Origin: Prorocentrum cordatum
Lineage: Eukaryota
Assembly (NCBI GenBank): GCA_963575745.1
Contig: CAUYUJ010000015.1
Coordinates: forward strand, 248,001-312,000
Direction of reading: 5' to 3'
DNA length: 64,000 bases
In this document: one piece after another, positions 1-64,000 of the stretch
How the letters are laid out: each line of letters opens with the position of its first letter
Numbering within the stretch: position 1 is the first letter of the stretch
Notes under the pieces: generated by a model
Databases searched by the model: none
Told to the model about the DNA's origin: nothing
Seen by the model: the letters and a program-made list of their open reading frames with translations, nothing else
Translations under genes and position numbers: made by a program

Positions 1-190
1 TTGGGAGAGCTCCCGGGCCTTCTCTTGGGTTGGGCGCAGGCCCCTGGTCTTCCCCCTCTCGTGAGGGGCGCAGGCCTGGTCGCCACCTCTTGGGGTCCCG
101 CGCAGTCTCCGTCCTGTGCGCGCTCGCACCGGCAGCTCGCCGAGTTCGGGCGCCCAAGCTGTCTCGCGCCGCGCGGCACCGCTCTTCGCG

Positions 191-1745
191 ATGGGCGACC
201 TCGGCAGTTTTCTTGGCGCCTTGGACGGCGCGTCGGCGCACGAGGCCGGTTGGCTCGAAGCCACGGTGACCGCGCTCAAGGGCCAAGGTGTGGTGACGAT
301 CGCCGATTTAGAGGGCGCGGCATTCGAGGGTTTCTCTTTTGCCGACAAGGAGCTCGACGCCGCGCAGAAGCGCCTCGTGCGCGCGGGGATCGCCGCGGCG
401 AGCACGCCGGCGCCGGTGGCTGGGGGCTCGGCGGCGGCCGCCCCTCCAGCGCCCTCGGCGGCGGAGAACGCGGCCGCCCTCTTGGCCGCGCTCAAGACGG
501 GCACCAGCGAGGCGCAAGCGATCTCGACGCGATCTCGGGCTCGCGTGGCCCCGCGCGGCGCGTTCGCAGGAAAAGCCGGCCCGCGTACTCTTGGGCCCTC
601 TCCTCGGCAAGGCGTCGCTGGCCAACCTCCCGCAAGAGTTCTGGCCCAGGCGCGCTCGCGCGCGCGCGCGCTGGTTCTCGCATCTGGTCCCGTGCGCCGG
701 TAGCTCCGACATGCTTGACGCGTTGAACGCGGAAGTCTTGAAGCGGCAGAAGAAGGAATCCAGCGAGGAAGCGCGCGTCTTCCTGTACTCGGACATCCGC
801 AAGTGGGTGCCCGAGTGGGCCCGCTCGGGCCCTCGCGATTTCGAAGAGGAGGCTGACGGATCGTCCGGCGCCAGCAAGGACATTCGTGACCTCGCCAAGG
901 CTCGTGCCGCGCGCGCGTTGCCTGGCCCGCGCGCGGGCGCTCGCCCCGCAGGAAGTGGCGGCGGTGAAGAAAGGGCCCGAGAAGAAGGCCTACTTAACCC
1001 TCTGCCAGTGGCAACTGGCTTGGAACCGGCGCCACCTGCCCGTCGCGCGCCCCCCCCGCGCGCCTGCCTGTTATCGCGCCGCGCGCGGCAGGTACATGGT
1101 CGCGCTGGTCGCCACGGGCCAGCTCACGTGGGCTGAGGTGCAGGCGCATCGCGACAACTGCTTGATGGTGGCGGTTCAGGCTGCGCGCGCGCGATTTCTC
1201 GTCGCTCTCTGTTCGCCGCGCGTTGCCGCGCAGGCGGCGGCCTCGAAGCGCCGCGTGCACCTCGGTATCGTGTACGACGAGGAGGCGCGGAAGGCGCGCC
1301 CCTGCGTTCATGCTTGCGCGGCGCCCTGCTTCTGTGCCGGCGCGCGGCAGCTATGGGCCGAGCAGCTACGCTCGGGGGACCCAGATTTCAAGCTGGGAAA
1401 GACGATCCTGCGGGTCGACCCGCGCGCCCTACAGCTGGCGCGGGATGCTTGCGACAAAGAAGACGGCGCCACCCACGCGACGGCGAGCGTCGCGCCGCGC
1501 GGATTCGCTTCTGCCACCTTTCTCCGCCGTTTCCGCGCGCGCAGGCACCGGCGGCCCGCGCTCCCGAGAAGGCGCGCGGGGCGGGCGGCGCCAGCCAGCC
1601 GTGGCGCGCCGCGCAGAGCTGGAGCAGCGGCTCCTGGGGCAGCGATTGGCCGAAGGGCCAGAAGCGCGAGCGCTCGTGGGGCAGCGATTGGAAGAAAAAG
1701 GACACGAGGAAGGCACGGACGCCGCCGCGCCCGGCGCAGCGCTGA
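191..1745 (+). CDS. Gag-like ORF1 of the YR retrotransposon, spliced (introns 512-569, 650-703, 900-951, 1029-1091, 1180-1233, 1294-1350, 1483-1544; possibly 1572-1616)
   Basis: ATG 191; removing the GC..AG introns joins MGDLGSFLG...GTSE|EKPARV...WPS|SDMLDALN...DLAK|EVAAV...WNR|YMVALV...AVQ|AAASK...GIVYDEEARK|LWAEQ...to TGA 1743-1745. Gag assignment is positional inference. Confidence 0.7.
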
Positions 1746-1896
1746 GCGCCGCCCTGGCAGGGCGCGCGCGAGCCCCCGTAGGGGTGGAGCCCCTTCAGCC
1801 GTCAGAACGGCTCGCGCGCAAAAGCCTGCCTCCGCCCGCGCCGGGTCGGGGCCGCGACCCGGGCGCGCCCGATAGTTCTACGCTTTGTCGCTAAAA

Positions 1897-4649
1897 ATGG
1901 CCCCGTGCGCCGTGCGCAGGACCCCCACTCGCGTGCTGGGACATGCCGCGTGCGCTGTTGCCGCGGAGGCCGCTTCGCTTTCCGCGCCGCGCTGCGAGTG
2001 CCCGGCTTGGCCGCGGCCAGCCTGGGCGGGGCGCGCGGGGGAGTTCCGCGGGGCAGCGTGCGTTCCGAGGGCGCTTTTCGCTACGCTTTGGCGCCTTGTC
2101 CACGTCCGCGGTTTGCAATCTTGTGCAATGCCTGCCGTGCCGGTGCCGCCCCCGCCGCCCGCATCCGGCGCGCGAAAGCGGGCGGCGCCTGGGGCTGCAT
2201 GCGTCGTCGCCAAATCTCGCAAGGCGCGCTTTCCCGGCTCTCGGTCGCGCGTGAGCCAGCGGCGCGCGCCAGGTGATGCCAGCGCCGCCAGCGCCACCAG
2301 GGCCGCAATTCAGGAGCGATTGGTCTCGGCGTTGCAGCGACAGCGCGTGGCGCGACATCTGCGTCGCGGCCGGCGGCTGTAGCGGCGGCGACGCGGAGAA
2401 ACTTACCTTTCTGGCAAGGGCGCTGGACGGCGACCCCGCGCTCTGGGGCAAGCGGCGGCCCGCCGCGGCCTCGGCTTTGCCGCCCGCGGCCGCTGAGGCA
2501 GTGCGGTGGGCCGCGCAGACCGCCCCCGCCGACGTGGTGGCTTTCCGCGAGGGCGAACTCGCGGCGCTTCGCGAAAGGGATCGGGCTCTCCGGGCCAGTG
2601 GCGCCGTGGAAGAATAGTTCCGGGGGGTGGACCCCGCCATGCGGCGCGTCGCGCAGCACGTGAACGGGCCTCTCTGCGCAGAGATCGCGGAGCGCATTGC
2701 CTTCTGCGACCCAGGCTGCGTGGAATTCTTCAGGTCGGGGGCGCCCCTCGTCGGCGAGCTCCCGCGGTCGGGCCACGGCAGCCCAGAGGTGTTCCCTCCC
2801 CGTCTGGGCATCGCGGAGCTGCTCGGCAACGCCGAGTCGACAAATCGCGACATTTCCTGTGGCCTCCGCGACGGCGCGCACGGCGACGCCATCCTCCGCA
2901 AGACACGGGACGAGGCCGAGCTGGGGCGCATCAGTTGCCCGGTGCCGCTCCGCGACGTGTGCCTGGACGGGGCCGTCATCGCTCCGAGGTTTGCGGTTGA
3001 GCAGCTCCGTGAAGACGGGTCCTCGAAACTCCGGTTGGTCGACGACATGACCAAGGCTAGGATTAACGAGGTGACGCGGCCTCAGGAGCGGCTCCACCAC
3101 GATGCCGTGGACACGCTTTTCGAAGCAGCTCGCATCTTCCAGGAAGTTGCGGGGCGGGCACCCGCCCTCTAGAAGGCAGACGTCGACGCTGCCTTTCGTC
3201 GCGTGCCCATTCGCGCTGAGCACCGCCGGTTCGCTTGGATCGTGTTCAGCGCCGCCGGGCAGGTCTGGGCGGCGCAGCACGCGGCAGCGCCCTTCGGGGC
3301 CACGTCGTCGGTGCACAGCTGGGCGCGAGTGGGTGCCTTCATCGCGGAGGCGGCGCGCGTACTCTTGCGGATCGCCGCGCTGCGATACGTGGATGATTAT
3401 TTTGGGCCGGATCACCCCGAAGTGGTGGAGCACGCAGCAGCGCAGCTGGCGGAGCTAATTCAGCTGATGCTCGGCCCAGGCGCGGTGGCGCCGGACAAGA
3501 TCGCCTGGGGGTCCCCGCTGGTCATCCTCGGCCTCGAAATCAAGGCGGGGCGGCCTTGGCGCGACGCGCCGGCCGGCCGGCTGCGCGCATCGCCAGGTGT
3601 TGCCACGCGCGTTCTGCGCGCGTCCCGCACCCGCGAAGACCGCCAAGTGGCAGCGTGTCATCGGCGAGGCGCTCGCGACGCGCGCCCTCGCGCCAGGCGG
3701 CTCGCGCGTCCCCCCCACTGTGTCGGGACCTTGCGTTCGCTGTGCAGGCGCATCGTCCAAGCTGGCCGGGGGCTTGGCCTGGGCAGCGTCGCATCTCTTC
3801 CGCCGCCTGGGGCGCGCCCTCCTCAGGCGCGGCGCTGCCCCCGCGCGCCCGGGGGGGCGGGGCGCCGCGCTTCGTGCTCGCAGGCCGTTGCACGCGCAAT
3901 CGCATCGCGGGGCATCGAAGGCCCATGAGCCGTTGATGCTTGCCCTGCAGTGGTGGCGCGAGGTCTTGGCCATGGACTTGTGCCAAGCGCGGCCGTGGGC
4001 CGACAAGGCGCGGCCTCGCGCAACTCTCTTCGCGGACGCGTCGGGCCAACCACCGTGCGTGGCCGCGGTGCTCGTCACCGCCACGGGCATCCGTTTCACT
4101 TCCATGGTCGCCCCGGATTCCTTGATGGCGTCGTTCCAGCGTCGCCGGGACAACCAGATTCAGGGGCTGGAGCTCCTGTCTATCGCGCTGGGCATGTGCA
4201 CCTTTGCAGGCATTGCTTTCGCGTGCGACTGCCCGCGCCGGCGGGCAGGTCCGGCCCCTCGTCTTCGCTGCGCTCAGGGGAAGTGCAAGGTTGCGACTTG
4301 CATATTTACAGCGACAATACCGGCGCGGAGTCTTGCCTGCGGAAGGGCGCCGCGAAATCCTTCGACCATTCGTGCATCGTCCACTCCATGTGGAGGCGCG
4401 CGGTGGAGCTCGACGTTGACCTCGCGGTTTTCCGCGTGCCCACGGCTGAGAATCTGGCCGATTTGCCTTCTCGGCGCGCCCGTGCGCGCCGCGCGGTGCT
4501 GCGGGCTGGCCGCGGGCGCAGCGTGTCGCAGGGGGGGCGACGAACTCCTGCTACGCATCGGCGCGGTGCGCACGCGCCCGTGGCTCGACGAAGAATTCTG
4601 GCACGCGGATGCCTGGGGCGCTCTCTCTGTGGCCCGCCTCTTCGGCTAA
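1897..4649 (+). pseudogene. pol: Reverse transcriptase-RNase H, spliced (introns 2224-2272, 3545-3596, 3697-3747, 3827-3883, 4210-4277, 4474-4531); in-frame TAG at 2615 and 3170
   Basis: RT motifs KLRLVDD, KADVDAAFRRVP, PFG, YVDD; RNase H motifs FADAS, GLEL, YSDN, NLADLPSR. Intron removal gives SKLAGGLAWA...GRALLR|PLH and restores frame. Start codon uncertain. Confidence 0.88.
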
Positions 4650-4842
4650 ACCGCGCGCCATGTCGCGCCCGGGTGCCATCTTGTGCGTCGGGGCGTCGCG
4701 ATACTTAAGTTTGGGCGCGGCAAAGCGTTCGGCGCGCCGCCGCGCTTGTCATCCTAGGGCCCCGCGTTTTGTCGCAAGCGGAGTGCACGCGGCCAGTGCC
4801 TCAGGCGCGTCGCTCGCATTGTCAGGCGTGCCGCGCGGCATC

Positions 4843-6407
4843 ATGTCGTTATTCCTTGAATTGTGTTCTTTGCGCCCGACAGCGCCCAGGACGGCCGTCG
4901 CCTGGGCTGCTGATTTCCTGGCTGAGAACGGCTTCGCACGAGCCTGCGAGCTCGCCAGTGCAGACGCCGCAGACCTGGAAGGTTGGCCGGTCACCGCGCA
5001 GGCCAATGTCGAAGTCCTGCACGAATTATTCAGAGCCGCGAAGATTGCTGCGCGCCGAGGCTCGGCTGCGCGAGGGTTTTTGGCGCGCGCGGCCCCCCCC
5101 CCCCGCCGCGCGTGCGCCTCGCAGGCGCGCCCGTCGCCGTGGGCTCGGCAGTTGGAGGGCGCGCGCCCGCCCGCAGCCGGTCGCCGGCGAGACGCGCGGC
5201 GCCGAGCGCCCCGGGGTCACCCCCTGGACCGCCACAGGCGCGCGTCATCGGCCCCGCGTGCTTGCGCATGCCCGCGCGCCGTGGCTCGCGAGGCGCCCGC
5301 CCCGAGCGTCCTCGACCAGCTGGGCGCGCCGGTCGCGCTGCCAATAACGCGCGGGCCCCGGGCGGCGCTCGCCGAGGCCGCTGCTCGCCTCCGCAGTCCG
5401 GCGGACGCGGCCCGCTGGCGGGAGGAGGAACGCGTTCGCGCTATGCTGCAACCATGCGCACGGTCGCTCCCAAGCGTGAGAAGCGGCCTCAAATGCTGGG
5501 AGGCCTACTGCATCAGAGTGTTGAAATACCCATGCATGCAGCTCCCGCCAGCCTGCGCGGACCTGGTCGCCTGGAGCGCCCTCTTTCGCTGCGGGGAGAC
5601 GTACGCAAATTACTGCAGCTACGTTGAGATCGGCTGCCTCCTGACTGGGGTCTGCGTCGCCGTGTTCGACCGCCCCGAGGTCAGGCGTGCGCGCGCCGCC
5701 GTCCGGGCGCGGGCCGATTGGACTCCGCGCCCGCGCTTGTTTCATCCGTAAGAGCGCGGTCGCCGCGCTGGTCGAGTTGGGCGCGCGCCGCCCCGAGTGG
5801 CTCCGCGCGTCGATGCTTTTCCTTTTCGCCTACGCGTTCTTGTTGCGTGTTCCCAGCAAGGCGTTGCCGGCCGTGCGCGTGGCCGATGCCGGCGACGCGC
5901 CGCCCTTTCAAGCGGCGCTAGTGCTGGGCAGATCGGAGCTCACGCTGCTGCTGCGGCGGCGGAAGAACCGGCCGCAGGGCAGTCGCCTGTCGCGGAAGTG
6001 CTGGTGCTCATCGTGCCGCGCCACGTGCCCCGTGCACACCCTGGGCCCCTGGGTGGCGCGTTGCGGGCTGGGCCGCGGGCTCTTCGGAGGCATCTCGGCG
6101 GCTGCTGCGCTGCGGACCCTGCGCGAGATGCTCGCTGCCCTCGGTGTCCAGGGGGCGAGCCTGTTTCGGTTGCATGACCTCCGCAGGGGCCACGCCAAGG
6201 ACCTGCAGGAGGCTGGCGCGACGCTGGCCGAGATTCTCGCGGCCGGGGAGTGGCGGTCCTGCGCTTTCATGGCGTATCTCGACCGTGACGATCTGGAAAG
6301 GGACGCGGTCGTGGAGGCGGGGCCACGCGCCCTCCGCCCGCGCCGCGGCGCGCTGCTCGCGCCAGGCGCACATGCTGGAGTCGGATTCGGACGAGGGTGC
6401 CTGCTAG
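4843..6407 (+). pseudogene. Tyrosine recombinase, spliced (introns 5060-5124, 5238-5292, 6317-6365); +1 frameshift near 5741
   Basis: Catalytic-type motifs FLLRVPS, RRRKN, CPVH, HDLRRG, GEWRS, AFMAYL; last intron joins AVVE|AHMLESDSDEGAC*. Confidence 0.88.
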
Positions 6408-6556
6408 GCGCCGGCGGCCAGCGCCGCCACGTTTCGCTTCTGTGCGTGGGCGGGTGCGCGCGACGGCGCCCGTGCTCTGCCCCCGCGCGTTCGGCAGCGG
6501 GTGGGCGCGCGTTGCCGGCCCGTGTCGCCTGCGTGCCGTGTGGCATTGGGTCTGCA

Positions 6557-7242
6557 CGCAGGCGTGGCGCGAGGCCGCCCAAGCGGCGGTGCGTCGGGCC
6601 TGGGCCCGTCGCAGCCGCCCGCGGGGGGCAGCCTCGCGCCGCGCCGCTCCCACCGACGGCGGCAGCAGGCGGGGTCGAGGCCCTGCGCGCGCGGCTCGAT
6701 TTGTGGTAGGCCCACGGCGGCAAGTCCGCTCGCAGACGCGGACGTTCACCGTTGTGGGCGGGCACAAATCGGCCACGGTTGCGCGTAGGTCGCGCGCGCG
6801 GCAGTGCGACGCGACCGCGGCCTCGCTGCGCAGGCGCGGGCCATCGCGCCGTCGCGCGCCAGGGTTGCGCGTCGCGGGGGGGGGGTCGCTGCCCCGCGGC
6901 GCGTGCGCTTCGCAGGTGATTTGCTAGCGCCGGGGTTGCGTCGCCGCGGGGGGGGGTCGCTGCCCCCGCGGCGCGTGCGCTTCGCAGGCGATTTGCATTT
7001 GGAGGAGGCGCCGCGCGCGCGCCCCGCGCGCGCGCGCGGCGGGTGCCTCCCTGGCGCGCGTTCTTTCTCCCACCCTCCGCCCTGTCTGCTGCGCGCAGGC
7101 GTGGCGCGAGGCCGCCCAAGCGGCGGTGCGTCGGGCCTGGGCCCGTCGCAGCCGCCCGCGGGGGGCAGCCTCGCGCCGCGCCGCTCCCACCGACGGCGGC
7201 AGCAGGCGGGGTCGAGGCCCTGCACGCGCGGCTCGATTTGTG
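6557..7242 (+). repeat. 149-bp direct repeat pair (6557-6705; 7094-7242) with a ~65-bp internal tandem duplication (about 6862-6998) between them
   Basis: Near-identical copies cgcaggcgtggcgcgagg...gctcgatttgtg read directly. Confidence 0.92.
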
Positions 7243-7639
7243 CGCGCCTGAAAGTGCGCGTTGCGAAGGATGCGAACCCCTTTGGAGCTCAACCGGGGCC
7301 TCGCCCGCCCTGCGCCGCCACGGCGCAGCAGAGGCCGTGGTTTGATCCGAGGTGGCCGCGGATCCGATGGCGACATGAATACGCACCACGATGCACGCAG
7401 CGCGCGACGATAGATCGCAACAGAAGGGTTGCGCAACATGCTTTGCAACCGCTCGCAAACCAGCAAGAGCGAGTGCTCCGCTGACTAGCAGGAGCGAAGG
7501 CCCCCCTGCCGAGGGAACCTAACTCGCGCGAGTTGTTATCCGCATCCCCCACACACACACACGCACGCACACACGCGCACGCGCACGCCCCACACCACCG
7601 CGCGCACACGCGCGCGCGCACACACTCCCCGCCGCTCCC

Positions 7640-8950
7640 CCCGTACAGGCGGCGCCTGAGTCTGGGCGTCGATCCACGCCGGCGCGGCGGCCAGCGCCCC
7701 TGCGCGACTCTGATAGCGGCCCCAGCGGATGCGCTTGTCGGACCGCCCCGCCACGGCTCTGAAATTGCTCTTGTCTGGCAGCGCGCACTTGTGCCCATTC
7801 CTGTAAGTGGTGCTGCCAGACATCGGCGGTTTGGGCATCGCCATGGGCTTCGCCGCGGCAGGCTCCCCCATGGCCCGGTGGCCCTTCATGGGGGGGGCGG
7901 CCCTCCGTCTTTTTCATGGCTGGCGACGTTGCCCCTTCGGCGGCCCCGCCGTCGCCGCTGGCCTCGGCGCCCTCGACGCCCTCGGCCGCCGCCGGGCGCT
8001 TCCTCTCCGCGGCGGCCGCCTCGGCTTTGTCGGCGAGAAGCGCGCGGAGCTTGCCCTCCTCGTCGCTGAGCTCTGCGGCGCTGATCTCCTTGGGCACGGC
8101 CGCCGGTGGCTTCGCCATTTCGCGAGGTGGCTCCTCGCGAGGTGGGAGTTTGACCCCTGGGGGCCCCAGCTCCTCGCGCGTCGCTGTCGACGCAGGCGGC
8201 CTTGCAGATGAACCTAAAATCGCGTTGGCGAACAGCGCCGCCGCCAACTGCCCGCCGAACGCGTTCTGCATGATCGCGAGCTGGCCGCCAGCCGCAGGGC
8301 CTGTAGGCGCGGCCGCGCTTGCAGGACATGGCGCGAGTGCCGATGGCGAAGTCTTCGCCTGGAGCCCGCGGGAGTTCTTCCGCGCGAACTCGGGCCCGTC
8401 GGCGCTGATGTCCCCCATTGCTGGGGGTTCGGCGCCGCGCGCCGCGCCCTACCGTGGCCCCGCGCTCAGCTGGTCGACCTGGTCGTTCACCAGGTCGCCC
8501 TGCAGCCGCGGGCGGCCCGCTGCCTGGCCGCGATGCTCGAGCTGAGCGCCTTGGCATTCTGGAGCAGCTGGCGCCGCGCCTCTGACGTCGCTGGCCGCCG
8601 CGCGGCCCTCGCTGACCGCGCTCAGCGCGCGCGTGGCACTGAGCTTGGCACGGTTGGCAACCAAGCGTATACACGCCTTCTCCGACAGGTTGCCGCTTTT
8701 CAATGCTGCGATATCCGTCGCAGTGGAGATCTTGGAGGCAATGCTTAATTACCTCTTGCAAGCGTTTCCCTGCTCTCTTCGCCACCACGATGCCAGTCTC
8801 GTTGCCGACGGCCTGGCACAAGCACAAGATTTGCTCTGATGTCCATTGGTATAATGCGTTGTTCCGGATCGCGTTGATCAAGTGCGTTGCTTCACCCGTG
8901 GACATCGCGCGGACGTCGTTGATCGCGAGGAGCAGTGCGGCGCATTGATA
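7640..8950 (-). pseudogene. Decayed hypothetical protein gene with Ala/Lys-rich (KRPAAA) C-terminal region
   Basis: Protein-like segments in shifting frames (MSTGEATHLINAIRNN; KSGNLSEKACIRLVANRA; KSNFRAVAGRSDKRIRWG); no family recognised. Confidence 0.4.
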
Positions 8951-11659
8951 TTTTGCCAGAGAGGTGGCGCCGAGCCCGCGTGCGACCTAAGTCAATGCCC
9001 ATTCGTGCGCGTTGCTCAACTCAGCGCAGAGGTTTGGCACCGTCGCCATTAGGCGATGGATGTCGTCGCGAGGAACCCCGCGATACTTCGAGGGCCACAA
9101 TGGCCACGGACGCGCCGTGAGCCGCAATTTTTTGCACGTGCCAAAAAGGCACAAGGCTACGCTCGCAACACCATTCGAAACCAATCTTTCATATTTGGAA
9201 TACTTCTCTCAAACATCATATGGTGTCGGGTCCTCGTTTCGAATATACATCGTTCCTCCTGCACCTCCTCGTCGCATTCCGCTCATGCGCGCCATTGTCT
9301 GCAATCGTCGGCGTGCCCCTCATGCGCCAGCGTTGTTGATTTGTCGTCGGCTCAACACATGCGCAGACCAGACTGCAACCCAGCATGACGCTGGATGGAT
9401 TGCACGTGGTGGACGCAAAGGAGCGAGGGACGCGCTATCAAAACCACCCGATCGGACACTTGCAAAACGGTTACCCCTCGTGCGCGCCAGCGCACGGCTC
9501 GGCATTCTGCGCAGAACAGCGCGCTGAAATCGCAGCGGCATGCCACTCGGTCGCATCGCCGCGATCAAGGAGGCGGTTCATCCAGGCCTCCTTGGCCGCA
9601 AGGAACCGCTCGCACTTCTCGTTCACTTGCGGGGCCGCGGGGCTGCTCGACAGACGACGCCGGGGGGCCCGCGCAACGCGTAGCTTCAACAGTCCTGGGG
9701 TGGGGAGGACAAGTGTTAACCGTGGTGGGGTGCGAAGCAATGCATTGCTGATGCCCTCCTTGTTGTCGGCTTTCTTCAGAGTCGGACGGGCCCCTGTCGC
9801 GACCTTCTTCGCAGCCCTGACCCGTAGTTTCTTTCCCCTCCAGCATCTCGCGCCGCTCTTCTTGGATATCGGCCATCGCTTGAGTTCCCATCGCCCTCTC
9901 CTTCACGCTCCTCGGCATAGGCGGCCCGGGCAGCGCGCGCGCGACGTCGGGCCTGCGGCGGCTGGCGGCCGGGCCCGCGATCGCCCGCCATGGCGCGATC
10001 GCCGGAACCCCGCCCCCCGCCCCCGACCCCAAGGGCGAATGCAGGCGACGACGATGTGGGCGAGGAGGAAAAGGCGACGCGCGAGGGGCGGCGGCGGCGG
10101 GGGGGAAATTGGGGGGGGGGCGCGCGGGCGGCGGGGCAGGGGGTGGCGGAGGAGAGATGGCCACGACGAGGATGGGGGCGAGAAGAACGATGAGGGTGAG
10201 CACGGGGCGGGAGCGAACGGATCAGGATAATGATACTAAGGAATAGACGAATAGGGTGATGAGGTGGAAGGGAATGACTCGGCCGCGCGCGCATATGGCC
10301 GCGCGGCCGAGTTGGCGCGAGGGGTCGCGCAGCTTGCGCGCCACGGCGCGCGCATCCGCGAACGCGCCCGCCATGTCAGCGGACTCGACGGCGCTGCGCG
10401 CCAAGCGCCGCACGGAGGACACCGCGCACTTCAAACGCGCAGTTGACCACCTTGATTAGGCGCGAGAAGTACTGCCTGAAGATGCCCCAGGCCATGGGCC
10501 GCAATGCAGCCATGCCACGCGTGCTCTCTTGCAACTGGATGCACGCCATTCGCGCCGATATACGTGCACGCGCTGTCATGGTTTATGCAATGGCCAATGC
10601 ATGTATGTGCATGTTCGTTTGCGCCGGTACGCACACATGCAATGACCTACTGCTTGCAGTATGCGGTGGTGTCGTTTCGATGTGCTGGCACGCATAGCAT
10701 TAGAATGCTAGCACGTGGTCATGCTTAACATTTGCGCACTCACGCCATGTCCGAATCTCAGAAGCGCCCACCCGAGAGGCAGATGCCGCATACAAGAAGC
10801 TGGAGCGGGCCACGAAGAAGGCGGAAACCGCCGAAAAAGCGTTCGTGGCGAGCTTGGACGAGGCCAAGGTGGGGCGCACGCTCGGGCGACCGCTCGCCTC
10901 GTCACGGCAGGCGCCCTCACTCGGGCGCGGGGGCGCAAGGCCTTGGGCGTCGGGGAGCGCGCGCCGTGAGTTGGCGGAGAGTGGGGCGCAGTTTGATGCG
11001 TGATTGCTGGGGACATGCGTGCAAGCGCATATGCGAGCATCCATCAGAACGCTTGCCGCGTCGCGCGTGAACGGACATCCTGCGCATCAGGGGGTGCATG
11101 GAGATCCTGCGCCTGCACCGCCGCGCCCGTCGCCGTCGGCAGCCATCGCCGCCGCTGCCGCCGTCGCAGGCCGACCTCCCTCGTCGCCGTCGCCGCCGTC
11201 GTCGTCACCCACTCGTCGTCGCCGCAGCTGTCGTCGTCGGCGCCGCCGCCGTCGTCGTCGCCCAATCGTGGTCGTCGCAGTCGTCGCCGTCGCAATCGGC
11301 GCCGCGATCGCCGCCCCGCCCCCCCAGCACGCTCGGGGCGGGCCGCCGAACGAGGGCGACGAAGACGAGGGCGACGGGGGCGGCGGCGCGACGACGAAGG
11401 AAACAAAGGGGGGCCGGGCGCCCCCCCTCCGCCCCCCCTCGACGAGTGCGCGCGAATGCGCGGGCGCTGGCACGATTGCAAAGTCGTTCGGGCACAACGT
11501 CTGCGGGTCGAGGCAACGACCGATCGCCGACGACGCCAAGGCCCGGGAGCGACGATCCACAGGCAGCGCTTGCCGACAAACGATAATGACGATGTTTCCA
11601 GACGCCCGACACATCGCCCAACGCGCGACATTTATAAACCATATTGCATACCACCACAT

Positions 11660-13929
11660 GCGTCGTGTTTTCCTAGACTTCTTTGCCGCGGGCGCGGCAG
11701 ACTGATCGTCAATCTTGCGCTTCAGCATGAATGGTGCCAGCTGCGCGCTGAGAGCACCGCCCTTCTGGATGGCGCACTTGTTGGCCAAAACTGGCACAGA
11801 CACCGATGGCACCACCGTAGACTTGATGGTCTTGAAATTCACGTTGGGACCACCGTGCCCACCTACACCCTGCGCGAGCCAGAAGGGGATGACGAAGGAA
11901 CTCGGGGCCTGCTGAAGCCCCTCAACGCCTGCGTTCGTCCCCATCTCAGGCATCTCGGTGACGCCATTGGGGAACCAGCACGTTGTCATGAACATGCACC
12001 CGTTCTGCGCGATGCCAGTCGGCTTCCCCATGGCGGCTGTCGCGGCGAGCGGGGCAATCACCAGCTCCCCAGCCTCGAACGAACGCGCTGCGGTGGCAGC
12101 ACGGAACTTCACAGGCGTAGCTGCGCCACTCAAGCCTTTGATGGATTCGCAGTTCTGGCTGTGTGCGCCGTCCAATGCCAGCCTGAGCTCGGGCCCCTCT
12201 ACTCGCCCTTGCCAGTCGGCAGACTCGAGGGCGCCGCGGCCAGCAAACTCGTCGACAGTTCCCAGGGGGGGGCAGCGGAGAGGAGACGCGCGACGCGAAG
12301 CAGTTGGGCAGGAGAAGTGAGACGAGAGAGCGAGGTGAAAGGAATCAATGCGCAAGGACGGGCTGCACTTCGAATGCATGGCTGCGACGAGATCCCAAGA
12401 CTGTCCTTCATCACCGTGCTCGATGTGAACTTCCCCTTCAAAAAGTCACCCACTGTGTGGGACTCGACCTTGCTGTTGATGACCAGCTGCGCGCCGCTGG
12501 CGATGTCGCCGGCAAGCTCGAACACTCTCTCAGTGTCGCTCGCCAGGCAGACCCTGGCGCCAGCCGCGAACCCCTGTCAGCTAGCTTGTCTGACTGGTTC
12601 GACCGCGCGCTCGTCTCGACTGCCAGCGCACCTGCGTTGTCGCGCATCTGGGCGCGGTGGATTACGCGCTGGCCTGCCATGGGCTAGCCGCTGCTCTGCC
12701 CGCGCGCGCTGCCAACGCAGCGGCGAAGCTGGCCCCAATATCATTCAGCGTCTCGCAGCTGCCCAAGCGCTCGTCTGGCCTGCCGAACATGAAATGAACT
12801 ACCCGAACGTCAGTCAACCCCATGGTGGTGCCGTAGGCGACCGCGCCTGCCGTGATCCCTTCCTCCATTTTTCCGATGTGTCGCACTTTATGGAGAAATC
12901 CAGCAGCGTTGGCCATCCCTGCAGAACTTGCCCGTCGCGCGCGCCGCGGCCTTCATGCATGCGAGCTTGAAAGTCACATCACCCCCCTTTGGTTTGATCA
13001 GCACGTCCGCGAGGGACTTCGCCACGGCGCCAGTGACCACACACTGGGCGGTCAATTGCCGCGAGAAGTCGCGCAGCTCGCACAGGAAGATTAGGTCAGC
13101 GAGGACGCCAGACAACTCCTTTCATATTGCCTAGCCCATCAGTCTTGCCAGGGAAGGGCCAGCGCGAGTAGCCTCCTTGACGACCTTTTCCCAATCGATC
13201 GCGGTTTGCAGGAGATCCGATCTTGAACACCATGCTCATGCGACTATCGCACAGCGCAATGAATCTGCTGGCCAGCATTGCCAGCTGCTTGCGCCGGGTT
13301 GCTGACCCAAGGGAACTGCTTGACACACTCATACAATTTGTTGTTAACAAAAAAACTGTGCATTCGATGCCCTCACCGCAAGCCTTTGAGTAATCGGGCT
13401 GCGCCTCGCGCAGTCTCTTCGCTGACAACTTACCCTCCTGTGATCTTTTAGCAAACCGTGATGGCTTGACCGTGGGTACTGGAACTTCTGCGCTAAATCT
13501 TCGCAATCCCATGTTCTCGTGCCCACGAGTGTAGCTTGTGAACTTCGCCTCGCAATCGCATGAAGGCAACTGGCCTTCATAATCCTGCATCACTTCAAAA
13601 TTGAACGTTTTGGTATTATCATACTCAGGTGCGCCCACTGGTGGAAGCCCCATGCATGCGGGATCCACGAGGGCCGAATGTTTAAAACCATTCCTGAAGA
13701 TCTTCGCTATCAAGTCTGGAATGGTATCATCTCCATATCGGTTCTCCGTGCACACAAACATATATTTGGAGCGTGTCTTCTCCGCCCCGAGGCAAACAAT
13801 ATTCCTGGCGATCTCGCATACGTCCTCGAACAAGGAAACAACGGGCGCATCGGGCTGCAAGTGCGCACTCTTGACCGCCATAATATCAGTCTTGACACTC
13901 AATATGCTCTTCTCTCGGCAGGCGTTCAT
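11660..13929 (-). pseudogene. Frameshifted ParB-like (N-term) / SET-like (C-term) gene, homologous in layout to 27200-29600
   Basis: ENRYG...LIAKIFRNGF near N-term; ARSFEAGELVIAP, PFWL, PNV, VSVPVLANKCAIQKGGAL near C-term, paralleling MHWSWAV..SNM..IKVPVLVNSTPVKKGGEL at 29.3-29.5 kb. Confidence 0.55.
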
Positions 13930-13962
13930 GACGCCGCGTGAAAGAAATCCTAGTCCAAACCG

Positions 13963-13981
13963 CTCGAGCCAAAACTACGGA
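13963..13981 (-). other. Relic dinoflagellate spliced leader
   Basis: Minus strand reads TCCGTAG---TTTTGGCTCGAG versus SL DCCGTAGCCATTTTGGCTCAAG; 33 nt upstream of ATG 13929. Confidence 0.7.
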
Positions 13982-14394
13982 CCACGGACATGATATACAA
14001 TCGAGCATTGCAATGTCGGGATGCATGAGCTCATCTACATTGCGCTGCATTATTGCAAAGCTTTGTAAGAGACGCTGAGTGCGTTCACGCGCACACGTGG
14101 ATCATAATATATTGAATGCAAGATCCAGAAAACCGAACCCGTGCATGCGATTCTGGGCGCGCATATAAGGAAAAACGCGATGCAACAACCAATGTTTCGT
14201 GCAATCGCATAGAAGTTAGCGAACTTATTAACTTCGCTAATACATGATATCTATGCTCAACTACGTCGCCCTAGTTAGCCGACGTAGTCACGTTGCTAAC
14301 GGTTATAACCTACTTAAAACATACTTGTAACTAACATATAGTCTACTTACAACCCGTGCTAACCGATACTAGCCTCGAGGTCTTTCAAGTGGTA

Positions 14395-14715
14395 GCTGGG
14401 AACGGGGAGTCGGGAACCAGGGACTGGGAACCGGGAGCAGGGAACTGGGAACCGGGAGCGGGGAACAGGGAACCTTGCAGGAATTGGGAGCCAGGAGCCA
14501 GGAATCAGGACCGGGAACCCAGAGCTGGGAAAAGGGAGCCGGTCGGGAACCAGGAACCTGGAACCTGGAATTGGGAGCCGGGAGCCAGGAACCGCGAACC
14601 GAGAACCGCGAACCGAGAATAGGGAAACGGGACCGAAACCAGGGGCCGGGATCCGGGAAACAGGAACGCAGGATTTGGGACATGTGTTCGGGAATTGGAG
14701 AATTGGGAGAGAGGG
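14395..14715. repeat. GGGAACC/GGGAGCC 7-mer-type minisatellite (second block 18185-18535)
   Basis: Visible periodic gggaacc/gggagcc units in both blocks, same orientation. Confidence 0.85.
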
Positions 14716-14729
14716 ATAACGAATGATAT

Positions 14730-15205
14730 ATAATAATAATAATAATAGTAATGATAATAGTAATAATAATAATAATTGAATAAATAAATAAATAAATACA
14801 TAAATAAATAAATGAATAAATAAATAAATATATCAATAATAATAATAATAAATTTATACACATACATGATACCGGAGAGACGCCCAAATCAGGGCTATAG
14901 GGCTAGGGGGCTATAGAGCTATATGGCTATAGAGTTGTAGGGCTATTGGGCTATTGGGCTATAGGGCTATAGGGCGTAGGGCTATAGGGCTACAGGGCAC
15001 CCCTGGGCACGCCTGGGCACCCAGGCACTCCGGGCACCCCCTGGGCACCCAGGCCCCGGGCACCCCCGGGCACCCAGGCACCCGGGCGTGCAGCGAAAAT
15101 CGGCGACAAACCTCACTTAACCATATGAATCTGCTAGGGCCCGTACAGAGGCTAGCTTTGATTGGGGAATTTTATCACATGCACATATACACGTATACAC
15201 ACACA

Positions 15206-15243
<38 letters not shown>

Positions 15244-15265
15244 TGCATACATACATACATACATA
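14730..15265. repeat. Run of simple repeats: (TAA)n/(TAAA)n, (GGGCTATA)n, (GGGCACCC)n, (TA)n
   Basis: Directly visible tandem units. Confidence 0.9.
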
Positions 15266-15479
15266 CATCGGAGATGAGGGGGTGGGGTCGAAGTGGAACG
15301 GAGAGCCCCCTACCGGGAAATCGGTTTCGGTTTCGTGTTCGTGCGTGCCGTGCATGCGGGCGAGGCGAAGCTAGGGGGGCGGGCGAGAAATGTCCCGCCT
15401 CTGGCTGAGGCGCGGCCAGACCAAAAGTCTCCGTTCCGGCAAACGGTGCCCCGCGGTGTCCCACCGGTGTTCCGCTGGT

Positions 15480-15581
15480 GTCCCGATGATGATGATGATG
15501 ATGACGATGTTGATGATGATGATGGCCATGGTGGTGATGATGATGGTATCCCGATGATGAAGATTATGTTGATGATGCTGT

Positions 15582-15619
<38 letters not shown>

Positions 15620-16390
15620 GTGTCCCGATGTTGACGGCGATGATGTTGATGATCTAGATGATGTTAATGGTGATGAGATGATGATGGTGATGATGACGAT
15701 GAGGGTGCCCCGATGGTGATTATGAGGTTGAGTATGATGATGTTGCTGGTGATGGTGATGATGATGATGGTGTCCAGATGGTGATGACGGTGTTGATGAT
15801 GATGACGATGATGGTGCCCCGATGACGCTTATGCTGAGGTTGCTGAAGATGATCTTGATGTGGTGATGATGATGATGTTGATGGTGGTGGCCCGGTGATG
15901 ATGATGCTGATGTTGATGATGATGGTGTCCCGAGGATGATGATTGTGGTGATGATATCATGACGATGATGTTGGTGCCCCGATGATGGTGATGTTGGTGA
16001 TGATGATGATGTTGCTGATGGTGGCGACGATGGTGTCCCGATGATGATGTTGATGATGTGGTTCATGATGATGATGAGTTGATGATGATGATGGTTCTGA
16101 TCGTGGTAGTCCGATGATGGTGATGATGGTGTCCCGACGATGATGATGATGATGATGTTGATGATGGAGATGCTGACGATGATGATGTTCCGATGATGGT
16201 GATGATGGGGGTCATGATGATGATGATGGCCATGGTGGTGACGGTGATGGTGTCCCGATGATGATGTTAATGATGCTGATGTTGCTGATGATGATGGTGC
16301 CCCGGTGACGATGATAATATTGATGGTCTTGATGATGATGATATGATGGGATGATGGTGATGGTGATGAAGATGATGATGACCGTGTCCC

Positions 16391-16423
<33 letters not shown>

Positions 16424-17040
16424 AGGGTTGATGCTGATGCTGTTGATGCTGGTGTTGATGATGATGGAACCCCGATGCTGGTGATAATATTGATGATGCT
16501 GATGATGACGATGGTGGTGTTCGATGATGGTAATGATGATGATGCTGATGTTGGGGATGATGATAAGGTGGTGATGATTTTGATGCTGGTGGCCCGATGA
16601 GGATGATGTTGATGTTGATGATGATGGTGTCCCGATGATGATGATGATGATGGTGATGCTGGTGGTAACGATGATGATGGTGTCCCGATGATGATGATGT
16701 TGGTGATGATGGTGCTGCTGCTGATGATGATGGTGTCCCGATGATGTTGATGACGTGGATGACGATGATGTCGATGATGATAATGGCGTTGTTTGTGAGA
16801 TCGATTGTGATATCGATTGTGAGATCGATAGTGAAACCGAATGTGGGATAGATTGTGAGGTCGATAGTGAGATCGACAGCGAGATCGATTGTGAGATCGA
16901 TAATGAATCATATCGGTTGTGGGATTGATCGAACGAAAAAGATCGAATGGTATCGTGTGTGGGGTCGACCGAGTGAGATCGATCGAACGAGACCGATAGT
17001 GATATCGATCGTAAGATCGATATTGAGACCGATCGAGTGA
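15480..17040. repeat. Degenerate (GAT)n punctuated by GGTGTCCCG, followed by GATCGA-rich repeat
   Basis: Directly visible. Confidence 0.9.
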
Positions 17041-17733
17041 GACGTTGGTTCCTCCCCCCCCCGAACTTTCTTATCACCCGAAGGGTGGTCGTAAAGAATA
17101 TACAAACATAATGAGAGAGAGAGAGAGAGAAACAAAAAAGAGAGAGACAAAGAAACAGAGCGCGAGAGAGAAATACACAAAAATATGAGGTTGAAAGATA
17201 CATAGAGGGAGGACTGTGGGGATACGTGAATAAGTAGAGATGTCTTCAGAATGATCAATATGTGCACACTATATTTAGGTGTTATAGTATATAGGTGTGT
17301 TTCCACGTGTGCACTATAAATGTGTGTAGGCCTTTGTAGAAAGGGAGGGAGGGATATATTGATAGGGGAAGGTGTGGATAACCGCAGGGCTTCACATGTA
17401 CATTGATATGTGTATCGTGTTCGTTTCAGCTAAGTTCTTTGATCTTCAGATTCAGTCATGTTATCATATGGGTACCCCGATAATATTGCACCAAGTAGAC
17501 ATACATTTACATGAGCATGTGTGCACATACATGTGCCGACACGAATACATATGACATAGTACAGCTGGATACAGATATTTAGAGAGTGAATGAGGGAGGC
17601 ACGAAACAAACGTAAGTGCTTACAGATGAATATGTAGATACGTGTGTGTATCCAGAGGTATGACAGTGACCGGTACACGTATACACATACACGCTCATAG
17701 TATGCGAATATGTTTCTACACGTCTACATGTAC

Positions 17734-17765
<32 letters not shown>

Positions 17766-18574
17766 GTGTAAGTACTCGTACGCATGTTCACAGACTGGTG
17801 CACATGTAGGGACAGCCTGAAGACATGTAAGGATATGTGTATATTGTGTGTATAAAGATTAACACAGAAAGAGAGAGAGAGAGGGAGTGAAAGAGAGAGA
17901 GAGAGAGAAAGGATACGAGAGGGGGCGCGGCCCATACATATACATGCATACTAACTAGGTAGATAGTATACACGGTGAAATGGATACGTATTCATATATA
18001 CACATACATCGAGAGAGAGGGATACATAAACAACAACAGCAACAACAACAACAACAACAACAACCACAACCACAACCACAACCACAACCACAACAACAAC
18101 ATATAAACAAATAGCGCCAGCAAAACGAGAAACTGGAGAAAGGGAGGGAGAGGAGAGAGGAATAGAGATAGAGAGAGAGAGAGAACCTGGGAGCCGGGAG
18201 CTGGGAACAGGGAACCGCGGGAACCGAAAACAGAACCGAGAACCAGGAATCGGGGACCAGGAACCGGAGACCGGGAACCGGGAGGCAGCAACCGGGAGCT
18301 TGGAACCAGGAAGAGGGAATTGGGAACCAGGAGCCAGGAAGGGGAACCGGGAACCAGGATACCGGGAACCGGGAACACCAGGAACGAGAAATGGGAGTTG
18401 GGAATCGGGAGTTGGGAACTGGGAGCCAGGAACAGGGACCGGGAACCGGGTACAGGGAACCCGGAACCACCAGGAGTTAACCCCCGGGAATTCGGGGAAC
18501 CGGGAACCCCGGGAACCCCGGGAACCGGAATCCAGAAATTCTGATTTTAAGAGACCTTATTTCTTCCTCCTCGT

Positions 18575-18601
18575 CGCCGTCATCATCATCACCATCATCA
18601 C

Positions 18602-18636
<35 letters not shown>

Positions 18637-18714
18637 GCATCATCATCATCGTCATCGTCATCGTCATCGTCATCATCGTCATCATGGTCATCATCAGCAG
18701 CAGAGCATCACCAC

Positions 18715-18768
<54 letters not shown>

Positions 18769-19330
18769 AGCGTTATCATCATCGGAAGCATCTTCATTAT
18801 CATCATCATCAAGAGCATCATCATCAGCATCATCGTCATCATCATTAGCATCATCGTTATCACCATTATTAGCCGAATCAGCAGCATCATACTCATTCAC
18901 CATCATCATGATCATGTTCATCATCTTCGTCTTCATCATCATCAGCAGCATCAGCATTACCATCATCACCGTCATCATCACCTTCATCCTCATCTGTATC
19001 CTCATCCTCATCCTCATCAGCAGCATCAGCAGTGTCAGCATCATCAACATCATCACCATCATCGTCATTATTCATGCCCCTCAGTCCTCCTCGTCCCTCC
19101 CCTCCTGGTTGGCATCCGCTTCCCTCGTTCTCTTCCGCCTGCCTTTCCTCCTCTCGCCCCTTGCTCCAGTGGTCGCCCCCTCTCCCTCCCTCCCCCTCCC
19201 TCCCTCCAAGGGGTCCTCACTCCTCCCTCCTCGTTCTTCCTCCTCCTCTCTCCTCCTCCTCCTCCTCCTCCTCCTCCTCCTCCTCCTCCTCCTCCTCCTC
19301 CTCCTCCTCCTCCTCCGCCTCCTCCTGCAA
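18575..19330. repeat. (CAT)n then (CCT)n microsatellites
   Basis: Directly visible. Confidence 0.92.
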
Positions 19331-21179
19331 GTCATTCCCCTCTCCCGTTCAGCACTTCCGGCAGCGTCGTCTCCGCAGGGGAGGAGCGGGCTTCCTTGCG
19401 CCGCCCAGGTGGATGCGTGGCCTGTGCTGTGGCTTTAGGGGGGGGGCTCGATGCCACGGCTGGGCGCGGCTCAGATAAACTCGTCGGGCGCGGTGCGCAG
19501 GAGGACCCGAGGGATGGATTTCGAGCACGGGTCGGCCTCGGGTCGACGCCAGAAGGCCGAGGCGCCAGGGTCGAGGGCTAAAAGTCAGGAGGAGAAAACA
19601 ACAAAAAAAAACAGACACGATTAATCCTCGACTCCCCGGAAAATATGGGACCATATGGGAAGTGGGAGGATGACAAAAAACAAGAAAATATATGAACATT
19701 TGGGGAATCCTGCTTTCTGTGTGCATGTCTTTGTGTGTCCAAGGGCCCCTTCAGAAAGGTCTGGCCCCTGCGCGCTCTCCACGTCTGCCCGGGCGCTCCC
19801 GGGCCCGCGGGGGCCTCCGCGAGGGGGCGGCGGGGAGCTCCAGGAGGCGACGGGCTCGCGCCGCGCCGGCGCGGCGGCGGAGTCTGCGCGGGCGCTCGAG
19901 GCTCCGGCCGCCCTCGGGGCGGGCCCGAGGGGCTTCTTGAGCCACCTCGGGCCCTCCGTGCGAGCGCGGGCTCTGCCTCGCGCGGGCTCTGCCTCGTGCG
20001 AGCTCTGCTCCGTCCGTGCGGATTCCGCGCGCGCGGGTTCCGCTTGGGCAGCGGGGCTCGCACGAAAATGGTACGGGCAGCGGAAATCACATGGTCAACA
20101 CGGCGCGCAACGAATCGAGAAACAGCCAGTAATCGATATAGGCAGGGATTGAGCCACCGACGAGAAGAATAAACGGAGGCGCCAGCCAGAAATTGTGTTC
20201 GATTCGTACACAAGTGGCTGCATAATGAACGAACGCTGTTCTGCCATATCCAACAGCAGAACACCATCTTGTGGAATGCCTAAACGGTGCAGTGGACACT
20301 GTGGCACGTAGTCCAAATCTAATGAGAGGTTCTCGTATTTCTGACGCGCTTGCAGTATGCACCCATGAAGGCCTCCGGGAGGGCCTCTGGATGTCTGTAG
20401 GGACCTCTGGAGACGTCCGGGGGCCTCCAGAAATGCCACCCTCTGTCAAAACGTAAAAACGCACACCTCTCGAGAGGCACGCCTTGACCAGAGTTCCAGG
20501 GGAAGGGGGGGCGGGGCCTGGCCCTGCCGACGAGAGCACCGACCGAGGCCGACATTACACGGCAAGGGCTTGGAAATGGGAGAAGGGTCAGAGGGCAACA
20601 ACATATGTACATGTACGCGGCTTGTTTTCGCCGAATTGCGTTTGAACGTGGAGGTTCGTGCACGCAAGACCGCGGAGGCCGTACATGTACACATGTCGTT
20701 GCTCGCTCAAAGGGATTAAGACACAGATTGTATCATAGATCAGGGCTCAGTTTAGCGATTGGAGCACTGTTTTCCGGGTCAAAAATCGCTCCTGGCCCCG
20801 CCATGTGAGACATCCTCGGAGAATGCCGATTGGCAGAATGGTTGGTTGTCCGGTTGGATGGTCGGTTGTTTGGTCGGCCAGTCGGCTTTGGTTGGTTGTT
20901 TGGCCCGTTGTTCGGCTGATTGGTTGGTTGGCCAGTCGCCCAAACGACTGCCCGCGCGCCAGCGCGACCGCGTGACCGCCAGCTCGCCTGCCCGCCCGCT
21001 TGCACGCGCGCGTGCGTGTGCCCGCCCGCCACGAGGGCGACGGCGACAACGAGGGCGACGGCGACAACGAGGACGGCGACGAGAGCGACGACGACGGTGA
21101 CGACGACGACGGCGACGACGACGGCGACGGCGACCACGACGACGGCGCCGACGACGTCTGCGACGTTTGCGAGGGGGCC

Positions 21180-21408
21180 GCGGGCGCCCCATCTCCGGGG
21201 GGGCACCCGCGGCGGCGGACGCGGGCGGCGGCAGCCGCGCCCGCTCGCGCGCGGCCGGCTCGCCGCCGGCCGCTTGGCCCTCGCTTGCCGCCCCCCGCCG
21301 GCTTGGCGCGGCGGCCGCTCCGAGGCCTCCTTGACCTCCTCGCCTTCCTCGGCCTCCTGGGCACTCGCCACTCGGCCGAGGTCGACGATGTCGTCTGCGC
21401 GCATGCCG
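21180..21408 (-). mobile_element. 3' remnant of the LINE-like element whose remainder lies at 38456-43250
   Basis: Joining 38456 to 21410 on the minus strand reads in frame PDPLREFCDALQA-Y-GMRADDIVDLGRVA. Confidence 0.7.
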
Positions 21409-21410
21409 TA

Positions 21411-21513
21411 ATCCAAAAGCCTCATAGCGAGATCGTTTAAAACAGTGCCAGGGCATTGTTTTAAAGAACGGCCGTTCTTTAAAACAGTCCCCCGGGACTG
21501 TTTTGAAGAACGC
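21411..21513 (+). repeat. Left terminal inverted repeat with two ~40-bp palindromes
   Basis: CGTT(CT)TTAAAACAGT-N8-AYTGTTTTRAAGAACG at 21434-21470 and 21473-21512; matches reverse complement of 38371-38453. Confidence 0.9.
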
Positions 21514-22187
21514 GGAAAAATGGTAGCGATGGGGAAAAAGGAGAAGAAGCCGACGACGAACTGTCGTCGGCTTCTGACTTTGGAGGAAGATGACGAGGAG
21601 GAGGAGGATGGAAGAGGGGGTGGAGGAGGAGAAACACGAGGAGCAGGAGGAGCAGAACGAGGAGAGATGTAGTTATCATGGGCGACGGAAGAGCAGAACG
21701 AGGAGGAGGAGGAAGAGGAGGAGGAGGCGGTGGCAGGCGCAGTGCGTAATTAATCCTCCTCCTCCTCCTCCTCCTCCTCCTCCTCCTCCTCCTCCTCCTC
21801 CTCCTCCTCCTCCTCCTCCTCCTCCTCCTCTTTCTCGACAATTACTCAATATGAATACTAATTACTCTCCGCTCGCAGATCCAATTTCTTAACGGCGGCG
21901 TTCCAATTGGCGGAGGGGTTCTGGAGGGGCGCCACATCACATCCCCGACCTCCTATGACGCTCGCCGTCGGCCCGGGTGCTCCACTCAGGTCACGGGGGG
22001 GGGATCGGGGGCGGGTCGTCGCCACGGCTGGACAGGCCCATACGATGAGAGCACGGCTCGGAAATGCCCCTCCAGAGCCAACCTAGCTTGCCCCTCCTCC
22101 TGCTCATGTTCCTCCGCCGCGTGCTCCTCCATTAAAATAATTACGTATTGTTTTCAGAAAAGTGTTTTTCGTCATCGTTCAGCAAAA

Positions 22188-22188
22188 T

Positions 22189-22220
<32 letters not shown>

Positions 22221-22755
22221 GAGGAGGAGGAGGAGGAGGAGGAGGAGGAAGACGGGGGGGAGGGGGAACGAGACGGAGGGGGAGGGAGATGAGGATGTTG
22301 AAAGAGGTGGGAGGATGTGGAGGAGGAGGAGGAGGAGGAGGAGGAGGAGGAGGAGGAGAGGAGGAGGACGACGAGGGAGGGGGGGAAGGGAAAGGAGGAC
22401 GAAGGGAGGAAGAAGAGGAAGGAGGAGGAGGGAGGAATATGAGGAGGAGGACGAGGACAATGACGAGAAGGAAGAGAGGAGGAGGAGGAGGAGGAGGAGG
22501 AGGAGGAGGAGGAGGAGGAGGAGGAGAGGAGGAGGAGGAGGAGGAGGAGGGAGGAGGAGGAGGAGGAGGAGGAGGAGGAGGAGGAGGAGGAGGAGGAGGA
22601 GGAGGAGGAGAGGAGGAGGAGGAGGAGGAGGAGGAGAGGAGAGGAGGAGGAGGAGGAGGAGAGGAGGAGGAGGGGAGAGGAGGAGGAGGGAGGAGGAGGA
22701 GGAGAGGAGGAGGAGGAGGAGGAGGAGAGGGGGGACGACGACGACGACGACGACA
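22188..22755. repeat. (GGA)n purine microsatellite inside the transposon
   Basis: Directly visible. Confidence 0.95.
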
Positions 22756-22839
22756 AGAAACACGCATATTCATCGATATTTGTCGCCATTTGGGGTTCAA
22801 GCGTTTCTTCAAACGTTTCATGCAAACGCAATTCGACTA

Positions 22840-24022
22840 ATGGACGAGGCCCGCGTCCGCGAGCGCCTCCGTCAGCGAATGTCTGGGTATGCAGCAGACC
22901 CAGGCGATGGGCATGGGGATGGAGATCACGGGTGGCAGGTGATCGGCGGTGGGGATCACGGGTGGCAGATCACGGGCGGCAGGTCACGCGTGGCAGGTGA
23001 TTGGCGGGTCGCAGGCGGCGGCCGCAATGGCGGCGGTTGGAGCCGCAGTGGCGGCCGCTGGAATGATGGTGGAGATAACGAGTGGGGAGGTGATCGGTGG
23101 AGCGGATGGGAAGAGCATTCGTCGAGCTGGTGGGGTGGATCTTGGCAGAGCGGCCGCAGTAGCGGATGGCGGGGCGACCCGTGGCGCGCAGAAAACCAGC
23201 AGCCAACGGCAGCGGCGGGCACGGGAGCCGCTCATGAGTCCGCGCCTGCAGAGATCGCGCAACTGACGACGGCGACCCGCGAGGGTGGCAAAGAAGAAGG
23301 CGCAGTTGCGCTTGGCCGATGGGAAGGCGCAGTCGCGCCAGCCACAGAGCCCGCGGCAGAGGAGGAAGCGGCGCCGATCGTATACACGCTCGATTATTTC
23401 CAAAACTACGATAAAGGTTGGAATGGCAATTATAGGCAACACAACGCGGCGTTGAAGTTCTTTCGGGGTGACCTGGAAGAGTTCGCCGCCACCCGCATTT
23501 TCAACACCGCAGTTGCGGAGATGATCCCGTGCATCATCAAAGCCAAGAAGCGCGGGACACATCAGGACAACACGGATTGGCAGTTCAGCGGCGACAGTTT
23601 CACTCCTTGGTCCTGGCTGGAGATGGTTGCGCAGCTGGGCGCGTCTACGATGGAACGAGTGGTGCGCGGCCGCGGTCGCAGTCCTGATGGGGGCCGCAGT
23701 CGCGGTTTGGTCAGTTGCAGTTTGCCCATGCCCGAATTCGCACGACCACAACAGGCAGGCGAAACGCGTGCGTGACAAACACGAGGAGGGCGTCAAGCTG
23801 CAGAGGTGGGATTTCCTCCTGCGCCGTGACGATGGTTCTGGCATTCGTATTCACCCCGAGTGGTCGGAAACGAATTTCCGCATGCACGAGGAGGAGCCGC
23901 ATTCGAGTGCCGCGCCTGCGCCGCGGAAAGGGCTTGGCCAGAGCGACGGGGCTGGGACGTTCCGCTGGCACAAGCAATTGGGCACCCAAGAAATCCCAGG
24001 ACGTTTCGACGGCGAGAAATGA
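22840..24022 (+). pseudogene. Cargo gene A, unknown function; Trp/Gly-rich N-terminus; frameshift near 23722
   Basis: ATG 22840; globular-looking segments YRQHNAALKFFR, PWSWLEMVAQL, WDFLLRRDDGSGIRIHPEWS. Confidence 0.65.
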
Positions 24023-24527
24023 GCGCATTCGCCGCCGCGGCGGGGTTAATAAGTTGCGAGCGCTGCGCGCATGAAGCCGCAGTCGCGGCGGTTGCTTAGC
24101 GATTGAGTCGCGCGGGGCTGAATTGACTCTGATTTGGCGCGGTTAAGCGAGATGGTGAAGCCGCAGTTGCGGCGCTCAGAGTCGCATCTGCTTCATGCGG
24201 GGGCTTGCTTTGCCAGTGGAGCTGGAAAAGGAAAAACCCGTCTTCGCCCGCCTCGTCGTCGTTCTCCTCGCCGTCGTTCTCCTCGTCGTTCTCCTCCCCT
24301 GTCCAATCAGTCCCTCGTGTCCAAGCAGTCTCTCACAACATGTCCCTCGTGTCCGGTCAGTCCCTCGTCCAATCAGTCCCTCGTTCTCCCCGAGCTCCCC
24401 CCGAACCTTCTCGCTCGCCTCGCTGCCCTCCTCGCCCGCCGCAGCCGCTGCCCACCTCGAGCCCTGGCCCGGGGCGGTCGCCCCCCGCGCGCGCGCGAGG
24501 CCCGCGCATCCCTCATGGCAGGGTAAA

Positions 24528-26753
24528 ATGGTTTCACACGTTTACGCGCTCTCCAAGAGCAGGCGCAGCCGCCGAGGCGCAAGCCGAAGCGGAAGCGACG
24601 GGGCTCGGAGATCCCGCAATTCGAAGGCGCTGCATGGGGCCGCAGTTGCGGAGGCGGCGCCTGTGCCTGAGGCCGCCCAGGGCGATGCAGCTTCAGAGGC
24701 CGCAGTTGCGGCCGAGGCACCGCGTTCGCACGAGCAGAAGCTGACGGCCTTGAGGGCGGGCCTCGTTCGCAGGCAACAGCAGCGGGATGCGGCGGCACCC
24801 GCGGGAGCTGCAGAGGGCAGCGATACGGAGTTGGACGACTCAGACGGAGAGCCCGCAGTCGCGGGGCAGCGCGCTTCCTCATCGAAGGGCGCAGTGCTCA
24901 GGCCGCGCAGCGCGGTAGTTGTGCGTCAGACGGAAAAGTGCGACAAGGAGTTGGAGAAGAAGGAAGTCGACAAGGAGGATGGTGAGTGTTCATCTCCAGA
25001 TTCAGATTCATCTTCTGATGTAGGAAATACATCAGAAGAGGAGGAAGCCGGACGTCGCAAAGGCAGGTTGCGTGGAATGAAGCCTCTCAGAACCCCGCCA
25101 GGGAACGCGCAGTTGCGCGCGAGGGGCAGCGTTTGCGACAGCGTGCCCCCGCGGCAGAGCCCGTAGTCGCGGGAGGGGCGCCCCGAGGCAGTTCTTGCCC
25201 CTCGCGCAAAAGGTCTTGCGCGCGCGCCCGCGTCTGAGGCCGCAGTCGCGGTGGAGGGGCCTTGGCCCCCCCAGGGTAAGGCGGGGCCTTGCGGGGGCGA
25301 AGTTCGCGCGGAGGCGTCGGGGGCGAAGTTCGCGCGAATTGCGGCATCGCCCCGCAGGAAGCCGAGCGACATGGCGCGCGCGAAGGCTGCGGCCTCCCCC
25401 GCCAAGGCTTCTCCGCCTCTGGGTCCGCCGGCCCCTTTCTTGAGCCGCAGTCGCGGGAGGGGGGGTCGGGGCCGCAGTCCTCGCACCGAGGGGGCGGCGC
25501 CGAAGGGCGCTCCAGCGGAGCGGCCGTTTCGACACCAGCGCCCGCCGTCGCCGCCGCGGTTCCGGGAGCCGACGCACCCCGCGCCCGAGAAGGACTGGAA
25601 CGAGCGGAACCGAGTTCTGAACGAGACGGTGACGAGGGTCCCAAGCACCATCACGCCCGCGGTCAACGCGGCGATCGTCGCGACGCAGTGCGCCAAGAAC
25701 GCCGTGAGCAAATGGATGTGCAAGCAGACAGCTGGGCTTCTGGTCGCGTTGTTCGACCCCGACTTCATGGCCGCCCTCCACGGCTGGCGCGGCACAGAAG
25801 CCGCAGTCGCGGCAGAAGTGGTGTACACCGCCCTTCTGAAGAAGATCGACGCCAGGCCCGATGGTGAGGAGATCGCACATTGGGCTCGTGCCCCCCTGAT
25901 CGGTCCGAAAGGGCACGACTGCGGATTCGTTGTCTGGCGTGAGCAGATCATCTCAGAGGTCGCAGTTGCGACGCAGGAGAACTCGGAGACGCACGTCTAC
26001 TGGGTCCTGAGCGCCGACTTGGTGGAGTCTGCGCGGAATCCAAGCGCGACGATCCCGTTCGCTGTCTTCACGAGGTGGCATGCCACGCGCCCCACTCGGG
26101 CGGCTCCACGGGGGCCGCACGAGTGGGGCGCGCCCGTGCGGAGGGGGCGCGCAGTCGCGGACGTGCACCACAAGGACGTGCGCTTCCTCGTCGGCTTCTG
26201 GGATGCACCGCAGGAAGTCCTCGCGCGCTTTTACCGCAGTTGCGGAGCGTTCGGGACTCACCCGCTCGCGGTAATCTACGAGGGCTCCTCGAGGCTCGAC
26301 CCGAACCTCGCCCCTGGCAGCCACATCTCGCATCCCATCTACTTCTTGCCCATTGGGCATGGCAACCTGCGGATCGCTGCCTACCAGGACGGGCGGCCGC
26401 CGGCGCTGCCAGAGCGGTTGCGCTCGATTGGGCCCTCCGAGATCGCGCGGCACTGGGTTGAATCGCATCGCATCCCAACGTGGGATTGGGACGAGGACCG
26501 CAGTAGCGGCATTCGGTCCACAGAGGGCCTGCGGCCCGAGATCACATTGGGCAGGGTCGCGCAGAAGGAGCTCAACACAGCGACGTTCTCGAGACACCGC
26601 GTGGATGGCACCCACCAGAACGTCGCGCGCATCGGGCACGGCCGCTCGGGAGGCCACGAGCATCGCGGCAGTGGGAACCGCAGTCGCGGTGAGACGCGGA
26701 TGCCGCGGAGACGCGGATGCCGCTGTCGCGGTGTTAAGGAGCAGGGCGACTGA
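24528..26753 (+). pseudogene. Cargo gene B, unknown function; one in-frame TAG at 25164
   Basis: ORFs 24195-25166 and 25251-26753 share a frame; the stop is a C>T change inside a hairpin motif (ccgTagtcgcgg); low-complexity N-term, globular C-term. Confidence 0.6.
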
Positions 26754-27199
26754 GACGCGGAGGCCGCAGCCGCGGTGCAGCGCAAAAAAAGACGCAGGAG
26801 GGGGGGGGGCAGGGGGGGCAGGGGGAGGAGGAGGAGGAGAGCAGGAGGAGGAGGAGCAGGAGGAGGAGCAGGAGGAGCAGGAGGATCAGGGGCAGGATCT
26901 GGAGCAGGAGCAGGAGCAGGAGCCGGGAACGCAGGAGCAGGAGAAGCAGGACAAGTAGGGCCAGGCTGCGCCGCTCGCGTCCGCCCCCTCCTCTTCCTTC
27001 CCCCCTCCTCCCCCTTCCCCCTCTCATGCTCTCGCCCCCCCTCCCCATCGCCCCCCCCCCCTTTCCCCCGCGGCCGTTTGCGACCGCAGGACTTTTACTT
27101 TGTGTACGCTTGTAACATTTCGCGCGGCGCAACGCGCTGCGTCCATATTTTCTGACAGGCTGCAGGCGCGGCCTGCCCAGGCGACGACGCGACAGGAGC

Positions 27200-28215
27200 C
27201 GCAGCTGCGGATGCCGCGCCGGATTTAGGGATCTTCCAGGGGGCTGAGATCAGACGGCGCTTCAGGGTCGAGGGCCAAGACAAGGTCCGCACCCCTGTGC
27301 GCATGATCGCGCCCCATCCCAGCAATCCCCGCGGGCAGCGCTCTCAGGGCGAGAGGGTTCGGGAACTTGCTGCGCAGAACATCGCGGCGGGCTTCGCGCA
27401 GGCAGAGGCTGACCACGAAGGCGCGCGCGCTCAGGAGCGAAAACGCCTGTGGAGATGGCGCAGAGTGACGAAGGCTTCAAATCGATAGGGGAGCTCAGCA
27501 AAAGTCAAGCGAAAAGGTACATCAAGGAGTGTATCAATCGCAGTTGCGAATCCGACATGCTGTATGGATCCCTTTCGCACTCTCACCTGCGCCTCGTCTT
27601 GCGCGCAATCGCGAACGGGGCCAAGTGGCCCGCCCCGCCTGGGATGGCAATTTACAGACGTGGAGCGCGCAAGGCTTGATCGCGTAGTGGATAAAGATGG
27701 CAACGTCGACACGGCCGCAGTCGCGGACCACGACCCTATTGCCAAGAAGCTCGCCACGGAGGGGATGCTCATGGAGGTGCTTTCCTGGGAGCTCTTGGAA
27801 AAAGAACCCAGCGGAGCTTCGTTGGTCAGCCAATCTTTGAACAAGGGGGCTGACTTCCAGATGCGGGCCACTGAAGTAACAGCGCTCCGCGTTCTTTGCG
27901 ACGCTGTCGACGTTGCCCTGGCGTCCGCAGTCGCGGGGCAGGTGAACTTTCAGCAGATCAAAACAGTCGCGTCTCGGCAGCTCGATCGCGTCTTCCAGGA
28001 CCCAGACTTCGTGGAGCTCTTTGATTTCATTGTGGGCCTCGGGAGCACGAAGTCTCCCTTCATCCTGCTGCTGCTGGAATTCTGCCAAGCATTTGTGAAC
28101 TCGAAGAGGGTCGCTTTGCGACTCGGTGCATTCGGCTTAGCGAAGGGGATTACAGACACTGCGCCGTGGGTCAAGATTGCCGTTGTCATGCGAGCTTACA
28201 GAAATGCCCCTCCAG

Positions 28216-28308
<93 letters not shown>

Positions 28309-29600
28309 ACCGCGGTGCGGCGCGCAGATCCCGAAGCGCCCTGGGCAACAAAAAAGAGAGCACGTCGCGTACCTCGAAGACAACTCGGCCTTCACGATTT
28401 TCTTTCACCACGTGGCCAAGAACGTGGCGGACATGGGCGCCAACGTAGGGCTCGAATTCAAAGCGAATCTGGCCGCGCTGACAGCGGAGGCCGTCGCGAA
28501 GGACGCAAAGGCCACGCAGGTGTCGTCACTGACTGCAGGGGGCGTTCGAAAGGAGATTCTCCGCTGTTGCGTGGATGCCATAGACAACGTGCCGCGCGAG
28601 AATCATCGGAAGGCATTGGTGGCCGCAGTTGCGGCTCTCGAGGGCGCTCGCAAACCTGATTGGTTCAAACTGTCAGAAGCGTCGGCGCCTGCTACGCAGA
28701 AAGCCGCAGTTGCGGCCCAGAGTGCGAACGCAGCGCCAATGGAGGCGCTGCAGCCGAAGGCGTCGACTTTCGACGCTGCGACGCTGCCACCAATTACCAG
28801 CCAGAGCAGCAGGCCGGCAGAAGCAGCCCCCGACACCGTTCCAGTTGCCGACGGCCGAGCGGCAGCAGTCTTCCGCCCATCAAGAGGCGGGGAAAACGTA
28901 CGCGCTGGCTCCTGCGGCGGCCCTCGCTCTTTGGGCGCGCCACTTGACCGCAGTCGCGGAAGTGGGCGTCAAATTGACGCGGGATCCCTGCGCGAACAAG
29001 CTCAGCGCAATAGCGACCGAGGAACGCGAGGCGGAAGCCGTCGAGTTCTGGCCTTGCGCCCCGCAGACTTCCAAAGTGCATGAGAAGAGCTTGCGCCCAG
29101 ACAGGGCGCGCGTGCAGGCGTGCGTGAAGGGGGCCGCAGCTGCGGACGAGGTCTTGGACTCCCACATCAACCCTGAGTTCAAGGCGCCGACAGACACAGC
29201 GCCAGTGGACTTGGGGGCGCAGGGGGTGAAGACATGGAGTTGGGATGCCACTGAAAGCATGCACTGGTCTTGGGCCGTCGGGAAGTCGATGCCGGCTGAG
29301 TTGTCGACGCGGAACGATACGCCTGGAAGCGCAGTTGCGCGGTCCAACATGGGGCTGCAGGAGAAAGAGCTTGCTGTTGTGGTGCCTGGCGCGGCTCCAC
29401 TCGTGGCGAGCATCAAAGTCCCCGTCTTGGTCAACAGCACGCCCGTGAAGAAGGGCGGCGAACTTCTGCGGGAGAGAAAGGCGAGGCCGAAAGCCAAAGC
29501 CAAAGCGAGTTCAGAGACGCGGCGCACGGCAGAGGCGAAGCAGGCGAATGAGAAGGCGTCGGGGCGCCCCCTGCGGAGAAACAAAAGAAAGGTTTTGATG
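27200..29600 (+). pseudogene. Cargo gene C: ParB/Srx-like N-terminus, SET-like C-terminus; several frameshifts and a 92-nt A run
   Basis: IAPHPSNPRG...VRELAAQNIAAGF...YGSLSHSHLRLVLRAI; C-term AIATEE..FWP, SNM, VPVLVNSTPVKKGGEL. Fold calls are by eye. Confidence 0.55.
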
Positions 29601-29958
29601 TCCAGGGGAAGATGTCGCCATGATTGGCCTTGCGCGGCCGCAGCGGCGGCGCTGCGAGCCGCAGTCGCGGCCCTTGCCAGGAGAGCTTCGCGAAGTTGCC
29701 GCGGCGCTGAGGAAAACGAGCGGCAGAAGGGGGGGCGCGAGAGAAACTACTTGTAGGATCATGAGAGAAACAAGAGAGCCGCAGAGGGCCATGTGCGAGA
29801 GGGGGGGGGGGGGGGGGACTCGGGGAAAGGTAGGGGAAGGTGGGGGGGGATGAGGCAAATGGAGCGGGGGAAGAGGCGGGGGAGGAGGCGAAGGAGGAGG
29901 CGGAGGGGGAGGCGGAGGGGGGGGGCTGGGAGCTAGCTCAGGAAGCCTCTCTGGTGGG

Positions 29959-30101
29959 CGTTCTTTAAAACAGTGCCTTGGCATTGTTTCAAAGAACGCT
30001 GAGGACGCTTCGTTCTTTAAAACAGTGCCTTGGCACTGTTTTAAACAACGCTGGGGGCGCTTCGTTATTTAAACAGTGCCTTGGCATTGTTTTAAAGAAC
30101 G
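29959..30101. promoter_or_regulatory. Three internal copies of the TIR palindrome, 52-bp period; putative transposase-binding array
   Basis: Copies start at 29959, 30011, 30063: CGTTCTTTAAAACAGTGCCTTGGCAYTGTTTYAAASAACG-like. Function is inferred. Confidence 0.75.
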
Positions 30102-30268
30102 CCGGCCCCAGAGAATTTCGCTCTCGGCGGGCGGCTTGGGGGCGTCGGGGGAGGGGGAATCGCTCGCGCCGGCGCCGTTGCGGCCCCGATCCGGCCGAGC
30201 TGCTGCTTTTCTGTCGCGAGCCCGCCTGCCTCTGTTCAGGCTCTAGGGCCGCAGTTGCGGCGTCCGCG

Positions 30269-31296
30269 ATGGCTGTCTGGGAGGTGCCCGAAGTGCGCGC
30301 CGCGCTCTGCGTGACTGGCGGCTGGAGCGGGAAGACGTTGGCCATCCCAGACAACGATGTGAAGCACATCTCCCTGCCTGTTGCGGAGAGCACCGAAGAA
30401 GTCGAATTCGTACATGTGACAATGCAGAAGAGGTGGCTCCTGTCGGTGTGCTCTGAACACGCAAGGCCCATCCCAGGACAACTGAAGAGTTCCCCAGCGT
30501 GGAGTCACGCCAAGAAGGCGTGGAGGAAAGCAGGTGGCGCCGCAGTTACGGACGACGGCAACGACAGCGACTCTGACGACGACGACCCCATTGGAGCGCT
30601 CGTGAAATCTGGGCCCGAGAAAGGCTCGAAAATGAAGCGCGACCAGTCGCCTGGGACCCCAGGCGCTCGGGAGATGAAAAAGCAGTCCGCGGGCCATGGA
30701 CGCGGCAAAGGTCACGCAGTCGACAAAACTACAGCCACCGTGCTTTCAGTCGAGGTTCCCGCGAAGAGCGCCTTGAAGTACCCGACAGATACGACGACGC
30801 GAAGCGTGCGCCTGGCCAGTTTCAAGCGCAGGATGTTGTGTCTTGCTGCTACGGACCTCGGCTGGCTGCTCCAACAGATCTCGGGCGACTTGAGCGCCAG
30901 AGGCCGTCCGAACCTCATCGACGCAAACCGCGACGGGAGTGCCGTCGCGCCGTCAGAGCGCGACGCCGCAGTTGCGGAGATGGTCGACCTGACAGACAGC
31001 CCGCCTCCTGGCCCTGAGCACATGGCCCAGGGAAGTGGCGTTGGCTTCGCAATTGCCCGGGATTTCCGAGGCGCTTGGGCTGCAACCATCGCGCGGGACG
31101 GCCCGACCAAAGGAAACACCATCGAGATGGAAGTGAAGAAGCTGACAAAGAAAAGTGGGAGGAGGTCAGAGCCGCGAAGAACTACACGTACGAGTGGAGT
31201 AAAATCACACGGGTGCAGAAGAGGTAGGCGGCGATGGAGCACTTGGAATTACAGGTGCCTGGATTGATCCAGACCCACGCGGATAGCCCAACGTAA
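30269..31296 (+). pseudogene. Cargo gene D, unknown function; frameshift near 31150
   Basis: ATG 30269 MAVWEVPEV...EFVHVTMQKRWLL...DLGWLLQQI; acidic/basic linker. Confidence 0.55.
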
Positions 31297-31618
31297 GAAC
31301 GCAATTCCGCCGCAAGAGAGGGACGTGCCAGACCGCAAAGACGTGCGCGAGGTGCCGCAGTCGCGGCCGCGCCAGGGGCCGCCGTTGCGATGTCTCGTCG
31401 TTCATTGCGCCTGATTGAGGAGATCGCCGACTGAGAGGGGAACTCAGCCACATATTGGGGAGATCAGCGCGCAAAAAAATAGTTTAGTTGCTGCCTTCGC
31501 GAGCTGTGCCTTGCATTTCTTACTTTGCAACCTCGTGCTTCCTGCTTCCTCCATCGCCCTTCGCCCGTCTCCTTCCCAACGTCCGTTCCCGCAGCCGCTT
31601 CCGAGGCTTAAAGGTTCG

Positions 31619-34600
31619 ATGACTCGCAGGGGTGAGTCATGGACGCGCCCCTCGGTAAGCGATGGCATGGCCAGGAAGGCGCTGTGCATTATGAACTGGA
31701 ATGGCTACGGGATGCCAGCGGCGCGAAGCCGAGAAAAACCAGGCATGGCATAACAGGCATTTGCGATATGGCACCGTAGTGACGGGGGACACTGTGGCAA
31801 GGGAGTGAAGGTACACGCGTGCACCCACCTTCCTTGTCAGGCAAAGTGGCCCGCGTCGCAATATGGCACCTCGACAGAGCCGCCATTGTTTCACCTGCAA
31901 CCGTCCGACTGGCGCCCTGACGCCTTGCCCGGCGCCGTCGCGGCGGAGGCCGCGGCGCCAGCCGAAGCGGCGGCACCGCCACCAGCTGCTGACGCAACAG
32001 CAGATGGCGCAGTTGCGCCAGAGGCCGCCGTCGCAGTGTCGCAGAGCGCAGACGCGCCAGAAGCCGCAGTTGCGGCTGCTCCAGCGCCGCCATGCGCGGC
32101 GCCTGCTGGCCTAGAGGACGCAGCCGCACTCGGCACCACCAGAGGAACCACCTGTGGAACCTGCGGACGATGAGAAGGCAGCCGCAGTTGCGGACCCTGA
32201 CGCGCCGCCACTGGCTGAGGCAGGGGGCGTCCCTCTAGGAGAAGAAGTAGGAGAGAGCGCCGCTGCTCCAACTCTGGGGCGCCTGCCTCCAGCGCCCCCT
32301 TTGCCAGCAAAGTGGCGCGATTCTGACGTGCAGTTCTTTCCTTGCTCCGACGCGAAGGCCGCGGCTGCTGTTGCGGCGCCGAGCGCTGCGCCTTTGCGCG
32401 CGCGAGTCCCTGCGGCCCCCCTGGCGCCAACAAAGGGGGAATCTGTGACGGGGGCTCTGAAGCTGCAGGCCGCAGTCGCGGCGAGGGTTCCAGACAAAGT
32501 GATCGCGGTGTTGCGAAGCATTCTGAGAGAGGGCTCCTATGTTGGGTACTCCGCATTTCCCCTGTTCGCCATGCGTTTCAAGCGTCGCCCTTTCGTGTGG
32601 GAAGGTGAGAACCGGAAGGATCTGCTGAACTTCTACATGCCATGGGCAGAGGAGCGTTGCCTTGATCTTTGCGCGGTGGACGGCGTGGCGTGCGTACTCT
32701 GCAAGGATGATGCCGATGATGCTTTGTTCAGTGATGAGTTCACGGCGCAGGATCTGAAGCAAGTGAACGACGAACACCCAGTTCATGAGGTTCGCCACTG
32801 GGTGGCCGCAGTTGCGGCGGGCATGGTGGTGCAAGGTGGAGTAGACCCGCTGAACCAATTCTATGGCCCTCTGGAACAATTCGTCCTGGGAACCGTTTGC
32901 GATGGGAATTGCGGCATCGATGTGATGGCGTTGATGCTCGAGAAGGCCAAAGATGCGCAGTCGCGCGCGTGGATCCGCCAGGAACTCTACGACTTCGGAA
33001 TGGCGCGCTGGAGCGAGCCGTGGTTACTTGACATGTTCCAGGCCACGCAGGAGTTGGAGATGGAAGAACTGAGGGCATATCGCAGTTGCGGCCACGACGA
33101 TCCACCCGTGCAGATCTGTTTGCTAGACGGCGGTGGCGCCCCAGGCGCGGCGCCGGAACCCGCGGAAGAATCCCCCGCAGCAAGTCCCATGCTTCTGGAG
33201 GCCCTCAAGTGGTCCACGGGGGTGACAGACGAAGGAACTTTGATGGCGATCGCGAGCGCCATGCCAGAACCTTTGCAGGGCGAGCAGATCAGAGCGCACG
33301 AGGCGTTTCAGGCGCAGCCAATAGACGTTGTTGCAACTACAAAGAAGAAGGTGCGCCCCTGGCTGCTCGGAGATCGCAGCGTGGTCTGCTTAGATCTCGA
33401 ACAGCGCGCTCACAGTCGCGGTTGGCTGGGCGATGGTCCGCTTCCGCGCGGTGAGCTCAAGAGCTTTTGCGAAAAGTTTTCGTGGCCGACGGCCATGGCG
33501 GAAACAAAACAAAGAAGAAGCGTAGCACGGTGGTGGTGGCGCTGGAGACTGCAGTCTGGACAAGCAGACGCGGGGCAGACTACGAACAGACGGCGCGCAC
33601 ACGGCGCTGGCGCCATGTCGAAATGCCCGCGGCTGGAAGTCATTCTTTACTAGTGGTGGTCACACATGAGGTCATCTGTGGACTGGAAGGCCGTGGCCAA
33701 ACGGAGCCCAGTCGCGGAGCAACGCCCGAAGATGCTCGCTAGGTACACGCAGGCCCTGATCGTCACGAAAGCGCGGCAACCCTTGACGCAGTGCTGCGTG
33801 GAAGCCTTGAAGCAGGGACTCAAACCGAGGGTGCCGCAGTTGCGGCCTCGGCGGTGGTCGAAGTGGCGTCGCTCGTACGGCTTAAGCCTACGAAAACTTG
33901 ACCGTAAGTACAAAGTGCCGAAATGGCTCCTGCTGTCGCGCTTCCAAACGATGATCCTCAACGTGGCGAGGGTTCGGGCCGCCGCGGAGGAACTTCTTGG
34001 CTACGACCCACGCATCCTCAACTGGGACCAATCCCCCTTCCACCACAACGAGACGGCTTCTGCTTCGAAGCCGTGCTTGGCCAAAGGAGGGCTCGCCCCG
34101 CTGGTGGAAGCCCACGACGACAGCAAAGCCAGGTGGACAGCCAACCTCGCGGTGTCGAGCGACACGGCGGAAGTCCGCAGTCGCGGACCGCCGCCGGCGG
34201 AGATGATGTTCAAAGGGAGGCCTGCCGTGGCGAAGGACCTTGCGGCACACGTGCGAAATTGCGAATATGGTGCTTGGGTGAGCACGGCGACCTCTGAGAA
34301 GGGCTCATACCGCACAGAAGATGTCATTGCCTTCCTGAAGCGGCACTTGCGCGCGCGGCCAGAGGACCCGCAGTCGCGGGGGCCGTGGTGCATCCTCATG
34401 GCCGACGACCACGGGCCACACAAAGCAGATGCGGTCAGGAGGCTCGCATGGACACATGGCGACGTCCTCATCATCCATGGAGGGGGCACGACCGCGGCTG
34501 CGCAACCCGTGGACACGGACTTGAATCAGCACGTTAAGCGCCTTTACATGGCACTCAAAACCGCGGAGCTCGTGAAGCAAATGGCGGAGGGCAAACAGGT

Positions 34601-35807
34601 TTCGCAGTTGCGGCGGCACGAGTGCGTCGACTTGATGGTGTCAGTGCTGAGCAATGTACAACTCCACGTAGATGCCGCCGCAGGTTTTCTCAAAACAGGG
34701 ATCAGGGCTCCATTTGAGAAGTCTGGCGATGTGCATATCTGCAGGGAAGCAGCGTCGCCGTGGAGAGACGGGGGCTTGCGGGAGAAAGTAGATGCCGCAG
34801 TCGCGGATGTCAAGGCATAATGCAGAGCGGGCAGGCTCAGGTGGTCATACAACGACATAGGCCGCCTCATCCTACCCTACGAGAAGCACAATGCAGCAGG
34901 CAAGGTCCTGTCTAACTTGGGCGAGGAAGTGCTGAGCAAGAGCGCAGAGGAGAAGGAAGAGGAAGAGGAGGAGGAAGGCGACGGCATGGAGGAGAGCGCC
35001 GACAGCGCTTCCGACGAGGCTGATGAGAAGCGAGGCTGGCAGGAGGCTCGTCAGGAAGACGCAGAGGCCGCAGTTGCGGATTGCGCGCTTGCGCCTGCGG
35101 TGGTCGGGGCGGACAGTGCAGTCGACGCGCGCGCGGCCGATCAGGTAGCAACGGCGGCAGCGCTCGGTGAGACGCTCCAAGAAGCGGAAGCGTTGCTGCG
35201 GAAGGTGGGCATGGAAAAGCTTGCAATGAATTGTCGAAACCAGCAGCGGAAACAAGAGAAGCGCTTGCGAGAGTTGTCTCGCGAGGACGACGGCCTCCTG
35301 CGAGCCTTAACGGCGCAGGGGGATCGCGAGGCCACCGTGGAGGCGACGCGGCGGCGAGTGGCGAGGGAAGCGAACGACATGGCCCTGGCGCTCCGAGACT
35401 TGAGGAGGCAAATTCGGGAGTCCAGGGCCGCCTTGGGAGCGAGCAAAGAAGCCGCAGTCGCGGCGGAGGCGGCGCTGGCGAGCAAATTCGCCCTGGCACA
35501 GTGGAAACCAGAGGACTTCAAGCTCAAGAAAAACATGATGGCGGCTCTGGATCGCCTGGCCCGCGGCAAGGGCGTCCTCTCGGAGGCGCAGAGACAAGAG
35601 TGGGCGTGGTTCAAAACGAACTGGGGCGAGGAGATGAATAAGCAACACAAAGAGGAGTGGCCAACCACCTTCGCAGGATGGATGCAGAAGGTCGCGAACG
35701 ACGCCGCAGATGGGAATCGCGCGGCGCCGTCGCAGTTCGTGTACTCTGAGACAGTGAGAACTCTAGGCGGCCAGATGGCGTTGGTGGTGCCCGCTACCGC
35801 CGCGTAA
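31619..35807 (+). pseudogene. Large transposase gene: OTU-like domain, CENP-B-type HTH, pogo DD35D catalytic domain, coiled-coil tail; stops at 33651 (TAG) and 34818 (TAA); 5' part frameshifted
   Basis: ORFs 32154-33653, 33666-34820 and 34917-35807 are in one frame. ILNWDQSP (D 34026), ILMADDHGPH (D 34404), TTAAAQPVDTDLN (D 34512; 35 residues between D2 and D3); PRLEVILY*WW and WRRSYGLSLRK are HTH-like. Confidence 0.85.
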
Positions 35808-36314
35808 TTCATTGGAGCCTTGTGGCCGCAGTTGCGGCGAGGTGCTGCCGCAGTTGGGGCCCTCTCGCCGCTGCGTTGAAAAAAATCCAGCACCAACGCT
35901 AACTAATTATTGCCGTTGCGTGTCCTCCAGATCCTCGCCCTCCTCCCCCCCTTCCCCCTCGCCCTTATCCTCCTCCTCCTCCTCCTCCTCCCCCTCCTCA
36001 CCGCCATCATCGGCCCTTTCGATCGCCTGCTGCTGCTGCTGGTGCTGCTGCTGTTTCCCTCCGCCCCGCCGCAGCGCCGCTCGATCCTCCTGCAGCTGTT
36101 GCTCCGCCACCCCCTCCTCCTAATCGTTCCAGCGGCGCGAGAGCAATTCCCGGCTCAAGGGCCATCGCTCAAACTCGCCACGGCTGGCGCGGGCGCGCGC
36201 GCGTCCGCTCGGCCGCCACGTCTTCCCGGGGCACTTCTTGGCCTTGGCGGGTCGCGACGCCGACCGCTGAGGGCACTTCTCCTGGCTCAGGAATCCAGTT
36301 TGGCAGCGCGGAGG

Positions 36315-37142
36315 ATGTCAGCGAGGCCGCAGTCGCGGAGGGCGGCGGCGCTGGATCCGGCACCGACGGTTTCACTCAAGACGGGGGCAGTTGCGCTCCG
36401 TCTTCGGCGGCCTCCGCCGCAGGCGACGAAGAAGAAAACCAGGGGGCCGCAGTTGCGGCGGGGGGCAGTCCTGGCGCAGGGGCCGCAGCTGCGGCGGCGC
36501 GTCAAAAGACGGTGCGAGTTTGGGAAAACAGTTCGCCTGCGGAGGGCCCGCCAGCCGACCGACGAAGAGCAGACTGCTCTTCTCGAGTGGGAGAACAAGC
36601 GCAGAGAGAACATGGGGGGATCGGTTTCTACGCTTGCATCTTCGGGGGCACGGCGGCGAAACCGAAGCAGCGCCAAGACGAGCATGCGCAGATACATGCG
36701 AATCCCGCGCATGTCGTCGCCATCTGAGAATGCGACAACGAGCTGTCCGAAGTGTTGTCTGGGCGCAGAGACCCCGCGGAGAGCGCAGCCGCAGTAGCGG
36801 GCGACGCGTTCGCAAATCGAGATCGCTACAACTACTTGTGCGCAAAAGGCGCCGAAGAGAAGGGCTCGCTTCTCATTGGCATTCGAGACCGCGGCGGCGG
36901 TGATATTGAGTGCCGCAACTTCACCAGGAACTTCCAACAAAAAAGAAGTGGCGAAAGCAGGGGCCATCGTCAACCGATACTCCAGGGCCGTGGTCGCACG
37001 CGCAACCCTGGACGGGTCCGTCGCGCACCTGGGTTCCCACGTTGCCGCCACGGCGGCGCGCGCGCACTACAAGTTTGGGCAGCGGCGACTTCGGGGGGGG
37101 AGAAGAAGGAGAATAATAGAAAACAAATCAGAGAAGAAGAAG

Positions 37143-37181
<39 letters not shown>

Positions 37182-38310
37182 TTGCGCGAACACTACGATT
37201 GGTTCGTAGATTACGTCAAGAAGCACAAGGTCCAAGTGTGCATGGGTGATTTCAACATGTGCATGTTCGATTTGGTTCAACAGTGCCGCAGTCGCGGCCT
37301 GACCATCGACGCGGGCGCGTGGACCCCTCGGAAGACCGCAGGCGGCGCGCCCAGTGCCGACAGCATCGCCAAAGGCTTGGACGTCTTACACGAGGGCAAC
37401 GGCGGCCTCCTCGCGCACCACAATACCGACGAGTTCTTCGAGTTCGATTACACGAATGGGCTTGGAAAACAGTTGGAAACAGACTTGCCCAAGAGCGTCA
37501 ACCAGATGGATAAGTTGCGTCCTTGTCTGACGCCAGCAGACGCGCCCGTCGCCGCAGTCGTGGACTTCGAGACGAAGATGGCCGAGATCAAGAGGAATCC
37601 GCAGTCGCGGAGGCATCGAGCACAAGAGTGGGTTCCGCGCCCGTTCAGGACGCGGCAGAAGGAGGTGAACGTCGCCATCTGGAAAGGCTCAATGGGAAAG
37701 GCGCGCAACGGAGCCCACTTCCCTTTACTGGTGTATGCGCACAACCAGCCACGCAGGTCGCCTGAGAAGCAAGCCGAGAGGCCCCTTAAGCAGAAGCCAA
37801 GGAAAGGGGATAACTGGGGGAGCCGAAAAGGAGGCAAAGAGGCAGGGCGAAAACGACGAGCGCAAAGGCGGCGAAGGCCAGAGCAAGGGCGGCCACGGCA
37901 GAGGCCACTGGGGCGGCAAGGGCAAACGCGAATGGGCAGTGGCTCATGACCAACCACCTGGCCTTGAAGCCGCAGTAGCGGTTCAGGAGGAGGCTCGGGG
38001 CCACTGGCAGAGAAACAGGTGGGACGGCTGGAACTCGTGGCGTTCGCAGGGGAGCTCTTGGAATGATTGGGGCTCCTGGGATGGATGGGGCTCCAGTTGG
38101 TGGAGAGATCAGGGCGCCGTAGTCGCGGCTGAGACGCCGCCTGCAGCCGAGGCCCCGATGCCGCAGTCGCGGTTTGCTGGCGGCCACGAGCAATCGGCCG
38201 TTGGCAGCATGTGGGCTAATGCGAACAGTTGGGATGCTCCAGCGCCCCAGCTGCCCATGCCGCTGGGCTCGGTTTGGAGCTACTGGGTGCCTCCAGGGTC
38301 GCTTCCATGA
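36315..38310 (+). pseudogene. Cargo gene E: endonuclease/exonuclease/phosphatase (EEP)-like protein, frameshifted, Trp-rich C-terminus
   Basis: PAHVVAI*E (cf. PDIIxLQE), VCMGDFN, GAHFPLLV (cf. SDHxPL) in canonical order. Confidence 0.65.
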
Positions 38311-38370
38311 CGCCTCAGTTGTGGCATCGCAGAGAAAAATCACCATCACCGACATAATATATCAATAGTA

Positions 38371-38453
38371 GCGTTCTTTAAAACAGTGCCGGGCGACTGT
38401 TTTACAGAACGGTGCCGTTCTTTAAAACGATCTCGTTATTCGGACTTTTGGAT
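38371..38453 (-). repeat. Right terminal inverted repeat
   Basis: Reverse complement ATCCAAAAGTCCGAATAACGAGATCGTTTTAAAGAACGG...; one full palindrome (38372-38411) plus a half site. Confidence 0.9.
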
Positions 38454-38455
38454 TA

Positions 38456-41400
38456 GGCCTGGAGCGCGTCGCAGAATTCGCGGAGTGGGTCTGGCACCGC
38501 TGCCTCCCAGGCGCTCCTCGCCGCTGGGCCAACACCTCCGTGCAGCGCCACCTTGGCCGCCTTCTTGCACGGCAGCGGGTGGAGCCTTTTCGCGAGTCTC
38601 CTCCTGCTATGCGCCTTGGTCACTGTCGCCTGGCCTCCTCGGCACTCGTCGAACAGGGGCCCCTTCCTAGTCCTCCTCGCTCTGAGGCCTACCTCCTCCT
38701 TCAGCTTCCCATTGCCGTGCTGGACAAGGTGGTGGCCGCGGTGCCGCAGCGCCTCCCAGAGCCTTGGGCTCAGGGCCTCCTACTCCTCAGCACCCTCCTC
38801 CTGGCCTGCGCCGGCGAACTCGTCCTCCACCTCCGCCTGGGCCTCCAGCTCCACGAAGCCCTTGGGGAGGCCGTCCGCGCCCTCCTCCTGCGCTTGCAAC
38901 GGCACCGTGGACGTCGCTACCGACCGCGCCGCCAGCACCCTCTCGGCCTTGGTGGCTCAGGCCGCGGCCCCCTTCTTGACGAAGGCGTCGGCGCACCTGA
39001 TGCCCTTCCGCCCCCTGAGGTCCTCCTCATTCTTGCGCTCAGCTTTAGCCTGGTGGCCCTTGACCTTCACCACCTCCATCCCCTTCATGTCGCCGAACTC
39101 GGTCCACGACCTGCTCTTTAGCCTCTTGCGGTCGCTCCCAAAGCCGAGCTCCCGCTGCGTGTTGGTGGCGCAGTCGATCGAGCCCTGGCAATCCGAGTGC
39201 ACCGTCGCTGGGGCCGCGCAGCGCCCTGATAAGATGTGGAACGCGTAGTCCTCACCATCTTGCGTCAGCTTCATCGAGGTCCACCGCAATGGCACCGTGC
39301 CGTGCAGCGCGCCGCCCAGCTTTCCCGCGGGGCTCAGCATCACCACCGCCCAGCCCGCACGCCTCAGTGCGAAATCCTCCGCGTTCACCGCCGAGCCGTC
39401 CACGAAGCCGTCCCCCGCGAAACTATCAAGCGGAGGCCTCAGGTGCACAATGCCTCCACCTCTCGCCCGGGCCTCTCGTCTCCGGAAGCCAGACCTGGGT
39501 GATCTATGGGAAGAGGCCCCGAACGAACCTCTCGCCAACTTCTTCTCCTCCGTCTCTCCCTGCGCGAGGCGCTGCCTCCGGAGCCTCAAGGCGGGCAGGA
39601 GTCGCGCCGTGCGGCCCCAATGGCGTCGCACGCTCAGTGCCTGTGCCACGGCGTGCCTCGCGTCGGCTTGCGCCTCCTGCGCTTGGCCGGCACTCCTTGG
39701 CCATGTCGTGGAGCCTCGCCTGCGGCCACTGTGGCCCTCGTACGCAGCACCGCAGCGCCCTCTTGCACGCCAGGCCCCGCGTTTCCTCTTCCTTCGCCGC
39801 CTGCAGCTCCTCAGTGTGCCTCCACTGTGCGGGGCCTCCCCACGCCGAGCCCTTCCCCAGGCTGGGCAGCGCTCGCGCGTCCGCCGTCCACTGCGCCAGC
39901 TGCGTCCAGCTCCTCGCCCGTTGGGGCCCTCAGCTGGAAGGCCGACCCCATCTCGGTGCCCGCCCTCGCCATCATGAGCACCATGACGTCCGCCGGGCTC
40001 TTTGCCCTCCGCCATTGGCTTTTTTACCTTACAGCGAAAACTGATAGGTTTCTAGTGGGCTCAAAAGAGAGCATCATGACTCCCCAGGGGGGCCTGGGCA
40101 GATGCCAGACGGGTGCCCGGGAAAACCGGGGACTTCTTTTTTAACCAACAGTAACGCATTTCGTGTTCTTCAAGTTCCCAGAACTCCATTCCTGGACATG
40201 GTTTTGAATGCCCAGAGCCAACTGTAGGCCACTTCGTCTTCTTCGAGTTCCCAGAACTCCATTCCTGGGCATGATTTTGAATGCCCGGAGCCAACTGTAG
40301 GCCACTTCGTGTTCAGAACCTCATTCCTGGGAATGATTTTGAATGCCCAGAGCCAACTGTAGGCCACTTCGTGTTCTTCGAGTTCCCAGAACTCCATTCC
40401 CGGGCCACATTTTGAATGCTGAGGCAGGCTGAGGCTGAGGCTGAGGCAGGCTGAGGCTGAGGCAGGCTGAGGCTGAGGCCGAGGCTGAAGGCAGACTGAG
40501 GCTGAGGCTGAAGCAGGCTAAGGCTGAGGCTGAGGCTGAGGCAGGCTGATGCTGAGGCTGAGGCTGAGGCTGAGGCTGATGCAGGCTGAGGCTGAGGCTG
40601 AGGCTGAGGCCGAGGCTGAAGGCAGACTGAGGCTGAGGCTGAAGCAGGCTGAGGCTGAGGCTGAGGCAGGCTGAGGCTGAGGCAGGCTGGCTGAGGCAGG
40701 CTGAGGCTGAGGCTGAGGCTGAAGCAGGCTGAGGCTGAGGCTGAGGCTGAGGCTGAGGCAGGCTGATGCTGAGGCAGGCTGAGGCTGAGGCTGAGGCTGA
40801 GCAGGCTGAGGCTGAGGCAGGCTGAGGCTGAGGCCGAGGCTGAGGCAGACTGAGGCTGAGGCTGAAGCAGGCTGAGGCTGAGGCTGAGGCAGGCTGAGGC
40901 TGAGGCTGAGGCAGGCTGATGCTGAGGCAGGCTGAGGCTGAGGCTGAGGCTGATGCAGGCTGAGGCTGAGGCAGGCTGAGGCTGAGGCCGAGGCTGAAGG
41001 CAGACTGAGGCTGAGGCTGAAGCAGGCTGAGGCTGAGGCTGAGGCAGGCTGAGGCTGAGGCTGAGGCAGGCTGATGCTGAGACAGGCTGAGGCTGAGGCT
41101 GAGGCTGATGCAGGCTGAGGCTGAGGCAGGCTGAGGCTGAGGCCGAGGCTGAAGGCAGACTGAGGCCGAGGCTGAAGCAGGCTGAGGCTGAGGCTGAGGC
41201 AGGCTGAGGCTGAGGCAGAGGCAGGCTGATGCTGAGGCAGGCTGAGGCTGAGGCTGAGGCTGATGCAGGCTGAGGCTGAGGCAGGCTGAAGCTGAGGCCG
41301 AGGCTGAAGGCAGACTGAGGCTGAGGCTGAAGCAGGCTGAGGCTGAGGCTGAGGCTGAGGCTGAGGCTGAGGCTGAGGCCTGAGGCTGAGGCAGGCTGAG

Positions 41401-43250
41401 GCTGAGGCTGAGGCGGATGCAGGCTGAGGCTGAGGCAGGCTGAGGCTGAGGCCGAGGCTGAAGGCAGACTGAGGCTGAGGCTGAAGCAGGCTGAGGCTGA
41501 GGCTGAGGCAGGCTGAGGCTGAGGCTGAGGCAGGCTGATGCTGAGGCAGGCTGAGGCTGAGGCTGAGGCTGATGCAGGCTGAGGATGAGGCAGGCTGAGG
41601 CTGAGGCCGAAGCCGACGGCAGACTAAGGCTGAGGCAGAAGCAGGCTGAGGCAGAGGCAGGCTGAGGCTGAGGCAGAGGCAGGCTGATGCTGAGACAGGC
41701 TGATGCTGAGACTGAGGCTGATGCATGGTTAGGCTGAGGCAGGCTGAGGCTGAGGCCGAGGCTGAAGGCAGACTGATGCTGAGGCTAAAGCAGGCTGAGG
41801 CTGAAGCTGAGGCTGAGGCAGGCTGAGGCTGAGGCAGGCTGAGGCTGAAGGCAGGCTGAGGCGGATGCTGAGGCAGGCTGAGGCTGTGACTGTGATTGTG
41901 ACTGCCGTTGCCACTGCGACTGTCATCGCGAATGCGACTACGACTGCGAGAGCAGCAGAATTCTACAACTGGATTATCATTTGAATCTTAAGGGGAATGC
42001 TTCCAGATATGCTCCTACACATCGCTGTTAGGTTGCTTTGCCGGGATAATTTCAGGCTGCCTCCTCGCATCCCCACAGCAGCTCACCATGACCGCCAGCG
42101 GCGTCTCCTTGAACGGCTCCGCCACATGTCGCCTAGCTCCTCGCCGTCTCCTTTGCCACCAGCGTCTGCGGGTCCATGGGCGCCGCATTGAGCGACACCC
42201 TCAGCCTCAGCGTGACCACCGCCCCTCTGGGCAGCTTACGCTCGGCCCTGCGTGCTTGCAGGCGTAGCCTGCGTAGCTTGTGCAGCCTGCCGTTGGGGAG
42301 GCCCGTCACCCCCACACCCCACAGCGCCGTCGTCGTGGGACTGCCCCACTGCAGGTGCCCAGCTCTGGTGGCTCCTGCCGCTCGCAGCCTCTGCACCCTG
42401 TTCGCCGCCTTCGCTGTCCTTGCGAGGCGCCTGTCCTGCTCCCCGCAGCGCCTCAACCTGCCGTCCGTTGCGGCGCCTCCGAGGTTGTGGGCTCCTTCCG
42501 CCCGCTCTAGCACCAGGCACTCCTCCGCCAAAGCTGCTGCCATCGCCACCGCCGTGGACGCGTCGCTCGCCGTGAGCTCGGTCTTCTGCCTGGAGACGAC
42601 CAGGTCCTTCGCCTCAAGCAGCTCAACCATCCTCACCGTGGCTGCTGCGAGCTGCCGCTTCACCTGCTCCTTCTCGCCCGCCGCCTGCACCATCACCTCG
42701 CCGACCAAGCTCGGGTATCGAACCAACCGGCACTCCCTGGCCAGCAGGCCGAGCGTCCTGTGCAGCAGCACTTCTGCCAGGCCCGTCACGCAGGAGCACG
42801 CCGCCGCCGGCGTGCCGTTCGCCTCCAGCCTCTCGCGGACCGTCTGCCCCCACCTGGCCCTCCGCCGCAGCCTGCAGCGAGTGCACGGCAGCCGCAGGAG
42901 CCCCTGGGGGAGAGCGCACTCTCACGCCGCTCTGCGCCTCAGCGCCTCGTGGGGCGCGTGTTCGTTCTACAAGTAGAGCTGCTCATCAAGACCACAACCA
43001 AGTGCGAGATGATCTTCACGACCATGCGGTCGGCTCTGATCCCCGTGCTAGAACTGGGCCAGGGCCTGGAGTCCCGCCCCATCCGCGAAGCCGACCGTCC
43101 TCGCGTGGCAGGCCACCGCGTTGGAGACCATCCCCACCCTGGCGCACGGCGCGCGCGCCCCTCCCCCAAAGCGGCCCTGGCCTGGCAACTCCGACTCCCG
43201 GCGCTGCATCAGCGGCTGGCGGATGCGGCTCCACAGCCCGCCATGGATTT
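38456..43250 (-). mobile_element. Decayed non-LTR (LINE-like) retrotransposon: RT/thumb remnant (42060-43050) and RNase H (38960-39430), interrupted at 40021-42050
   Basis: RNase H FVDGS..RRAGWAVV..HSDCQ..KVKGH..ADAFVKKGA; RT-region remnants HNLG and LWGVGVTGL; catalytic DD motif decayed. Confidence 0.75.
40021..42050. mobile_element. Non-autonomous Helentron/Helitron2-like element, copy 1, with 73-bp-family tandem repeat and ~1.45-kb (GCTGAG)n array (40418-41885)
   Basis: Starts TTTTTACCTTACAGCGA, ends TCGCTGTTAGGTTGCTTTGCCGGGATAAT; same ends as 61456-62969; removal rejoins LINE frame RRQPE-SQWRRAKSP with no duplication. Confidence 0.65.
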
Positions 43251-44369
43251 TCGGAGCCCATATGAATCGCAAGAAATCCACAAGGATCATCGGAACCCTT
43301 AGAATTTCCATCGGGATCCGAAGAGAGTTCGTCGGGCATCATCTGGAGGAAATATCCAGGAAGTCAACCGACATCGTTCGGATATACCATGAAGAATTCC
43401 GTGGACATCGTTGGGAGATCCCGAGGCAATCCTCGGGACATCCTTGATGGTCCTCTAGGACATCCCTCGAACAATGCCTGAGGGATCCTCGGCTTGCTCG
43501 TCACATGGCAAGCCAGGGGTAGCTGGGAAACTTTCTATTATAGACTACTCGTCATCCTGATATCCCCCCTCCCCTTGAGCTTGCTCATCGTTATCATCCC
43601 CATCATCGCCTTCTCCTGCTCACACTCATTCTCAGAATGCTCACTCGACCCCCTCACCCCGCTCATCATCAGCCTCATTATCATTATCATCCCCCCTCCT
43701 GTTCGTCCTCGTCCAAATAGATATCATCTTATCCTCCGTGCTCTTCATCCTCCTCCTGGTCATCCCCTTGCTCATCGTCAGCGTCCTCATGACCTTACCC
43801 TCTTCCTCCTGTGTACCCTCCAGAAGCTTTCGGCTGCGACTCCATCAGGCGCACCGCTTACGCACTCCGTGCCCCCTGGCCTTACATTTGCTTGTGGCTG
43901 AGCCCCAACATGGCTGAGGGCATCCCTCATTCGGCACACAGCTCCCACATTTCGTGCCCGATATCTCTCCAGAGGCTTCTGGTCGAGGCTCGACTTTAGC
44001 ACTCCACTCACGTCTATTACACCTTCCAGCTTCCCATAAATTCTTCAAGTTGGCCTCGCACTTAAGGATGGCCATAATAACGAAACAGAGTATTCCACAC
44101 TACTCGTCAAATGGCCACACACGGATGCAGGAAACACTCATGTTTTTTTCTAACCTTGCCATTCAGGGGTGCGAAGCGCATCATCAACACTGCTTCTTTT
44201 TTTCTTCACATAACAACCCCGCGGCACATGCGGGTGAATTACATACTATTCCATTCCTCTCGTCACGTTGGAACGCAACGAGGGTGGACAACCCACAATT
44301 CGATTCTACTCGTTGGTTTGAAGGTCGGTTGGTTGGCAACGACCACCAGAGCGACGCTTGCGACGGGCA

Positions 44370-46005
44370 GGGTGATCCTGACAGGCGGGTCGGGTTGGCG
44401 GGTCACGGGCGGGTCGGGTGGGCGGACGCTGACGGGCGGGTCGGGTGGGCGGACCTAACGGGCTGGCCGGGCGGGCGGACCTTAACAGGCGGGCGGGTCG
44501 GGTCGGCCGGGATATTAAAGTTGTGCGCAATCCGTCAAGGGAGACATCCACGCAGGCGAAGGCGGCGACGACGACGACGACGACGACGGCCACGAGGAGG
44601 GCGACAACAGCGACGACGGTGAGAGCGACGATTGCGACAAAAACCACATGGGAGGGTTGGTCGGGCGGACCCTAACAAGCGCGTCTGGCGAGCGGGTCGT
44701 GTCGGGCTGACGCTAACGGGCGGGTCGGGTGGGCGGGCCCTAACAGGCCGGTCTTGTCGGCCCGGACATTAAAGTAGTGTAAATGTCATCCAGCAGGACA
44801 TCCACCATGGCGACGACGACGACGACTACGCCGCCGCCGACAACGACCAGGGCGACGAAAGCGACGAGGACGACGACGACGACAAGGGCGAACACGGTGA
44901 CAACGATGAGGGGGGCGACGACGACCACCCTGACGGGCGGGTCGGGCGACTGGACTTTCACGAGGGCGGGATTGCGAACCCCACCTGGCGGGTCGGTCGG
45001 GCGGACCCTGCCGGGTGGGCGGGTTTGGGCGGGCGGAACATTGAAGTAGTGTGTAGTCCATCCAGCCGGACATCCACGAGGGCGACGACGAGGGTGACGC
45101 CGCCGACGACGAGGGCGACGAAGACATGAAGACGGCGAGGACGACGTCGATGACGAGGACGGCGTCGATGACGAGGCCGACGGCGACGAGGGTGACGACC
45201 ACGACGGTGGCGACGAGGACGAGGACGACGACAGCGACGAGGAGGGCGACGACGACGACTGTGAGGGCGGCGACTGCGACGACGATCCTGACGGGCGGGT
45301 CGGGTGGGCGGACCCTAACGGGGGGGTCGGGTGGGCGGGTCGGGCGGGCGGACCCCACTTGGCGGGTGGGGCGGGCGAACCCTAACGGGCGGGTCAGGCA
45401 GGCGTGCCCTAAGAGGCGGGCGGGGCGGGTCAGCAGGGATATTGAAGTAGCGTGCGAAGCATCCAGCATGACACGCACGAGAAATGCGACGATGAGGGCG
45501 ACGGTAACGACGACGAGGGCGACGACAATAACGGCAACGAGCGCAACGAACGCGACGAGAACGACGGCGGCGACGAGGGAGGACGACGACAACGACGAGG
45601 GCAGCGACAACGACGCCGACGAGGACGGCGACGACGACGGATGCTACATCAGCAACGACGATGGGGGCGACGACGGCGACGACGACGACGACCCGAATGG
45701 GCGGATCTGGCGGGCGGATCCTAACGGGCGGGTTGGGTGAGCGGACCGACACAGGCGGGTTGGGCGGGCCATTCATGTAGTGCGCAATCTATCCAGCGAA
45801 CATCAACGAGGGCGACGACGGGGACGACCCCGACGTCGACGACGAAAACGGGCGGGCGGACCCTAACGGGCGGGCGGGCCTGGCGGGACATTCGAGTAAT
45901 ACGCAACCCATCCAGCAAGATAATTATCCACGAGGGCCACGACGACGACGAGGGCGACGACGAGGCCAACGACGATCACGACGATGTCGACGACCGTGAC
46001 GATCG
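44370..46005. repeat. Composite repeat alternating GGGCGGGTCGGGTGGGCGGACCCTAAC units with (GAC)n; inverted fragment at about 53700-53760
   Basis: Directly visible repeated blocks. Confidence 0.85.
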
Positions 46006-47365
46006 GGGTGTTTTGGGTGCCTCTGGGGAACCTCTTGGGAGCCTCTTAGGGACATCTTGGGGGCCTCTTGAGGCCTCCTGCGCACCTCTCGAGGCCGTCT
46101 TAGGGGCACCCTTGGGAGCCTTGGGGGCCATCTAGGAAGAAATCAATCAAAGGAGGGGCCGTAATACTTTGAGATAAGATCAATTAGTTTGGTCTTTTCT
46201 CGCCGAAGCCTCTTGTGCAGTTCTGGGGGCCGCCTTGGGGGCCTCTTGGGGGCTCTTGGGGCTTTCTTGGGAGCCTTCTCGGGGCATCTCGGGGGCGTCT
46301 TTGGGGCCTCTTGGGGCCTCCTGGACATCTCTCGGGGCCATCTTGGGGCACCCTTGGGAGCCTTGGGGGCCATCTTGGAGGAGATCGTGCAAAGGAGGGG
46401 CCGTAATACTTTGAGATAAGATCTATTAGTTTAGTCTTCTCGCCGAGGCTTCTTGGGCCGTTATGGGTGCCGCCTGGGGGGGGCTCTTGGGGCTTTCTTG
46501 GGAGCCTTTTGGGGGCATCTTGGGGGCTTCTTTGGTGCCTTTTGGGGCCTCCTGGGCACCTCTCGGGGCCATCTTGGGGCACCCTTGGGAGCCTTGGGGG
46601 CCATCTTGGAGGAGATCGATCAGAGGAAGGGCCGTAGTACAGTAGGGTCCTCCCCGTAGCAGGCCACAATGTGGCCAAACTTTGAGATAAGATCAATGAG
46701 CTTGGTCTTCTCGCCGAGGCCTCTTGGGCCGTTTTAAATGCCGCCTGGGGGCTCTTGGGGGCATCTTGGGGGCCTCTTGGATTCCTCTTTGGGGCCTCCT
46801 GTGCACCTCGCGGGGCCGTCTTGGGACACTTTGGGAGCCTCGGGGGCCATGTTGGAAGAGATCGATCAAAGGAGGGGGTCCCCCCCTAGGATGCCATAAT
46901 GTGGCCAAAACCTTAGTACAATGAATGATCCTGGCTTCCTTGTCGAGGTCTCCTGGGCCATCTTGGATGCCTCCGGGGGGGACCTCTTGGGAGTCTTTTG
47001 GGAGCCTCTTGAAGACATCTCGGGCGCCTCTTGGAGGCCTCCTGGTCACCTCTTGGGACCGTCTTGAGGCACCCTTGGGAGCCTCGGAGGCCATCTTGGG
47101 GCCATTTTGGAGGAGATCGACCAAGGGAGGGGCCGTGGTACATTATGGTCTCCCCACCAGGAGGCCACAAGGTGGCCAAAGCTTGGTAATCAATGTTTCT
47201 GGCTTCCTCTCCGAGGCCATCCCGGACGCTCCAGCCCCTCGCGAAAGGCCCCATCCAGACCCATGGGGGAGGGGGAGGGGGAGGGGCAAACCCTTCCCCC
47301 AAGGGGAAGCAGGGGCTGAACGAGGAAGCGCTCGAAACCGCTCAAGCCCTAAAGGGCTGGTGGGG
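46005..47365. repeat. CTTGGGGGCC-rich interspersed repeat with ~250-bp higher-order unit; related sequence at 61170-61450 and 63060-64000
   Basis: Recurrent cttgggagccttgggggccatcttggaggagatc...ggggccgta...tttgagataagatc; ends near hairpin agccctaaagggct. Confidence 0.75.
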
Positions 47366-47434
47366 TTCTCGCCCCCCACCTCCTCTTGGAAGGCCGCCCT
47401 CCTCTCGCCATGCCCGCTCGCTCCCGCGGCGCAG

Positions 47435-47552
47435 GTTCTCGCAGGACAGCATCGGGGCGACGTTCCGGGACGGCCGCCCCCTGCAGGAGCTGGTCGACGA
47501 CCTGCTCAGCGGGGCGGCGGATCCTCTGCGGGACAGGTTTCTCGAGCTGGAG
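47435..47552 (+). CDS. Isolated host exon, ParB-like RFSQxSI-type domain fragment
   Basis: cgcag| (R)FSQDSIGATFRDGRPLQELVDDLLSGAADPLRDRFLELE |gcgggc; AG acceptor, GC donor, GC3-rich codons. Confidence 0.6.
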
Positions 47553-48377
47553 GCGGGCCTCCCCGAGCGGCTCGCAGTGGCGACGAGGACGACGACGCTT
47601 GGAACGGAGGCAGGGGGAGGAGGAGAGGCAGGAGGAGGAGAAGGCAGGAGGCAGGAGGAGGAGGAGGAGGAGGAGGCACGAGGAGGAGGAGTAGGAGGAG
47701 GAGTAGGAGGAGGAGGGGGAGGAGATTACCGCCACAGGCTCTGTCCTAAGGTTTGCCCAACGTAGAAAAGGAGGAGGAGGAGGAGGAAGAGGAGGAGGAG
47801 GAGGATGAAGGGTGGGAGGAGGAGCCGCCTCCCCACCCTCTCTCAAAAGCTCGTCCTTCTGTTCGACCGCTCCCTGCTTCTCTACGCACCTGCTGCGAGC
47901 ACCCGTCAAGACATGAAGGCGCAATGACGACCCTGCACACACAACATAAGTTCAGAGGGGAGGCGAGGGGAGGAAGGGGGAAGAGCCACACCCCGCCTAT
48001 CCCTAGAACTCCTCGTGGCAAGAGGCCGAGCACGACATCCCACCGCGCCAGAGCCGGAGGGCAGGGGGCCGCCTCGCCGTCGGGCACACGGGCGAACACA
48101 GCAATGGCAAGGTCACGAGCACAGGCGAGGCGAGGGGGGAAGCGAGGGGAGGGGTAGACGGGGTGAGGAGCCCAAGCCCACTGCTGGAAAGACAAATTTG
48201 AGATAAGTATCGTAGTAAACGACCGCAAACGTAGAGAGTTGTAAACTGCGACCGTATGGCCGTCGTGTGTCTTCGTCCACTCCCGCTGGCGTTGGCGAAG
48301 GGGGGAGTTTCGAGGTGCAGCTGACACAGCCCGCAGCGGCAGGAGCAGGAGGAGCAGCAGAGCAGAGTTCGTGTTTA

Positions 48378-52591
<4,214 letters not shown>

Positions 52592-52664
52592 TAAAGCCTC
52601 CCCCTCGCGATTAGTGCGTACGCGCGGCCGCGCGGCCCCGCGCGGCCGCGCGGCCCCGCGCGGC

Positions 52665-53130
52665 CCTGCACGCGCCGGTACCAGCACTGCAGCTGGTGAC
52701 GTTCGGCTTGGGTATCGTCTCCCACGTGCCCCCGAACATTGCCAGAGCTCTCACCCCAACGTGGCCGGCGACGGCGGGCCCCAGTTCACCTCCCACGTCT
52801 CCTTGAGCGTTGCCTTCCACATCACGTTGAGCAGCATCGCCAGTGCCTGCTGCTGAGGCTTACCCTTTTCGCACAAGCAGATCCTGGCGCTGTAGTACTG
52901 GCGCTTCGTTATTGAATATAGCTGATCACATTCCCGCACGCGCGAATCCCAGCAATGTGATTGATGACATCGGGCTCCGACTTCGCCTCCCACGGGGCCG
53001 CTGGGCAACAACACTGTCCACTGCTGTATTTCGCTTTCCTGCACGCAGTGGCCCCAGCGTTATGGCTAATGAACTGGGGTCTCAGTGTGGATTGCCGCTG
53101 ATATCTGCTTGCGACAAGTGAAATAGAGTC
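52665..53130 (-). pseudogene. Degenerate pentatricopeptide-repeat (PPR) coding remnant
   Basis: ISHNAGATACRK, WEAKSEPDVINHIAGIRACG, YSARICLCEKGKPQQQALAMLLNVMWKATL, WETIPKPNVTSCSAGTGAC in shifting frames. Confidence 0.7.
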
Positions 53131-53829
53131 TCACCGACAAGTGCCAGAGCTCGCTGCCTCTGATTGCGGGCTCGCCTCCCGCGCTTCTCCAATTACACGT
53201 GGCCGGGAAGAAATATAACCCCCCAAGAGGGGTACGATCGAAGACGAAGAGGGCGGGTATCCAGGGTGCGGGATATGCATAGTGAATGACACGCGGGCAG
53301 ATAGGAGCGAGCAGTCTTAGAATGATTGTTGTTGTTGTTGCTGTTGTTGTTGAACTCTCACTTCTGAGGAATAAGTATTGTTGATCCCCCCGTCCTGTGC
53401 ACGCTGCTTTTTCTATTGAAATGCCCATCCAGGGGCTCGCACCCTGTTTTTTAACAGAGAGTGTCTTAAGGGTCAAACTGCGCTGTTGGCCCCCAGTTTA
53501 CAACAACAGCGGCTCCCGCCTGATACTTCCTCACAATTTGTTGAAGAATCGCGCTATCGCTTGGGATTTCCTCGCAACTTACCACCGAATCGCGGCTCCC
53601 GCTTGATACTTCTTCAACGTCTATTCAGATGCCGCTCCTCGACACTCAGGAGTCGTGCTCCCGCTGCATATTGCCTGGCGGTTCAAGCAGAATTTACGCT
53701 TGAACGACCCGCCCGCTCGACCCGCCCGTCTGGGCCTGCCCGCCCGACCAGCCCGTTAGGAACTGCAGTCGCCGCTCGCTGCCCTTCGCCCGCCTTCGAT
53801 GCCTCTCGCTGCCCCTATTGGTTCCGCGG

Positions 53830-55620
53830 TCGCCTTCGCTCGCTGCCCTTTGTGGCCCCGTTTCTGCCCTCAGTGGCCCCGTCGCTGCCCACTGTGGCCC
53901 CGCAATATATGCCCTTCGTGGCCCCCGCTCGCAGTCGCCCGTCGTGGCCACATACGCATGCTCTTCGTATCCCCGCCGTCGCCCTTCGTGGCCCTCTCGC
54001 TGCCCTTCGTGGCCCCATTGCTGCCCTCAGTGGCCCCGCTGTCGCCCTTTGTGGCCCCATATACGAATGCCCTTCGTGGCCCCCGCTCGTTCGCGCCCGT
54101 CGTGGCCCCATAATTATGCATGCCCTTCGTGGCCCCGCTGTTGCCCTTCGTGGCCCCCTCTCTGCCCTTCGTGGCCCCGTTTCTGCCCTCAGCGGCCCCG
54201 TCGCTGCCCTCTGTGGGCCCGGATTAGTTGCCCTTCGTGGCCCCCACTCGCTCGCGCCCTTCGTGGTCCCATACGCATGCCCTTCGTTGCCCCGCTGTCG
54301 CCCTTCGTGGCCCCCTCGCTGCCCTTCGTGGCCCACTTTCTGCGCTCAGTGGCCCCGCTGTCGCCCTTTCTGGCCCCATATATGTATGCCTTTCGTGGCC
54401 CCCGCTCGTTCGCGTCCGTCGTGGTCCCATATGCATGCCCTTCGTGGCCCCGCTGTCGCTCTTCGTGGCCCCGTTTCTGCCCTTCTCGGCTCCGTTTCTG
54501 TCCTCAGCGGCTCCGTCGCTGCCTTCTGCGGTACCCTATACGTATGCCCTGCGGGGCCCCCGTTCGTTCGCGCCCGTCGTGGCCCGCGCTAACAACGGCT
54601 CCCGCCTGATAGTTCCTCACAATTTATTGAAGAATCGCGCTCTCGCTTGGGACTTCCTTGCAATTTACCGCCGAATCGCGGCTCCCGCCTGATACTTCCT
54701 CACAGTTTATTGGAGAATCGCGCTTTCGCTTAGGATTTCCTCGCAACCATACGCATGCCCTTCGTAGCCCCGCTGTCATCCTTCGTGGCCCTCTCGCTGC
54801 CCTTCGTGGCCCCTTTGCTGCCCTCAGTGGCCCCGCTGTCGCCCTCTGTGGTCCCCTATACGAATGCCCTACGTGGCCCCCGCTCGCTCGCGCCCTCCGT
54901 GGCCCCATATGCATGCCCTTTTGTGGCCCCGTTGTCGCCCTTTGTGGCTCCCTCGCTGCCCTTCGTGGCCCCGGTGCTGCCCTCAGCGGCCCCGTCGCCG
55001 GCCTGTGTGGCCCCGGATTGAATGCCCTTCGTGGCCCCCGCTCGCTCGCGCCCGTCGTGGCCCCATATGCATGCCCTTCGTCGCCCCGCTGTCGCCCTTC
55101 GTGGCCCCCTCGCTGCCCTTCGTGGCTCACTTTCTGCCCTCAGTGGCCCCGCTGTCGCCCTTTCTGGCCCCATATATGTATGCCCTTCGTGGCCCCCGCT
55201 CGTTCGCGCCCGTCGAGGTCCCATATGCATGCCCTTCGTTGCCCCACTGTCGCCCTTCGTGGCCCCCTCTCTGCCCTTTCGGTTCCATTTCTGTCCTCAG
55301 TGGTTCCGTCGCTGCCCTCTGCGGCCCTCTATACGCATGCCCTTCGTGGCCCCCGCTCGTTCGCGCCCGTCGTGGCCCCATATGCATGCCCTTCGTGGCC
55401 CCATTGCTGCCCTTCGTCGCTCTGCTTGCCATGTGTGGTCCCCATCGAGACCTTCGTGGCCCCTTTGCTGCCCTCTGTGGCCCCGCTGTCGCCCTTTTTC
55501 GCCCCATATATGTATGCCCTTCGTGGCCGCCGCTCGCGCCTTTCGTGGTCCCTTCGCTGCCCTTCGTGCCCTTCATGGCCCCCGCTCGCTCGCGCCCTTC
55601 GTGGCCCCATTGCTGCCCTT
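53830..55620. repeat. GCCCTTCGTGGCCCC minisatellite with higher-order periodicity; ~85-bp repeat family at 53505-53615 and 54590-54748
   Basis: Directly visible. Confidence 0.92.
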
Positions 55621-57288
55621 CTCTCGTCGTGGTCGTCGTCGTCGTGGTCCTCCTCTGAGGTGCTCCTCCTCTTCCTCCTCCTCCCTCCTCTCGTCGTGGT
55701 CGTCGTCGTCGTCGTGGTGAACCCGCTGTCTGTCCATATTGGGGTCGGGTTGCCGCGGGTCGGTGTGTGCATCGCCAGCGCTGCCACTGGCCAGGCCGAC
55801 GGTCCGCCGTTTGCCGGGGCCCGGTTTGCCGGCCTTTGAGACCCACTGGCCCAGGTTCTTCTGCAAACTTCGAATGAAGGCCTCCGTCGACGAGGCCCCC
55901 GGGGCGTTCCCGCAGGTTTTCGGAGCCTCTGGAACTGCTCGGTGGTCATCGGGGCCATTCCGAGGCCCCCCAGAGATCATAGGAGGCTTCCGGGTGCCTT
56001 CCAATCCCCCCGCGCGTCGTTTCCACACCAGTCTCCGTTCGTACCCACCTGCCCCCACTGTTCAACGATCTTTCCCAGTCTTTTCTGCTTTTTTCCCTTT
56101 ATCATCATTTTCATTTCGTTCGTATTCCATTGTGCTATCTTCAGTTCTTCGCATTCCGCCAACTCCCCCCCGGACTGCCCCATCCCACCCCAACAATCTC
56201 CACCCCTTCCCGCTCGCATTCCGCATTTCTCCCAAATTATTCCCATTCCCTCCTCCAGATTCCCCCGCGCGCCCCCCGCTCCTCCGCTCCCCCCCCGGTT
56301 CCTCTGCTCCACCCCTTGCCGTTCTTCCTCCTGAGACCCTACTCTCGCCCACCCCATCCCAATCCACTCCACATCCCCGCGCTCCTCTCGACGCGGTTGC
56401 ACTTCTCACGATCCTTCCGCCCCGATCTTTCAACATCCCGTTCTTTTTGAGGGTTCCGCGCAACTTATTGGACACCAGTTCCCAGCTGTGCGTCCCCCGT
56501 GGCGGCATCCACTATGTGTTCTTTCAAGGGGGTTGTGCGTGGTGTTGTTTATGGCGCGACCCATGGCGAAACTTATCGTTAACGTGTGTTGGAGTGGCTG
56601 GCGCGAGCCATGGCGCAAGCTGGATCGCCAATCGCAGCGCAAATCGTCGTCCTCCCTCCTTCTGGCCCTTCCCCTCACTTCCCCCGATCCCTTCGTCCTC
56701 ACTATCCCTCGTTATCTGCTACCCTTCGTTTTCAAGGGCTGCACCAACCACGCGCGGCAGGGAATGAATATACCCCCCCAAAGGGGGTGCGATCGAAGAC
56801 GAAGAGGGCGGGCATCTAGGGCTTGGGATATGCGCATTGAGTGACACGCGAGCATATAGGAGCGAACAATCTTAAAATGATTGTTGTTGCTGTTGCGTCG
56901 TCGACGTCGTCGTCCTCGTGGTCGTCCTCATCCTCGTCGTCGCCGCCTTCGTCGATGTCCTCGTGGTATGGTGGTGGTAGTGATCCTCGTCGTCGTTGCG
57001 TCGACGTCATGGTCGTGGTCGTGGTCGCGGTCGTCGTCGTCGTGGTCATCGTCGTCGCCTTGGTGGTGGTGATCATCATCATCGTCCTTGTCGCTGGCGC
57101 CGCGGCCGCCGTCGGCTCTCTGTTGCCACGCTGGATCCCCCTCGGGATCATGGTCAGAACGCATCCCAGGATAGCTTCGGGGCAGACTCTTGAGGGGGTC
57201 GTCGTCGTCGTCGTGGTCGTCGTCGGCATGCTTCTCGTCCTTGTCGCTGCGGCAGTCGCCGCCGCCGGCGCCAACCTCGCCGCCGAAG

Positions 57289-58135
57289 GTCAACATCTGG
57301 GAGCTCATCCTGGTGCCGTGGACGTGCCTGCTCCTCATCCTTGTCTGCTACCTGCTGGCCGGGTCGCACGGGCAGGTGCCTGGGCGGCGCGCGCAGCGGG
57401 GGTGGGTGGGACAGGGCCCATACAGGGAGGGAACGGCCTGCCGAGAGGAGGCCGCTCGCCCGTCTGCTCGAGCGCGCGGGGCGCGCGGCCCTGGAGGGGC
57501 CGCTTCCCCCCTTGGGAGGCCCGCCGCCCACTGAGACGGCTGCCCTCGCTGACCCTGGGTCCTCCTGCTCGCCGCCGCAGGTTGCTGCGATGTGGCTCGT
57601 CCCGACGGTGATGATCGGGCTCTCCGTGGCCTTCATCAACTGGCACTACAAGCTCGGGAACAACGCGGAGGTCGTCTTGGGCCTGCTCTGCATTACCGCG
57701 GTGCTGATTGGGCTGGTGGTGGGGGTGTACGCGGCGGTGAAGACCCTGAGCGAGTACAGGCGCCTCAGCATGGGCGCCTCGTACTTCAACGTCCTGGCCT
57801 CCGAGCCTGCGGCCGGGCGCGTGGACGGGGCCACCTTCATGTTCGTGAACGGGACTGCCGTGGACCAGTCCCGCGCCTTCGGCTACACCGACATCTATTC
57901 CTCCTCCGCCACGATGTACTGCGTCGCGCCGGTCGTATCGCAGGACGGCGGCAAGCTCAGCACAATCAGCTTCTGGGTCGCGGGCACCGACTGCTGCGAG
58001 GCGCGGGGCAACTTTTATTGCGGCGAGGCGACCATCGCGGGCGCGAGCGGCGCACTTATGCAACCGCAAGCCATGCAGAACAGCGAGGGCTTCCGCCATG
58101 CCATCACCGGGGCGAACAGCGCGTACAGCCTACAG
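57289..58135 (+). CDS. Two host exons (57289-57375, 57581-58135) of a multi-pass membrane protein with a Cys-rich domain
   Basis: VNIWELILVPWTCLLLILVCYLLAGSHGQ|VAAMWLVP...YCVAPV...FWVAGTDCCEARGNFYCGEA...YSLQ; GT-AG intron 57376-57580 joins in frame; candidate GA donor at 58136. Confidence 0.8.
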
Positions 58136-59744
58136 GACCTCATTCACCCATGGCGAGTTGATGGTCTCCAGGGGGGCCGCGCGAGAGCGCGAAGATACTT
58201 GCGATTCGCGCCGCGCGAATCGCGGAGTTGGGTGACCCAGAGGACTTAGATGTCTTTGGAAGCGCTCAAGGCGGTCCGTCACATGTTTGCAAACTTTACA
58301 TTTTGAGTTAACTAGGTTAATGTCCTCGTGCCTGTGACAGTGCAGCTGAGTTTCTCTTCTGCGATCCTTTCCGCTCCCGTGCCGATATGCACGGTTTCCA
58401 GTATGTGGTGTCCCGCTTCCGTTTCTGGCAAACGGAGTTGATCATATCAGTGCCGTTTTTTGTTTCCAAGTATCGGGTGATCTCTGGTGGGCCATGTTTC
58501 AAAACGCGCGTGTTCTCCCGTTTCTGTTGGAATCCACAGTCGCGTAATGTGTTTGTTGCACACTCCATGTCCGTACCGCTTCAGGGCTGGAGAATAATGA
58601 CTTGATTTTCAAAAACACCGTGAGCGGTTCTAACGACATTCATACTGCAGGATGCCCCGAGCTATCTACTCCTGGCGTGGTCATCCAATCCGAATGCATA
58701 TAGGGACAGTTTGTGGTCAAGCACTGTCACCCTGTTCTTGATCTTCGGCGGCGTGTACTTGGCGATCTCAGCAATGATCGGTTTCTCGCTGATGCCGGTG
58801 ATCATGTTGAAGTGAATCCGGAAAGGGAGAGAGGAGGAGGGCCAGGGAAGAAGAGAAGGAGTGGGAGGACGCGTCATTAGGAGTAGGAGGCGGAGGGGCG
58901 TGCGAAGGCAGAGTGAGGAGGAGTAGAAGAGCGCAGGTAGGGCGATGATGGGGATGAGTGAGCAGGATGAGAATGAAGAGGATCGTGGTGATGATGAGGA
59001 AGAGGAGCTCATTGGCACGCACAAGTGTACAGAATGAGCATTGCGCTCAATAGTGTACTGCGCAAGATGTGCAGCACTTAAGTAAACAACAAGCGGTGAA
59101 GTGCTCTTGCTGGACGCAATGTTAGATGTGTGGTCGAAAACATACATCCACGAAGGTAACTAGTGAGCGCGCAGTTGGAAATGCAGTCGCAATCGCAACA
59201 CACAACGGCTGTGTGACTCGCAATGGTTTCCACAAGTGTGTACCGACGCAGCGGGTCAACCGACTCAATCCATCACCGATCACAAAGTGATTCGGTTTTC
59301 TGGCTACATAGACATGGCCAGGGCGACTGCTCTAGTGTGAAGGCTTGATACTACACTGCGCTGTGCTAGCTTGGCTGAAACAGAACAGCCGCAACGGCCG
59401 CGTGCAAATTCAGACCTCATGCGCCAGCCCGCGGACATCCGCAATCAGACCCCCGTCGCGCATCGTAGACACCAGTGCTCACACGAAGCGACGTCGACTC
59501 CCGCCAGTGCATGCCAACTACTGAAAAACCAGACCCATGGCCTAGGCGCGAGGACAAAGTGGCGGTGACACCGTTCAAGAGGCCTACCCCCCAAGCTCAT
59601 TGACAAGCTCAGAGTAGGCTTGGCGGTGGCAGCAAGGCTGGGAACTCACCCAAAGTTAGGAATCGATTGAGCATAATTTTATGGAAGAGGAGCGGACCTC
59701 ACGACAAGCATGAGGTGATGACGATCAACGCGCATCGATGGGAG

Positions 59745-59976
59745 CGCTTGCTGATGATAGTTATGATGGTGATGATCATGATGAGGAGGAGGAGGATTAT
59801 GTTGATAATGAGGATGAGGATGAGGATGAGGACGATGATGTTGGTGGAGATGGATAAGATAATGGTGATAGTCGAGGTGACAGTTCTTGTGGTGGAGATG
59901 CTGTTTACTACGACGATGATGACGCTGTTGTTTTGTTGATGACGACAATGGTGATGGTGTTGGTGATGACGATGAG

Positions 59977-60013
<37 letters not shown>

Positions 60014-60085
60014 GTGATGATGATGGTTGTGCTGGTGATGGTGATGGTGATGGTGATAATGCTGCTGGCGGTGCTGCTGCTGATG
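59745..60085. repeat. (GAT)n microsatellite
   Basis: Directly visible. Confidence 0.9.
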
Positions 60086-60133
60086 TTTCCCACTGCCGAT
60101 TTCCCCACTGCCGAAGTGGCCGCCTGATGACAC

Positions 60134-60700
60134 ATGTATTTCTCAGCAGCAAGTTGCGCAGCATATGGCTCATGCCTGACAGATGGCGGACGACCTGATT
60201 ACGAGAATATTGAGAGATCAATTTGCAAATCAATGTTTGCAAGCACGATGCCAAAACAGCAGTGCCAGACGACTATGAGATCGACGGTGTCGGTTTCAAT
60301 GGAGGAGAGACGGAATACGCCATTTGAGGATGCATCCGCGAGACGGTTCCTCAGCAAGCAGATGTGGAAATCAGTTCGAGCAGACAAGAGACGCGATTGG
60401 AGACTTGAAGCCAGCCGCATGTTCAAGCAATGCGGGGACTTACGAAAAGTAGCCGGCATCAAGTCGCAACGCGAGAGCGAGCTTATCCCAGACATGCTGG
60501 ACTCAGAGGGCGGCACGCGACACGATGGGCAGAACATCGCAGATACATTGGCCAAACTTTACGGCCAGCTCTATCGCTATCTTCAACATGATAGCGGCCG
60601 GAATCAGCAAAAGCACGCGAGCAGACATACCCATGACCCGCATTCCAGATCTTTCGATGGAGGAAGTGCGAACAGCGCTCCGGCAGTTAAAAAAGGAGGA
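60134..60700 (+). pseudogene. LINE ORF2 fragment (endonuclease-RT linker)
   Basis: IADTLAKLYGQLY and, after a frameshift, IPDLSMEEVRTALRQLK, typical pre-RT motifs; cut off by (TACA)n at 60715-60960. Confidence 0.6.
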
Positions 60701-61455
60701 TCTACACACACGCATATATATATGTATGTATATATGTATATATATGTACATATATACGTACATACATACATACATACATACATAGATACATACATACATA
60801 CATACATACATACACACACATACATACATACATACATACATACATACATACATACATACATACATACATACATACATGCAACAATACATACATATACATA
60901 TATGTACATACAAACATACATACATACATACATAAATACACGTGTATATATATATACACAAGACTGTATTGGCGCTTCGCGCCATGCACCTTGGTTCTTA
61001 AAGCTCGGCATGCAGGATAACCAAATATAGCGGTGATTCATTGTTGCCGTTTGCGCCATCGTCGTTATAGTAATGTTATGTATTATCCTTATACTTCCTC
61101 TCCTCTTACTCGTAATCTTCCTTGTCTGCGAGCCACTCCTTGTCCTCATCCCCAGTTTTTATTGCAGGGGCTCCTCTTTGGAGGTGTTCTTGGGCCCCTC
61201 TCAAAAGCTTTTTGGGGACCTCTGGGGGCCTCCTGGGCGCCTTTTGGGGGCCTCTGGGGGCTTCTTGCGGCCACCTTGCTACCAACCACGGTCTCCCTGA
61301 ACGACCGGGTCACGATTTGGAGTGCTTCGGGAGGCGTCTTGGGGCCATCTGGGGCTGTCAGCGGGGCTCTCTTGGGGCCATCTTGCGGCCCTGTTGGACC
61401 ATATTGGAGCTCTTTTGGACTGTCTGGAAGCCCTTTGACACCGTTGTGGGAGGAT

Positions 61456-62969
61456 TTTTACCTAACAGCGAAGACTGATAGGTTTCTAGTTGACTCAAAA
61501 GAGCTCACAGATCACTCCACAGGGGGGTCCGGGCAGGTGTTGGGGAGTTGCCGGGCGGCAGGGTGCCGGGCTCGTTTTTCACCAACAGTCACACACTTCG
61601 TGCTCTTCGACTTCCCAGAACTCCATTCCCAGGCCACATTCTCAATACCCGGATGCAACAGTCACACACTTCGTGCTCTTCGAGATCCCAGAACGCCATT
61701 CCCGGGCCACATTTAGAATAACCGGATGCAACAGTCACACACTTCGTGCTCTTCGAGTTCCCAGAACTCCATTCCCGGGCCACATTCTGGAGCCCGGAGC
61801 CAACTGTAGGCCACTTCGTGCTCTTCGAGTTCCCAGAACTCCATTCCCGGGCCACATTTTGAATGCCCGGAGCCAACTGTAGGCCACTTCGTGCTCTTCG
61901 AGTTCCCAGAACTCCATTCCCGGGCCACATTTTGAATGCCCGGAGCCAACTGTAGGCAACTTCGTGCTCTTCGACTTCCCAGAACTCCCATTCCTGGGCC
62001 ACATTTTCAGCAGGGGCAAGAGCACGACGAGGAGGAGGACGAGCAAGACCAGGAGGACGAGGACGAGCAGGAGCAGGACGAGGAGCAGGAGGAGCAGGAG
62101 AAGAAGGACGAGCAGGAGGAGGAGGAGGACGAGCAGGAGGAGGAGGACGACCAGGAGGAGGAGGACGACCAGGAAGAGGAGGAGGAGGAGGAGGAGGAGG
62201 AGGAGGGGGAGGAGTACCAGGAGGAGGAGGAGGAGGAGGAGGAGGAGGAGGAGGAGGAGGAGGAGGAAGGGAGGAGGAGGAGGAGGAGGACGAGGACGAG
62301 GAGGAGGAGGAGGAGGGGGGGGGAGAGTACCAGGAGGAGGAGAACGAGGACCACCAGGAGGAGGAGGAGGAGGAGGAGGAGGAGGAGGAGGAGGAGGAGG
62401 ACACCACGAGGAGGAGGACGAGCAAGACGAGGAGGACGAGAACGAGGACGACCAGGAAGAGGAGAGGAGGAGGAGGGGAGGGGGAGGACTACCAGGAGGA
62501 GGAGGAGGAGGAGGAGGAGGAAGAGGAGGAGGAGGACGAGGAGGAGGAGGAGGAGGAGGACGAGGAGGAGGAGGGGGGGGGAGAGCACCAGGAGGAGGAG
62601 AACGAGGACCACGAGGAGGAGGAGGAGGAGGAGGAGGAGGAGGAGGAGGAGGAGGAGGAGAGGAGGAGAGCACCAGGAGGAGGAGGACGAGCAAGACGAG
62701 GAGGACGAGAACGAGGACGAGCAGGAGGAAGAGGAGGAGGAGGAGGAGGAGGAGGAGGAGGAGGAGCAGGAGAAAGAGGAGGAGGAGGAGGGCAGGCTGA
62801 GGCTGAGGCTGTGACTGCGACTGCCGTTGCCGCTGCGACTGTCATCGCGAATGCGACTACGACTGCGAGAACAGCAGAATTCGACAACTGGATTTTCATC
62901 TGAATCTTAAGGGGAATGCTTTCAGATATGCTTCTACACATCGCTGTTAGGTTGCTTTGCCGGGATAAT
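61456..62969. mobile_element. Non-autonomous Helentron/Helitron2-like element, copy 2, with 73-bp tandem repeat and (GAG)n array
   Basis: Same termini as 40021-42050; ACCTAACAGCGA / TCGCTGTTAGGT asymmetric inverted repeat; 73-bp units at 61793, 61866, 61939. Confidence 0.65.
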
Positions 62970-63405
62970 TGGGGCCTCTTCGGCGGACTCGGACGCACGG
63001 AATACCGAAGAACCGAATGTCCAAAAATTCAATAAAAAACTAAAGGAAAGTGTTGTTTTTTGCACTTGGAGGACCTCTTGGGGGTCTTCTTTGGGTCGTC
63101 TTCGGGCGTCTTGGGGCTGTCTGGAGCCGCGTGGGGCTCTCGCGGGGCCGTTTGGCCGCCCTCCTGACCGCTTTGGGCCCGCTGGCAAGGCCCGGCAGGG
63201 GCGTCCAGGAGGCCCGGAAGGCCCGGGGGACCCATTGCAAGGCGTCCAGGGGGCCCCAAAAGCGCCAGATCCCGGGGGTCCGATTTTCCGGGGGGGGGGG
63301 GGTCCCACCCCCCCGGATTGTAAAAATATAGAAAAGGGAATATATATGTATGTATGTATATATATATATATAATATATATATATATATGTGTGTGTGTGC
63401 ATATT

Positions 63406-63452
<47 letters not shown>

Positions 63453-64000
63453 ATATATATATATATGTGTGGGGGTACGAGGCCGGGGGCCTCTGGCCAG
63501 CTGCCTCGACTCGCCATGGGGAGAACCCCCCCCCCGGGCCTCTCCAGAGCCGCTCCGGGGCGTCTCCCGAGCGGCTCTGGACGGACCCTGGTGACGTTTC
63601 AGCACCAGGAATGGTTCCCATTTTCGACCCATGTCGCCGAAACACGTTGTAGAGGTGTCGGGAGGCCTCCAACATGGCTCCAGACGCTTCCAGGAGCACT
63701 CCCAAGAGAGCCCCGGGAGGCCAAAATTGATGTTTTTCCGAAGGTTTTGGAAGGATGTTGGCCTTCTCTTTTTTGTCGGTTGTACGACGCTCCAAGACGG
63801 CCTAGGAGGTCTCCAGGTCCGCCCCCGAGCAGCCCCAGAGGCCCCCAAGACAAGCCCAAGGCGGCCCCGGAGACCCCAAGGCTGGCCCAAGAAGGGCCCA
63901 AGAGAGGGACCGCGTACCGAACACCCAGGGCTCCCGCCTCAACAGTGAGCCTGGAGGCCCCAGGCAGCCCCCAAGAGTCCTCCAACATGGCTCCAAACGC

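What the first reader, a model, noticed from the sequence alone, without database searches (positions are those of the whole stretch)
191..6407. Retrotransposon with 16 tiny GC-AG introns across all three ORFs
Seen: 16 intervals of 49-68 nt that all begin GC (mostly AG|GC) and end AG. Ten are not multiples of 3, and removing them restores frame and rebuilds conserved motifs (LGLEIK|V, FA-G|EVQ..YSDN, LPSR|GG, VVE|AHM). Known: elements that copy via spliced RNA normally lose introns, and intron retention is the exception (e.g. Penelope-like elements). Inference: this family reverse-transcribes an unspliced RNA while expressing proteins from spliced mRNAs, or it moves as DNA using its recombinase.
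Basis: partly seen in the sequence, partly recalled or inferred. Interest (0 to 1): 0.85.

Follow-up and report, generated by a model that had tools for sequence, protein, structure and literature searches.

The report
Intron-riddled tyrosine-recombinase retrotransposon in a dinoflagellate
This is a dead copy of a dinoflagellate jumping gene that copies itself through RNA, yet its three genes are split by about fifteen tiny introns. Related elements in the sea carry hundreds more, which is odd because copying through RNA normally erases introns.

Summary
Window 1-7242 (+) is one dead copy (two private TAG codons, one 1-nt insertion) of a multi-copy, Ngaro-like tyrosine-recombinase retrotransposon. 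The host resembles the dinoflagellate Prorocentrum cordatum. The element has a Gag-like ORF1, an RT-RNase H ORF2, a Cre-like recombinase ORF3 and 3' direct repeats.

Fifteen intervals of 49-68 nt, all GC...AG, behave as spliceosomal introns. Removing them makes each protein collinear with uninterrupted relatives, nine restore the frame, and length changes among copies fall inside them. A sixteenth (2224-2272) has only weak support. Other genomic copies carry the same introns.

The same thing appears on a large scale in 79 related marine metagenome contigs:
- 57 carry frame-breaking introns of about 59 nt, up to 13 in ORF2.
- 207 unique introns show AG|GY...YAG|G signals.
- Exons are under purifying selection, while introns evolve like third codon positions.
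- Intron positions are inherited along element lineages but turn over fast.

So this clade needs splicing to make protein, yet passes its introns to new copies. Most likely unspliced RNA is the template and the proteins act in trans. No RNA data could be reached, so splicing and the template are inferred. I found no published description.

The parts
1..190 (+). 5' leader of the element. The 5' terminal repeat lies upstream of the window start.
   Evidence: There is no ORF here. Local alignment of 1-200 against 6401-7600 scores no better than shuffles, so the A1 repeat is not inside the window.
191..1745 (+). ORF1, a Gag-like gene in 8 exons (385 aa after splicing), stop TGA 1743-1745.
   Evidence: Spliced translation. 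It is homologous to the uninterrupted ORF1 of loci L034, L012, L008 and L020. The ORF1 of relatives L034 and L012 ends in CCHC zinc knuckles (Pfam zf-CCHC E 1.4e-5 and 7.8e-4). The window's tail is W-rich, like L008 and L011.
512..569 (+). Intron 1 (58 nt, GC-AG, shifts the frame).
   Evidence: Both flanking exons are homologous to parts of a single ORF in L034 and L012. Its DNA is seen as read-through in another genomic copy, P0006.
650..703 (+). Intron 2 (54 nt, GC-AG, in frame).
   Evidence: It is absent from L034 and L012, which are collinear there. L002 and L011 have extra segments exactly here. Other copies are 2 or 4 nt shorter here (table 4).
900..951 (+). Intron 3 (52 nt, GC-AG, shifts the frame).
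   Evidence: Restores the frame. Relatives are collinear across DLAK|EVAA. L002 and L011 have extra segments at the same site.
1029..1091 (+). Intron 4 (63 nt, GC-AG, in frame).
   Evidence: Absent from the six ORF1 relatives at AWNR|YMVAL.
1180..1233 (+). Intron 5 (54 nt, GC-AG, in frame).
   Evidence: Absent from L002, L034, L012, L008 and L020 at VQ|AAASK.
1294..1350 (+). Intron 6 (57 nt, GC-AG, in frame).
   Evidence: Absent from L002, L034, L012, L008 and L020 at EEARK|LWAEQ.
1483..1544 (+). Intron 7 (62 nt, GC-AG, shifts the frame).
   Evidence: Joins the body to the W-rich tail, which in L008 and L011 lies in the same ORF. This is the least certain of the ORF1 set, because the tail is of low complexity.
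2224..2272 (+). Possible 16th intron (49 nt, GC-AG). It would join an upstream exon (ATG 2128) to ORF2.
   Evidence: Support is weak: the N-terminus of L002's ORF2 is roughly collinear with the joined reading. However, close relatives P0001-P0004 start at the Met that corresponds to 2276. Untested.
2276..4649 (+). ORF2, reverse transcriptase plus RNase H, in 6 exons, stop TAA 4647-4649.
   Evidence: Contains the YVDD and SDN motifs. Pfam RVT_1 matches 10 of 14 relatives, best E 5.6e-5. The model of relative P0007 (pLDDT 76.9) matches the RT-RNase H of CaMV, HERV-K, MoMLV, Ty3 and HIV-1 at E 2e-12 to 1e-9.
2615..2617 (+). In-frame TAG, private to this copy.
   Evidence: Relatives have W here. 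All four runs read G at 2616.
3170..3172 (+). In-frame TAG, private to this copy.
   Evidence: Relatives read ALWKAD. All four runs read G at 3171.
3545..3596 (+). Intron (52 nt, GC-AG, phase 0, shifts the frame).
   Evidence: Found by the independent aligner. No gap in 11 homologs. Read through in P0001-P0005.
3697..3747 (+). Intron (51 nt, GC-AG, phase 1, in frame).
   Evidence: A 1-nt insertion variant is present in run X5. The same column and phase are used in L036, L039, L040 and L053.
3827..3883 (+). Intron (57 nt, GC-AG, phase 2, in frame).
   Evidence: Read through in P0001-P0004.
4210..4277 (+). Intron (68 nt, GC-AG, phase 1, shifts the frame).
   Evidence: Rebuilds FAG|EVQ..YSDN. Read through in P0004, P0005, P0006 and P0118.
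4474..4531 (+). Intron (58 nt, GC-AG, phase 2, shifts the frame).
   Evidence: Rebuilds LPSR|GG. The same column and phase are used in at least 8 distant relatives.
4843..6407 (+). ORF3, a tyrosine recombinase, in 4 exons, stop TAG 6405-6407.
   Evidence: The N-terminus MSLFLEL is shared with P0033, P0035, P0038, P0040 and P0061. The model of relative P0035 (pLDDT 81) matches Cre (E 6.5e-6, TM 0.64), XerA, XerH, Tn1549 and lambda integrases. The R..K..HxxR..W..Y residues are conserved.
5060..5124 (+). Intron (65 nt, GC-AG, shifts the frame).
   Evidence: With the next intron it keeps the 38-aa middle exon in the frame seen in sister subfamily P0061, where the two segments are 66 and 54 nt. Length variants at 5076 and 5093 occur among copies.
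5238..5292 (+). Intron (55 nt, GC-AG, shifts the frame).
   Evidence: As for 5060-5124. It lies in a variable linker, so collinearity with distant homologs cannot be judged.
5740..5742 (+). 1-nt insertion in a T run (frameshift), private to this copy.
   Evidence: Runs X1, X2 and X5 lack one base here. The aligner calls a frameshift, not an intron. All 13 homologs have the RRARAAVRAR..RPRLFIRK segment.
6317..6365 (+). Last intron (49 nt, GC-AG, phase 0, shifts the frame), probably a recent gain.
   Evidence: Found by the independent aligner. Ten homologs read VVEAH..ESD straight through. It is precisely absent in sister subfamily P0061, P0053 and P0029. It is read through in P0027, P0028, P0030 and P0097. 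It is unique among 28 loci with ORF3.
6552..6705 (+). 3' direct repeat, first copy (B1-like).
   Evidence: 154 nt, 99% identical to 7089-7242.
6856..6996 (+). 72-nt tandem duplication inside the stretch between the two direct repeats.
   Evidence: Tandem Repeats Finder: period 72, 2.0 copies. Also seen.
7089..7242 (+). 3' direct repeat, second copy (B2-like), the probable 3' end of the element.
   Evidence: Relative L034 shows the full A1 ... B1-A2-B2 layout.

Best explanation
Window 1-7242 holds a dead copy of a multi-copy, Ngaro-like (DIRS-order) tyrosine-recombinase retrotransposon. The host resembles the dinoflagellate Prorocentrum cordatum.

Shown:
- The three genes (Gag-like, RT-RNase H, Cre-like recombinase) are interrupted by 15, perhaps 16, minimal introns of 49-68 nt that carry the host's own splice signals (AG|GC...CAG|G).
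- Without their removal no full-length protein can be read.
- Dispersed copies and sister subfamilies carry the same introns.
- A whole clade of related elements in marine metagenomes carries 0-13 such introns per gene. Their exons are under purifying selection and their introns evolve neutrally.

Inferred mechanism:
- The host spliceosome removes the introns from the share of transcripts that become mRNAs.
- In a dinoflagellate the three separate ORFs are probably also released as separate mRNAs by spliced-leader trans-splicing.
- The Gag-like protein, RT-RNase H and recombinase made from those mRNAs act in trans on full-length, unspliced transcripts.
- Only the unspliced transcripts carry both terminal repeats and therefore serve as the template for cDNA.
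- The recombinase then integrates the cDNA.
- Introns are therefore copied into every new insertion. New introns arise at AG|G sites in active copies at a high rate, by an unknown route.
For: It is a retroelement:
- The RT-RNase H fold matches solved RTs at E 2e-12.
- The recombinase fold matches Cre at E 6.5e-6.
- CCHC knuckles occur in the ORF1 of relatives.
- The window has 3' direct repeats, and L034 shows A1...B1-A2-B2.

The introns are real:
- Exact recovery by an aligner that did not use the window's protein.
- Collinearity with uninterrupted homologs.
- 9 of 15 restore the frame.
- Of 9 indel places among copies, 5 lie in introns, which make up 14% of the stretch.

The signals are the host's: P. 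cordatum donors are GC 51.4%, GT 24.7%, GA 23.8%, and the acceptor is AGG in 79.7% (PMC10666404, passages).

It is multi-copy, and copies share the introns:
- P0005, P0006 and P0030 lie on contigs of 987, 184 and 856 kb.
- The four runs gave 12, 75, 262 and 20 contig pieces.

In the wider clade:
- 57 of 79 loci have at least one frame-breaking intron.
- There are 207 unique ones, with a median of 59 nt.
- Signals the aligner did not impose: G at -1 in 88%, G at +5 in 65%, C at -3 in 78%, G after the acceptor in 86%.

Selection, over 12 close pairs:
- Divergence is 0.012, 0.008 and 0.039 at codon positions 1, 2 and 3, and 0.037 in introns.
- 21 indels fall in introns against 4 in exons.

Inheritance:
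- Intron positions need 111 parsimony steps against 141.5 +/- 3.0 when shuffled.
- Sharing rises with protein identity, 0.03 to 0.14 to 0.44.

Action in trans is known for DIRS-1 (PMC7192593, passages).
Against: - No spliced RNA was seen. No run on record as RNA holds the element, and the four runs laid are contigs of guessed type with no joint across any intron.
- In Dictyostelium DIRS-1 an inserted reporter intron is removed from new copies (PMC7192593). Spliced RNA can therefore be a template in this order, and retention here needs a special reason.
- The recombinase plus direct repeats could in principle move the DNA itself.
- The 5' repeat of this copy is outside the window, so the terminal layout is incomplete.
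- The hosts of the metagenome loci are unknown. Some of those contigs could be RNA-derived.
- Spliced-leader-like motifs inside some relatives suggest that processed RNAs are sometimes copied.
Confidence: 0.6

Rival explanations
1. The family spreads as DNA. The tyrosine recombinase excises a circle by recombination between the direct repeats and reinserts it, Crypton-like, so the introns are never exposed to loss. The RT is kept for another step or is a relic.
For: A Cre-like recombinase is present and conserved. Direct repeats flank the 3' end. Contigs that close on themselves or repeat in tandem exist (L030, L012). Intron retention would then need no special explanation.
Against: RT-RNase H is under purifying selection in intron-bearing lineages, and its catalytic residues are invariant in 14 relatives. 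The gene order and repeats are those of retrotransposons of the DIRS order. Self-closing contigs are what an assembler produces from A..B-A-B repeats, so they do not show circles.
Confidence: 0.2
2. Intron-bearing copies are a dead end. They multiply only by host duplication, while rare intron-free master copies do the retrotransposing.
For: The window copy is dead. Relatives with an intron-free ORF2 exist: 16 of 63 long loci. The host genome is rich in dispersed duplicates (PMC10666404).
Against: Intron-bearing lineages diverge under protein-level selection with frames kept (L036 against L040: 0.052, 0.037 and 0.215 at codon positions 1, 2 and 3). Introns are shared by copies on different contigs. 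Loci with an intron-free ORF2 have introns in ORF1 or ORF3 (L006, L001, L002, L011). No contig lacking the introns was found in four runs, which is weak evidence.
Confidence: 0.1
3. A domesticated host gene cluster derived from a retroelement, which has introns like any host gene.
For: The intron density of 3.2 per kb is close to the host mean of 3.5 per kb (PMC10666404).
Against: There are many diverged copies. This copy has private stops, a frameshift, and 19 non-synonymous against 9 synonymous private changes among the 40 of 84 differences that the tool listed. All three genes plus the terminal repeats are kept across the clade.
Confidence: 0.04
4. These are not introns. They are chance GC..AG intervals in a decayed element full of frameshifts.
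For: The sequence is 72% G+C, so GC and AG dinucleotides abound. With decoy dinucleotides my aligner still finds boundaries for most interruptions.
Against: The interruptions are real insertions relative to homologs, of a very narrow length class (5-95%: 52-67 nt). They carry extended consensus that the aligner did not impose. The score falls and frameshifts rise four- to five-fold with decoys. Exons between them are conserved and free of stops.
Confidence: 0.02

Closest known systems
[quoted passage not shown]
   Same: A Gag-like ORF, then an RT-RNase H ORF, then a separate tyrosine-recombinase ORF. Split direct repeats (seen whole in relative L034, in part in the window). No methyltransferase, protease or DDE integrase.
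   Different: 15-16 spliceosomal introns in the coding regions here, and up to 13 in one gene of relatives. I did not test phylogenetic placement among Ngaro, PAT, DIRS1 and VIPER.
SymbioDIRS-Dnmt3 of Symbiodinium (PMC5890265, passages read)
   Same: A dinoflagellate host. DIRS-type A-coding-B-A-B repeats. A pol ORF with RT and a separate tyrosine-recombinase ORF.
   Different: Those carry a cytosine methyltransferase and were described as intronless, being annotated with intronless gene models. The element here has no DNMT and many introns.
Penelope-like elements (PMC8557442 passages; PMC4209133 abstract)
   Same: Retroelements said to be highly unusual, or exceptional, because they keep spliceosomal introns after retrotransposition.
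   Different: PLEs have a telomerase-like RT and a GIY-YIG endonuclease, usually one intron (often in the 5' UTR), and ORFs that are mostly uninterrupted. Here an LTR-retroelement-like RT-RNase H plus a tyrosine recombinase carries many introns inside every gene.
Retroviruses and LTR retrotransposons with spliced subgenomic mRNAs (for example Cer1, PMC10309623, abstract only)
   Same: A division of labour between unspliced genomic RNA, which is the template, and spliced mRNA.
   Different: In those elements Gag and Pol are translated from the unspliced RNA. Here the unspliced RNA cannot encode any of the three full-length proteins.
Cryptons (tyrosine-recombinase DNA transposons; PMC3212892, search listing only; that they contain introns is recalled)
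   Same: A tyrosine recombinase, with introns tolerated because movement is by DNA.
   Different: Cryptons have no RT or RNase H. Here both are present and conserved.
Introner elements of dinoflagellates (PMC12130899 passages; PMC10666404 passages)
   Same: The same hosts, the same AG|G context, and ongoing intron gain.
   Different: Introners are families of similar mobile sequences with repeats at their ends. The 397 introns compared here are not similar to each other at different positions and show no boundary repeat beyond the splice consensus.

Membership tests
DIRS order (tyrosine-recombinase retrotransposons) | Reverse transcriptase domain | tested here: met
   YVDD is invariant. RVT_1 matches 10 of 14 relatives, best E 5.6e-5, all below Pfam's cut-off, and the window piece at E 0.012. 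The model of P0007 matches solved RTs at E 2e-12.
DIRS order (tyrosine-recombinase retrotransposons) | RNase H domain after the RT | tested here: met
   The Foldseek alignments to HIV-1 p66 and HERV-K RT span about 600 columns, including RNase H. D, E and D(N) residues are invariant. RT_RNaseH matches 3 of 14 relatives weakly.
DIRS order (tyrosine-recombinase retrotransposons) | A tyrosine recombinase instead of a DDE integrase, and no protease | tested here: met
   The P0035 model matches Cre, Xer and lambda Int. The profile hits the Cre catalytic end at E 0.005. No integrase or protease family appears in the Pfam scans.
DIRS order (tyrosine-recombinase retrotransposons) | Terminal repeats: split direct repeats, or inverted repeats plus an internal complementary region | tested here: inconclusive
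   In the window only the 154-nt B1/B2 pair is seen. The 5' repeat lies outside the window. Relative L034 shows A1 130-356, B1 7232-7277, A2 7338-7564 and B2 7592-7637.
Ngaro group | No methyltransferase domain, with genes in the order gag, RT-RNase H, recombinase | tested here: met
   ORF2 ends about 40 residues after the RNase H motif. No further ORF or Pfam family is found.
Ngaro group | Placement inside the Ngaro clade in an RT or recombinase tree | not tested
Spliceosomal introns of dinoflagellate type | A G[C/T/A] donor and an AG acceptor followed by G | tested here: met
   In the window, 15 of 15 are GC..AG and 13 of 15 are followed by G. In relatives the donors are GT 159, GC 40 and GA 8, with G at +1 in 86%. 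Host usage is given in PMC10666404.
Spliceosomal introns of dinoflagellate type | Removal restores the frame and collinearity with intron-free homologs | tested here: met
Spliceosomal introns of dinoflagellate type | Spliced junctions present in RNA | not testable with these tools
   No RNA holder was listed. The contigs laid show no joints. Database proteins of this family either read through the introns or come from copies without them.
Penelope-like elements | A GIY-YIG endonuclease and a telomerase-like RT | tested here: not met
   There is no such Pfam match. The best structural matches are LTR-retroelement, retroviral and caulimovirus RTs.
Cryptons | A tyrosine recombinase without RT | tested here: not met
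   RT-RNase H is present and conserved.
Introner elements | Many introns derived from one mobile sequence family, with terminal repeats or target-site duplications | tested here: not met
   Of 138 similar intron pairs, 129 are at the same position and 9 at different positions (15-21 nt only). The boundary repeat length is 3.18 against 3.16 expected.

The most novel reading that the evidence does not exclude
These elements gain their introns by reverse splicing. Excised host introns are spliced back into the element's own full-length RNA at AG|G sites, and the element's reverse transcriptase then copies that RNA into a new insertion. A retrotransposon would thus be the long-sought natural substrate in which reverse-splicing intron gain needs no extra step.

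This reading fits four results:
- Intron density equals that of host genes.
- Intron positions turn over fast.
- There is no introner-like sequence family.
- There is no target-site duplication.
Probability: 0.12. Interest if true: 0.95.

Novelty: new variant of a known kind. Interest (0 to 1): 0.8.

Why it matters
Copying through RNA is expected to strip introns, and retroelements that keep even one intron (Penelope-like elements) are called exceptional.

Here a whole clade of tyrosine-recombinase retrotransposons carries introns at host-gene density in all of its genes. It depends on the host spliceosome for every protein and still passes the introns on.

If confirmed by RNA data, this finding would do three things:
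- Show that a retrotransposon can keep its messenger RNA and its template RNA strictly apart.
- Give a natural system in which recent intron gains can be dated and their source traced. Examples are the 49-nt intron at 6317-6365 and the 57-nt intron of L040.
- Warn that intron-free gene models, the usual way to annotate transposons, miss or mangle such families in dinoflagellate genomes.

Tried and rejected
- **Whole genome:** none is held for this window, so copy number, flanks and intron-free copies could not be surveyed.
- **RNA evidence:** no RNA holder was listed. The four runs laid (X1, X2, X5, X9) are all contigs of guessed type and show no joint across any intron. This is neither support for nor evidence against splicing.
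- **Search for short transcript-derived proteins** with the exon 3885-4208: it gave only read-through or distant pieces.
- **Cluster look-up:** it gave no molecule types. One 61-aa member carries a transcriptome-project label and covers exon sequence only.
- **My candidate intron 5685-5754:** rejected. It is coding sequence with a 1-nt insertion in this copy.
- **The NCBI gene models' single 291-nt intron 5002-5292:** rejected in favour of two short introns, because the middle exon is conserved in frame in P0061.
- **Decoy splice dinucleotides:** the aligner still calls about 320 interruptions, so the dinucleotide alone is a weak test. I relied instead on consensus that was not imposed.
- **Introner origin:** no similarity among introns of one element beyond composition or among 397 introns at different positions.
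- **Target-site duplication:** none beyond AG|G.
- **5'/3' bias of intron positions:** none.
- **A1 repeat in window 1-200:** not found.
- **PDB sequence search with the RT-RNase H profile:** nothing significant. The fold search was needed.
- **Rfam on 1-9000:** nothing.
- **Spliced-leader motif in the window:** none.
- **ORF1 and ORF3 N-termini:** not alike.
- **Pfam on 12 long ORFs in the rest of the window:** nothing.
- **Earlier findings of this scan:** nothing relevant.
- **Not used:** Complex prediction and the search of protein representatives.
- **Supplements:** the supplementary repeat tables of PMC10666404 were not opened. They may list this family.

Full report
**What is in the window.**
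The first 7.2 kb of the window is 70-74% G+C. On the + strand it holds three non-overlapping genes.
- ORF1 runs from ATG 191 to TGA 1745.
- ORF2 runs from ATG 2276 (or 2128) to TAA 4649.
- ORF3 runs from ATG 4843 to TAG 6407.
- A 154-nt direct repeat follows, at 6552-6705 and 7089-7242 (99% identical).

The closest named proteins are 'unnamed protein product' entries of Prorocentrum cordatum. P0005 and P0006 are 98% identical over the part they cover, P0030 is 86% identical, and each lies on a different contig. I therefore treat the host as P. cordatum or a very close relative. No whole genome is held for the window.

**The genes.**
Single-sequence Pfam hits are weak: RVT_1 at E 0.012 and Phage_integrase at E 0.023. 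I therefore used relatives.
- *ORF2.* 14 uninterrupted homologs were aligned (A1). YVDD and the acidic RNase H residues are invariant. RVT_1 matches 10 of 14, best E 5.6e-5, and RT_RNaseH matches 3 of 14. The AlphaFold model of P0007 has pLDDT 76.9, with residues 1-123 disordered. It matches the RT or RT-RNase H of cauliflower mosaic virus, HERV-K, MoMLV, Ty3 and HIV-1 at E 2e-12 to 1e-9.
- *ORF3.* 16 homologs were aligned (A2). They keep R, K, HxxR, W and Y. The profile hits the catalytic end of Cre at E 0.005. The model of P0035 has pLDDT 81. It matches Cre over both domains (E 6.5e-6, TM 0.64 by target), then XerA, XerH, Tn1549 integrase and lambda integrase.
- *ORF1.* It has no family of its own, but in relatives L034 and L012 it ends in CCHC zinc knuckles, so it is Gag-like.

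There is no protease, DDE integrase or methyltransferase. Relative L034 shows the full split-direct-repeat layout A1 ... B1-A2-B2. In the window the 5' repeat lies beyond the left edge. This is the anatomy of Ngaro-type members of the DIRS order, as outlined in PMC7192593 (passages). I did not test tree placement.

**The introns of this copy.**
I listed all AG|GC...AG intervals and chose those needed to keep the frames open. Fifteen stand up:
- ORF1: 512-569, 650-703, 900-951, 1029-1091, 1180-1233, 1294-1350, 1483-1544.
- ORF2: 3545-3596, 3697-3747, 3827-3883, 4210-4277, 4474-4531.
- ORF3: 5060-5124, 5238-5292, 6317-6365.

All 15 start GC and end AG. 12 are preceded by AG, 13 are followed by G, and 13 have C at -3. 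Nine are not multiples of three. They contain 4.7% A against 14.5% in the exons.

The evidence is independent of the splice letters:
- (a) The spliced ORF2 aligns with 11 database homologs of 35-51% identity without a gap at the five sites.
- (b) I wrote a profile-to-DNA aligner from 15 uninterrupted proteins, leaving out the window's own. It places those five introns at exactly the same bases. A second profile places 6317-6365.
- (c) The spliced ORF1 is collinear with the uninterrupted ORF1 of L034, L012, L008 and L020 at the four in-frame introns, and it is homologous on both sides of the frame-shifting ones. L002 and L011 carry extra segments exactly at two of the window's sites.
- (d) In sister-subfamily protein P0061 the two linker segments are 66 and 54 nt instead of 65 and 55, while the exon between them keeps its reading. 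This makes sense only if both segments are removed.
- (e) Among copies seen in four sequencing runs, length changes occur at 9 places. Five of them lie in introns (657, 3730, 5076, 5093, 6330), two are intergenic, one is in an exon in one run only, and one is the window's own insertion.

My extra candidate 5685-5754 is false: all 13 homologs have a conserved segment there, three runs lack one base at 5740, and the aligner calls a frameshift.

**This copy is dead, the family is not.**
All four runs read G where the window has the A of TAG at 2616 and 3171, and relatives have W at both places. The tool listed 40 of 84 differences between the window and those runs. Of these, 19 are non-synonymous, 9 synonymous, 6 intronic and 6 intergenic. 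That is neutral decay after insertion.

Translations of intron DNA are visible in proteins from other copies. P0005 shows four introns, P0006 five and P0030 at least three, each on another contig. P0001-P0004, P0027, P0028, P0097 and P0118 show them as well. Dispersed copies therefore share the introns.

One difference stands out. The last intron is precisely absent from sister subfamily P0029, P0053 and P0061, which end VVEAHLLESDSD on contigs of up to 7.4 kb. It is also unique among 28 related loci with ORF3. It is most simply a recent gain.

**Comparison with the host.**
According to PMC10666404 (Table 2, seen as a passage), P. cordatum has these features:
- Donors are GC in 51.4% of introns, GT in 24.7% and GA in 23.8%.
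- The acceptor is AGG in 79.7%.
- Mean intron length is 4709 bp.
- There are 9.8 introns per gene, and the mean CDS is 2798 bp.

The element thus uses the host's signals, at 3.2 introns per kb against the host's 3.5. But its introns are about 80 times shorter than the host mean. Fifteen GC donors out of 15 would have probability 4.6e-5 at host frequencies. This may reflect the element's extreme G+C, or a need for weak donors. I cannot tell which.

**The wider clade.**
A scan of metagenome contigs with the ORF2 alignment returned 79 loci of 1-9 kb. tblastn showed many of them broken into pieces in alternating frames about 45-70 nt apart. The aligner made 326 intron calls, 310 of them 40-90 nt long. 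I call an intron 'hard' if its length is not a multiple of 3 or if read-through meets a stop.
- *How common.* 57 of 79 loci have at least one hard intron. Of the 63 loci that cover at least 400 profile columns, 16 have none, 47 have at least one and 25 have at least five. The maximum is 13 calls in L068 and L076, of which 10 are hard.
- *Signals.* There are 207 unique hard introns with a median of 59 nt (5-95%: 52-67) and phases 73/62/72. Donors are GT 159, GC 40 and GA 8. Features the aligner did not ask for: A at -2 in 65%, G at -1 in 88%, G at +5 in 65%, C at -3 in 78%, G after the acceptor in 86%, and a T-rich tract.
- *Control.* With decoy dinucleotides the aligner still finds about 320 interruptions, but the summed score drops from 152,946 to about 144,600 and frameshifts rise from 11 to 45-55.
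- *ORF3.* 22 of 28 loci have 1-6 introns there. This includes L006, whose ORF2 has none.
- *ORF1.* L001, L002 and L011 show interruptions there.
- *Selection.* Twelve close pairs differ by 0.012, 0.008 and 0.039 at codon positions 1, 2 and 3, and by 0.037 in introns. 21 indels fall in introns (19 not multiples of three) against 4 in exons. The interrupted genes therefore evolve as working genes.
- *Inheritance.* In a tree of 66 rows there are 79 distinct positions, 45 of them shared by at least two loci. Among 51 representatives below 85% identity, the positions need 111 parsimony steps against 141.5 +/- 3.0 after shuffling (minimum 131 of 300). Sharing rises with protein identity, 0.031, 0.137 and 0.444. 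Related rows share labels, so this shows inheritance and not more.
- *Shared and gained positions.* Two of the window's five ORF2 positions recur in distant relatives in the same phase. This is either old ancestry or repeated use of an AG|G site in a conserved codon. L040 has a precise 57-nt intron that L036 and L022 lack.
- *Origin.* Introns of different positions are not alike: 9 weak pairs against 129 at the same position, among 397 introns. Boundaries show no repeat beyond the consensus, 3.18 against 3.16. There is no 5'/3' bias.

**How it most likely works.**
Shown:
- No full-length protein can be read without removing the introns.
- The genes are nevertheless under selection.
- Copies and lineages inherit the introns.

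Inferred:
- Part of the transcripts is spliced and translated.
- The proteins act in trans, as reported for DIRS-1 (PMC7192593).
- The template for cDNA is the unspliced full-length RNA.
- One plausible reason is that only the unprocessed transcript carries both terminal repeats. Mature mRNAs in a dinoflagellate are cut into single-gene units by spliced-leader trans-splicing.

This last step is speculation. Its only hint is a spliced-leader-like motif on the + strand in non-coding parts of six relatives, 7 hits at up to 2 mismatches against 0.4 in shuffles. It occurs in both A repeats of L034, exact in A1 (about 106 nt before the ORF1 start codon) and with one mismatch in A2 (motif as printed in PMC6050394). 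The window has no such motif.

The DNA route through the recombinase remains possible; I give it about one in five. Against easy acceptance of the RNA route, a reporter intron is spliced out of new DIRS-1 copies in Dictyostelium.

**Is it known?**
Eight full-text searches found no description of DIRS, Ngaro or other tyrosine-recombinase retrotransposons with many coding-region introns.
- PMC5890265 (passages) describes dinoflagellate DIRS-type elements as intronless.
- PMC4209133 (abstract) calls them exceptional for this.

The library lacks most subscription journals, and I did not open the supplementary repeat tables of the P. cordatum paper. A prior mention cannot be excluded. Earlier notes of this scan held nothing relevant.

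**Verdict.**
In detail: 15 introns are solid and one is doubtful. The thing is a new variant of a known kind. Its interest is high because the phenomenon extends to a whole clade and gives a handle on intron gain. The missing piece is RNA.

Noticed in passing
L034:272-287 and 7480-7495; L070:3710-3725; L012:4873; L023:2691; L036:4545: A spliced-leader-like motif (the 16-nt core of the 22-nt dinoflagellate leader) lies on the + strand in non-coding parts of six related elements (7 hits at up to 2 mismatches against 0.4 in shuffles). In L034 it sits in both A repeats (exact in A1, one mismatch in A2), about 106 nt before the ORF1 start codon in A1, and is followed by GTGTGT. In L070 it forms one arm of a hairpin. 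It could be a relic of leader-capped element RNA that was reverse transcribed, or a built-in leader with a donor site.
   Followed up: partly
L012:1-9326; L030:1-141 and 7807-7947; L076:36-78 and 9037-9079: Some metagenome contigs hold the element one and a half times (period 6444 nt in L012) or close on themselves (141-nt identical ends in L030). An assembler would produce this from A..B-A-B repeats, but tandem copies or circles would look the same.
   Followed up: partly
proteins P0029, P0053, P0061 (sister subfamily, about 86% identical): This subfamily keeps the ORF2 and linker introns but lacks the last ORF3 intron precisely. It is a presence/absence difference between young subfamilies of one host.
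   Followed up: partly
protein P0089: A 61-aa piece of this element's recombinase, in the same 90%-identity cluster as P0027, is filed under a transcriptome-project label of a green alga (Pyramimonas). It looks like carry-over between cultures or libraries rather than a true host, and it hints that the element is transcribed.
   Followed up: no
window 15485-16785, 18580-19068, 22196-22727, 40418-41886, 48675-52347: The rest of the window is dominated by long, impure microsatellite-like arrays ((GAT)n, (TCA)n, (GGA)n, (GCTGAG)n, and alternating (GGCT)n and (CGA)n blocks over about 3.7 kb). Twelve long open frames there have no Pfam family.
   Followed up: partly
window 40160-40419 and 61582-62007: Two arrays of a related 73-nt unit (3.7 and 5.8 copies) lie 21 kb apart. 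The unit has an internal palindrome-like core (CCAGAACTCCATTCC..GG).
   Followed up: no
window 53839-55417: A tandem array of ten 158-nt units, built from 21-nt sub-repeats.
   Followed up: no
window 28216-28307: A run of 92 A residues, possibly the tail of a retroposed sequence.
   Followed up: no
window 6856-6996: A 72-nt tandem duplication lies inside the 3' non-coding part of the element, between the two 154-nt repeats. Each unit ends in a CGCAG|G-like acceptor motif.
   Followed up: no

What the first reader, a model, noticed from the sequence alone, without database searches (positions are those of the whole stretch)
21411..38453. 17-kb giant pogo-like transposon carrying a multi-gene cargo
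Seen: matching inverted termini, TA on both sides, a DD35D transposase and five more co-oriented intronless genes (three unknown, ParB/SET-like, EEP-like). Known: pogo/Tc1-mariner elements are typically a few kb with one gene and duplicate TA. Inference: a cargo-carrying giant family whose accessory proteins act on DNA, chromatin or ubiquitin. It is the best candidate here for an undescribed system. This copy is decayed.
Basis: partly seen in the sequence, partly recalled or inferred. Interest (0 to 1): 0.9.

Follow-up and report, generated by a model that had tools for sequence, protein, structure and literature searches.

The report
Giant multi-gene pogo-like transposon family
This is a decayed 17-kb copy of a large, apparently undescribed family of pogo-like DNA transposons from aquatic microbes that carry several conserved extra genes and are studded, on one strand only, with dozens of copies of a 12-base hairpin-forming motif.

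Summary
Window 21411-38453 is bounded by imperfect inverted termini (about 105 and 83 nt) that start ATCCAAAAG, with TA on both sides.

Inside are six co-oriented genes:
- Z, A and C, of unknown function.
- B, a family of about 750-850 aa proteins with no Pfam match.
- A giant transposase of about 1,390 codons.
- An EEP-like gene.

The transposase has an N-terminal domain with invariant His/Asp/Cys, a DD35D core and a conserved C-terminal part. It has 885 cluster representatives at E<=1e-3 in a 1.8-billion-protein library.

The order B-C-transposase-EEP recurs in a metagenome contig whose transposase core is 43% identical. These are therefore conserved accessory genes, not captured cargo.

This copy carries five in-frame stops and frameshifts.

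New here: the 12-mer CCGCAGTYGCGG occurs 37 times exactly (55 with one mismatch allowed), all on the coding strand and all inside the element (0.07 expected). The same motif marks 29 of 32 related metagenome contigs, 249 on the coding strand against 1. It is read in all three frames, and its flanks covary to lengthen a stem.

Its function is unknown. Seven literature searches found no description.

The parts
21409..21410 (.). TA flanking the left terminus (putative target duplication)
   Evidence: no empty site was seen, so inferred
21411..21515 (+). Left inverted terminus: 25-nt terminal block ATCCAAAAG...CGAGATCG plus two ~38-bp palindromic units
21582..22727 (.). Simple (GGA)n/(TCC)n repeats inside the element; holds no copy of the 12-mer
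22840..23775 (+). Gene Z candidate (frame 0; non-repetitive tail about 23350-23775); function unknown, no comparative support
   Evidence: no hit in 32 loci
24528..26753 (+). Gene A (frame 2), in-frame TAG at 25164 that is a mutated copy of the 12-mer; function unknown
   Evidence: GC3 periodicity 0.79-0.83 in frame 2 over 25311-26810; no homologue found
27225..29756 (+). Gene B, broken: in-frame TAG at 27486, 92-nt poly(A) at 28216-28307, frame changes. Member of a ~750-850 aa protein family with no Pfam match
29959..30102 (.). Internal 52-bp x 2.8 tandem holding three ~40-bp palindromes about 80% like the subterminal units of the termini; lies between genes B and C
30269..31267 (+). Gene C (frame 1, ATG at 30269); weakly similar to the syntenic frame L007:2875-3789
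   Evidence: (E 2e-4)
31639..35807 (+). Giant transposase gene (~1,390 codons), with frame changes near 31750 and 32110-32170 and in-frame stops at 33651 (TAG) and 34818 (TAA)
32427..33149 (+). N-terminal domain of the transposase with invariant His124, Asp159 and Cys162 (DGxC motif); candidate cysteine protease
   Evidence: no PDB or Pfam match
33654..34817 (+). HTH plus DD35D catalytic core (D125, D251, D287 of this frame)
34821..35804 (+). Conserved C-terminal part of the transposase (coiled-coil-like stretch plus ~85 aa conserved tail)
36593..37949 (+). EEP-like gene, broken: in-frame TGA at 36725, frame change near 36960, poly(A) run at 37143-37179
23043..38172 (+). Field of 55 copies (37 exact, 18 with one mismatch) of CCGCAGTYGCGG, all on the + strand, in genes and between them
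38371..38453 (-). Right inverted terminus: terminal block plus one full palindromic unit
38454..38455 (.). TA flanking the right terminus

Best explanation
Window 21411-38453 is one decayed copy of a ~17-kb cut-and-paste DNA transposon of the IS630-Tc1-mariner group, closest to pogo. It belongs to a large family found mainly in aquatic metagenomes.

Inferred mechanism: the giant transposase binds the palindromic subterminal units of the two inverted termini through its HTH region. It excises the element with its DD35D RNase-H-like core and reinserts it at TA.

Shown: the family carries a conserved accessory module in the order B, C, transposase, EEP-like. It also carries a dense array of a 12-nt GC-stem, RGUN-loop palindrome on the coding strand only.

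My reading of the 12-mer: it is a cis-acting stem-loop read on single-stranded nucleic acid (the transcript or one DNA strand) by a sequence-specific factor. That factor is probably element-encoded, because the loop's fourth base changes between close lineages. This last step is inference.
For: Ends and TA.

Transposase:
- Pfam DDE_3 at E 0.0024 and DDE_1 at E 0.022 on the core.
- Of 32 long relatives, 3 hit DDE_1 and 4 hit HTH_Tnp_Tc5 weakly.
- The D, D, D triad is invariant with 35-residue spacing.
- Pogo groups 33-40 are DD35D according to passages of PMC7325037.

Family size: 885, 471 and 114 representatives at E<=1e-3, 1e-10 and 1e-30.

One gene, not three: relatives of 1,000-1,540 aa align in order with frames 32115-33650, 33654-34817 and 34821-35804.

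Synteny:
- L007 has B (E 9e-38), a C-like frame (E 2e-4), the transposase and the N-half of the EEP-like gene (E 3e-10) in the window's order.
- L004 and L006 have the EEP-like gene downstream of the transposase.

Unity of the 17 kb: the 12-mer is found 37 times exactly against 0.07 expected, all on the + strand and all between 23507 and 38172. With one mismatch allowed there are 55 copies from 23043 to 38161, 20 of them left of gene B.

The 12-mer is a family trait:
- 249 on the + strand against 1 on the - strand in 32 metagenome loci; 29 of 32 loci hold at least one.
- 119 of 121 GC-rich viral control loci, picked for holding the motif, hold only one.

The 12-mer acts at nucleotide level: it is read as AAVA, PQ[LS]R or RS[RC]G depending on frame, and it also lies between genes.

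Pairing of its flanks:
- The flanking pair is Watson-Crick in 84 of 154 copies against 47.2 +/- 5.1 expected (0 of 3000 shuffles). Slid controls show no excess.
- Covariation score is 0.192 against 0.120 +/- 0.010 (0 of 500 shuffles).

Loop base by lineage.

Other copies: contigs of run X1 lie on parts of genes A, C, the transposase and EEP with 5-12% differences, beside identical ones.
Against: - No second complete copy and no empty site was seen, so mobility and the TA duplication are inferred.
- All Pfam scores lie below the gathering cut-offs (18.2 against 28.6 bits; 14.8 against 22).
- A profile search of PDB sequences found nothing, and no phylogeny with reference transposases was made.
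- The related contigs are at most 9.6 kb and none shows termini.
- Genes Z and A have no relatives. They are tied to the element only by the termini and by the 12-mer.
- Three of 32 related loci lack the motif, and L002 has only 2 copies.
- G-U pairs are not enriched in the flanks (98 against 107.6 expected), so RNA cannot be told from DNA.
- L007 and L012 show no excess pairing at the flanking position (5 of 23 and 3 of 17).
- Sites in related loci are not fully independent.
Confidence: 0.8

Rival explanations
1. Composite or nested structure. A smaller autonomous element (about 29950-38453, or B to EEP) sits beside unrelated captured or neighbouring DNA (21411-27200, genes Z and A). The internal palindrome cluster would be a relic of an old end.
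For: The internal cluster at 29959-30102 is about 80% like the subterminal units. Genes Z and A have no relatives in 32 loci or in the protein collection. The left 1.6 kb is simple repeat.
Against: Twenty copies of the element-specific 12-mer lie between 23043 and 27199, and none lies in the 47 kb outside the termini. The internal cluster lacks the 25-nt terminal block. L007 also has a palindrome between B and the C-like frame, and it keeps B upstream of C and the transposase.
Confidence: 0.1
2. The 12-mer acts as double-stranded DNA. It would be a binding site for an element protein (the transposase HTH or gene B) that coats or compacts the 17-kb element, or gives protection against self-insertion.
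For: The core is a palindrome CCGC-N4-GCGG. Only Watson-Crick pairs, not G-U pairs, are enriched in its flanks. The palindromic units of the termini share CAGT with it. The loop base is lineage-specific, which fits an element-encoded reader.
Against: A symmetric dimer site would not give a 249:1 strand bias. The flanks vary in identity while keeping complementarity (GC 39, TA 24, CG 14, AT 7). That pattern is typical of pairing, not of base-specific contacts.
Confidence: 0.3
3. The recurrent AAVA is a protein-level signal (for example a cleavage or modification site for the N-terminal His/Asp/Cys domain), and the DNA motif is only its shadow.
For: The AVA tripeptide is enriched: 401 against 53 expected in the gene B family, and 256 against 75 in the transposase family.
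Against: Synonymous positions are fixed (GCC GCA GTY GCG G). Inside the conserved core the motif is read in the other two frames, and it also lies between genes.
Confidence: 0.03
4. Not a transposon. The matching ends would be chance or an assembly artefact, around a cluster of host genes or an integrated virus-like element.
For: No second copy was seen in the window, and no genome is held.
Against: The ends share an 11-mer and the subterminal units far above chance. A DDD transposase of a very large family lies inside. No capsid, polymerase or other viral family was hit. A scan of viral contigs found no relative.
Confidence: 0.03

Closest known systems
pogo / Fot1-like DD35D elements (IS630-Tc1-mariner)
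   Same: TA-flanked inverted termini, DDD triad with 35-residue spacing, weak matches to DDE_1 and (in relatives) HTH_Tnp_Tc5. Pogo groups 33-40 are DD35D (PMC7325037, passages).
   Different: About 17 kb with six genes, against the single-ORF ~1.3-kb Tc1 elements and 2-6-kb PlantMar elements named in the same passages. The transposase is about 1,400 aa with extra N- and C-terminal parts. All Pfam scores are below cut-off. A dense strand-specific 12-mer is present.
Ciliate TBE / Tec elements (multi-ORF IS630-Tc1-mariner)
   Same: IS630-Tc1-mariner elements with three ORFs (PMC7325037, passages).
   Different: DD34E rather than DD35D. Different accessory genes (Tec carries a site-specific recombinase, per the passage). 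No similarity was tested here.
Giant eukaryotic transposons (Starships, Teratorn and others)
   Same: Size above 10 kb and several genes.
   Different: Recalled: those use tyrosine recombinases, piggyBac or other enzymes and carry variable cargo. Here the extra genes are conserved. The 2019 review PMC6431247 has 0 mentions of mariner, pogo or Tc1 (term search only).
Transposons encoding Ulp1/OTU-type cysteine proteases (recalled: KI-MULEs, some Helitrons)
   Same: A conserved His/Asp/Cys domain with a DGxC motif is linked to a transposase.
   Different: Here it is fused to a pogo-like transposase. His precedes Cys by 38 residues, which does not fit the usual OTU order (recalled). No library hit.
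Bacterial polar or dispersed short motifs (Chi, KOPS, uptake sequences, REP hairpins)
   Same: A short motif far above chance, tolerated inside genes, strand-biased, and in the case of REP hairpin-forming. This is a likeness in working only, recalled.
   Different: Those are chromosome-wide and bacterial. This one is confined to a mobile element of a probable eukaryote, and its reader is unknown.

Membership tests
pogo (IS630-Tc1-mariner superfamily) | Terminal inverted repeats | tested here: met
pogo (IS630-Tc1-mariner superfamily) | TA target-site duplication | tested here: inconclusive
   TA lies on both sides, but it also extends the inverted repeat and no empty site was available.
pogo (IS630-Tc1-mariner superfamily) | DDD catalytic triad, DDxD spacing (DD35D in pogo groups 33-40) | tested here: met
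   D125, D251 and D287 are invariant in 15 sequences; spacing is 35. Which Asp of the ADD pair is catalytic was judged from a motif recalled from memory.
pogo (IS630-Tc1-mariner superfamily) | Match to Pfam DDE_1 (PF03184) at the gathering score | tested here: not met
   14.8 bits against a cut-off of 22. DDE_3 scores 18.2 against 28.6. 3 of 32 relatives reach E 9e-4 to 5e-3.
pogo (IS630-Tc1-mariner superfamily) | CENP-B/Tc5-type HTH upstream of the core | tested here: inconclusive
   No hit in the window copy. 4 of 32 relatives hit HTH_Tnp_Tc5 at E 6e-4 to 5e-3, below cut-off.
pogo (IS630-Tc1-mariner superfamily) | Placement inside the pogo clade in a transposase tree | not tested
   No reference transposase sequences could be brought in. 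The tree holds family members only.
Endonuclease/exonuclease/phosphatase (EEP, PF03372) | Profile match or EEP fold | tested here: inconclusive
   No Pfam or PDB-sequence hit for P0209. Language-model neighbours at 0.91, with 20 of 30 in the EEP set. The GDFN-type motif is a recalled resemblance.
ParB/Srx-like and SET-like (gene B) | Profile match or fold | tested here: not met
   0 of 25 members hit a ParB or SET family in Pfam. Nothing in PDB sequences, PHROGs, NCBIfam or PADLOC. The N-terminal consensus LGVHPxNRGG...GTLSHSH only recalls ParB.
OTU or Ulp1-type cysteine protease (N-terminal domain of the transposase) | Conserved catalytic Cys and His, with a family profile match | tested here: inconclusive
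   His124, Asp159 and Cys162 are invariant in 14 sequences. No Pfam or PDB hit. Fold not tested.

The most novel reading that the evidence does not exclude
These elements form a new, deep lineage of IS630-Tc1-mariner transposons with a fixed four-gene core and a giant multi-domain transposase. The 12-nt stem-loop array would be a family-specific 'self' signal, read on single-stranded nucleic acid by an element-encoded protein. That would make it a eukaryotic mobile-element counterpart of bacterial REP, Chi or KOPS-type polar motifs. It would be kept at 2-4 copies per kb, even inside conserved coding sequence, and would co-evolve with its reader.
Probability: 0.35. Interest if true: 0.9.

Novelty: new variant of a known kind. 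Interest (0 to 1): 0.78.

Why it matters
Tc1/mariner/pogo elements are the textbook minimal transposon: one gene and a few kilobases. In the passages read (PMC7325037), the only multi-gene IS630-Tc1-mariner elements named are the ciliate TBE/Tec.

A widespread family (885 cluster representatives at 50% identity) breaks that picture. Its members are about ten times larger, keep four or more genes in fixed order, and fuse a protease-like domain to the transposase. That raises the question of how such long elements are mobilised and what the accessory nucleases do.

The strand-specific hairpin motif is selected at the DNA level inside genes and conserved across transposases only 33-50% identical. 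I could find no described counterpart in a eukaryotic transposon. It offers a concrete, testable cis-element, with candidate readers encoded next to it.

It is also a practical marker. The motif and its AVA footprint allow this family to be recognised in metagenomes, including contigs that are mis-binned into bacterial genomes.

Tried and rejected
- **Structure prediction.** It was closed at all four attempts. No fold test was made of gene B, the N-terminal domain, the EEP-like gene or the core.
- **Host genome.** None is held, so there is no genome-wide count of termini and no empty site.
- **Reads and runs.** The look-up of sequencing runs listed no RNA holder. Laying contigs of X1-X3 gave no joint across 21410/38456. 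The listed joints (for example 21606 to 29894) fall in GGA-type repeats and were not used. Depth was not used as copy number.
- **Family libraries.** Pfam, PHROGs, NCBIfam and PADLOC gave nothing for genes Z, A, B, C and EEP.
- **PDB sequence searches.** Six searches gave nothing usable.
- **Protein atlas.** Nothing for gene A.
- **Viral contigs.** No relative of the transposase. A scan with a 14-mer of the motif gave only contigs with one or two copies; this was used as a control.
- **Prokaryote genome contigs.** Two short contigs in bins labelled as bacteria, with no accessory genes.
- **Termini in relatives.** The termini and the palindromic unit were not found in 34 related loci. No inverted termini in L002, L006, L007 or L018.
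- **Other checks.** Rfam and tRNA scans gave nothing. A dinoflagellate spliced-leader fragment gave 0 matches. Earlier findings of this scan gave nothing.
- **Rejected readings.** The in-frame stops as an alternative genetic code: three different stop codons are involved, and one is a C-to-T change inside a 12-mer. The 92-nt poly(A) as a retrocopy tail: it sits in a lysine-rich stretch of the reading frame. For the EEP-like gene's shorter poly(A) run, the relative P0209 has a lysine run at the matching place.
- **Literature hits for the 12-mer itself.** These were primers or a fly oligonucleotide.

Full report
**1. Observation**

TAATCCAAAAG occurs only twice in the 64-kb window, at 21409-21419 on the + strand and 38445-38455 on the - strand.

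The ends align over a 25-nt terminal block (ATCCAAAAG...CGAGATCG). This is followed by ~38-bp palindromic units built on GTTCTTTAAAACAGT: two on the left and one on the right. That 15-mer has 11 matches at two or fewer mismatches, against 0.01 expected. Three lie at each end and five in an internal cluster at 29960-30100.

The internal cluster is a 52-bp unit repeated 2.8 times. It is about 80% like the subterminal part of the ends but lacks the terminal block.

TA lies outside both ends. Because it also extends the inverted repeat and no empty site was available, reading it as a target duplication is an inference. No other copy or fragment lies in the window, and the flanks are unique there. 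No whole genome is held.

**2. The transposase**

The frame 33654-34817 gives weak Pfam matches to DDE_3 (E 0.0024) and DDE_1 (E 0.022), both below the curated cut-offs.

Against 1.84 billion cluster representatives it finds 885 proteins at E<=1e-3, 471 at 1e-10 and 114 at 1e-30. The best is 66% identical. Many are 1,000-1,540 aa, with the match in the middle.

The neighbouring frames 32115-33650 and 34821-35804 match the N- and C-terminal parts of those same proteins in order. More N-terminal pieces lie at 31660-31918 in another frame, after an ATG at 31639. So there is one gene of about 1,390 codons. In this copy it is broken by TAG at 33651, TAA at 34818 and at least two frame changes.

In an alignment of 15 relatives, D125, D251 and D287 of the core are invariant, with 35 residues between the last two. 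Of 32 long relatives, 3 hit DDE_1 and 4 hit HTH_Tnp_Tc5, all weakly. Passages of PMC7325037 state that pogo groups 33-40 are DD35D.

The N-terminal domain (32427-33149) has invariant His124, Asp159 and Cys162, within a T-x-x-D-G-[DN]-C-G motif. It looks like a cysteine protease, but no library or PDB sequence matched, and the His-before-Cys order does not fit the usual OTU layout as I recall it. A profile of the core found nothing in PDB sequences.

**3. The other genes**

Using relatives as guides:
- **Gene B** spans 27225-29756. It is broken by TAG at 27486, a 92-nt poly(A) run at 28216-28307 and frame changes.
- **The EEP-like gene** spans 36593-37949. It is broken by TGA at 36725 and a frame change, and it carries a 37-nt poly(A) run at 37143-37179.
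- **Gene C** runs 30269-31267.
- **Gene A** (24528-26753) has one in-frame TAG at 25164. It shows third-position GC of 0.79-0.83 in its own frame over 25311-26810, as strong as in the transposase core.
- **Gene Z** is a candidate whose non-repetitive tail lies at 23350-23775.

Family evidence for each:
- Gene B belongs to a family of at least 66 proteins of about 750-850 aa. It has no Pfam, PDB-sequence, PHROGs, NCBIfam or PADLOC match. Its N-terminal consensus only recalls ParB.
- The EEP-like gene has two relatives, 48% and 42% identical. It has no Pfam or PDB hit. It has one language-model lead to EEP families (0.91; 20 of 30 hits).
- Gene A found nothing.

**4. Linkage**

Thirty-two related metagenome contigs were fetched, the longest 9.6 kb. 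Searching the window's frames against them gave:
- Gene B in L007, upstream of the transposase.
- The EEP-like gene downstream of the transposase in L004 and L006 (E 2e-11).
- No hit for Z, A or C at that threshold.

Pairwise comparisons added two points. The L007 frame between B and the transposase is weakly like gene C (E 2e-4). The 3' open frame of L007 matches the N-half of the EEP-like protein (E 3e-10).

L007, whose core is 43% identical to the window's, thus has B, C, transposase and EEP in the window's order. It also has a palindrome between B and C. The extra genes are conserved accessory genes rather than captured cargo.

Contigs of run X1 include pieces identical to the window and pieces with 5-12% differences over parts of A, C, the transposase and EEP. 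This points to further diverged copies. I did not use depth as copy number.

**5. The 12-mer**

While reading the translations I saw AVA recurring. The DNA under it is always the same.

*In the window.*
- CCGCAGTYGCGG occurs 37 times exactly, all on the + strand, all between 23507 and 38172, against 0.07 expected.
- With one mismatch allowed there are 55 + strand copies from 23043 to 38161. On the - strand there are only 3, all of the self-complementary variant.
- The other 47 kb of the window holds 7 CCGC-N4-GCGG sites, none with an AGTN loop.
- The motif is read as AAVA in loosely constrained regions. Inside the conserved core it is read as PQ[LS]R or RS[RC]G. It also lies between genes. It is therefore selected as nucleic acid, not as peptide.

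*In relatives.*
- In the 32 metagenome loci, CCGC[AG]GTNGCGG occurs 249 times on the transposase-coding strand and once on the other. 29 of 32 loci hold at least one, at up to 4.4 per kb.
- It is spread through all genes and spacers of L006 and L007.
- As a control, 121 GC-rich viral loci were chosen for holding one copy. 119 of them hold one and 2 hold two.
- The AVA footprint is 7.5-fold enriched in the gene B family and 3.4-fold in the transposase family.
- Some sites are shared by many lineages, for example 13 of 29 and 12 of 30 loci at two positions, but most are not.
- On a tree of 21 cores, the loop's fourth base goes by lineage. There is a GGTG clade and an AGTC clade. L006 (AGTG, 25 copies) sits next to L005 (AGTC, 5 copies).

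**6. Pairing**

The core can form a 4-bp GC stem with a 4-nt loop, at -6 to -10 kcal/mol in context.

- The bases just outside it are complementary in 84 of 154 copies, against 47.2 +/- 5.1 expected. This used one locus per clade and shuffles within each locus; 0 of 3000 shuffles reached the observed value. All four Watson-Crick types occur, and slid controls show no excess.
- On 150 of the 154 copies, the pair-counting tool gives a covariation score of 0.192 against 0.120 +/- 0.010 (0 of 500 shuffles) and 0.077-0.113 for slid partners. Some copies have 9-10-bp perfect stems.

Against an RNA-specific reading:
- G-U pairs are not enriched (98 against 107.6 expected).
- L007 and L012 show no excess at the flanking pair.

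Weakly for the sense strand: single stem changes are C-to-T 36 times and G-to-A 16 times. Mutation bias could do the same.

I conclude that a hairpin or cruciform is under selection and that it is read asymmetrically. Whether the reading is on RNA or on one DNA strand is open.

**7. Mechanism**

*Shown:* the anatomy of an IS630-Tc1-mariner-type element, a conserved gene order, a decayed copy, and a family-wide polar hairpin motif.

*Inferred:*
- Cut-and-paste movement at TA by the DD35D core, after binding to the palindromic units.
- The internal units between B and C acting as a regulatory or extra binding site.
- The EEP-like and gene B proteins acting on nucleic acid.
- The 12-mer being read by an element-encoded factor, which the lineage-specific loop base suggests.

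My odds for the 12-mer are about 40% a signal in the transcript, about 30-35% a DNA-level site, and the rest something else.

**8. Known or new**

The closest known kinds are pogo/Fot1-like DD35D elements and, for several genes in an IS630-Tc1-mariner element, the ciliate TBE/Tec (PMC7325037, passages).

The 2019 review of giant eukaryotic transposons has no mention of mariner, pogo or Tc1 (PMC6431247, term search). Seven full-text searches, three of them for the motif and its variants, found no description. Papers outside that library, and supplements, were not seen.

I file it as a new variant of a known kind. The host is unknown. The window has no recognisable gene in 96 flanking frames of 200 aa or more, and a dinoflagellate spliced-leader fragment is absent.

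Noticed in passing
window 28216-28307 and 37143-37179: Pure poly(A) runs of 92 and 37 nt on the coding strand, inside gene B and the EEP-like gene. Both lie in lysine-rich stretches of their frames, and frame changes lie nearby. They look like expanded A-runs rather than retrocopy tails.
   Followed up: partly
window 25161-25172: The in-frame TAG of gene A is itself a copy of the 12-mer with one C-to-T change (CAG to TAG).
   Followed up: yes
L002:1-613: The window's nearest relative on the tree, together with L001, has only 2 copies of the 12-mer. It has about 20 copies of a different GC-rich word (GCGTGCGATCGGCGCG type) clustered upstream of its transposase.
   Followed up: no
L006:484-527, 5312-5340, 5837-5946; L007:2380-2434: Relatives have their own signals between genes. 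L006 has TAATTAATTAATTA clusters before and after the transposase gene. L007 has a 27-nt-arm palindrome between B and the C-like frame, at the place of the window's internal palindromes.
   Followed up: partly
L033, L034: Two contigs carrying this eukaryote-like giant transposase, with its 12-mer (1 and 4 copies), sit in metagenome bins labelled Planctomycetia and Weeksellaceae. This is probably mis-binning. Gene B was not found in either bin.
   Followed up: partly
L007:5417-5452: The transposase of L007 also carries in-frame stops between its N-terminal domain and the core, so that contig too may be a decayed copy.
   Followed up: no
window 1-21400 and 38460-64000: No frame of 200 aa or more outside the element reaches a Pfam gathering score (96 scanned). 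GC content swings from 43% to 74% in 2-kb steps. The surroundings look repeat-rich and gene-poor.
   Followed up: partly
window 21606-21662 joined to 29881-29897 in contigs of run X1: Several short contigs join the left GGA-repeat region to the GGA-rich stretch before the internal palindromes, skipping about 8.2 kb. The sides are only 22-30 nt and lie in simple repeats, so this is probably repeat cross-matching. A deleted derivative is not excluded.
   Followed up: no

What the first reader, a model, noticed from the sequence alone, without database searches (positions are those of the whole stretch)
23040..38175. More than 50 oriented CCGC-AGNN-GCGG mini-hairpins throughout the element, independent of reading frame
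Seen: by eye over 50 copies, about one per 250-300 bp (e.g. 23507, 24160, 25801, 27715, 28703, 30966, 32062, 34367, 35451, 37598, 38161). The loop is always AGTY-type on the + strand (also AGTA, AGTG, AGCT); I saw no full reverse-strand copy and essentially none outside the TIRs. They occur in all three frames (AAVA, PQLR/PQSR, RSCG/RSRG) and between genes. Stems covary: GCGC..GCGC (23300), GTCGC..GCGAC (25959), TCGC..GCGA (27538), TGGCGC..GCGCCA (32005), GTCCGC..GCGGAC (34173). Inference: a nucleic-acid-level self-mark, for example loading sites for an element-encoded protein (parS-like for the ParB-like cargo, or anti-silencing targeting) or an RNA/ssDNA tetraloop signal. Known: AGNN tetraloops are recognised by yeast RNase III Rnt1p, though on longer stems.
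Basis: partly seen in the sequence, partly recalled or inferred. Interest (0 to 1): 0.88.

Follow-up and report, generated by a model that had tools for sequence, protein, structure and literature searches.

The report
Oriented hairpin word saturating protist transposon
A 12-base hairpin-forming word is written about every 300 bases, always on the gene strand, through a 15-kb transposon-like element and through its distant marine relatives; it is a conserved nucleic-acid signal that I did not find described, and what reads it is unknown.

Summary
CGCAGTNGCG (mostly CCGC-AGTY-GCGG) occurs 53 times on the + strand between 23044 and 38162. It never occurs on the - strand and occurs once in the other 49 kb. 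Low-order Markov models expect 0.3-1.9 copies.

- It falls in all three codon phases (20/19/14) and also between ORFs.
- Its outer base pair covaries.
- It is spaced more evenly than chance.

The element carries a decayed Tc1/mariner-type transposase gene, an EEP-fold gene, at least one further conserved gene and two GW-rich ORFs, all on the + strand.

Three environmental contigs with 36-46% identical transposases carry the same word, on the gene strand only. Homologues of three unrelated element proteins are full of its three translations. Individual sites turn over while density stays the same, and sites arise by substitution rather than insertion.

This is therefore a selected, strand-specific nucleic-acid signal. 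My best guess (0.4) is a multi-copy RNA hairpin that licenses the element's intronless transcripts. DNA-level readings are not excluded. The parS/ParB and Rnt1p readings are not supported. Three literature searches found nothing. No RNA data could be obtained.

The parts
23043..38172 (+). Motif-bearing domain: 53 copies of CGCAGTNGCG (consensus G-R-R-G-C-CGCAGTYGCG-G). The first C of CGCAGT lies at 23044, 23155, 23301, 23328, 23508, 23695, 24078, 24162, 24641, 24701, 24854, 25108, 25241, 25446, 25802, 25961, 26150, 26235, 26499, 26679, 27539, 27716, 27926, 28624, 28705, 28949, 29330, 29660, 30250, 30967, 31356, 32008, 32065, 32183, 32471, 32807, 32956, 33081, 33835, 34176, 34369, 34603, 34796, 35069, 35453, 35827, 36328, 36448, 36790, 37287, 37600, 37971, 38162.
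21433..21510 (.). Left border: two palindromic units (TTCTTTAAAACAGTGCC .. GGCACTGTTTTAAAGAA).
   Evidence: 11 matches in the window, all at three places; 21455-21513 is inverted against 38371-38431 at 88.5% over 61 bp.
29961..30099 (.). Internal set of about 2.8 copies of the same 52-bp palindromic unit. It splits the region into two segments of about 8.4 kb.
38374..38409 (.). Right border palindromic unit.
22840..23772 (+). First ORF. Its N-terminal part is rich in GW/WG-type tryptophans (13 W in residues 31-114).
   Evidence: no Pfam match.
25167..26750 (+). Gene for an EEP-fold (endonuclease/exonuclease/phosphatase-like) protein of an undescribed family.
   Evidence: 13 homologues at E <= 0.001; model pLDDT 65.5. 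Foldseek top hits are Tdp2, DNase I, LINE-1 endonuclease and Nocturnin (E 6e-5, prob 1.0). No Pfam match.
27489..29753 (+). ORFs of unknown function in three frames, interrupted by a run of about 90 A (28215-28305).
   Evidence: Atlas search uninformative.
30269..31264 (+). Third conserved gene, function unknown.
   Evidence: P0122, 42% identity over 99% of the query, E 1e-60.
32115..35804 (+). Tc1/mariner-superfamily DDE/D transposase gene with an N-terminal cysteine-protease-like 'CDGNCG' motif (OTU-like by eye, not tested) and a C-terminal helical tail. It is one reading frame broken by TAG (33651) and TAA (34818), so this copy has decayed.
   Evidence: tblastn covers 32751-35798; top hits Mos1, Sleeping Beauty, SETMAR.
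36798..37946 (+). ORF of unknown function containing a run of about 40 A. Only a weak local likeness to the EEP family.
   Evidence: E 0.02, probability 2%.
37669..38307 (+). Last ORF, rich in GW/WG-type tryptophans (12 W in residues 80-145).

Best explanation
Shown, confidence about 0.9. CCGC-AGTY-GCGG is a selected cis-acting word that forms a small hairpin in one strand of nucleic acid. It marks the sense strand of every gene, and the stretches between ORFs, of a family of large multi-gene Tc1/mariner-type elements of marine eukaryotes. Its density (about 1 per 300 nt) and even spacing are maintained by point substitutions, while individual sites come and go.

Inferred, the mechanism I commit to. 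The word is read in the element's RNA. The genes are intronless and co-oriented, and each transcript carries many copies of the hairpin in the 5' leader, the coding region in any frame, and just after the stop codon. A sequence-specific hairpin-binding protein, from the host or the element, coats the transcript through these sites. That coating licenses it: it promotes export or stability, or shields it from surveillance that hits long intron-less or foreign transcripts, including Argonaute-based silencing. The two GW-rich ORFs may also act on Argonaute.

The confidence below is for this RNA-licensing mechanism.
For: - Strict sense-strand polarity: 53 to 0 in the window; 3/0, 3/0 and 9/0 in L001, L002 and L003.
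- Every homology-supported or long ORF I used reads on the + strand.
- Frame independence: phases 20/19/14.
- Copies lie outside long ORFs, for example 24078, 24162, 27539, 30250, 31356 and 35827.
- In both the window and L003 a copy sits about 19 nt after the transposase stop codon, and L003 has none in its last 530 nt.
- Selection acts on nucleotides: 26 of 31 AVA tripeptides are GCA-GTY-GCG against an expected share of 0.046, and all 9 RS[RC]G and all 6 PQ[SL]R are motif-encoded.
- Pairing is selected: the outer pair covaries, p = 1.9e-7, and L003 has an ACGC..GCGT variant.
- Single stem changes are mostly wobble-compatible on the + strand: 5 against 3.
- Spacing is more even than random: CV 0.66 against 0.97 +- 0.13, P = 0.0008.
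- The word is conserved across 36-76% identical relatives and across three unrelated protein families. Peptide marks number 312 in 48307 aa, 71 in 7959 aa and 7 in 1000 aa; permuted controls are at or near 0 in two of the three frames and 1-34 per pattern in the Ala/Val frame.
- Sites turn over but density is kept.
- Sites arise without indels: P0003 'MSQLR' aligns with 'FENGR'.
- The genes are intron-less: they are colinear with homologues over about 1000 aa and 332 aa.
- A cluster member of a homologue comes from Tara and reads like a transcript-derived record. The cluster representative P0024 keeps the marks, which suggests the word stays in mature RNA.
- Precedent by analogy: multi-copy 10-nt CAR-E elements in the coding regions of naturally intronless human mRNAs promote export (PMC3575797; search listing and start of abstract only).
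Against: - No RNA data.
- All genes here point the same way, so transcript polarity cannot be separated from element or replication polarity.
- Folding gives the same pair probability, about 0.5, for sense and antisense RNA in a 90-nt context. The hairpin is weak: -5.0 kcal/mol as a 12-mer RNA and -8.4 as a 14-mer.
- No RNA-binding domain was recognised in the element.
- The element does encode an EEP-fold protein, a fold common among DNA nucleases. That fits a DNA-level reader as well as an RNA-level one.
- Whether host genes lack the word is untested.
Confidence: 0.4

Rival explanations
1. DNA-level single-strand signal. [quoted passage not shown] One version resembles the 12-nt ops hairpin that recruits RfaH: it would keep RNA polymerase processive or block silencing along a long foreign unit. 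Another version makes it the site of a strand-specific nick by the element's EEP-fold protein, used for replication, repair or copying.
For: - The polarity, covariation, frame independence and even spacing are all explained equally well.
- A word of 12 nt is about the length of non-template DNA exposed in a transcription bubble (recalled).
- ops is a non-template-strand hairpin read by RfaH (PMC5995543; listing and start of abstract).
- The element encodes a conserved EEP-fold protein whose nearest folds are DNA enzymes: Tdp2, DNase I and LINE-1 endonuclease.
- The DNA hairpin is predicted to be stable enough to form (-3.6 to -5.8 kcal/mol).
Against: - ops-type signals occur once per operon, not every 300 nt.
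- No NusG/Spt5-like protein was seen in the element.
- The EEP family shows almost no invariant residue; only one column is nearly invariant in A2. Catalytic activity is therefore doubtful.
- A DDE cut-and-paste element has no known need for strand-specific internal sites.
Confidence: 0.22
2. Molecular drive without benefit to expression. The word accumulates because some copying, repair or conversion step prefers or creates it, by analogy with the uptake-sequence drive in Haemophilus and Neisseria or with short-patch templated conversion between copies. On this reading it is a by-product of the element's propagation and not a signal for gene expression.
For: - Sites turn over and arise by replacing existing codons, with density kept rather than position.
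- The frame that encodes Ala-Val-Ala, the least harmful one, is used most in relatives: 176 against 103 and 33. This is what is expected if the word is merely tolerated.
Against: - Strict single orientation, even spacing (P = 0.0008) and conserved placement just after the stop codon in 36%-identical relatives call for a directional reader.
- A drive still needs a protein that recognises the word.
Confidence: 0.1
3. Polar double-stranded DNA sites for an asymmetric DNA-binding protein. This covers the first reader's parS-like loading sites and one-way roadblocks that let sense transcription pass while stopping antisense read-in.
For: - The extended consensus is asymmetric: G-R-R-G lies upstream only.
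- The word is specific to the element.
- The transposase has helix-turn-helix DNA-binding parts like Mos1.
Against: - Compensatory change of the outer pair (8 two-sided against 3 one-sided changes) is expected for base pairing within one strand, not for duplex recognition.
- No ParB was found.
- The upstream G-R-R-G is not kept in L001-L003.
Confidence: 0.08
4. Dispersed RNA packaging signals. The many stem-loops with one loop motif bind a coat or nucleocapsid-like protein and drive packaging of a full-length + strand RNA into a particle.
For: - There are about 53 co-oriented stem-loops with a fixed loop along 15 kb, covering genes and spacers.
- Two long A runs on the + strand look like retained poly(A).
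Against: - No capsid, reverse transcriptase or RNA polymerase was recognised.
- The element's mobility enzyme is a DNA transposase.
- Relatives carry the word within single genes on short contigs.
- No relative was found among 2.9 million viral contigs.
Confidence: 0.05
5. The pattern has no nucleic-acid meaning. It reflects selection for the peptides AAVA, PQSR or RSRG, codon-pair bias, or a 12-nt mobile insertion.
For: - Some sites coincide with conserved residues. Examples are R242 of the transposase and RSCGA in the EEP family.
Against: - Three phases are used about equally, and copies lie outside ORFs.
- 26 of 31 AVA tripeptides use one codon spelling.
- There are 0 copies on the - strand in GC-rich DNA.
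- No indel accompanies sites in the alignment.
Confidence: 0.01

Closest known systems
CAR-E elements of naturally intronless human mRNAs (Lei et al. 2013, PMC3575797; listing and start of abstract seen)
   Same: A short sense-strand element, present in several copies inside the coding regions of intron-less genes, that acts on the RNA independently of the reading frame.
   Different: CAR-E is a degenerate 10-nt word without a hairpin, present in a few copies in host genes. Here the word is a near-invariant 12-nt hairpin at about 1 per 300 nt on a mobile element. Dependence on export factors is untested.
ops element and RfaH (PMC5995543; listing and start of abstract seen)
   Same: A 12-nt word that forms a small hairpin in the non-template strand, is strictly oriented with transcription, and marks long horizontally acquired units.
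   Different: ops is bacterial, occurs once near the start of an operon, and is read by a NusG paralogue. Here there are 53 copies in a eukaryotic element and no such factor was seen.
Oriented genomic words: Chi, KOPS, and uptake sequences USS/DUS (recalled, not looked up)
   Same: Over-represented short words that sit in any reading frame and are kept by selection or drive. Chi and KOPS are strongly oriented.
   Different: Those are chromosome-wide in bacteria, at 1 per 1-5 kb, and tied to RecBCD, FtsK or DNA uptake. This word is confined to one element family of eukaryotes, is 4-15 times denser, and forms a hairpin with covarying stems.
Dispersed stem-loop packaging signals of ssRNA viruses (recalled)
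   Same: Tens of stem-loops with one shared loop motif spread over coding RNA.
   Different: Those have variable stems and need a coat protein and an RNA genome. Here the stem is nearly fixed and no capsid or polymerase gene was found.
AGNN tetraloop substrates of yeast RNase III Rnt1p
   Same: The loop begins with AG and has four bases.
   Different: Stems are only 3-6 bp and the flanks are not complementary. Rnt1p measures about 14-16 bp from the loop (recalled).
Tc1/mariner/pogo DNA transposons (for the element itself)
   Same: The transposase core model matches Mos1, Sleeping Beauty and SETMAR. There is a weak DDE_3 hit. Acidic residues in the conserved motifs are spaced about 126 and 36-38 residues apart.
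   Different: The element is about 15-17 kb with several extra genes (EEP-fold, GW-rich, unknown). The transposase is about 1000-1200 aa with an N-terminal protease-like motif and a long helical tail. The ends are short palindromic units. A TA target duplication was not established.

Membership tests
Rnt1p-type AGNN tetraloop substrate | AGNN tetraloop | tested here: met
   The loop is AGTN in 53 of 53 core copies.
Rnt1p-type AGNN tetraloop substrate | Long double-stranded stem below the loop (about 14-16 bp to the cut; recalled) | tested here: not met
   Stems are 3-6 bp. The flanks (G-R-R-G upstream, C/A downstream) are not complementary.
parS/ParB partition or loading site | A ParB-family protein encoded nearby | tested here: not met
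   No ParB domain in 14 + strand ORFs of the element. ORFs on the - strand were not scanned.
parS/ParB partition or loading site | Few palindromic duplex sites with no required orientation | tested here: not met
   53 dispersed sites, all in one orientation. The covariation points to pairing within one strand.
Oriented genomic word (Chi / KOPS type) | Over-represented word with strand polarity | tested here: met
   53 against 0 copies; expected 0.3-1.9.
Oriented genomic word (Chi / KOPS type) | Polarity follows replication or translocation rather than transcription | not testable with these tools
   All genes are co-oriented, and no genome or second element with opposed genes was available.
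Dispersed RNA packaging signals | Many stem-loops sharing a loop motif on one strand | tested here: met
Dispersed RNA packaging signals | RNA genome with a coat or nucleocapsid gene | tested here: not met
   No capsid, reverse transcriptase or RNA polymerase domain. The mobility gene is a DNA transposase. No viral contig relative was found.
CAR-E-like export element of intronless mRNAs | Multi-copy sense-strand element in the coding region of intron-less genes | tested here: met
   The genes are colinear with homologues. There are 12 copies in the 3.7-kb transposase gene.
CAR-E-like export element of intronless mRNAs | CAR-E consensus and dependence on TREX | not testable with these tools
   The word differs from the published degenerate 10-mer (consensus recalled). 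Function would need experiments.
ops/RfaH-type non-template hairpin | Short hairpin in the non-template strand, oriented with transcription | tested here: inconclusive
   The word lies on the coding strand and can fold as DNA (-3.6 to -5.8 kcal/mol). Whether it forms in a transcription bubble is unknown.
ops/RfaH-type non-template hairpin | A single site per unit and a dedicated NusG/Spt5 paralogue | tested here: not met
   53 sites; no such domain.
Tc1/mariner-superfamily transposon (the carrier) | RNase H-like DDE/D catalytic fold related to Mos1 and Sleeping Beauty | tested here: met
   Foldseek top hits are Mos1 (E 6e-5, prob 1.0), Sleeping Beauty and SETMAR. The model pLDDT is 73.8.
Tc1/mariner-superfamily transposon (the carrier) | Terminal inverted repeats and a TA target-site duplication | tested here: inconclusive
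   Palindromic units lie at both borders and once inside. True ends and a target duplication were not defined.
REP/RAYT, IS200/IS605 or Helitron hairpin signals | A HUH/Y1 or Rep-helicase transposase that reads ssDNA hairpins | tested here: not met
   No such domain in the element's ORFs. The transposase is of DDE type.

The most novel reading that the evidence does not exclude
A previously unknown 'self-licensing code' of eukaryotic mobile DNA. A family of large transposons of marine protists writes one RNA hairpin word every ~300 nt into all of its intron-less genes. A dedicated reader protein coats the transcripts through these words and lets them escape the host's surveillance of intron-less or foreign RNA. 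The element's GW-rich Argonaute-hook-like proteins and its EEP-fold protein would be part of the same counter-defence kit.
Probability: 0.25. Interest if true: 0.9.

Novelty: categorically new. Interest (0 to 1): 0.82.

Why it matters
A near-invariant, oriented, frame-independent hairpin word is kept at constant density through sequence turnover for as long as it takes proteins to fall to 36% identity. That is strong evidence for a reader that nobody has described.

That question is open for transposons and viruses alike. It would also give a compact portable tag for expression in marine protists, which are hard to engineer.

Either way the word is a simple sequence flag for finding this element family in protist genomes and in ocean metagenomes. 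In a bacterial MAG it picked out a contig that encodes a relative of this eukaryote-like transposase and is probably misplaced there.

Tried and rejected
- 12-nt in-frame mobile insertion: rejected. Motif-bearing and motif-free homologues align without an indel at the site (P0003 against P0008 and P0010).
- Peptide-level or codon-pair explanation: rejected.
- Known RNA families and tRNAs: none in the window.
- Dinoflagellate spliced-leader relic: a recalled 15-mer, searched with up to 3 mismatches, gave only a chance-level hit.
- Relatives in viral contigs: none by protein. A scan for two words 170-200 nt apart gave 4 contigs. Three are explained by longer duplications or a 24-nt tandem array, and one has only 3 copies.
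- Long TIRs: none. Only a 61-bp inverted match of the palindromic units was found.
- The two 8.4-kb segments are not paralogous (tblastx and blastn).
- ORF 36798-37946 as a second EEP gene: only a weak local profile match (E 0.02, probability 2%).
- Word-based homologue search for the EEP ORF found nothing. The exhaustive HMMER search did find homologues.
- Atlas look-alikes for ORF 27489-28205 were uninformative.
- Profile search of the transposase alignment against PDB sequences gave nothing significant. The fold search did.
- Thermodynamic test of sense against antisense hairpin formation: no difference.
- An idea considered and left open: the loop C/T split (24/24) as deaminase-type C-to-U editing, or as CpG decay of an ancestral AGTC. 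L003 has only AGTC and L001/L002 only AGTT. No data here decide it.
- Earlier findings of this scan: nothing related.

Full report
**Observation**

The pattern CCGCAGNNGCGG matches 50 times in the window. These are 47 + strand sites, all between 23043 and 38172. Three of them have the palindromic AGCT loop and therefore also count on the - strand. Dinucleotide shuffles give a mean of 1.0 and a maximum of 5.

The 10-base core CGCAGTNGCG occurs 54 times on the + strand: 53 inside 23044-38162 and one at 47573. It never occurs on the - strand. Markov models of order 1-3 trained on the element itself expect 0.26-1.9 copies.

Among all 4-bp-stem, 4-nt-loop hairpins in the window, AGT-loops number 55. 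Their stems are CCGC in 42, GCGC in 6 and TCGC in 3. Only 4 of the 55 lie outside the element.

**Anatomy of the word**

- The consensus in the window is G-R-R-G-C-CGCAGTYGCG-G-(C/A).
- The fourth loop base is C 24, T 24, A 4, G 1.
- Stems are 4 bp in 23 copies, 5 bp in 23, 6 bp in 4 and 3 bp in 3.
- The outer pair is C-G in 42 copies, changed on both sides in 8 (G-C 6, T-A 2) and on one side in 3 (T-G 2, G-G 1). Fisher p = 1.9e-7.
- There are 18 further one-mismatch copies on the + strand. Several look like CpG decay, for example CCGTAGTCGCGG twice. The - strand has 3, which are the AGCT palindromes, and there are none outside the element. Two-mismatch words are at background.
- Codon phases of the 53 copies are 20/19/14.
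- Spacing averages 291 nt. Its coefficient of variation is 0.66, against 0.97 +- 0.13 for random placement (P = 0.0008). The largest gap is 860 nt (P = 0.024).
- As a 12-mer the hairpin is worth -5.0 kcal/mol as RNA and -3.6 or -2.8 as DNA. As a 14-mer it is worth -8.4 and -5.8.
- In 90-nt context the pair probability is about 0.5 on either strand, so folding does not say which strand matters.

**The carrier**

The window looks eukaryotic: GC is 60-72%, there are many microsatellites and satellites, and no tRNA or Rfam family was found. No genome is held.

The motif-bearing stretch lies between short palindromic units (TTCTTTAAAACAGTGCC..GGCACTGTTTTAAAGAA). These occur only at 21433-21510, 29961-30099 and 38374-38409. 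The outer two sets are inverted copies of each other, 88.5% identical over 61 bp. The internal set splits the region into two segments of about 8.4 kb that are not paralogous.

Every homology-supported or long ORF I used reads on the + strand.

- **Transposase (32115-35804).** This is one reading frame broken by TAG at 33651 and TAA at 34818. It is colinear with environmental proteins of about 1000 aa; tblastn covers 32751-35798.
  - The core hits DDE_3 only weakly.
  - Its AlphaFold model (pLDDT 73.8) matches Mos1 mariner, Sleeping Beauty and SETMAR transposases (E 6e-5, probability 1.0).
- **EEP-fold gene (25167-26750).** It has 13 environmental homologues and no Pfam family. The model (pLDDT 65.5) matches Tdp2, DNase I, LINE-1 endonuclease and Nocturnin. 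It is therefore an endonuclease/exonuclease/phosphatase-like fold, although the family has almost no invariant residue.
- **Third gene (30269-31264).** It has a 42%-identical homologue, P0122.
- **First and last ORFs.** Both carry dense GW/WG-type tryptophan runs. These resemble Argonaute hooks; that resemblance is recalled and was not tested.
- **A runs.** Runs of about 90 and about 40 A lie at 28215-28305 and 37145-37180.
- **ParB.** No ParB domain was found in 14 + strand ORFs.

**Relatives carry the same word**

The transposase has 82 homologues, all unnamed environmental or marine sequences.

- Two metagenome contigs with 46% protein identity carry CCGCAGTTGCGG three times each, only on the gene strand.
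- A 2.9-kb contig filed in a bacterial MAG has 36% identity and 52% GC. On the gene strand it carries eight exact CCGCAGTCGCGG and one covarying ACGC..GCGT copy, with none on the other strand.
  - Most lie in a 712-aa ORF, one is 19 nt after its stop codon, and there is none in the last 530 nt.
  - In the window a copy also sits 19 nt after the transposase stop.
  - In the rest of that 3.4-Mb MAG the 12-mer occurs once, while the reversed-word control occurs 10 times in the whole MAG.

The three translations of the word are PQ[SL]R, RS[RC]G and [SPTA]AVA[GEDVA]. Their counts in homologues are as follows.

| Family | Marks | Residues | Proteins with at least one |
|---|---|---|---|
| Transposase | 312 | 48307 | 101 of 108 |
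| EEP fold | 71 | 7959 | 15 of 18 |
| Third family | 7 | 1000 | 3 of 3 |
| Two spurious hits | 0 | 1735 | 0 of 2 |

Permuted control peptides are at or near zero in the first two frames and 1-34 per pattern in the Ala/Val frame. These sets include redundant cluster members.

In the window and the loci, 26 of 31 AVA tripeptides are spelled GCA-GTY-GCG, against an expected share of 0.046. All 9 RS[RC]G and all 6 PQ[SL]R are motif-encoded.

**How sites evolve**

In the protein alignment some sites are shared by sub-clades. Examples are PQSR/PQLR before the invariant W245, AAVA after the catalytic core, and RSCG in the N-terminal part. Where other members lack the word they have ordinary residues in the same columns without an indel: 'MSQLR' aligns with 'FENGR'.

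Mapping DNA sites onto a codon-based alignment shows that most sites are lineage-specific. Density is nevertheless about 1 per 300 nt in both the window and L003, and lower in L001/L002 at 1 per about 1000 nt. The word is therefore created and lost by substitution under selection, or drive, for number and coverage. It is not inherited as an inserted unit.

**Interpretation**

Firmly supported: a strand-specific nucleic-acid signal, pairing within one strand, tied to this element family, old and maintained.

Which molecule is read is inferred. I favour RNA (0.4), for five reasons.

- The polarity equals the sense strand of every gene.
- Copies sit in leaders, in coding regions in any frame, and just after stop codons.
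- The genes are intron-less.
- Even coverage suits a coat of binding proteins along a transcript.
- A cluster of homologues includes a Tara member that reads like a transcript-derived record, and its representative keeps the marks.

The nearest functional precedent is the multi-copy CAR-E element of naturally intronless mRNAs (PMC3575797; listing and start of abstract).

A DNA-level single-strand reading (0.22) is not excluded. It could work through a non-template-strand hairpin like ops/RfaH (PMC5995543; listing and start of abstract), or as a nick site of the EEP-fold protein. Further rivals are:

- molecular drive without benefit to expression (0.1);
- polar duplex sites, including parS-like ones (0.08);
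- RNA packaging signals (0.05);
- peptide or codon artefacts (0.01).

All genes here point the same way, and no RNA data could be obtained. Transcript polarity and element polarity therefore cannot be separated.

**Comparison with what is known, and novelty**

The word fails the defining tests of Rnt1p substrates (stem too short), parS/ParB (no ParB, all sites oriented), RNA packaging signals (no capsid or RNA genome) and ops (one site per unit, NusG paralogue). It shares with Chi and KOPS only over-representation and polarity.

- Full-text searches for the word in explicit form and IUPAC form found only primers or nothing.
- A topical search found nothing relevant.
- Earlier notes of this scan hold nothing related.
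- Supplements of papers were not examined.

I therefore rate it as not belonging to any described kind. The caveat is that its function may turn out to be a known one, an RNA export or stability element, in new clothing.

Noticed in passing
window 33651-33653, 34818-34820, 36795-36797: The transposase frame is broken by TAG and TAA, so this copy has decayed. The stop at 36795 is created inside a motif copy whose loop is AGTA (CAG TAG). Loop drift can therefore kill an ORF in the PQxR phase.
   Followed up: partly
window 22930-23185 and 37905-38105: Dense GW/WG-type tryptophan runs in the first and last ORFs of the element, and also in the C-terminus of the EEP-family homologue P0118. They resemble Argonaute-hook repeats and hint at interaction with RNA silencing.
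   Followed up: partly
window 28215-28305 and 37145-37180: Runs of about 90 and about 40 A on the + strand inside ORFs (read as poly-Lys). They could be retained poly(A) tails of retro-copied pieces or expanded homopolymers. They shift the reading frame of the surrounding ORFs.
   Followed up: no
window 35826-35837; L003 2349-2360: A motif copy lies about 19 nt after the transposase stop codon in both the window and a 36%-identical relative. This is a positionally conserved 3'-UTR site. Motif copies also lie 9-23 nt before the first ATG of three ORFs (24162, 27539, 30250).
   Followed up: partly
L003 (whole contig): A 2.9-kb contig filed in a bacterial MAG encodes a relative of this eukaryote-like transposase and holds 8 of the MAG's 9 copies of the 12-mer. 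It is probably a eukaryotic contaminant of the bin.
   Followed up: partly
L001, L002, L003: Loop usage is lineage-specific. All 9 copies in L003 are AGTC and all 3 in each of L001 and L002 are AGTT, while the window has 24 of each. This fits a tolerated C/T position or CpG decay of an ancestral AGTC.
   Followed up: no
window 40160-40419 and 61582-62007: A 73-bp tandem repeat family with an internal palindrome (…CCTGGGCATGATTTTGAATGCCCAG…) occurs at two places. It is similar in style to the palindromic border units of the element.
   Followed up: no
window 15485-16785, 22196-22727, 40418-41886, 48675-52059, 53839-55568, 62029-62791: Large arrays of simple repeats: (GAT)n, (GGA)n, (GCTGAG)n, (TGGC)n/(CGA)n, a 158-bp satellite, and (GAG)n. 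No Pfam-recognisable gene was found in 57 ORFs outside the element, so the element sits in repeat-rich, gene-poor DNA.
   Followed up: partly
L013 9990-10210 and 14970-15130: A viral contig holds two tandem arrays with a 24-nt period that contain the 10-base core on one strand. This is a tandem repeat and is unrelated to the dispersed word described here.
   Followed up: no
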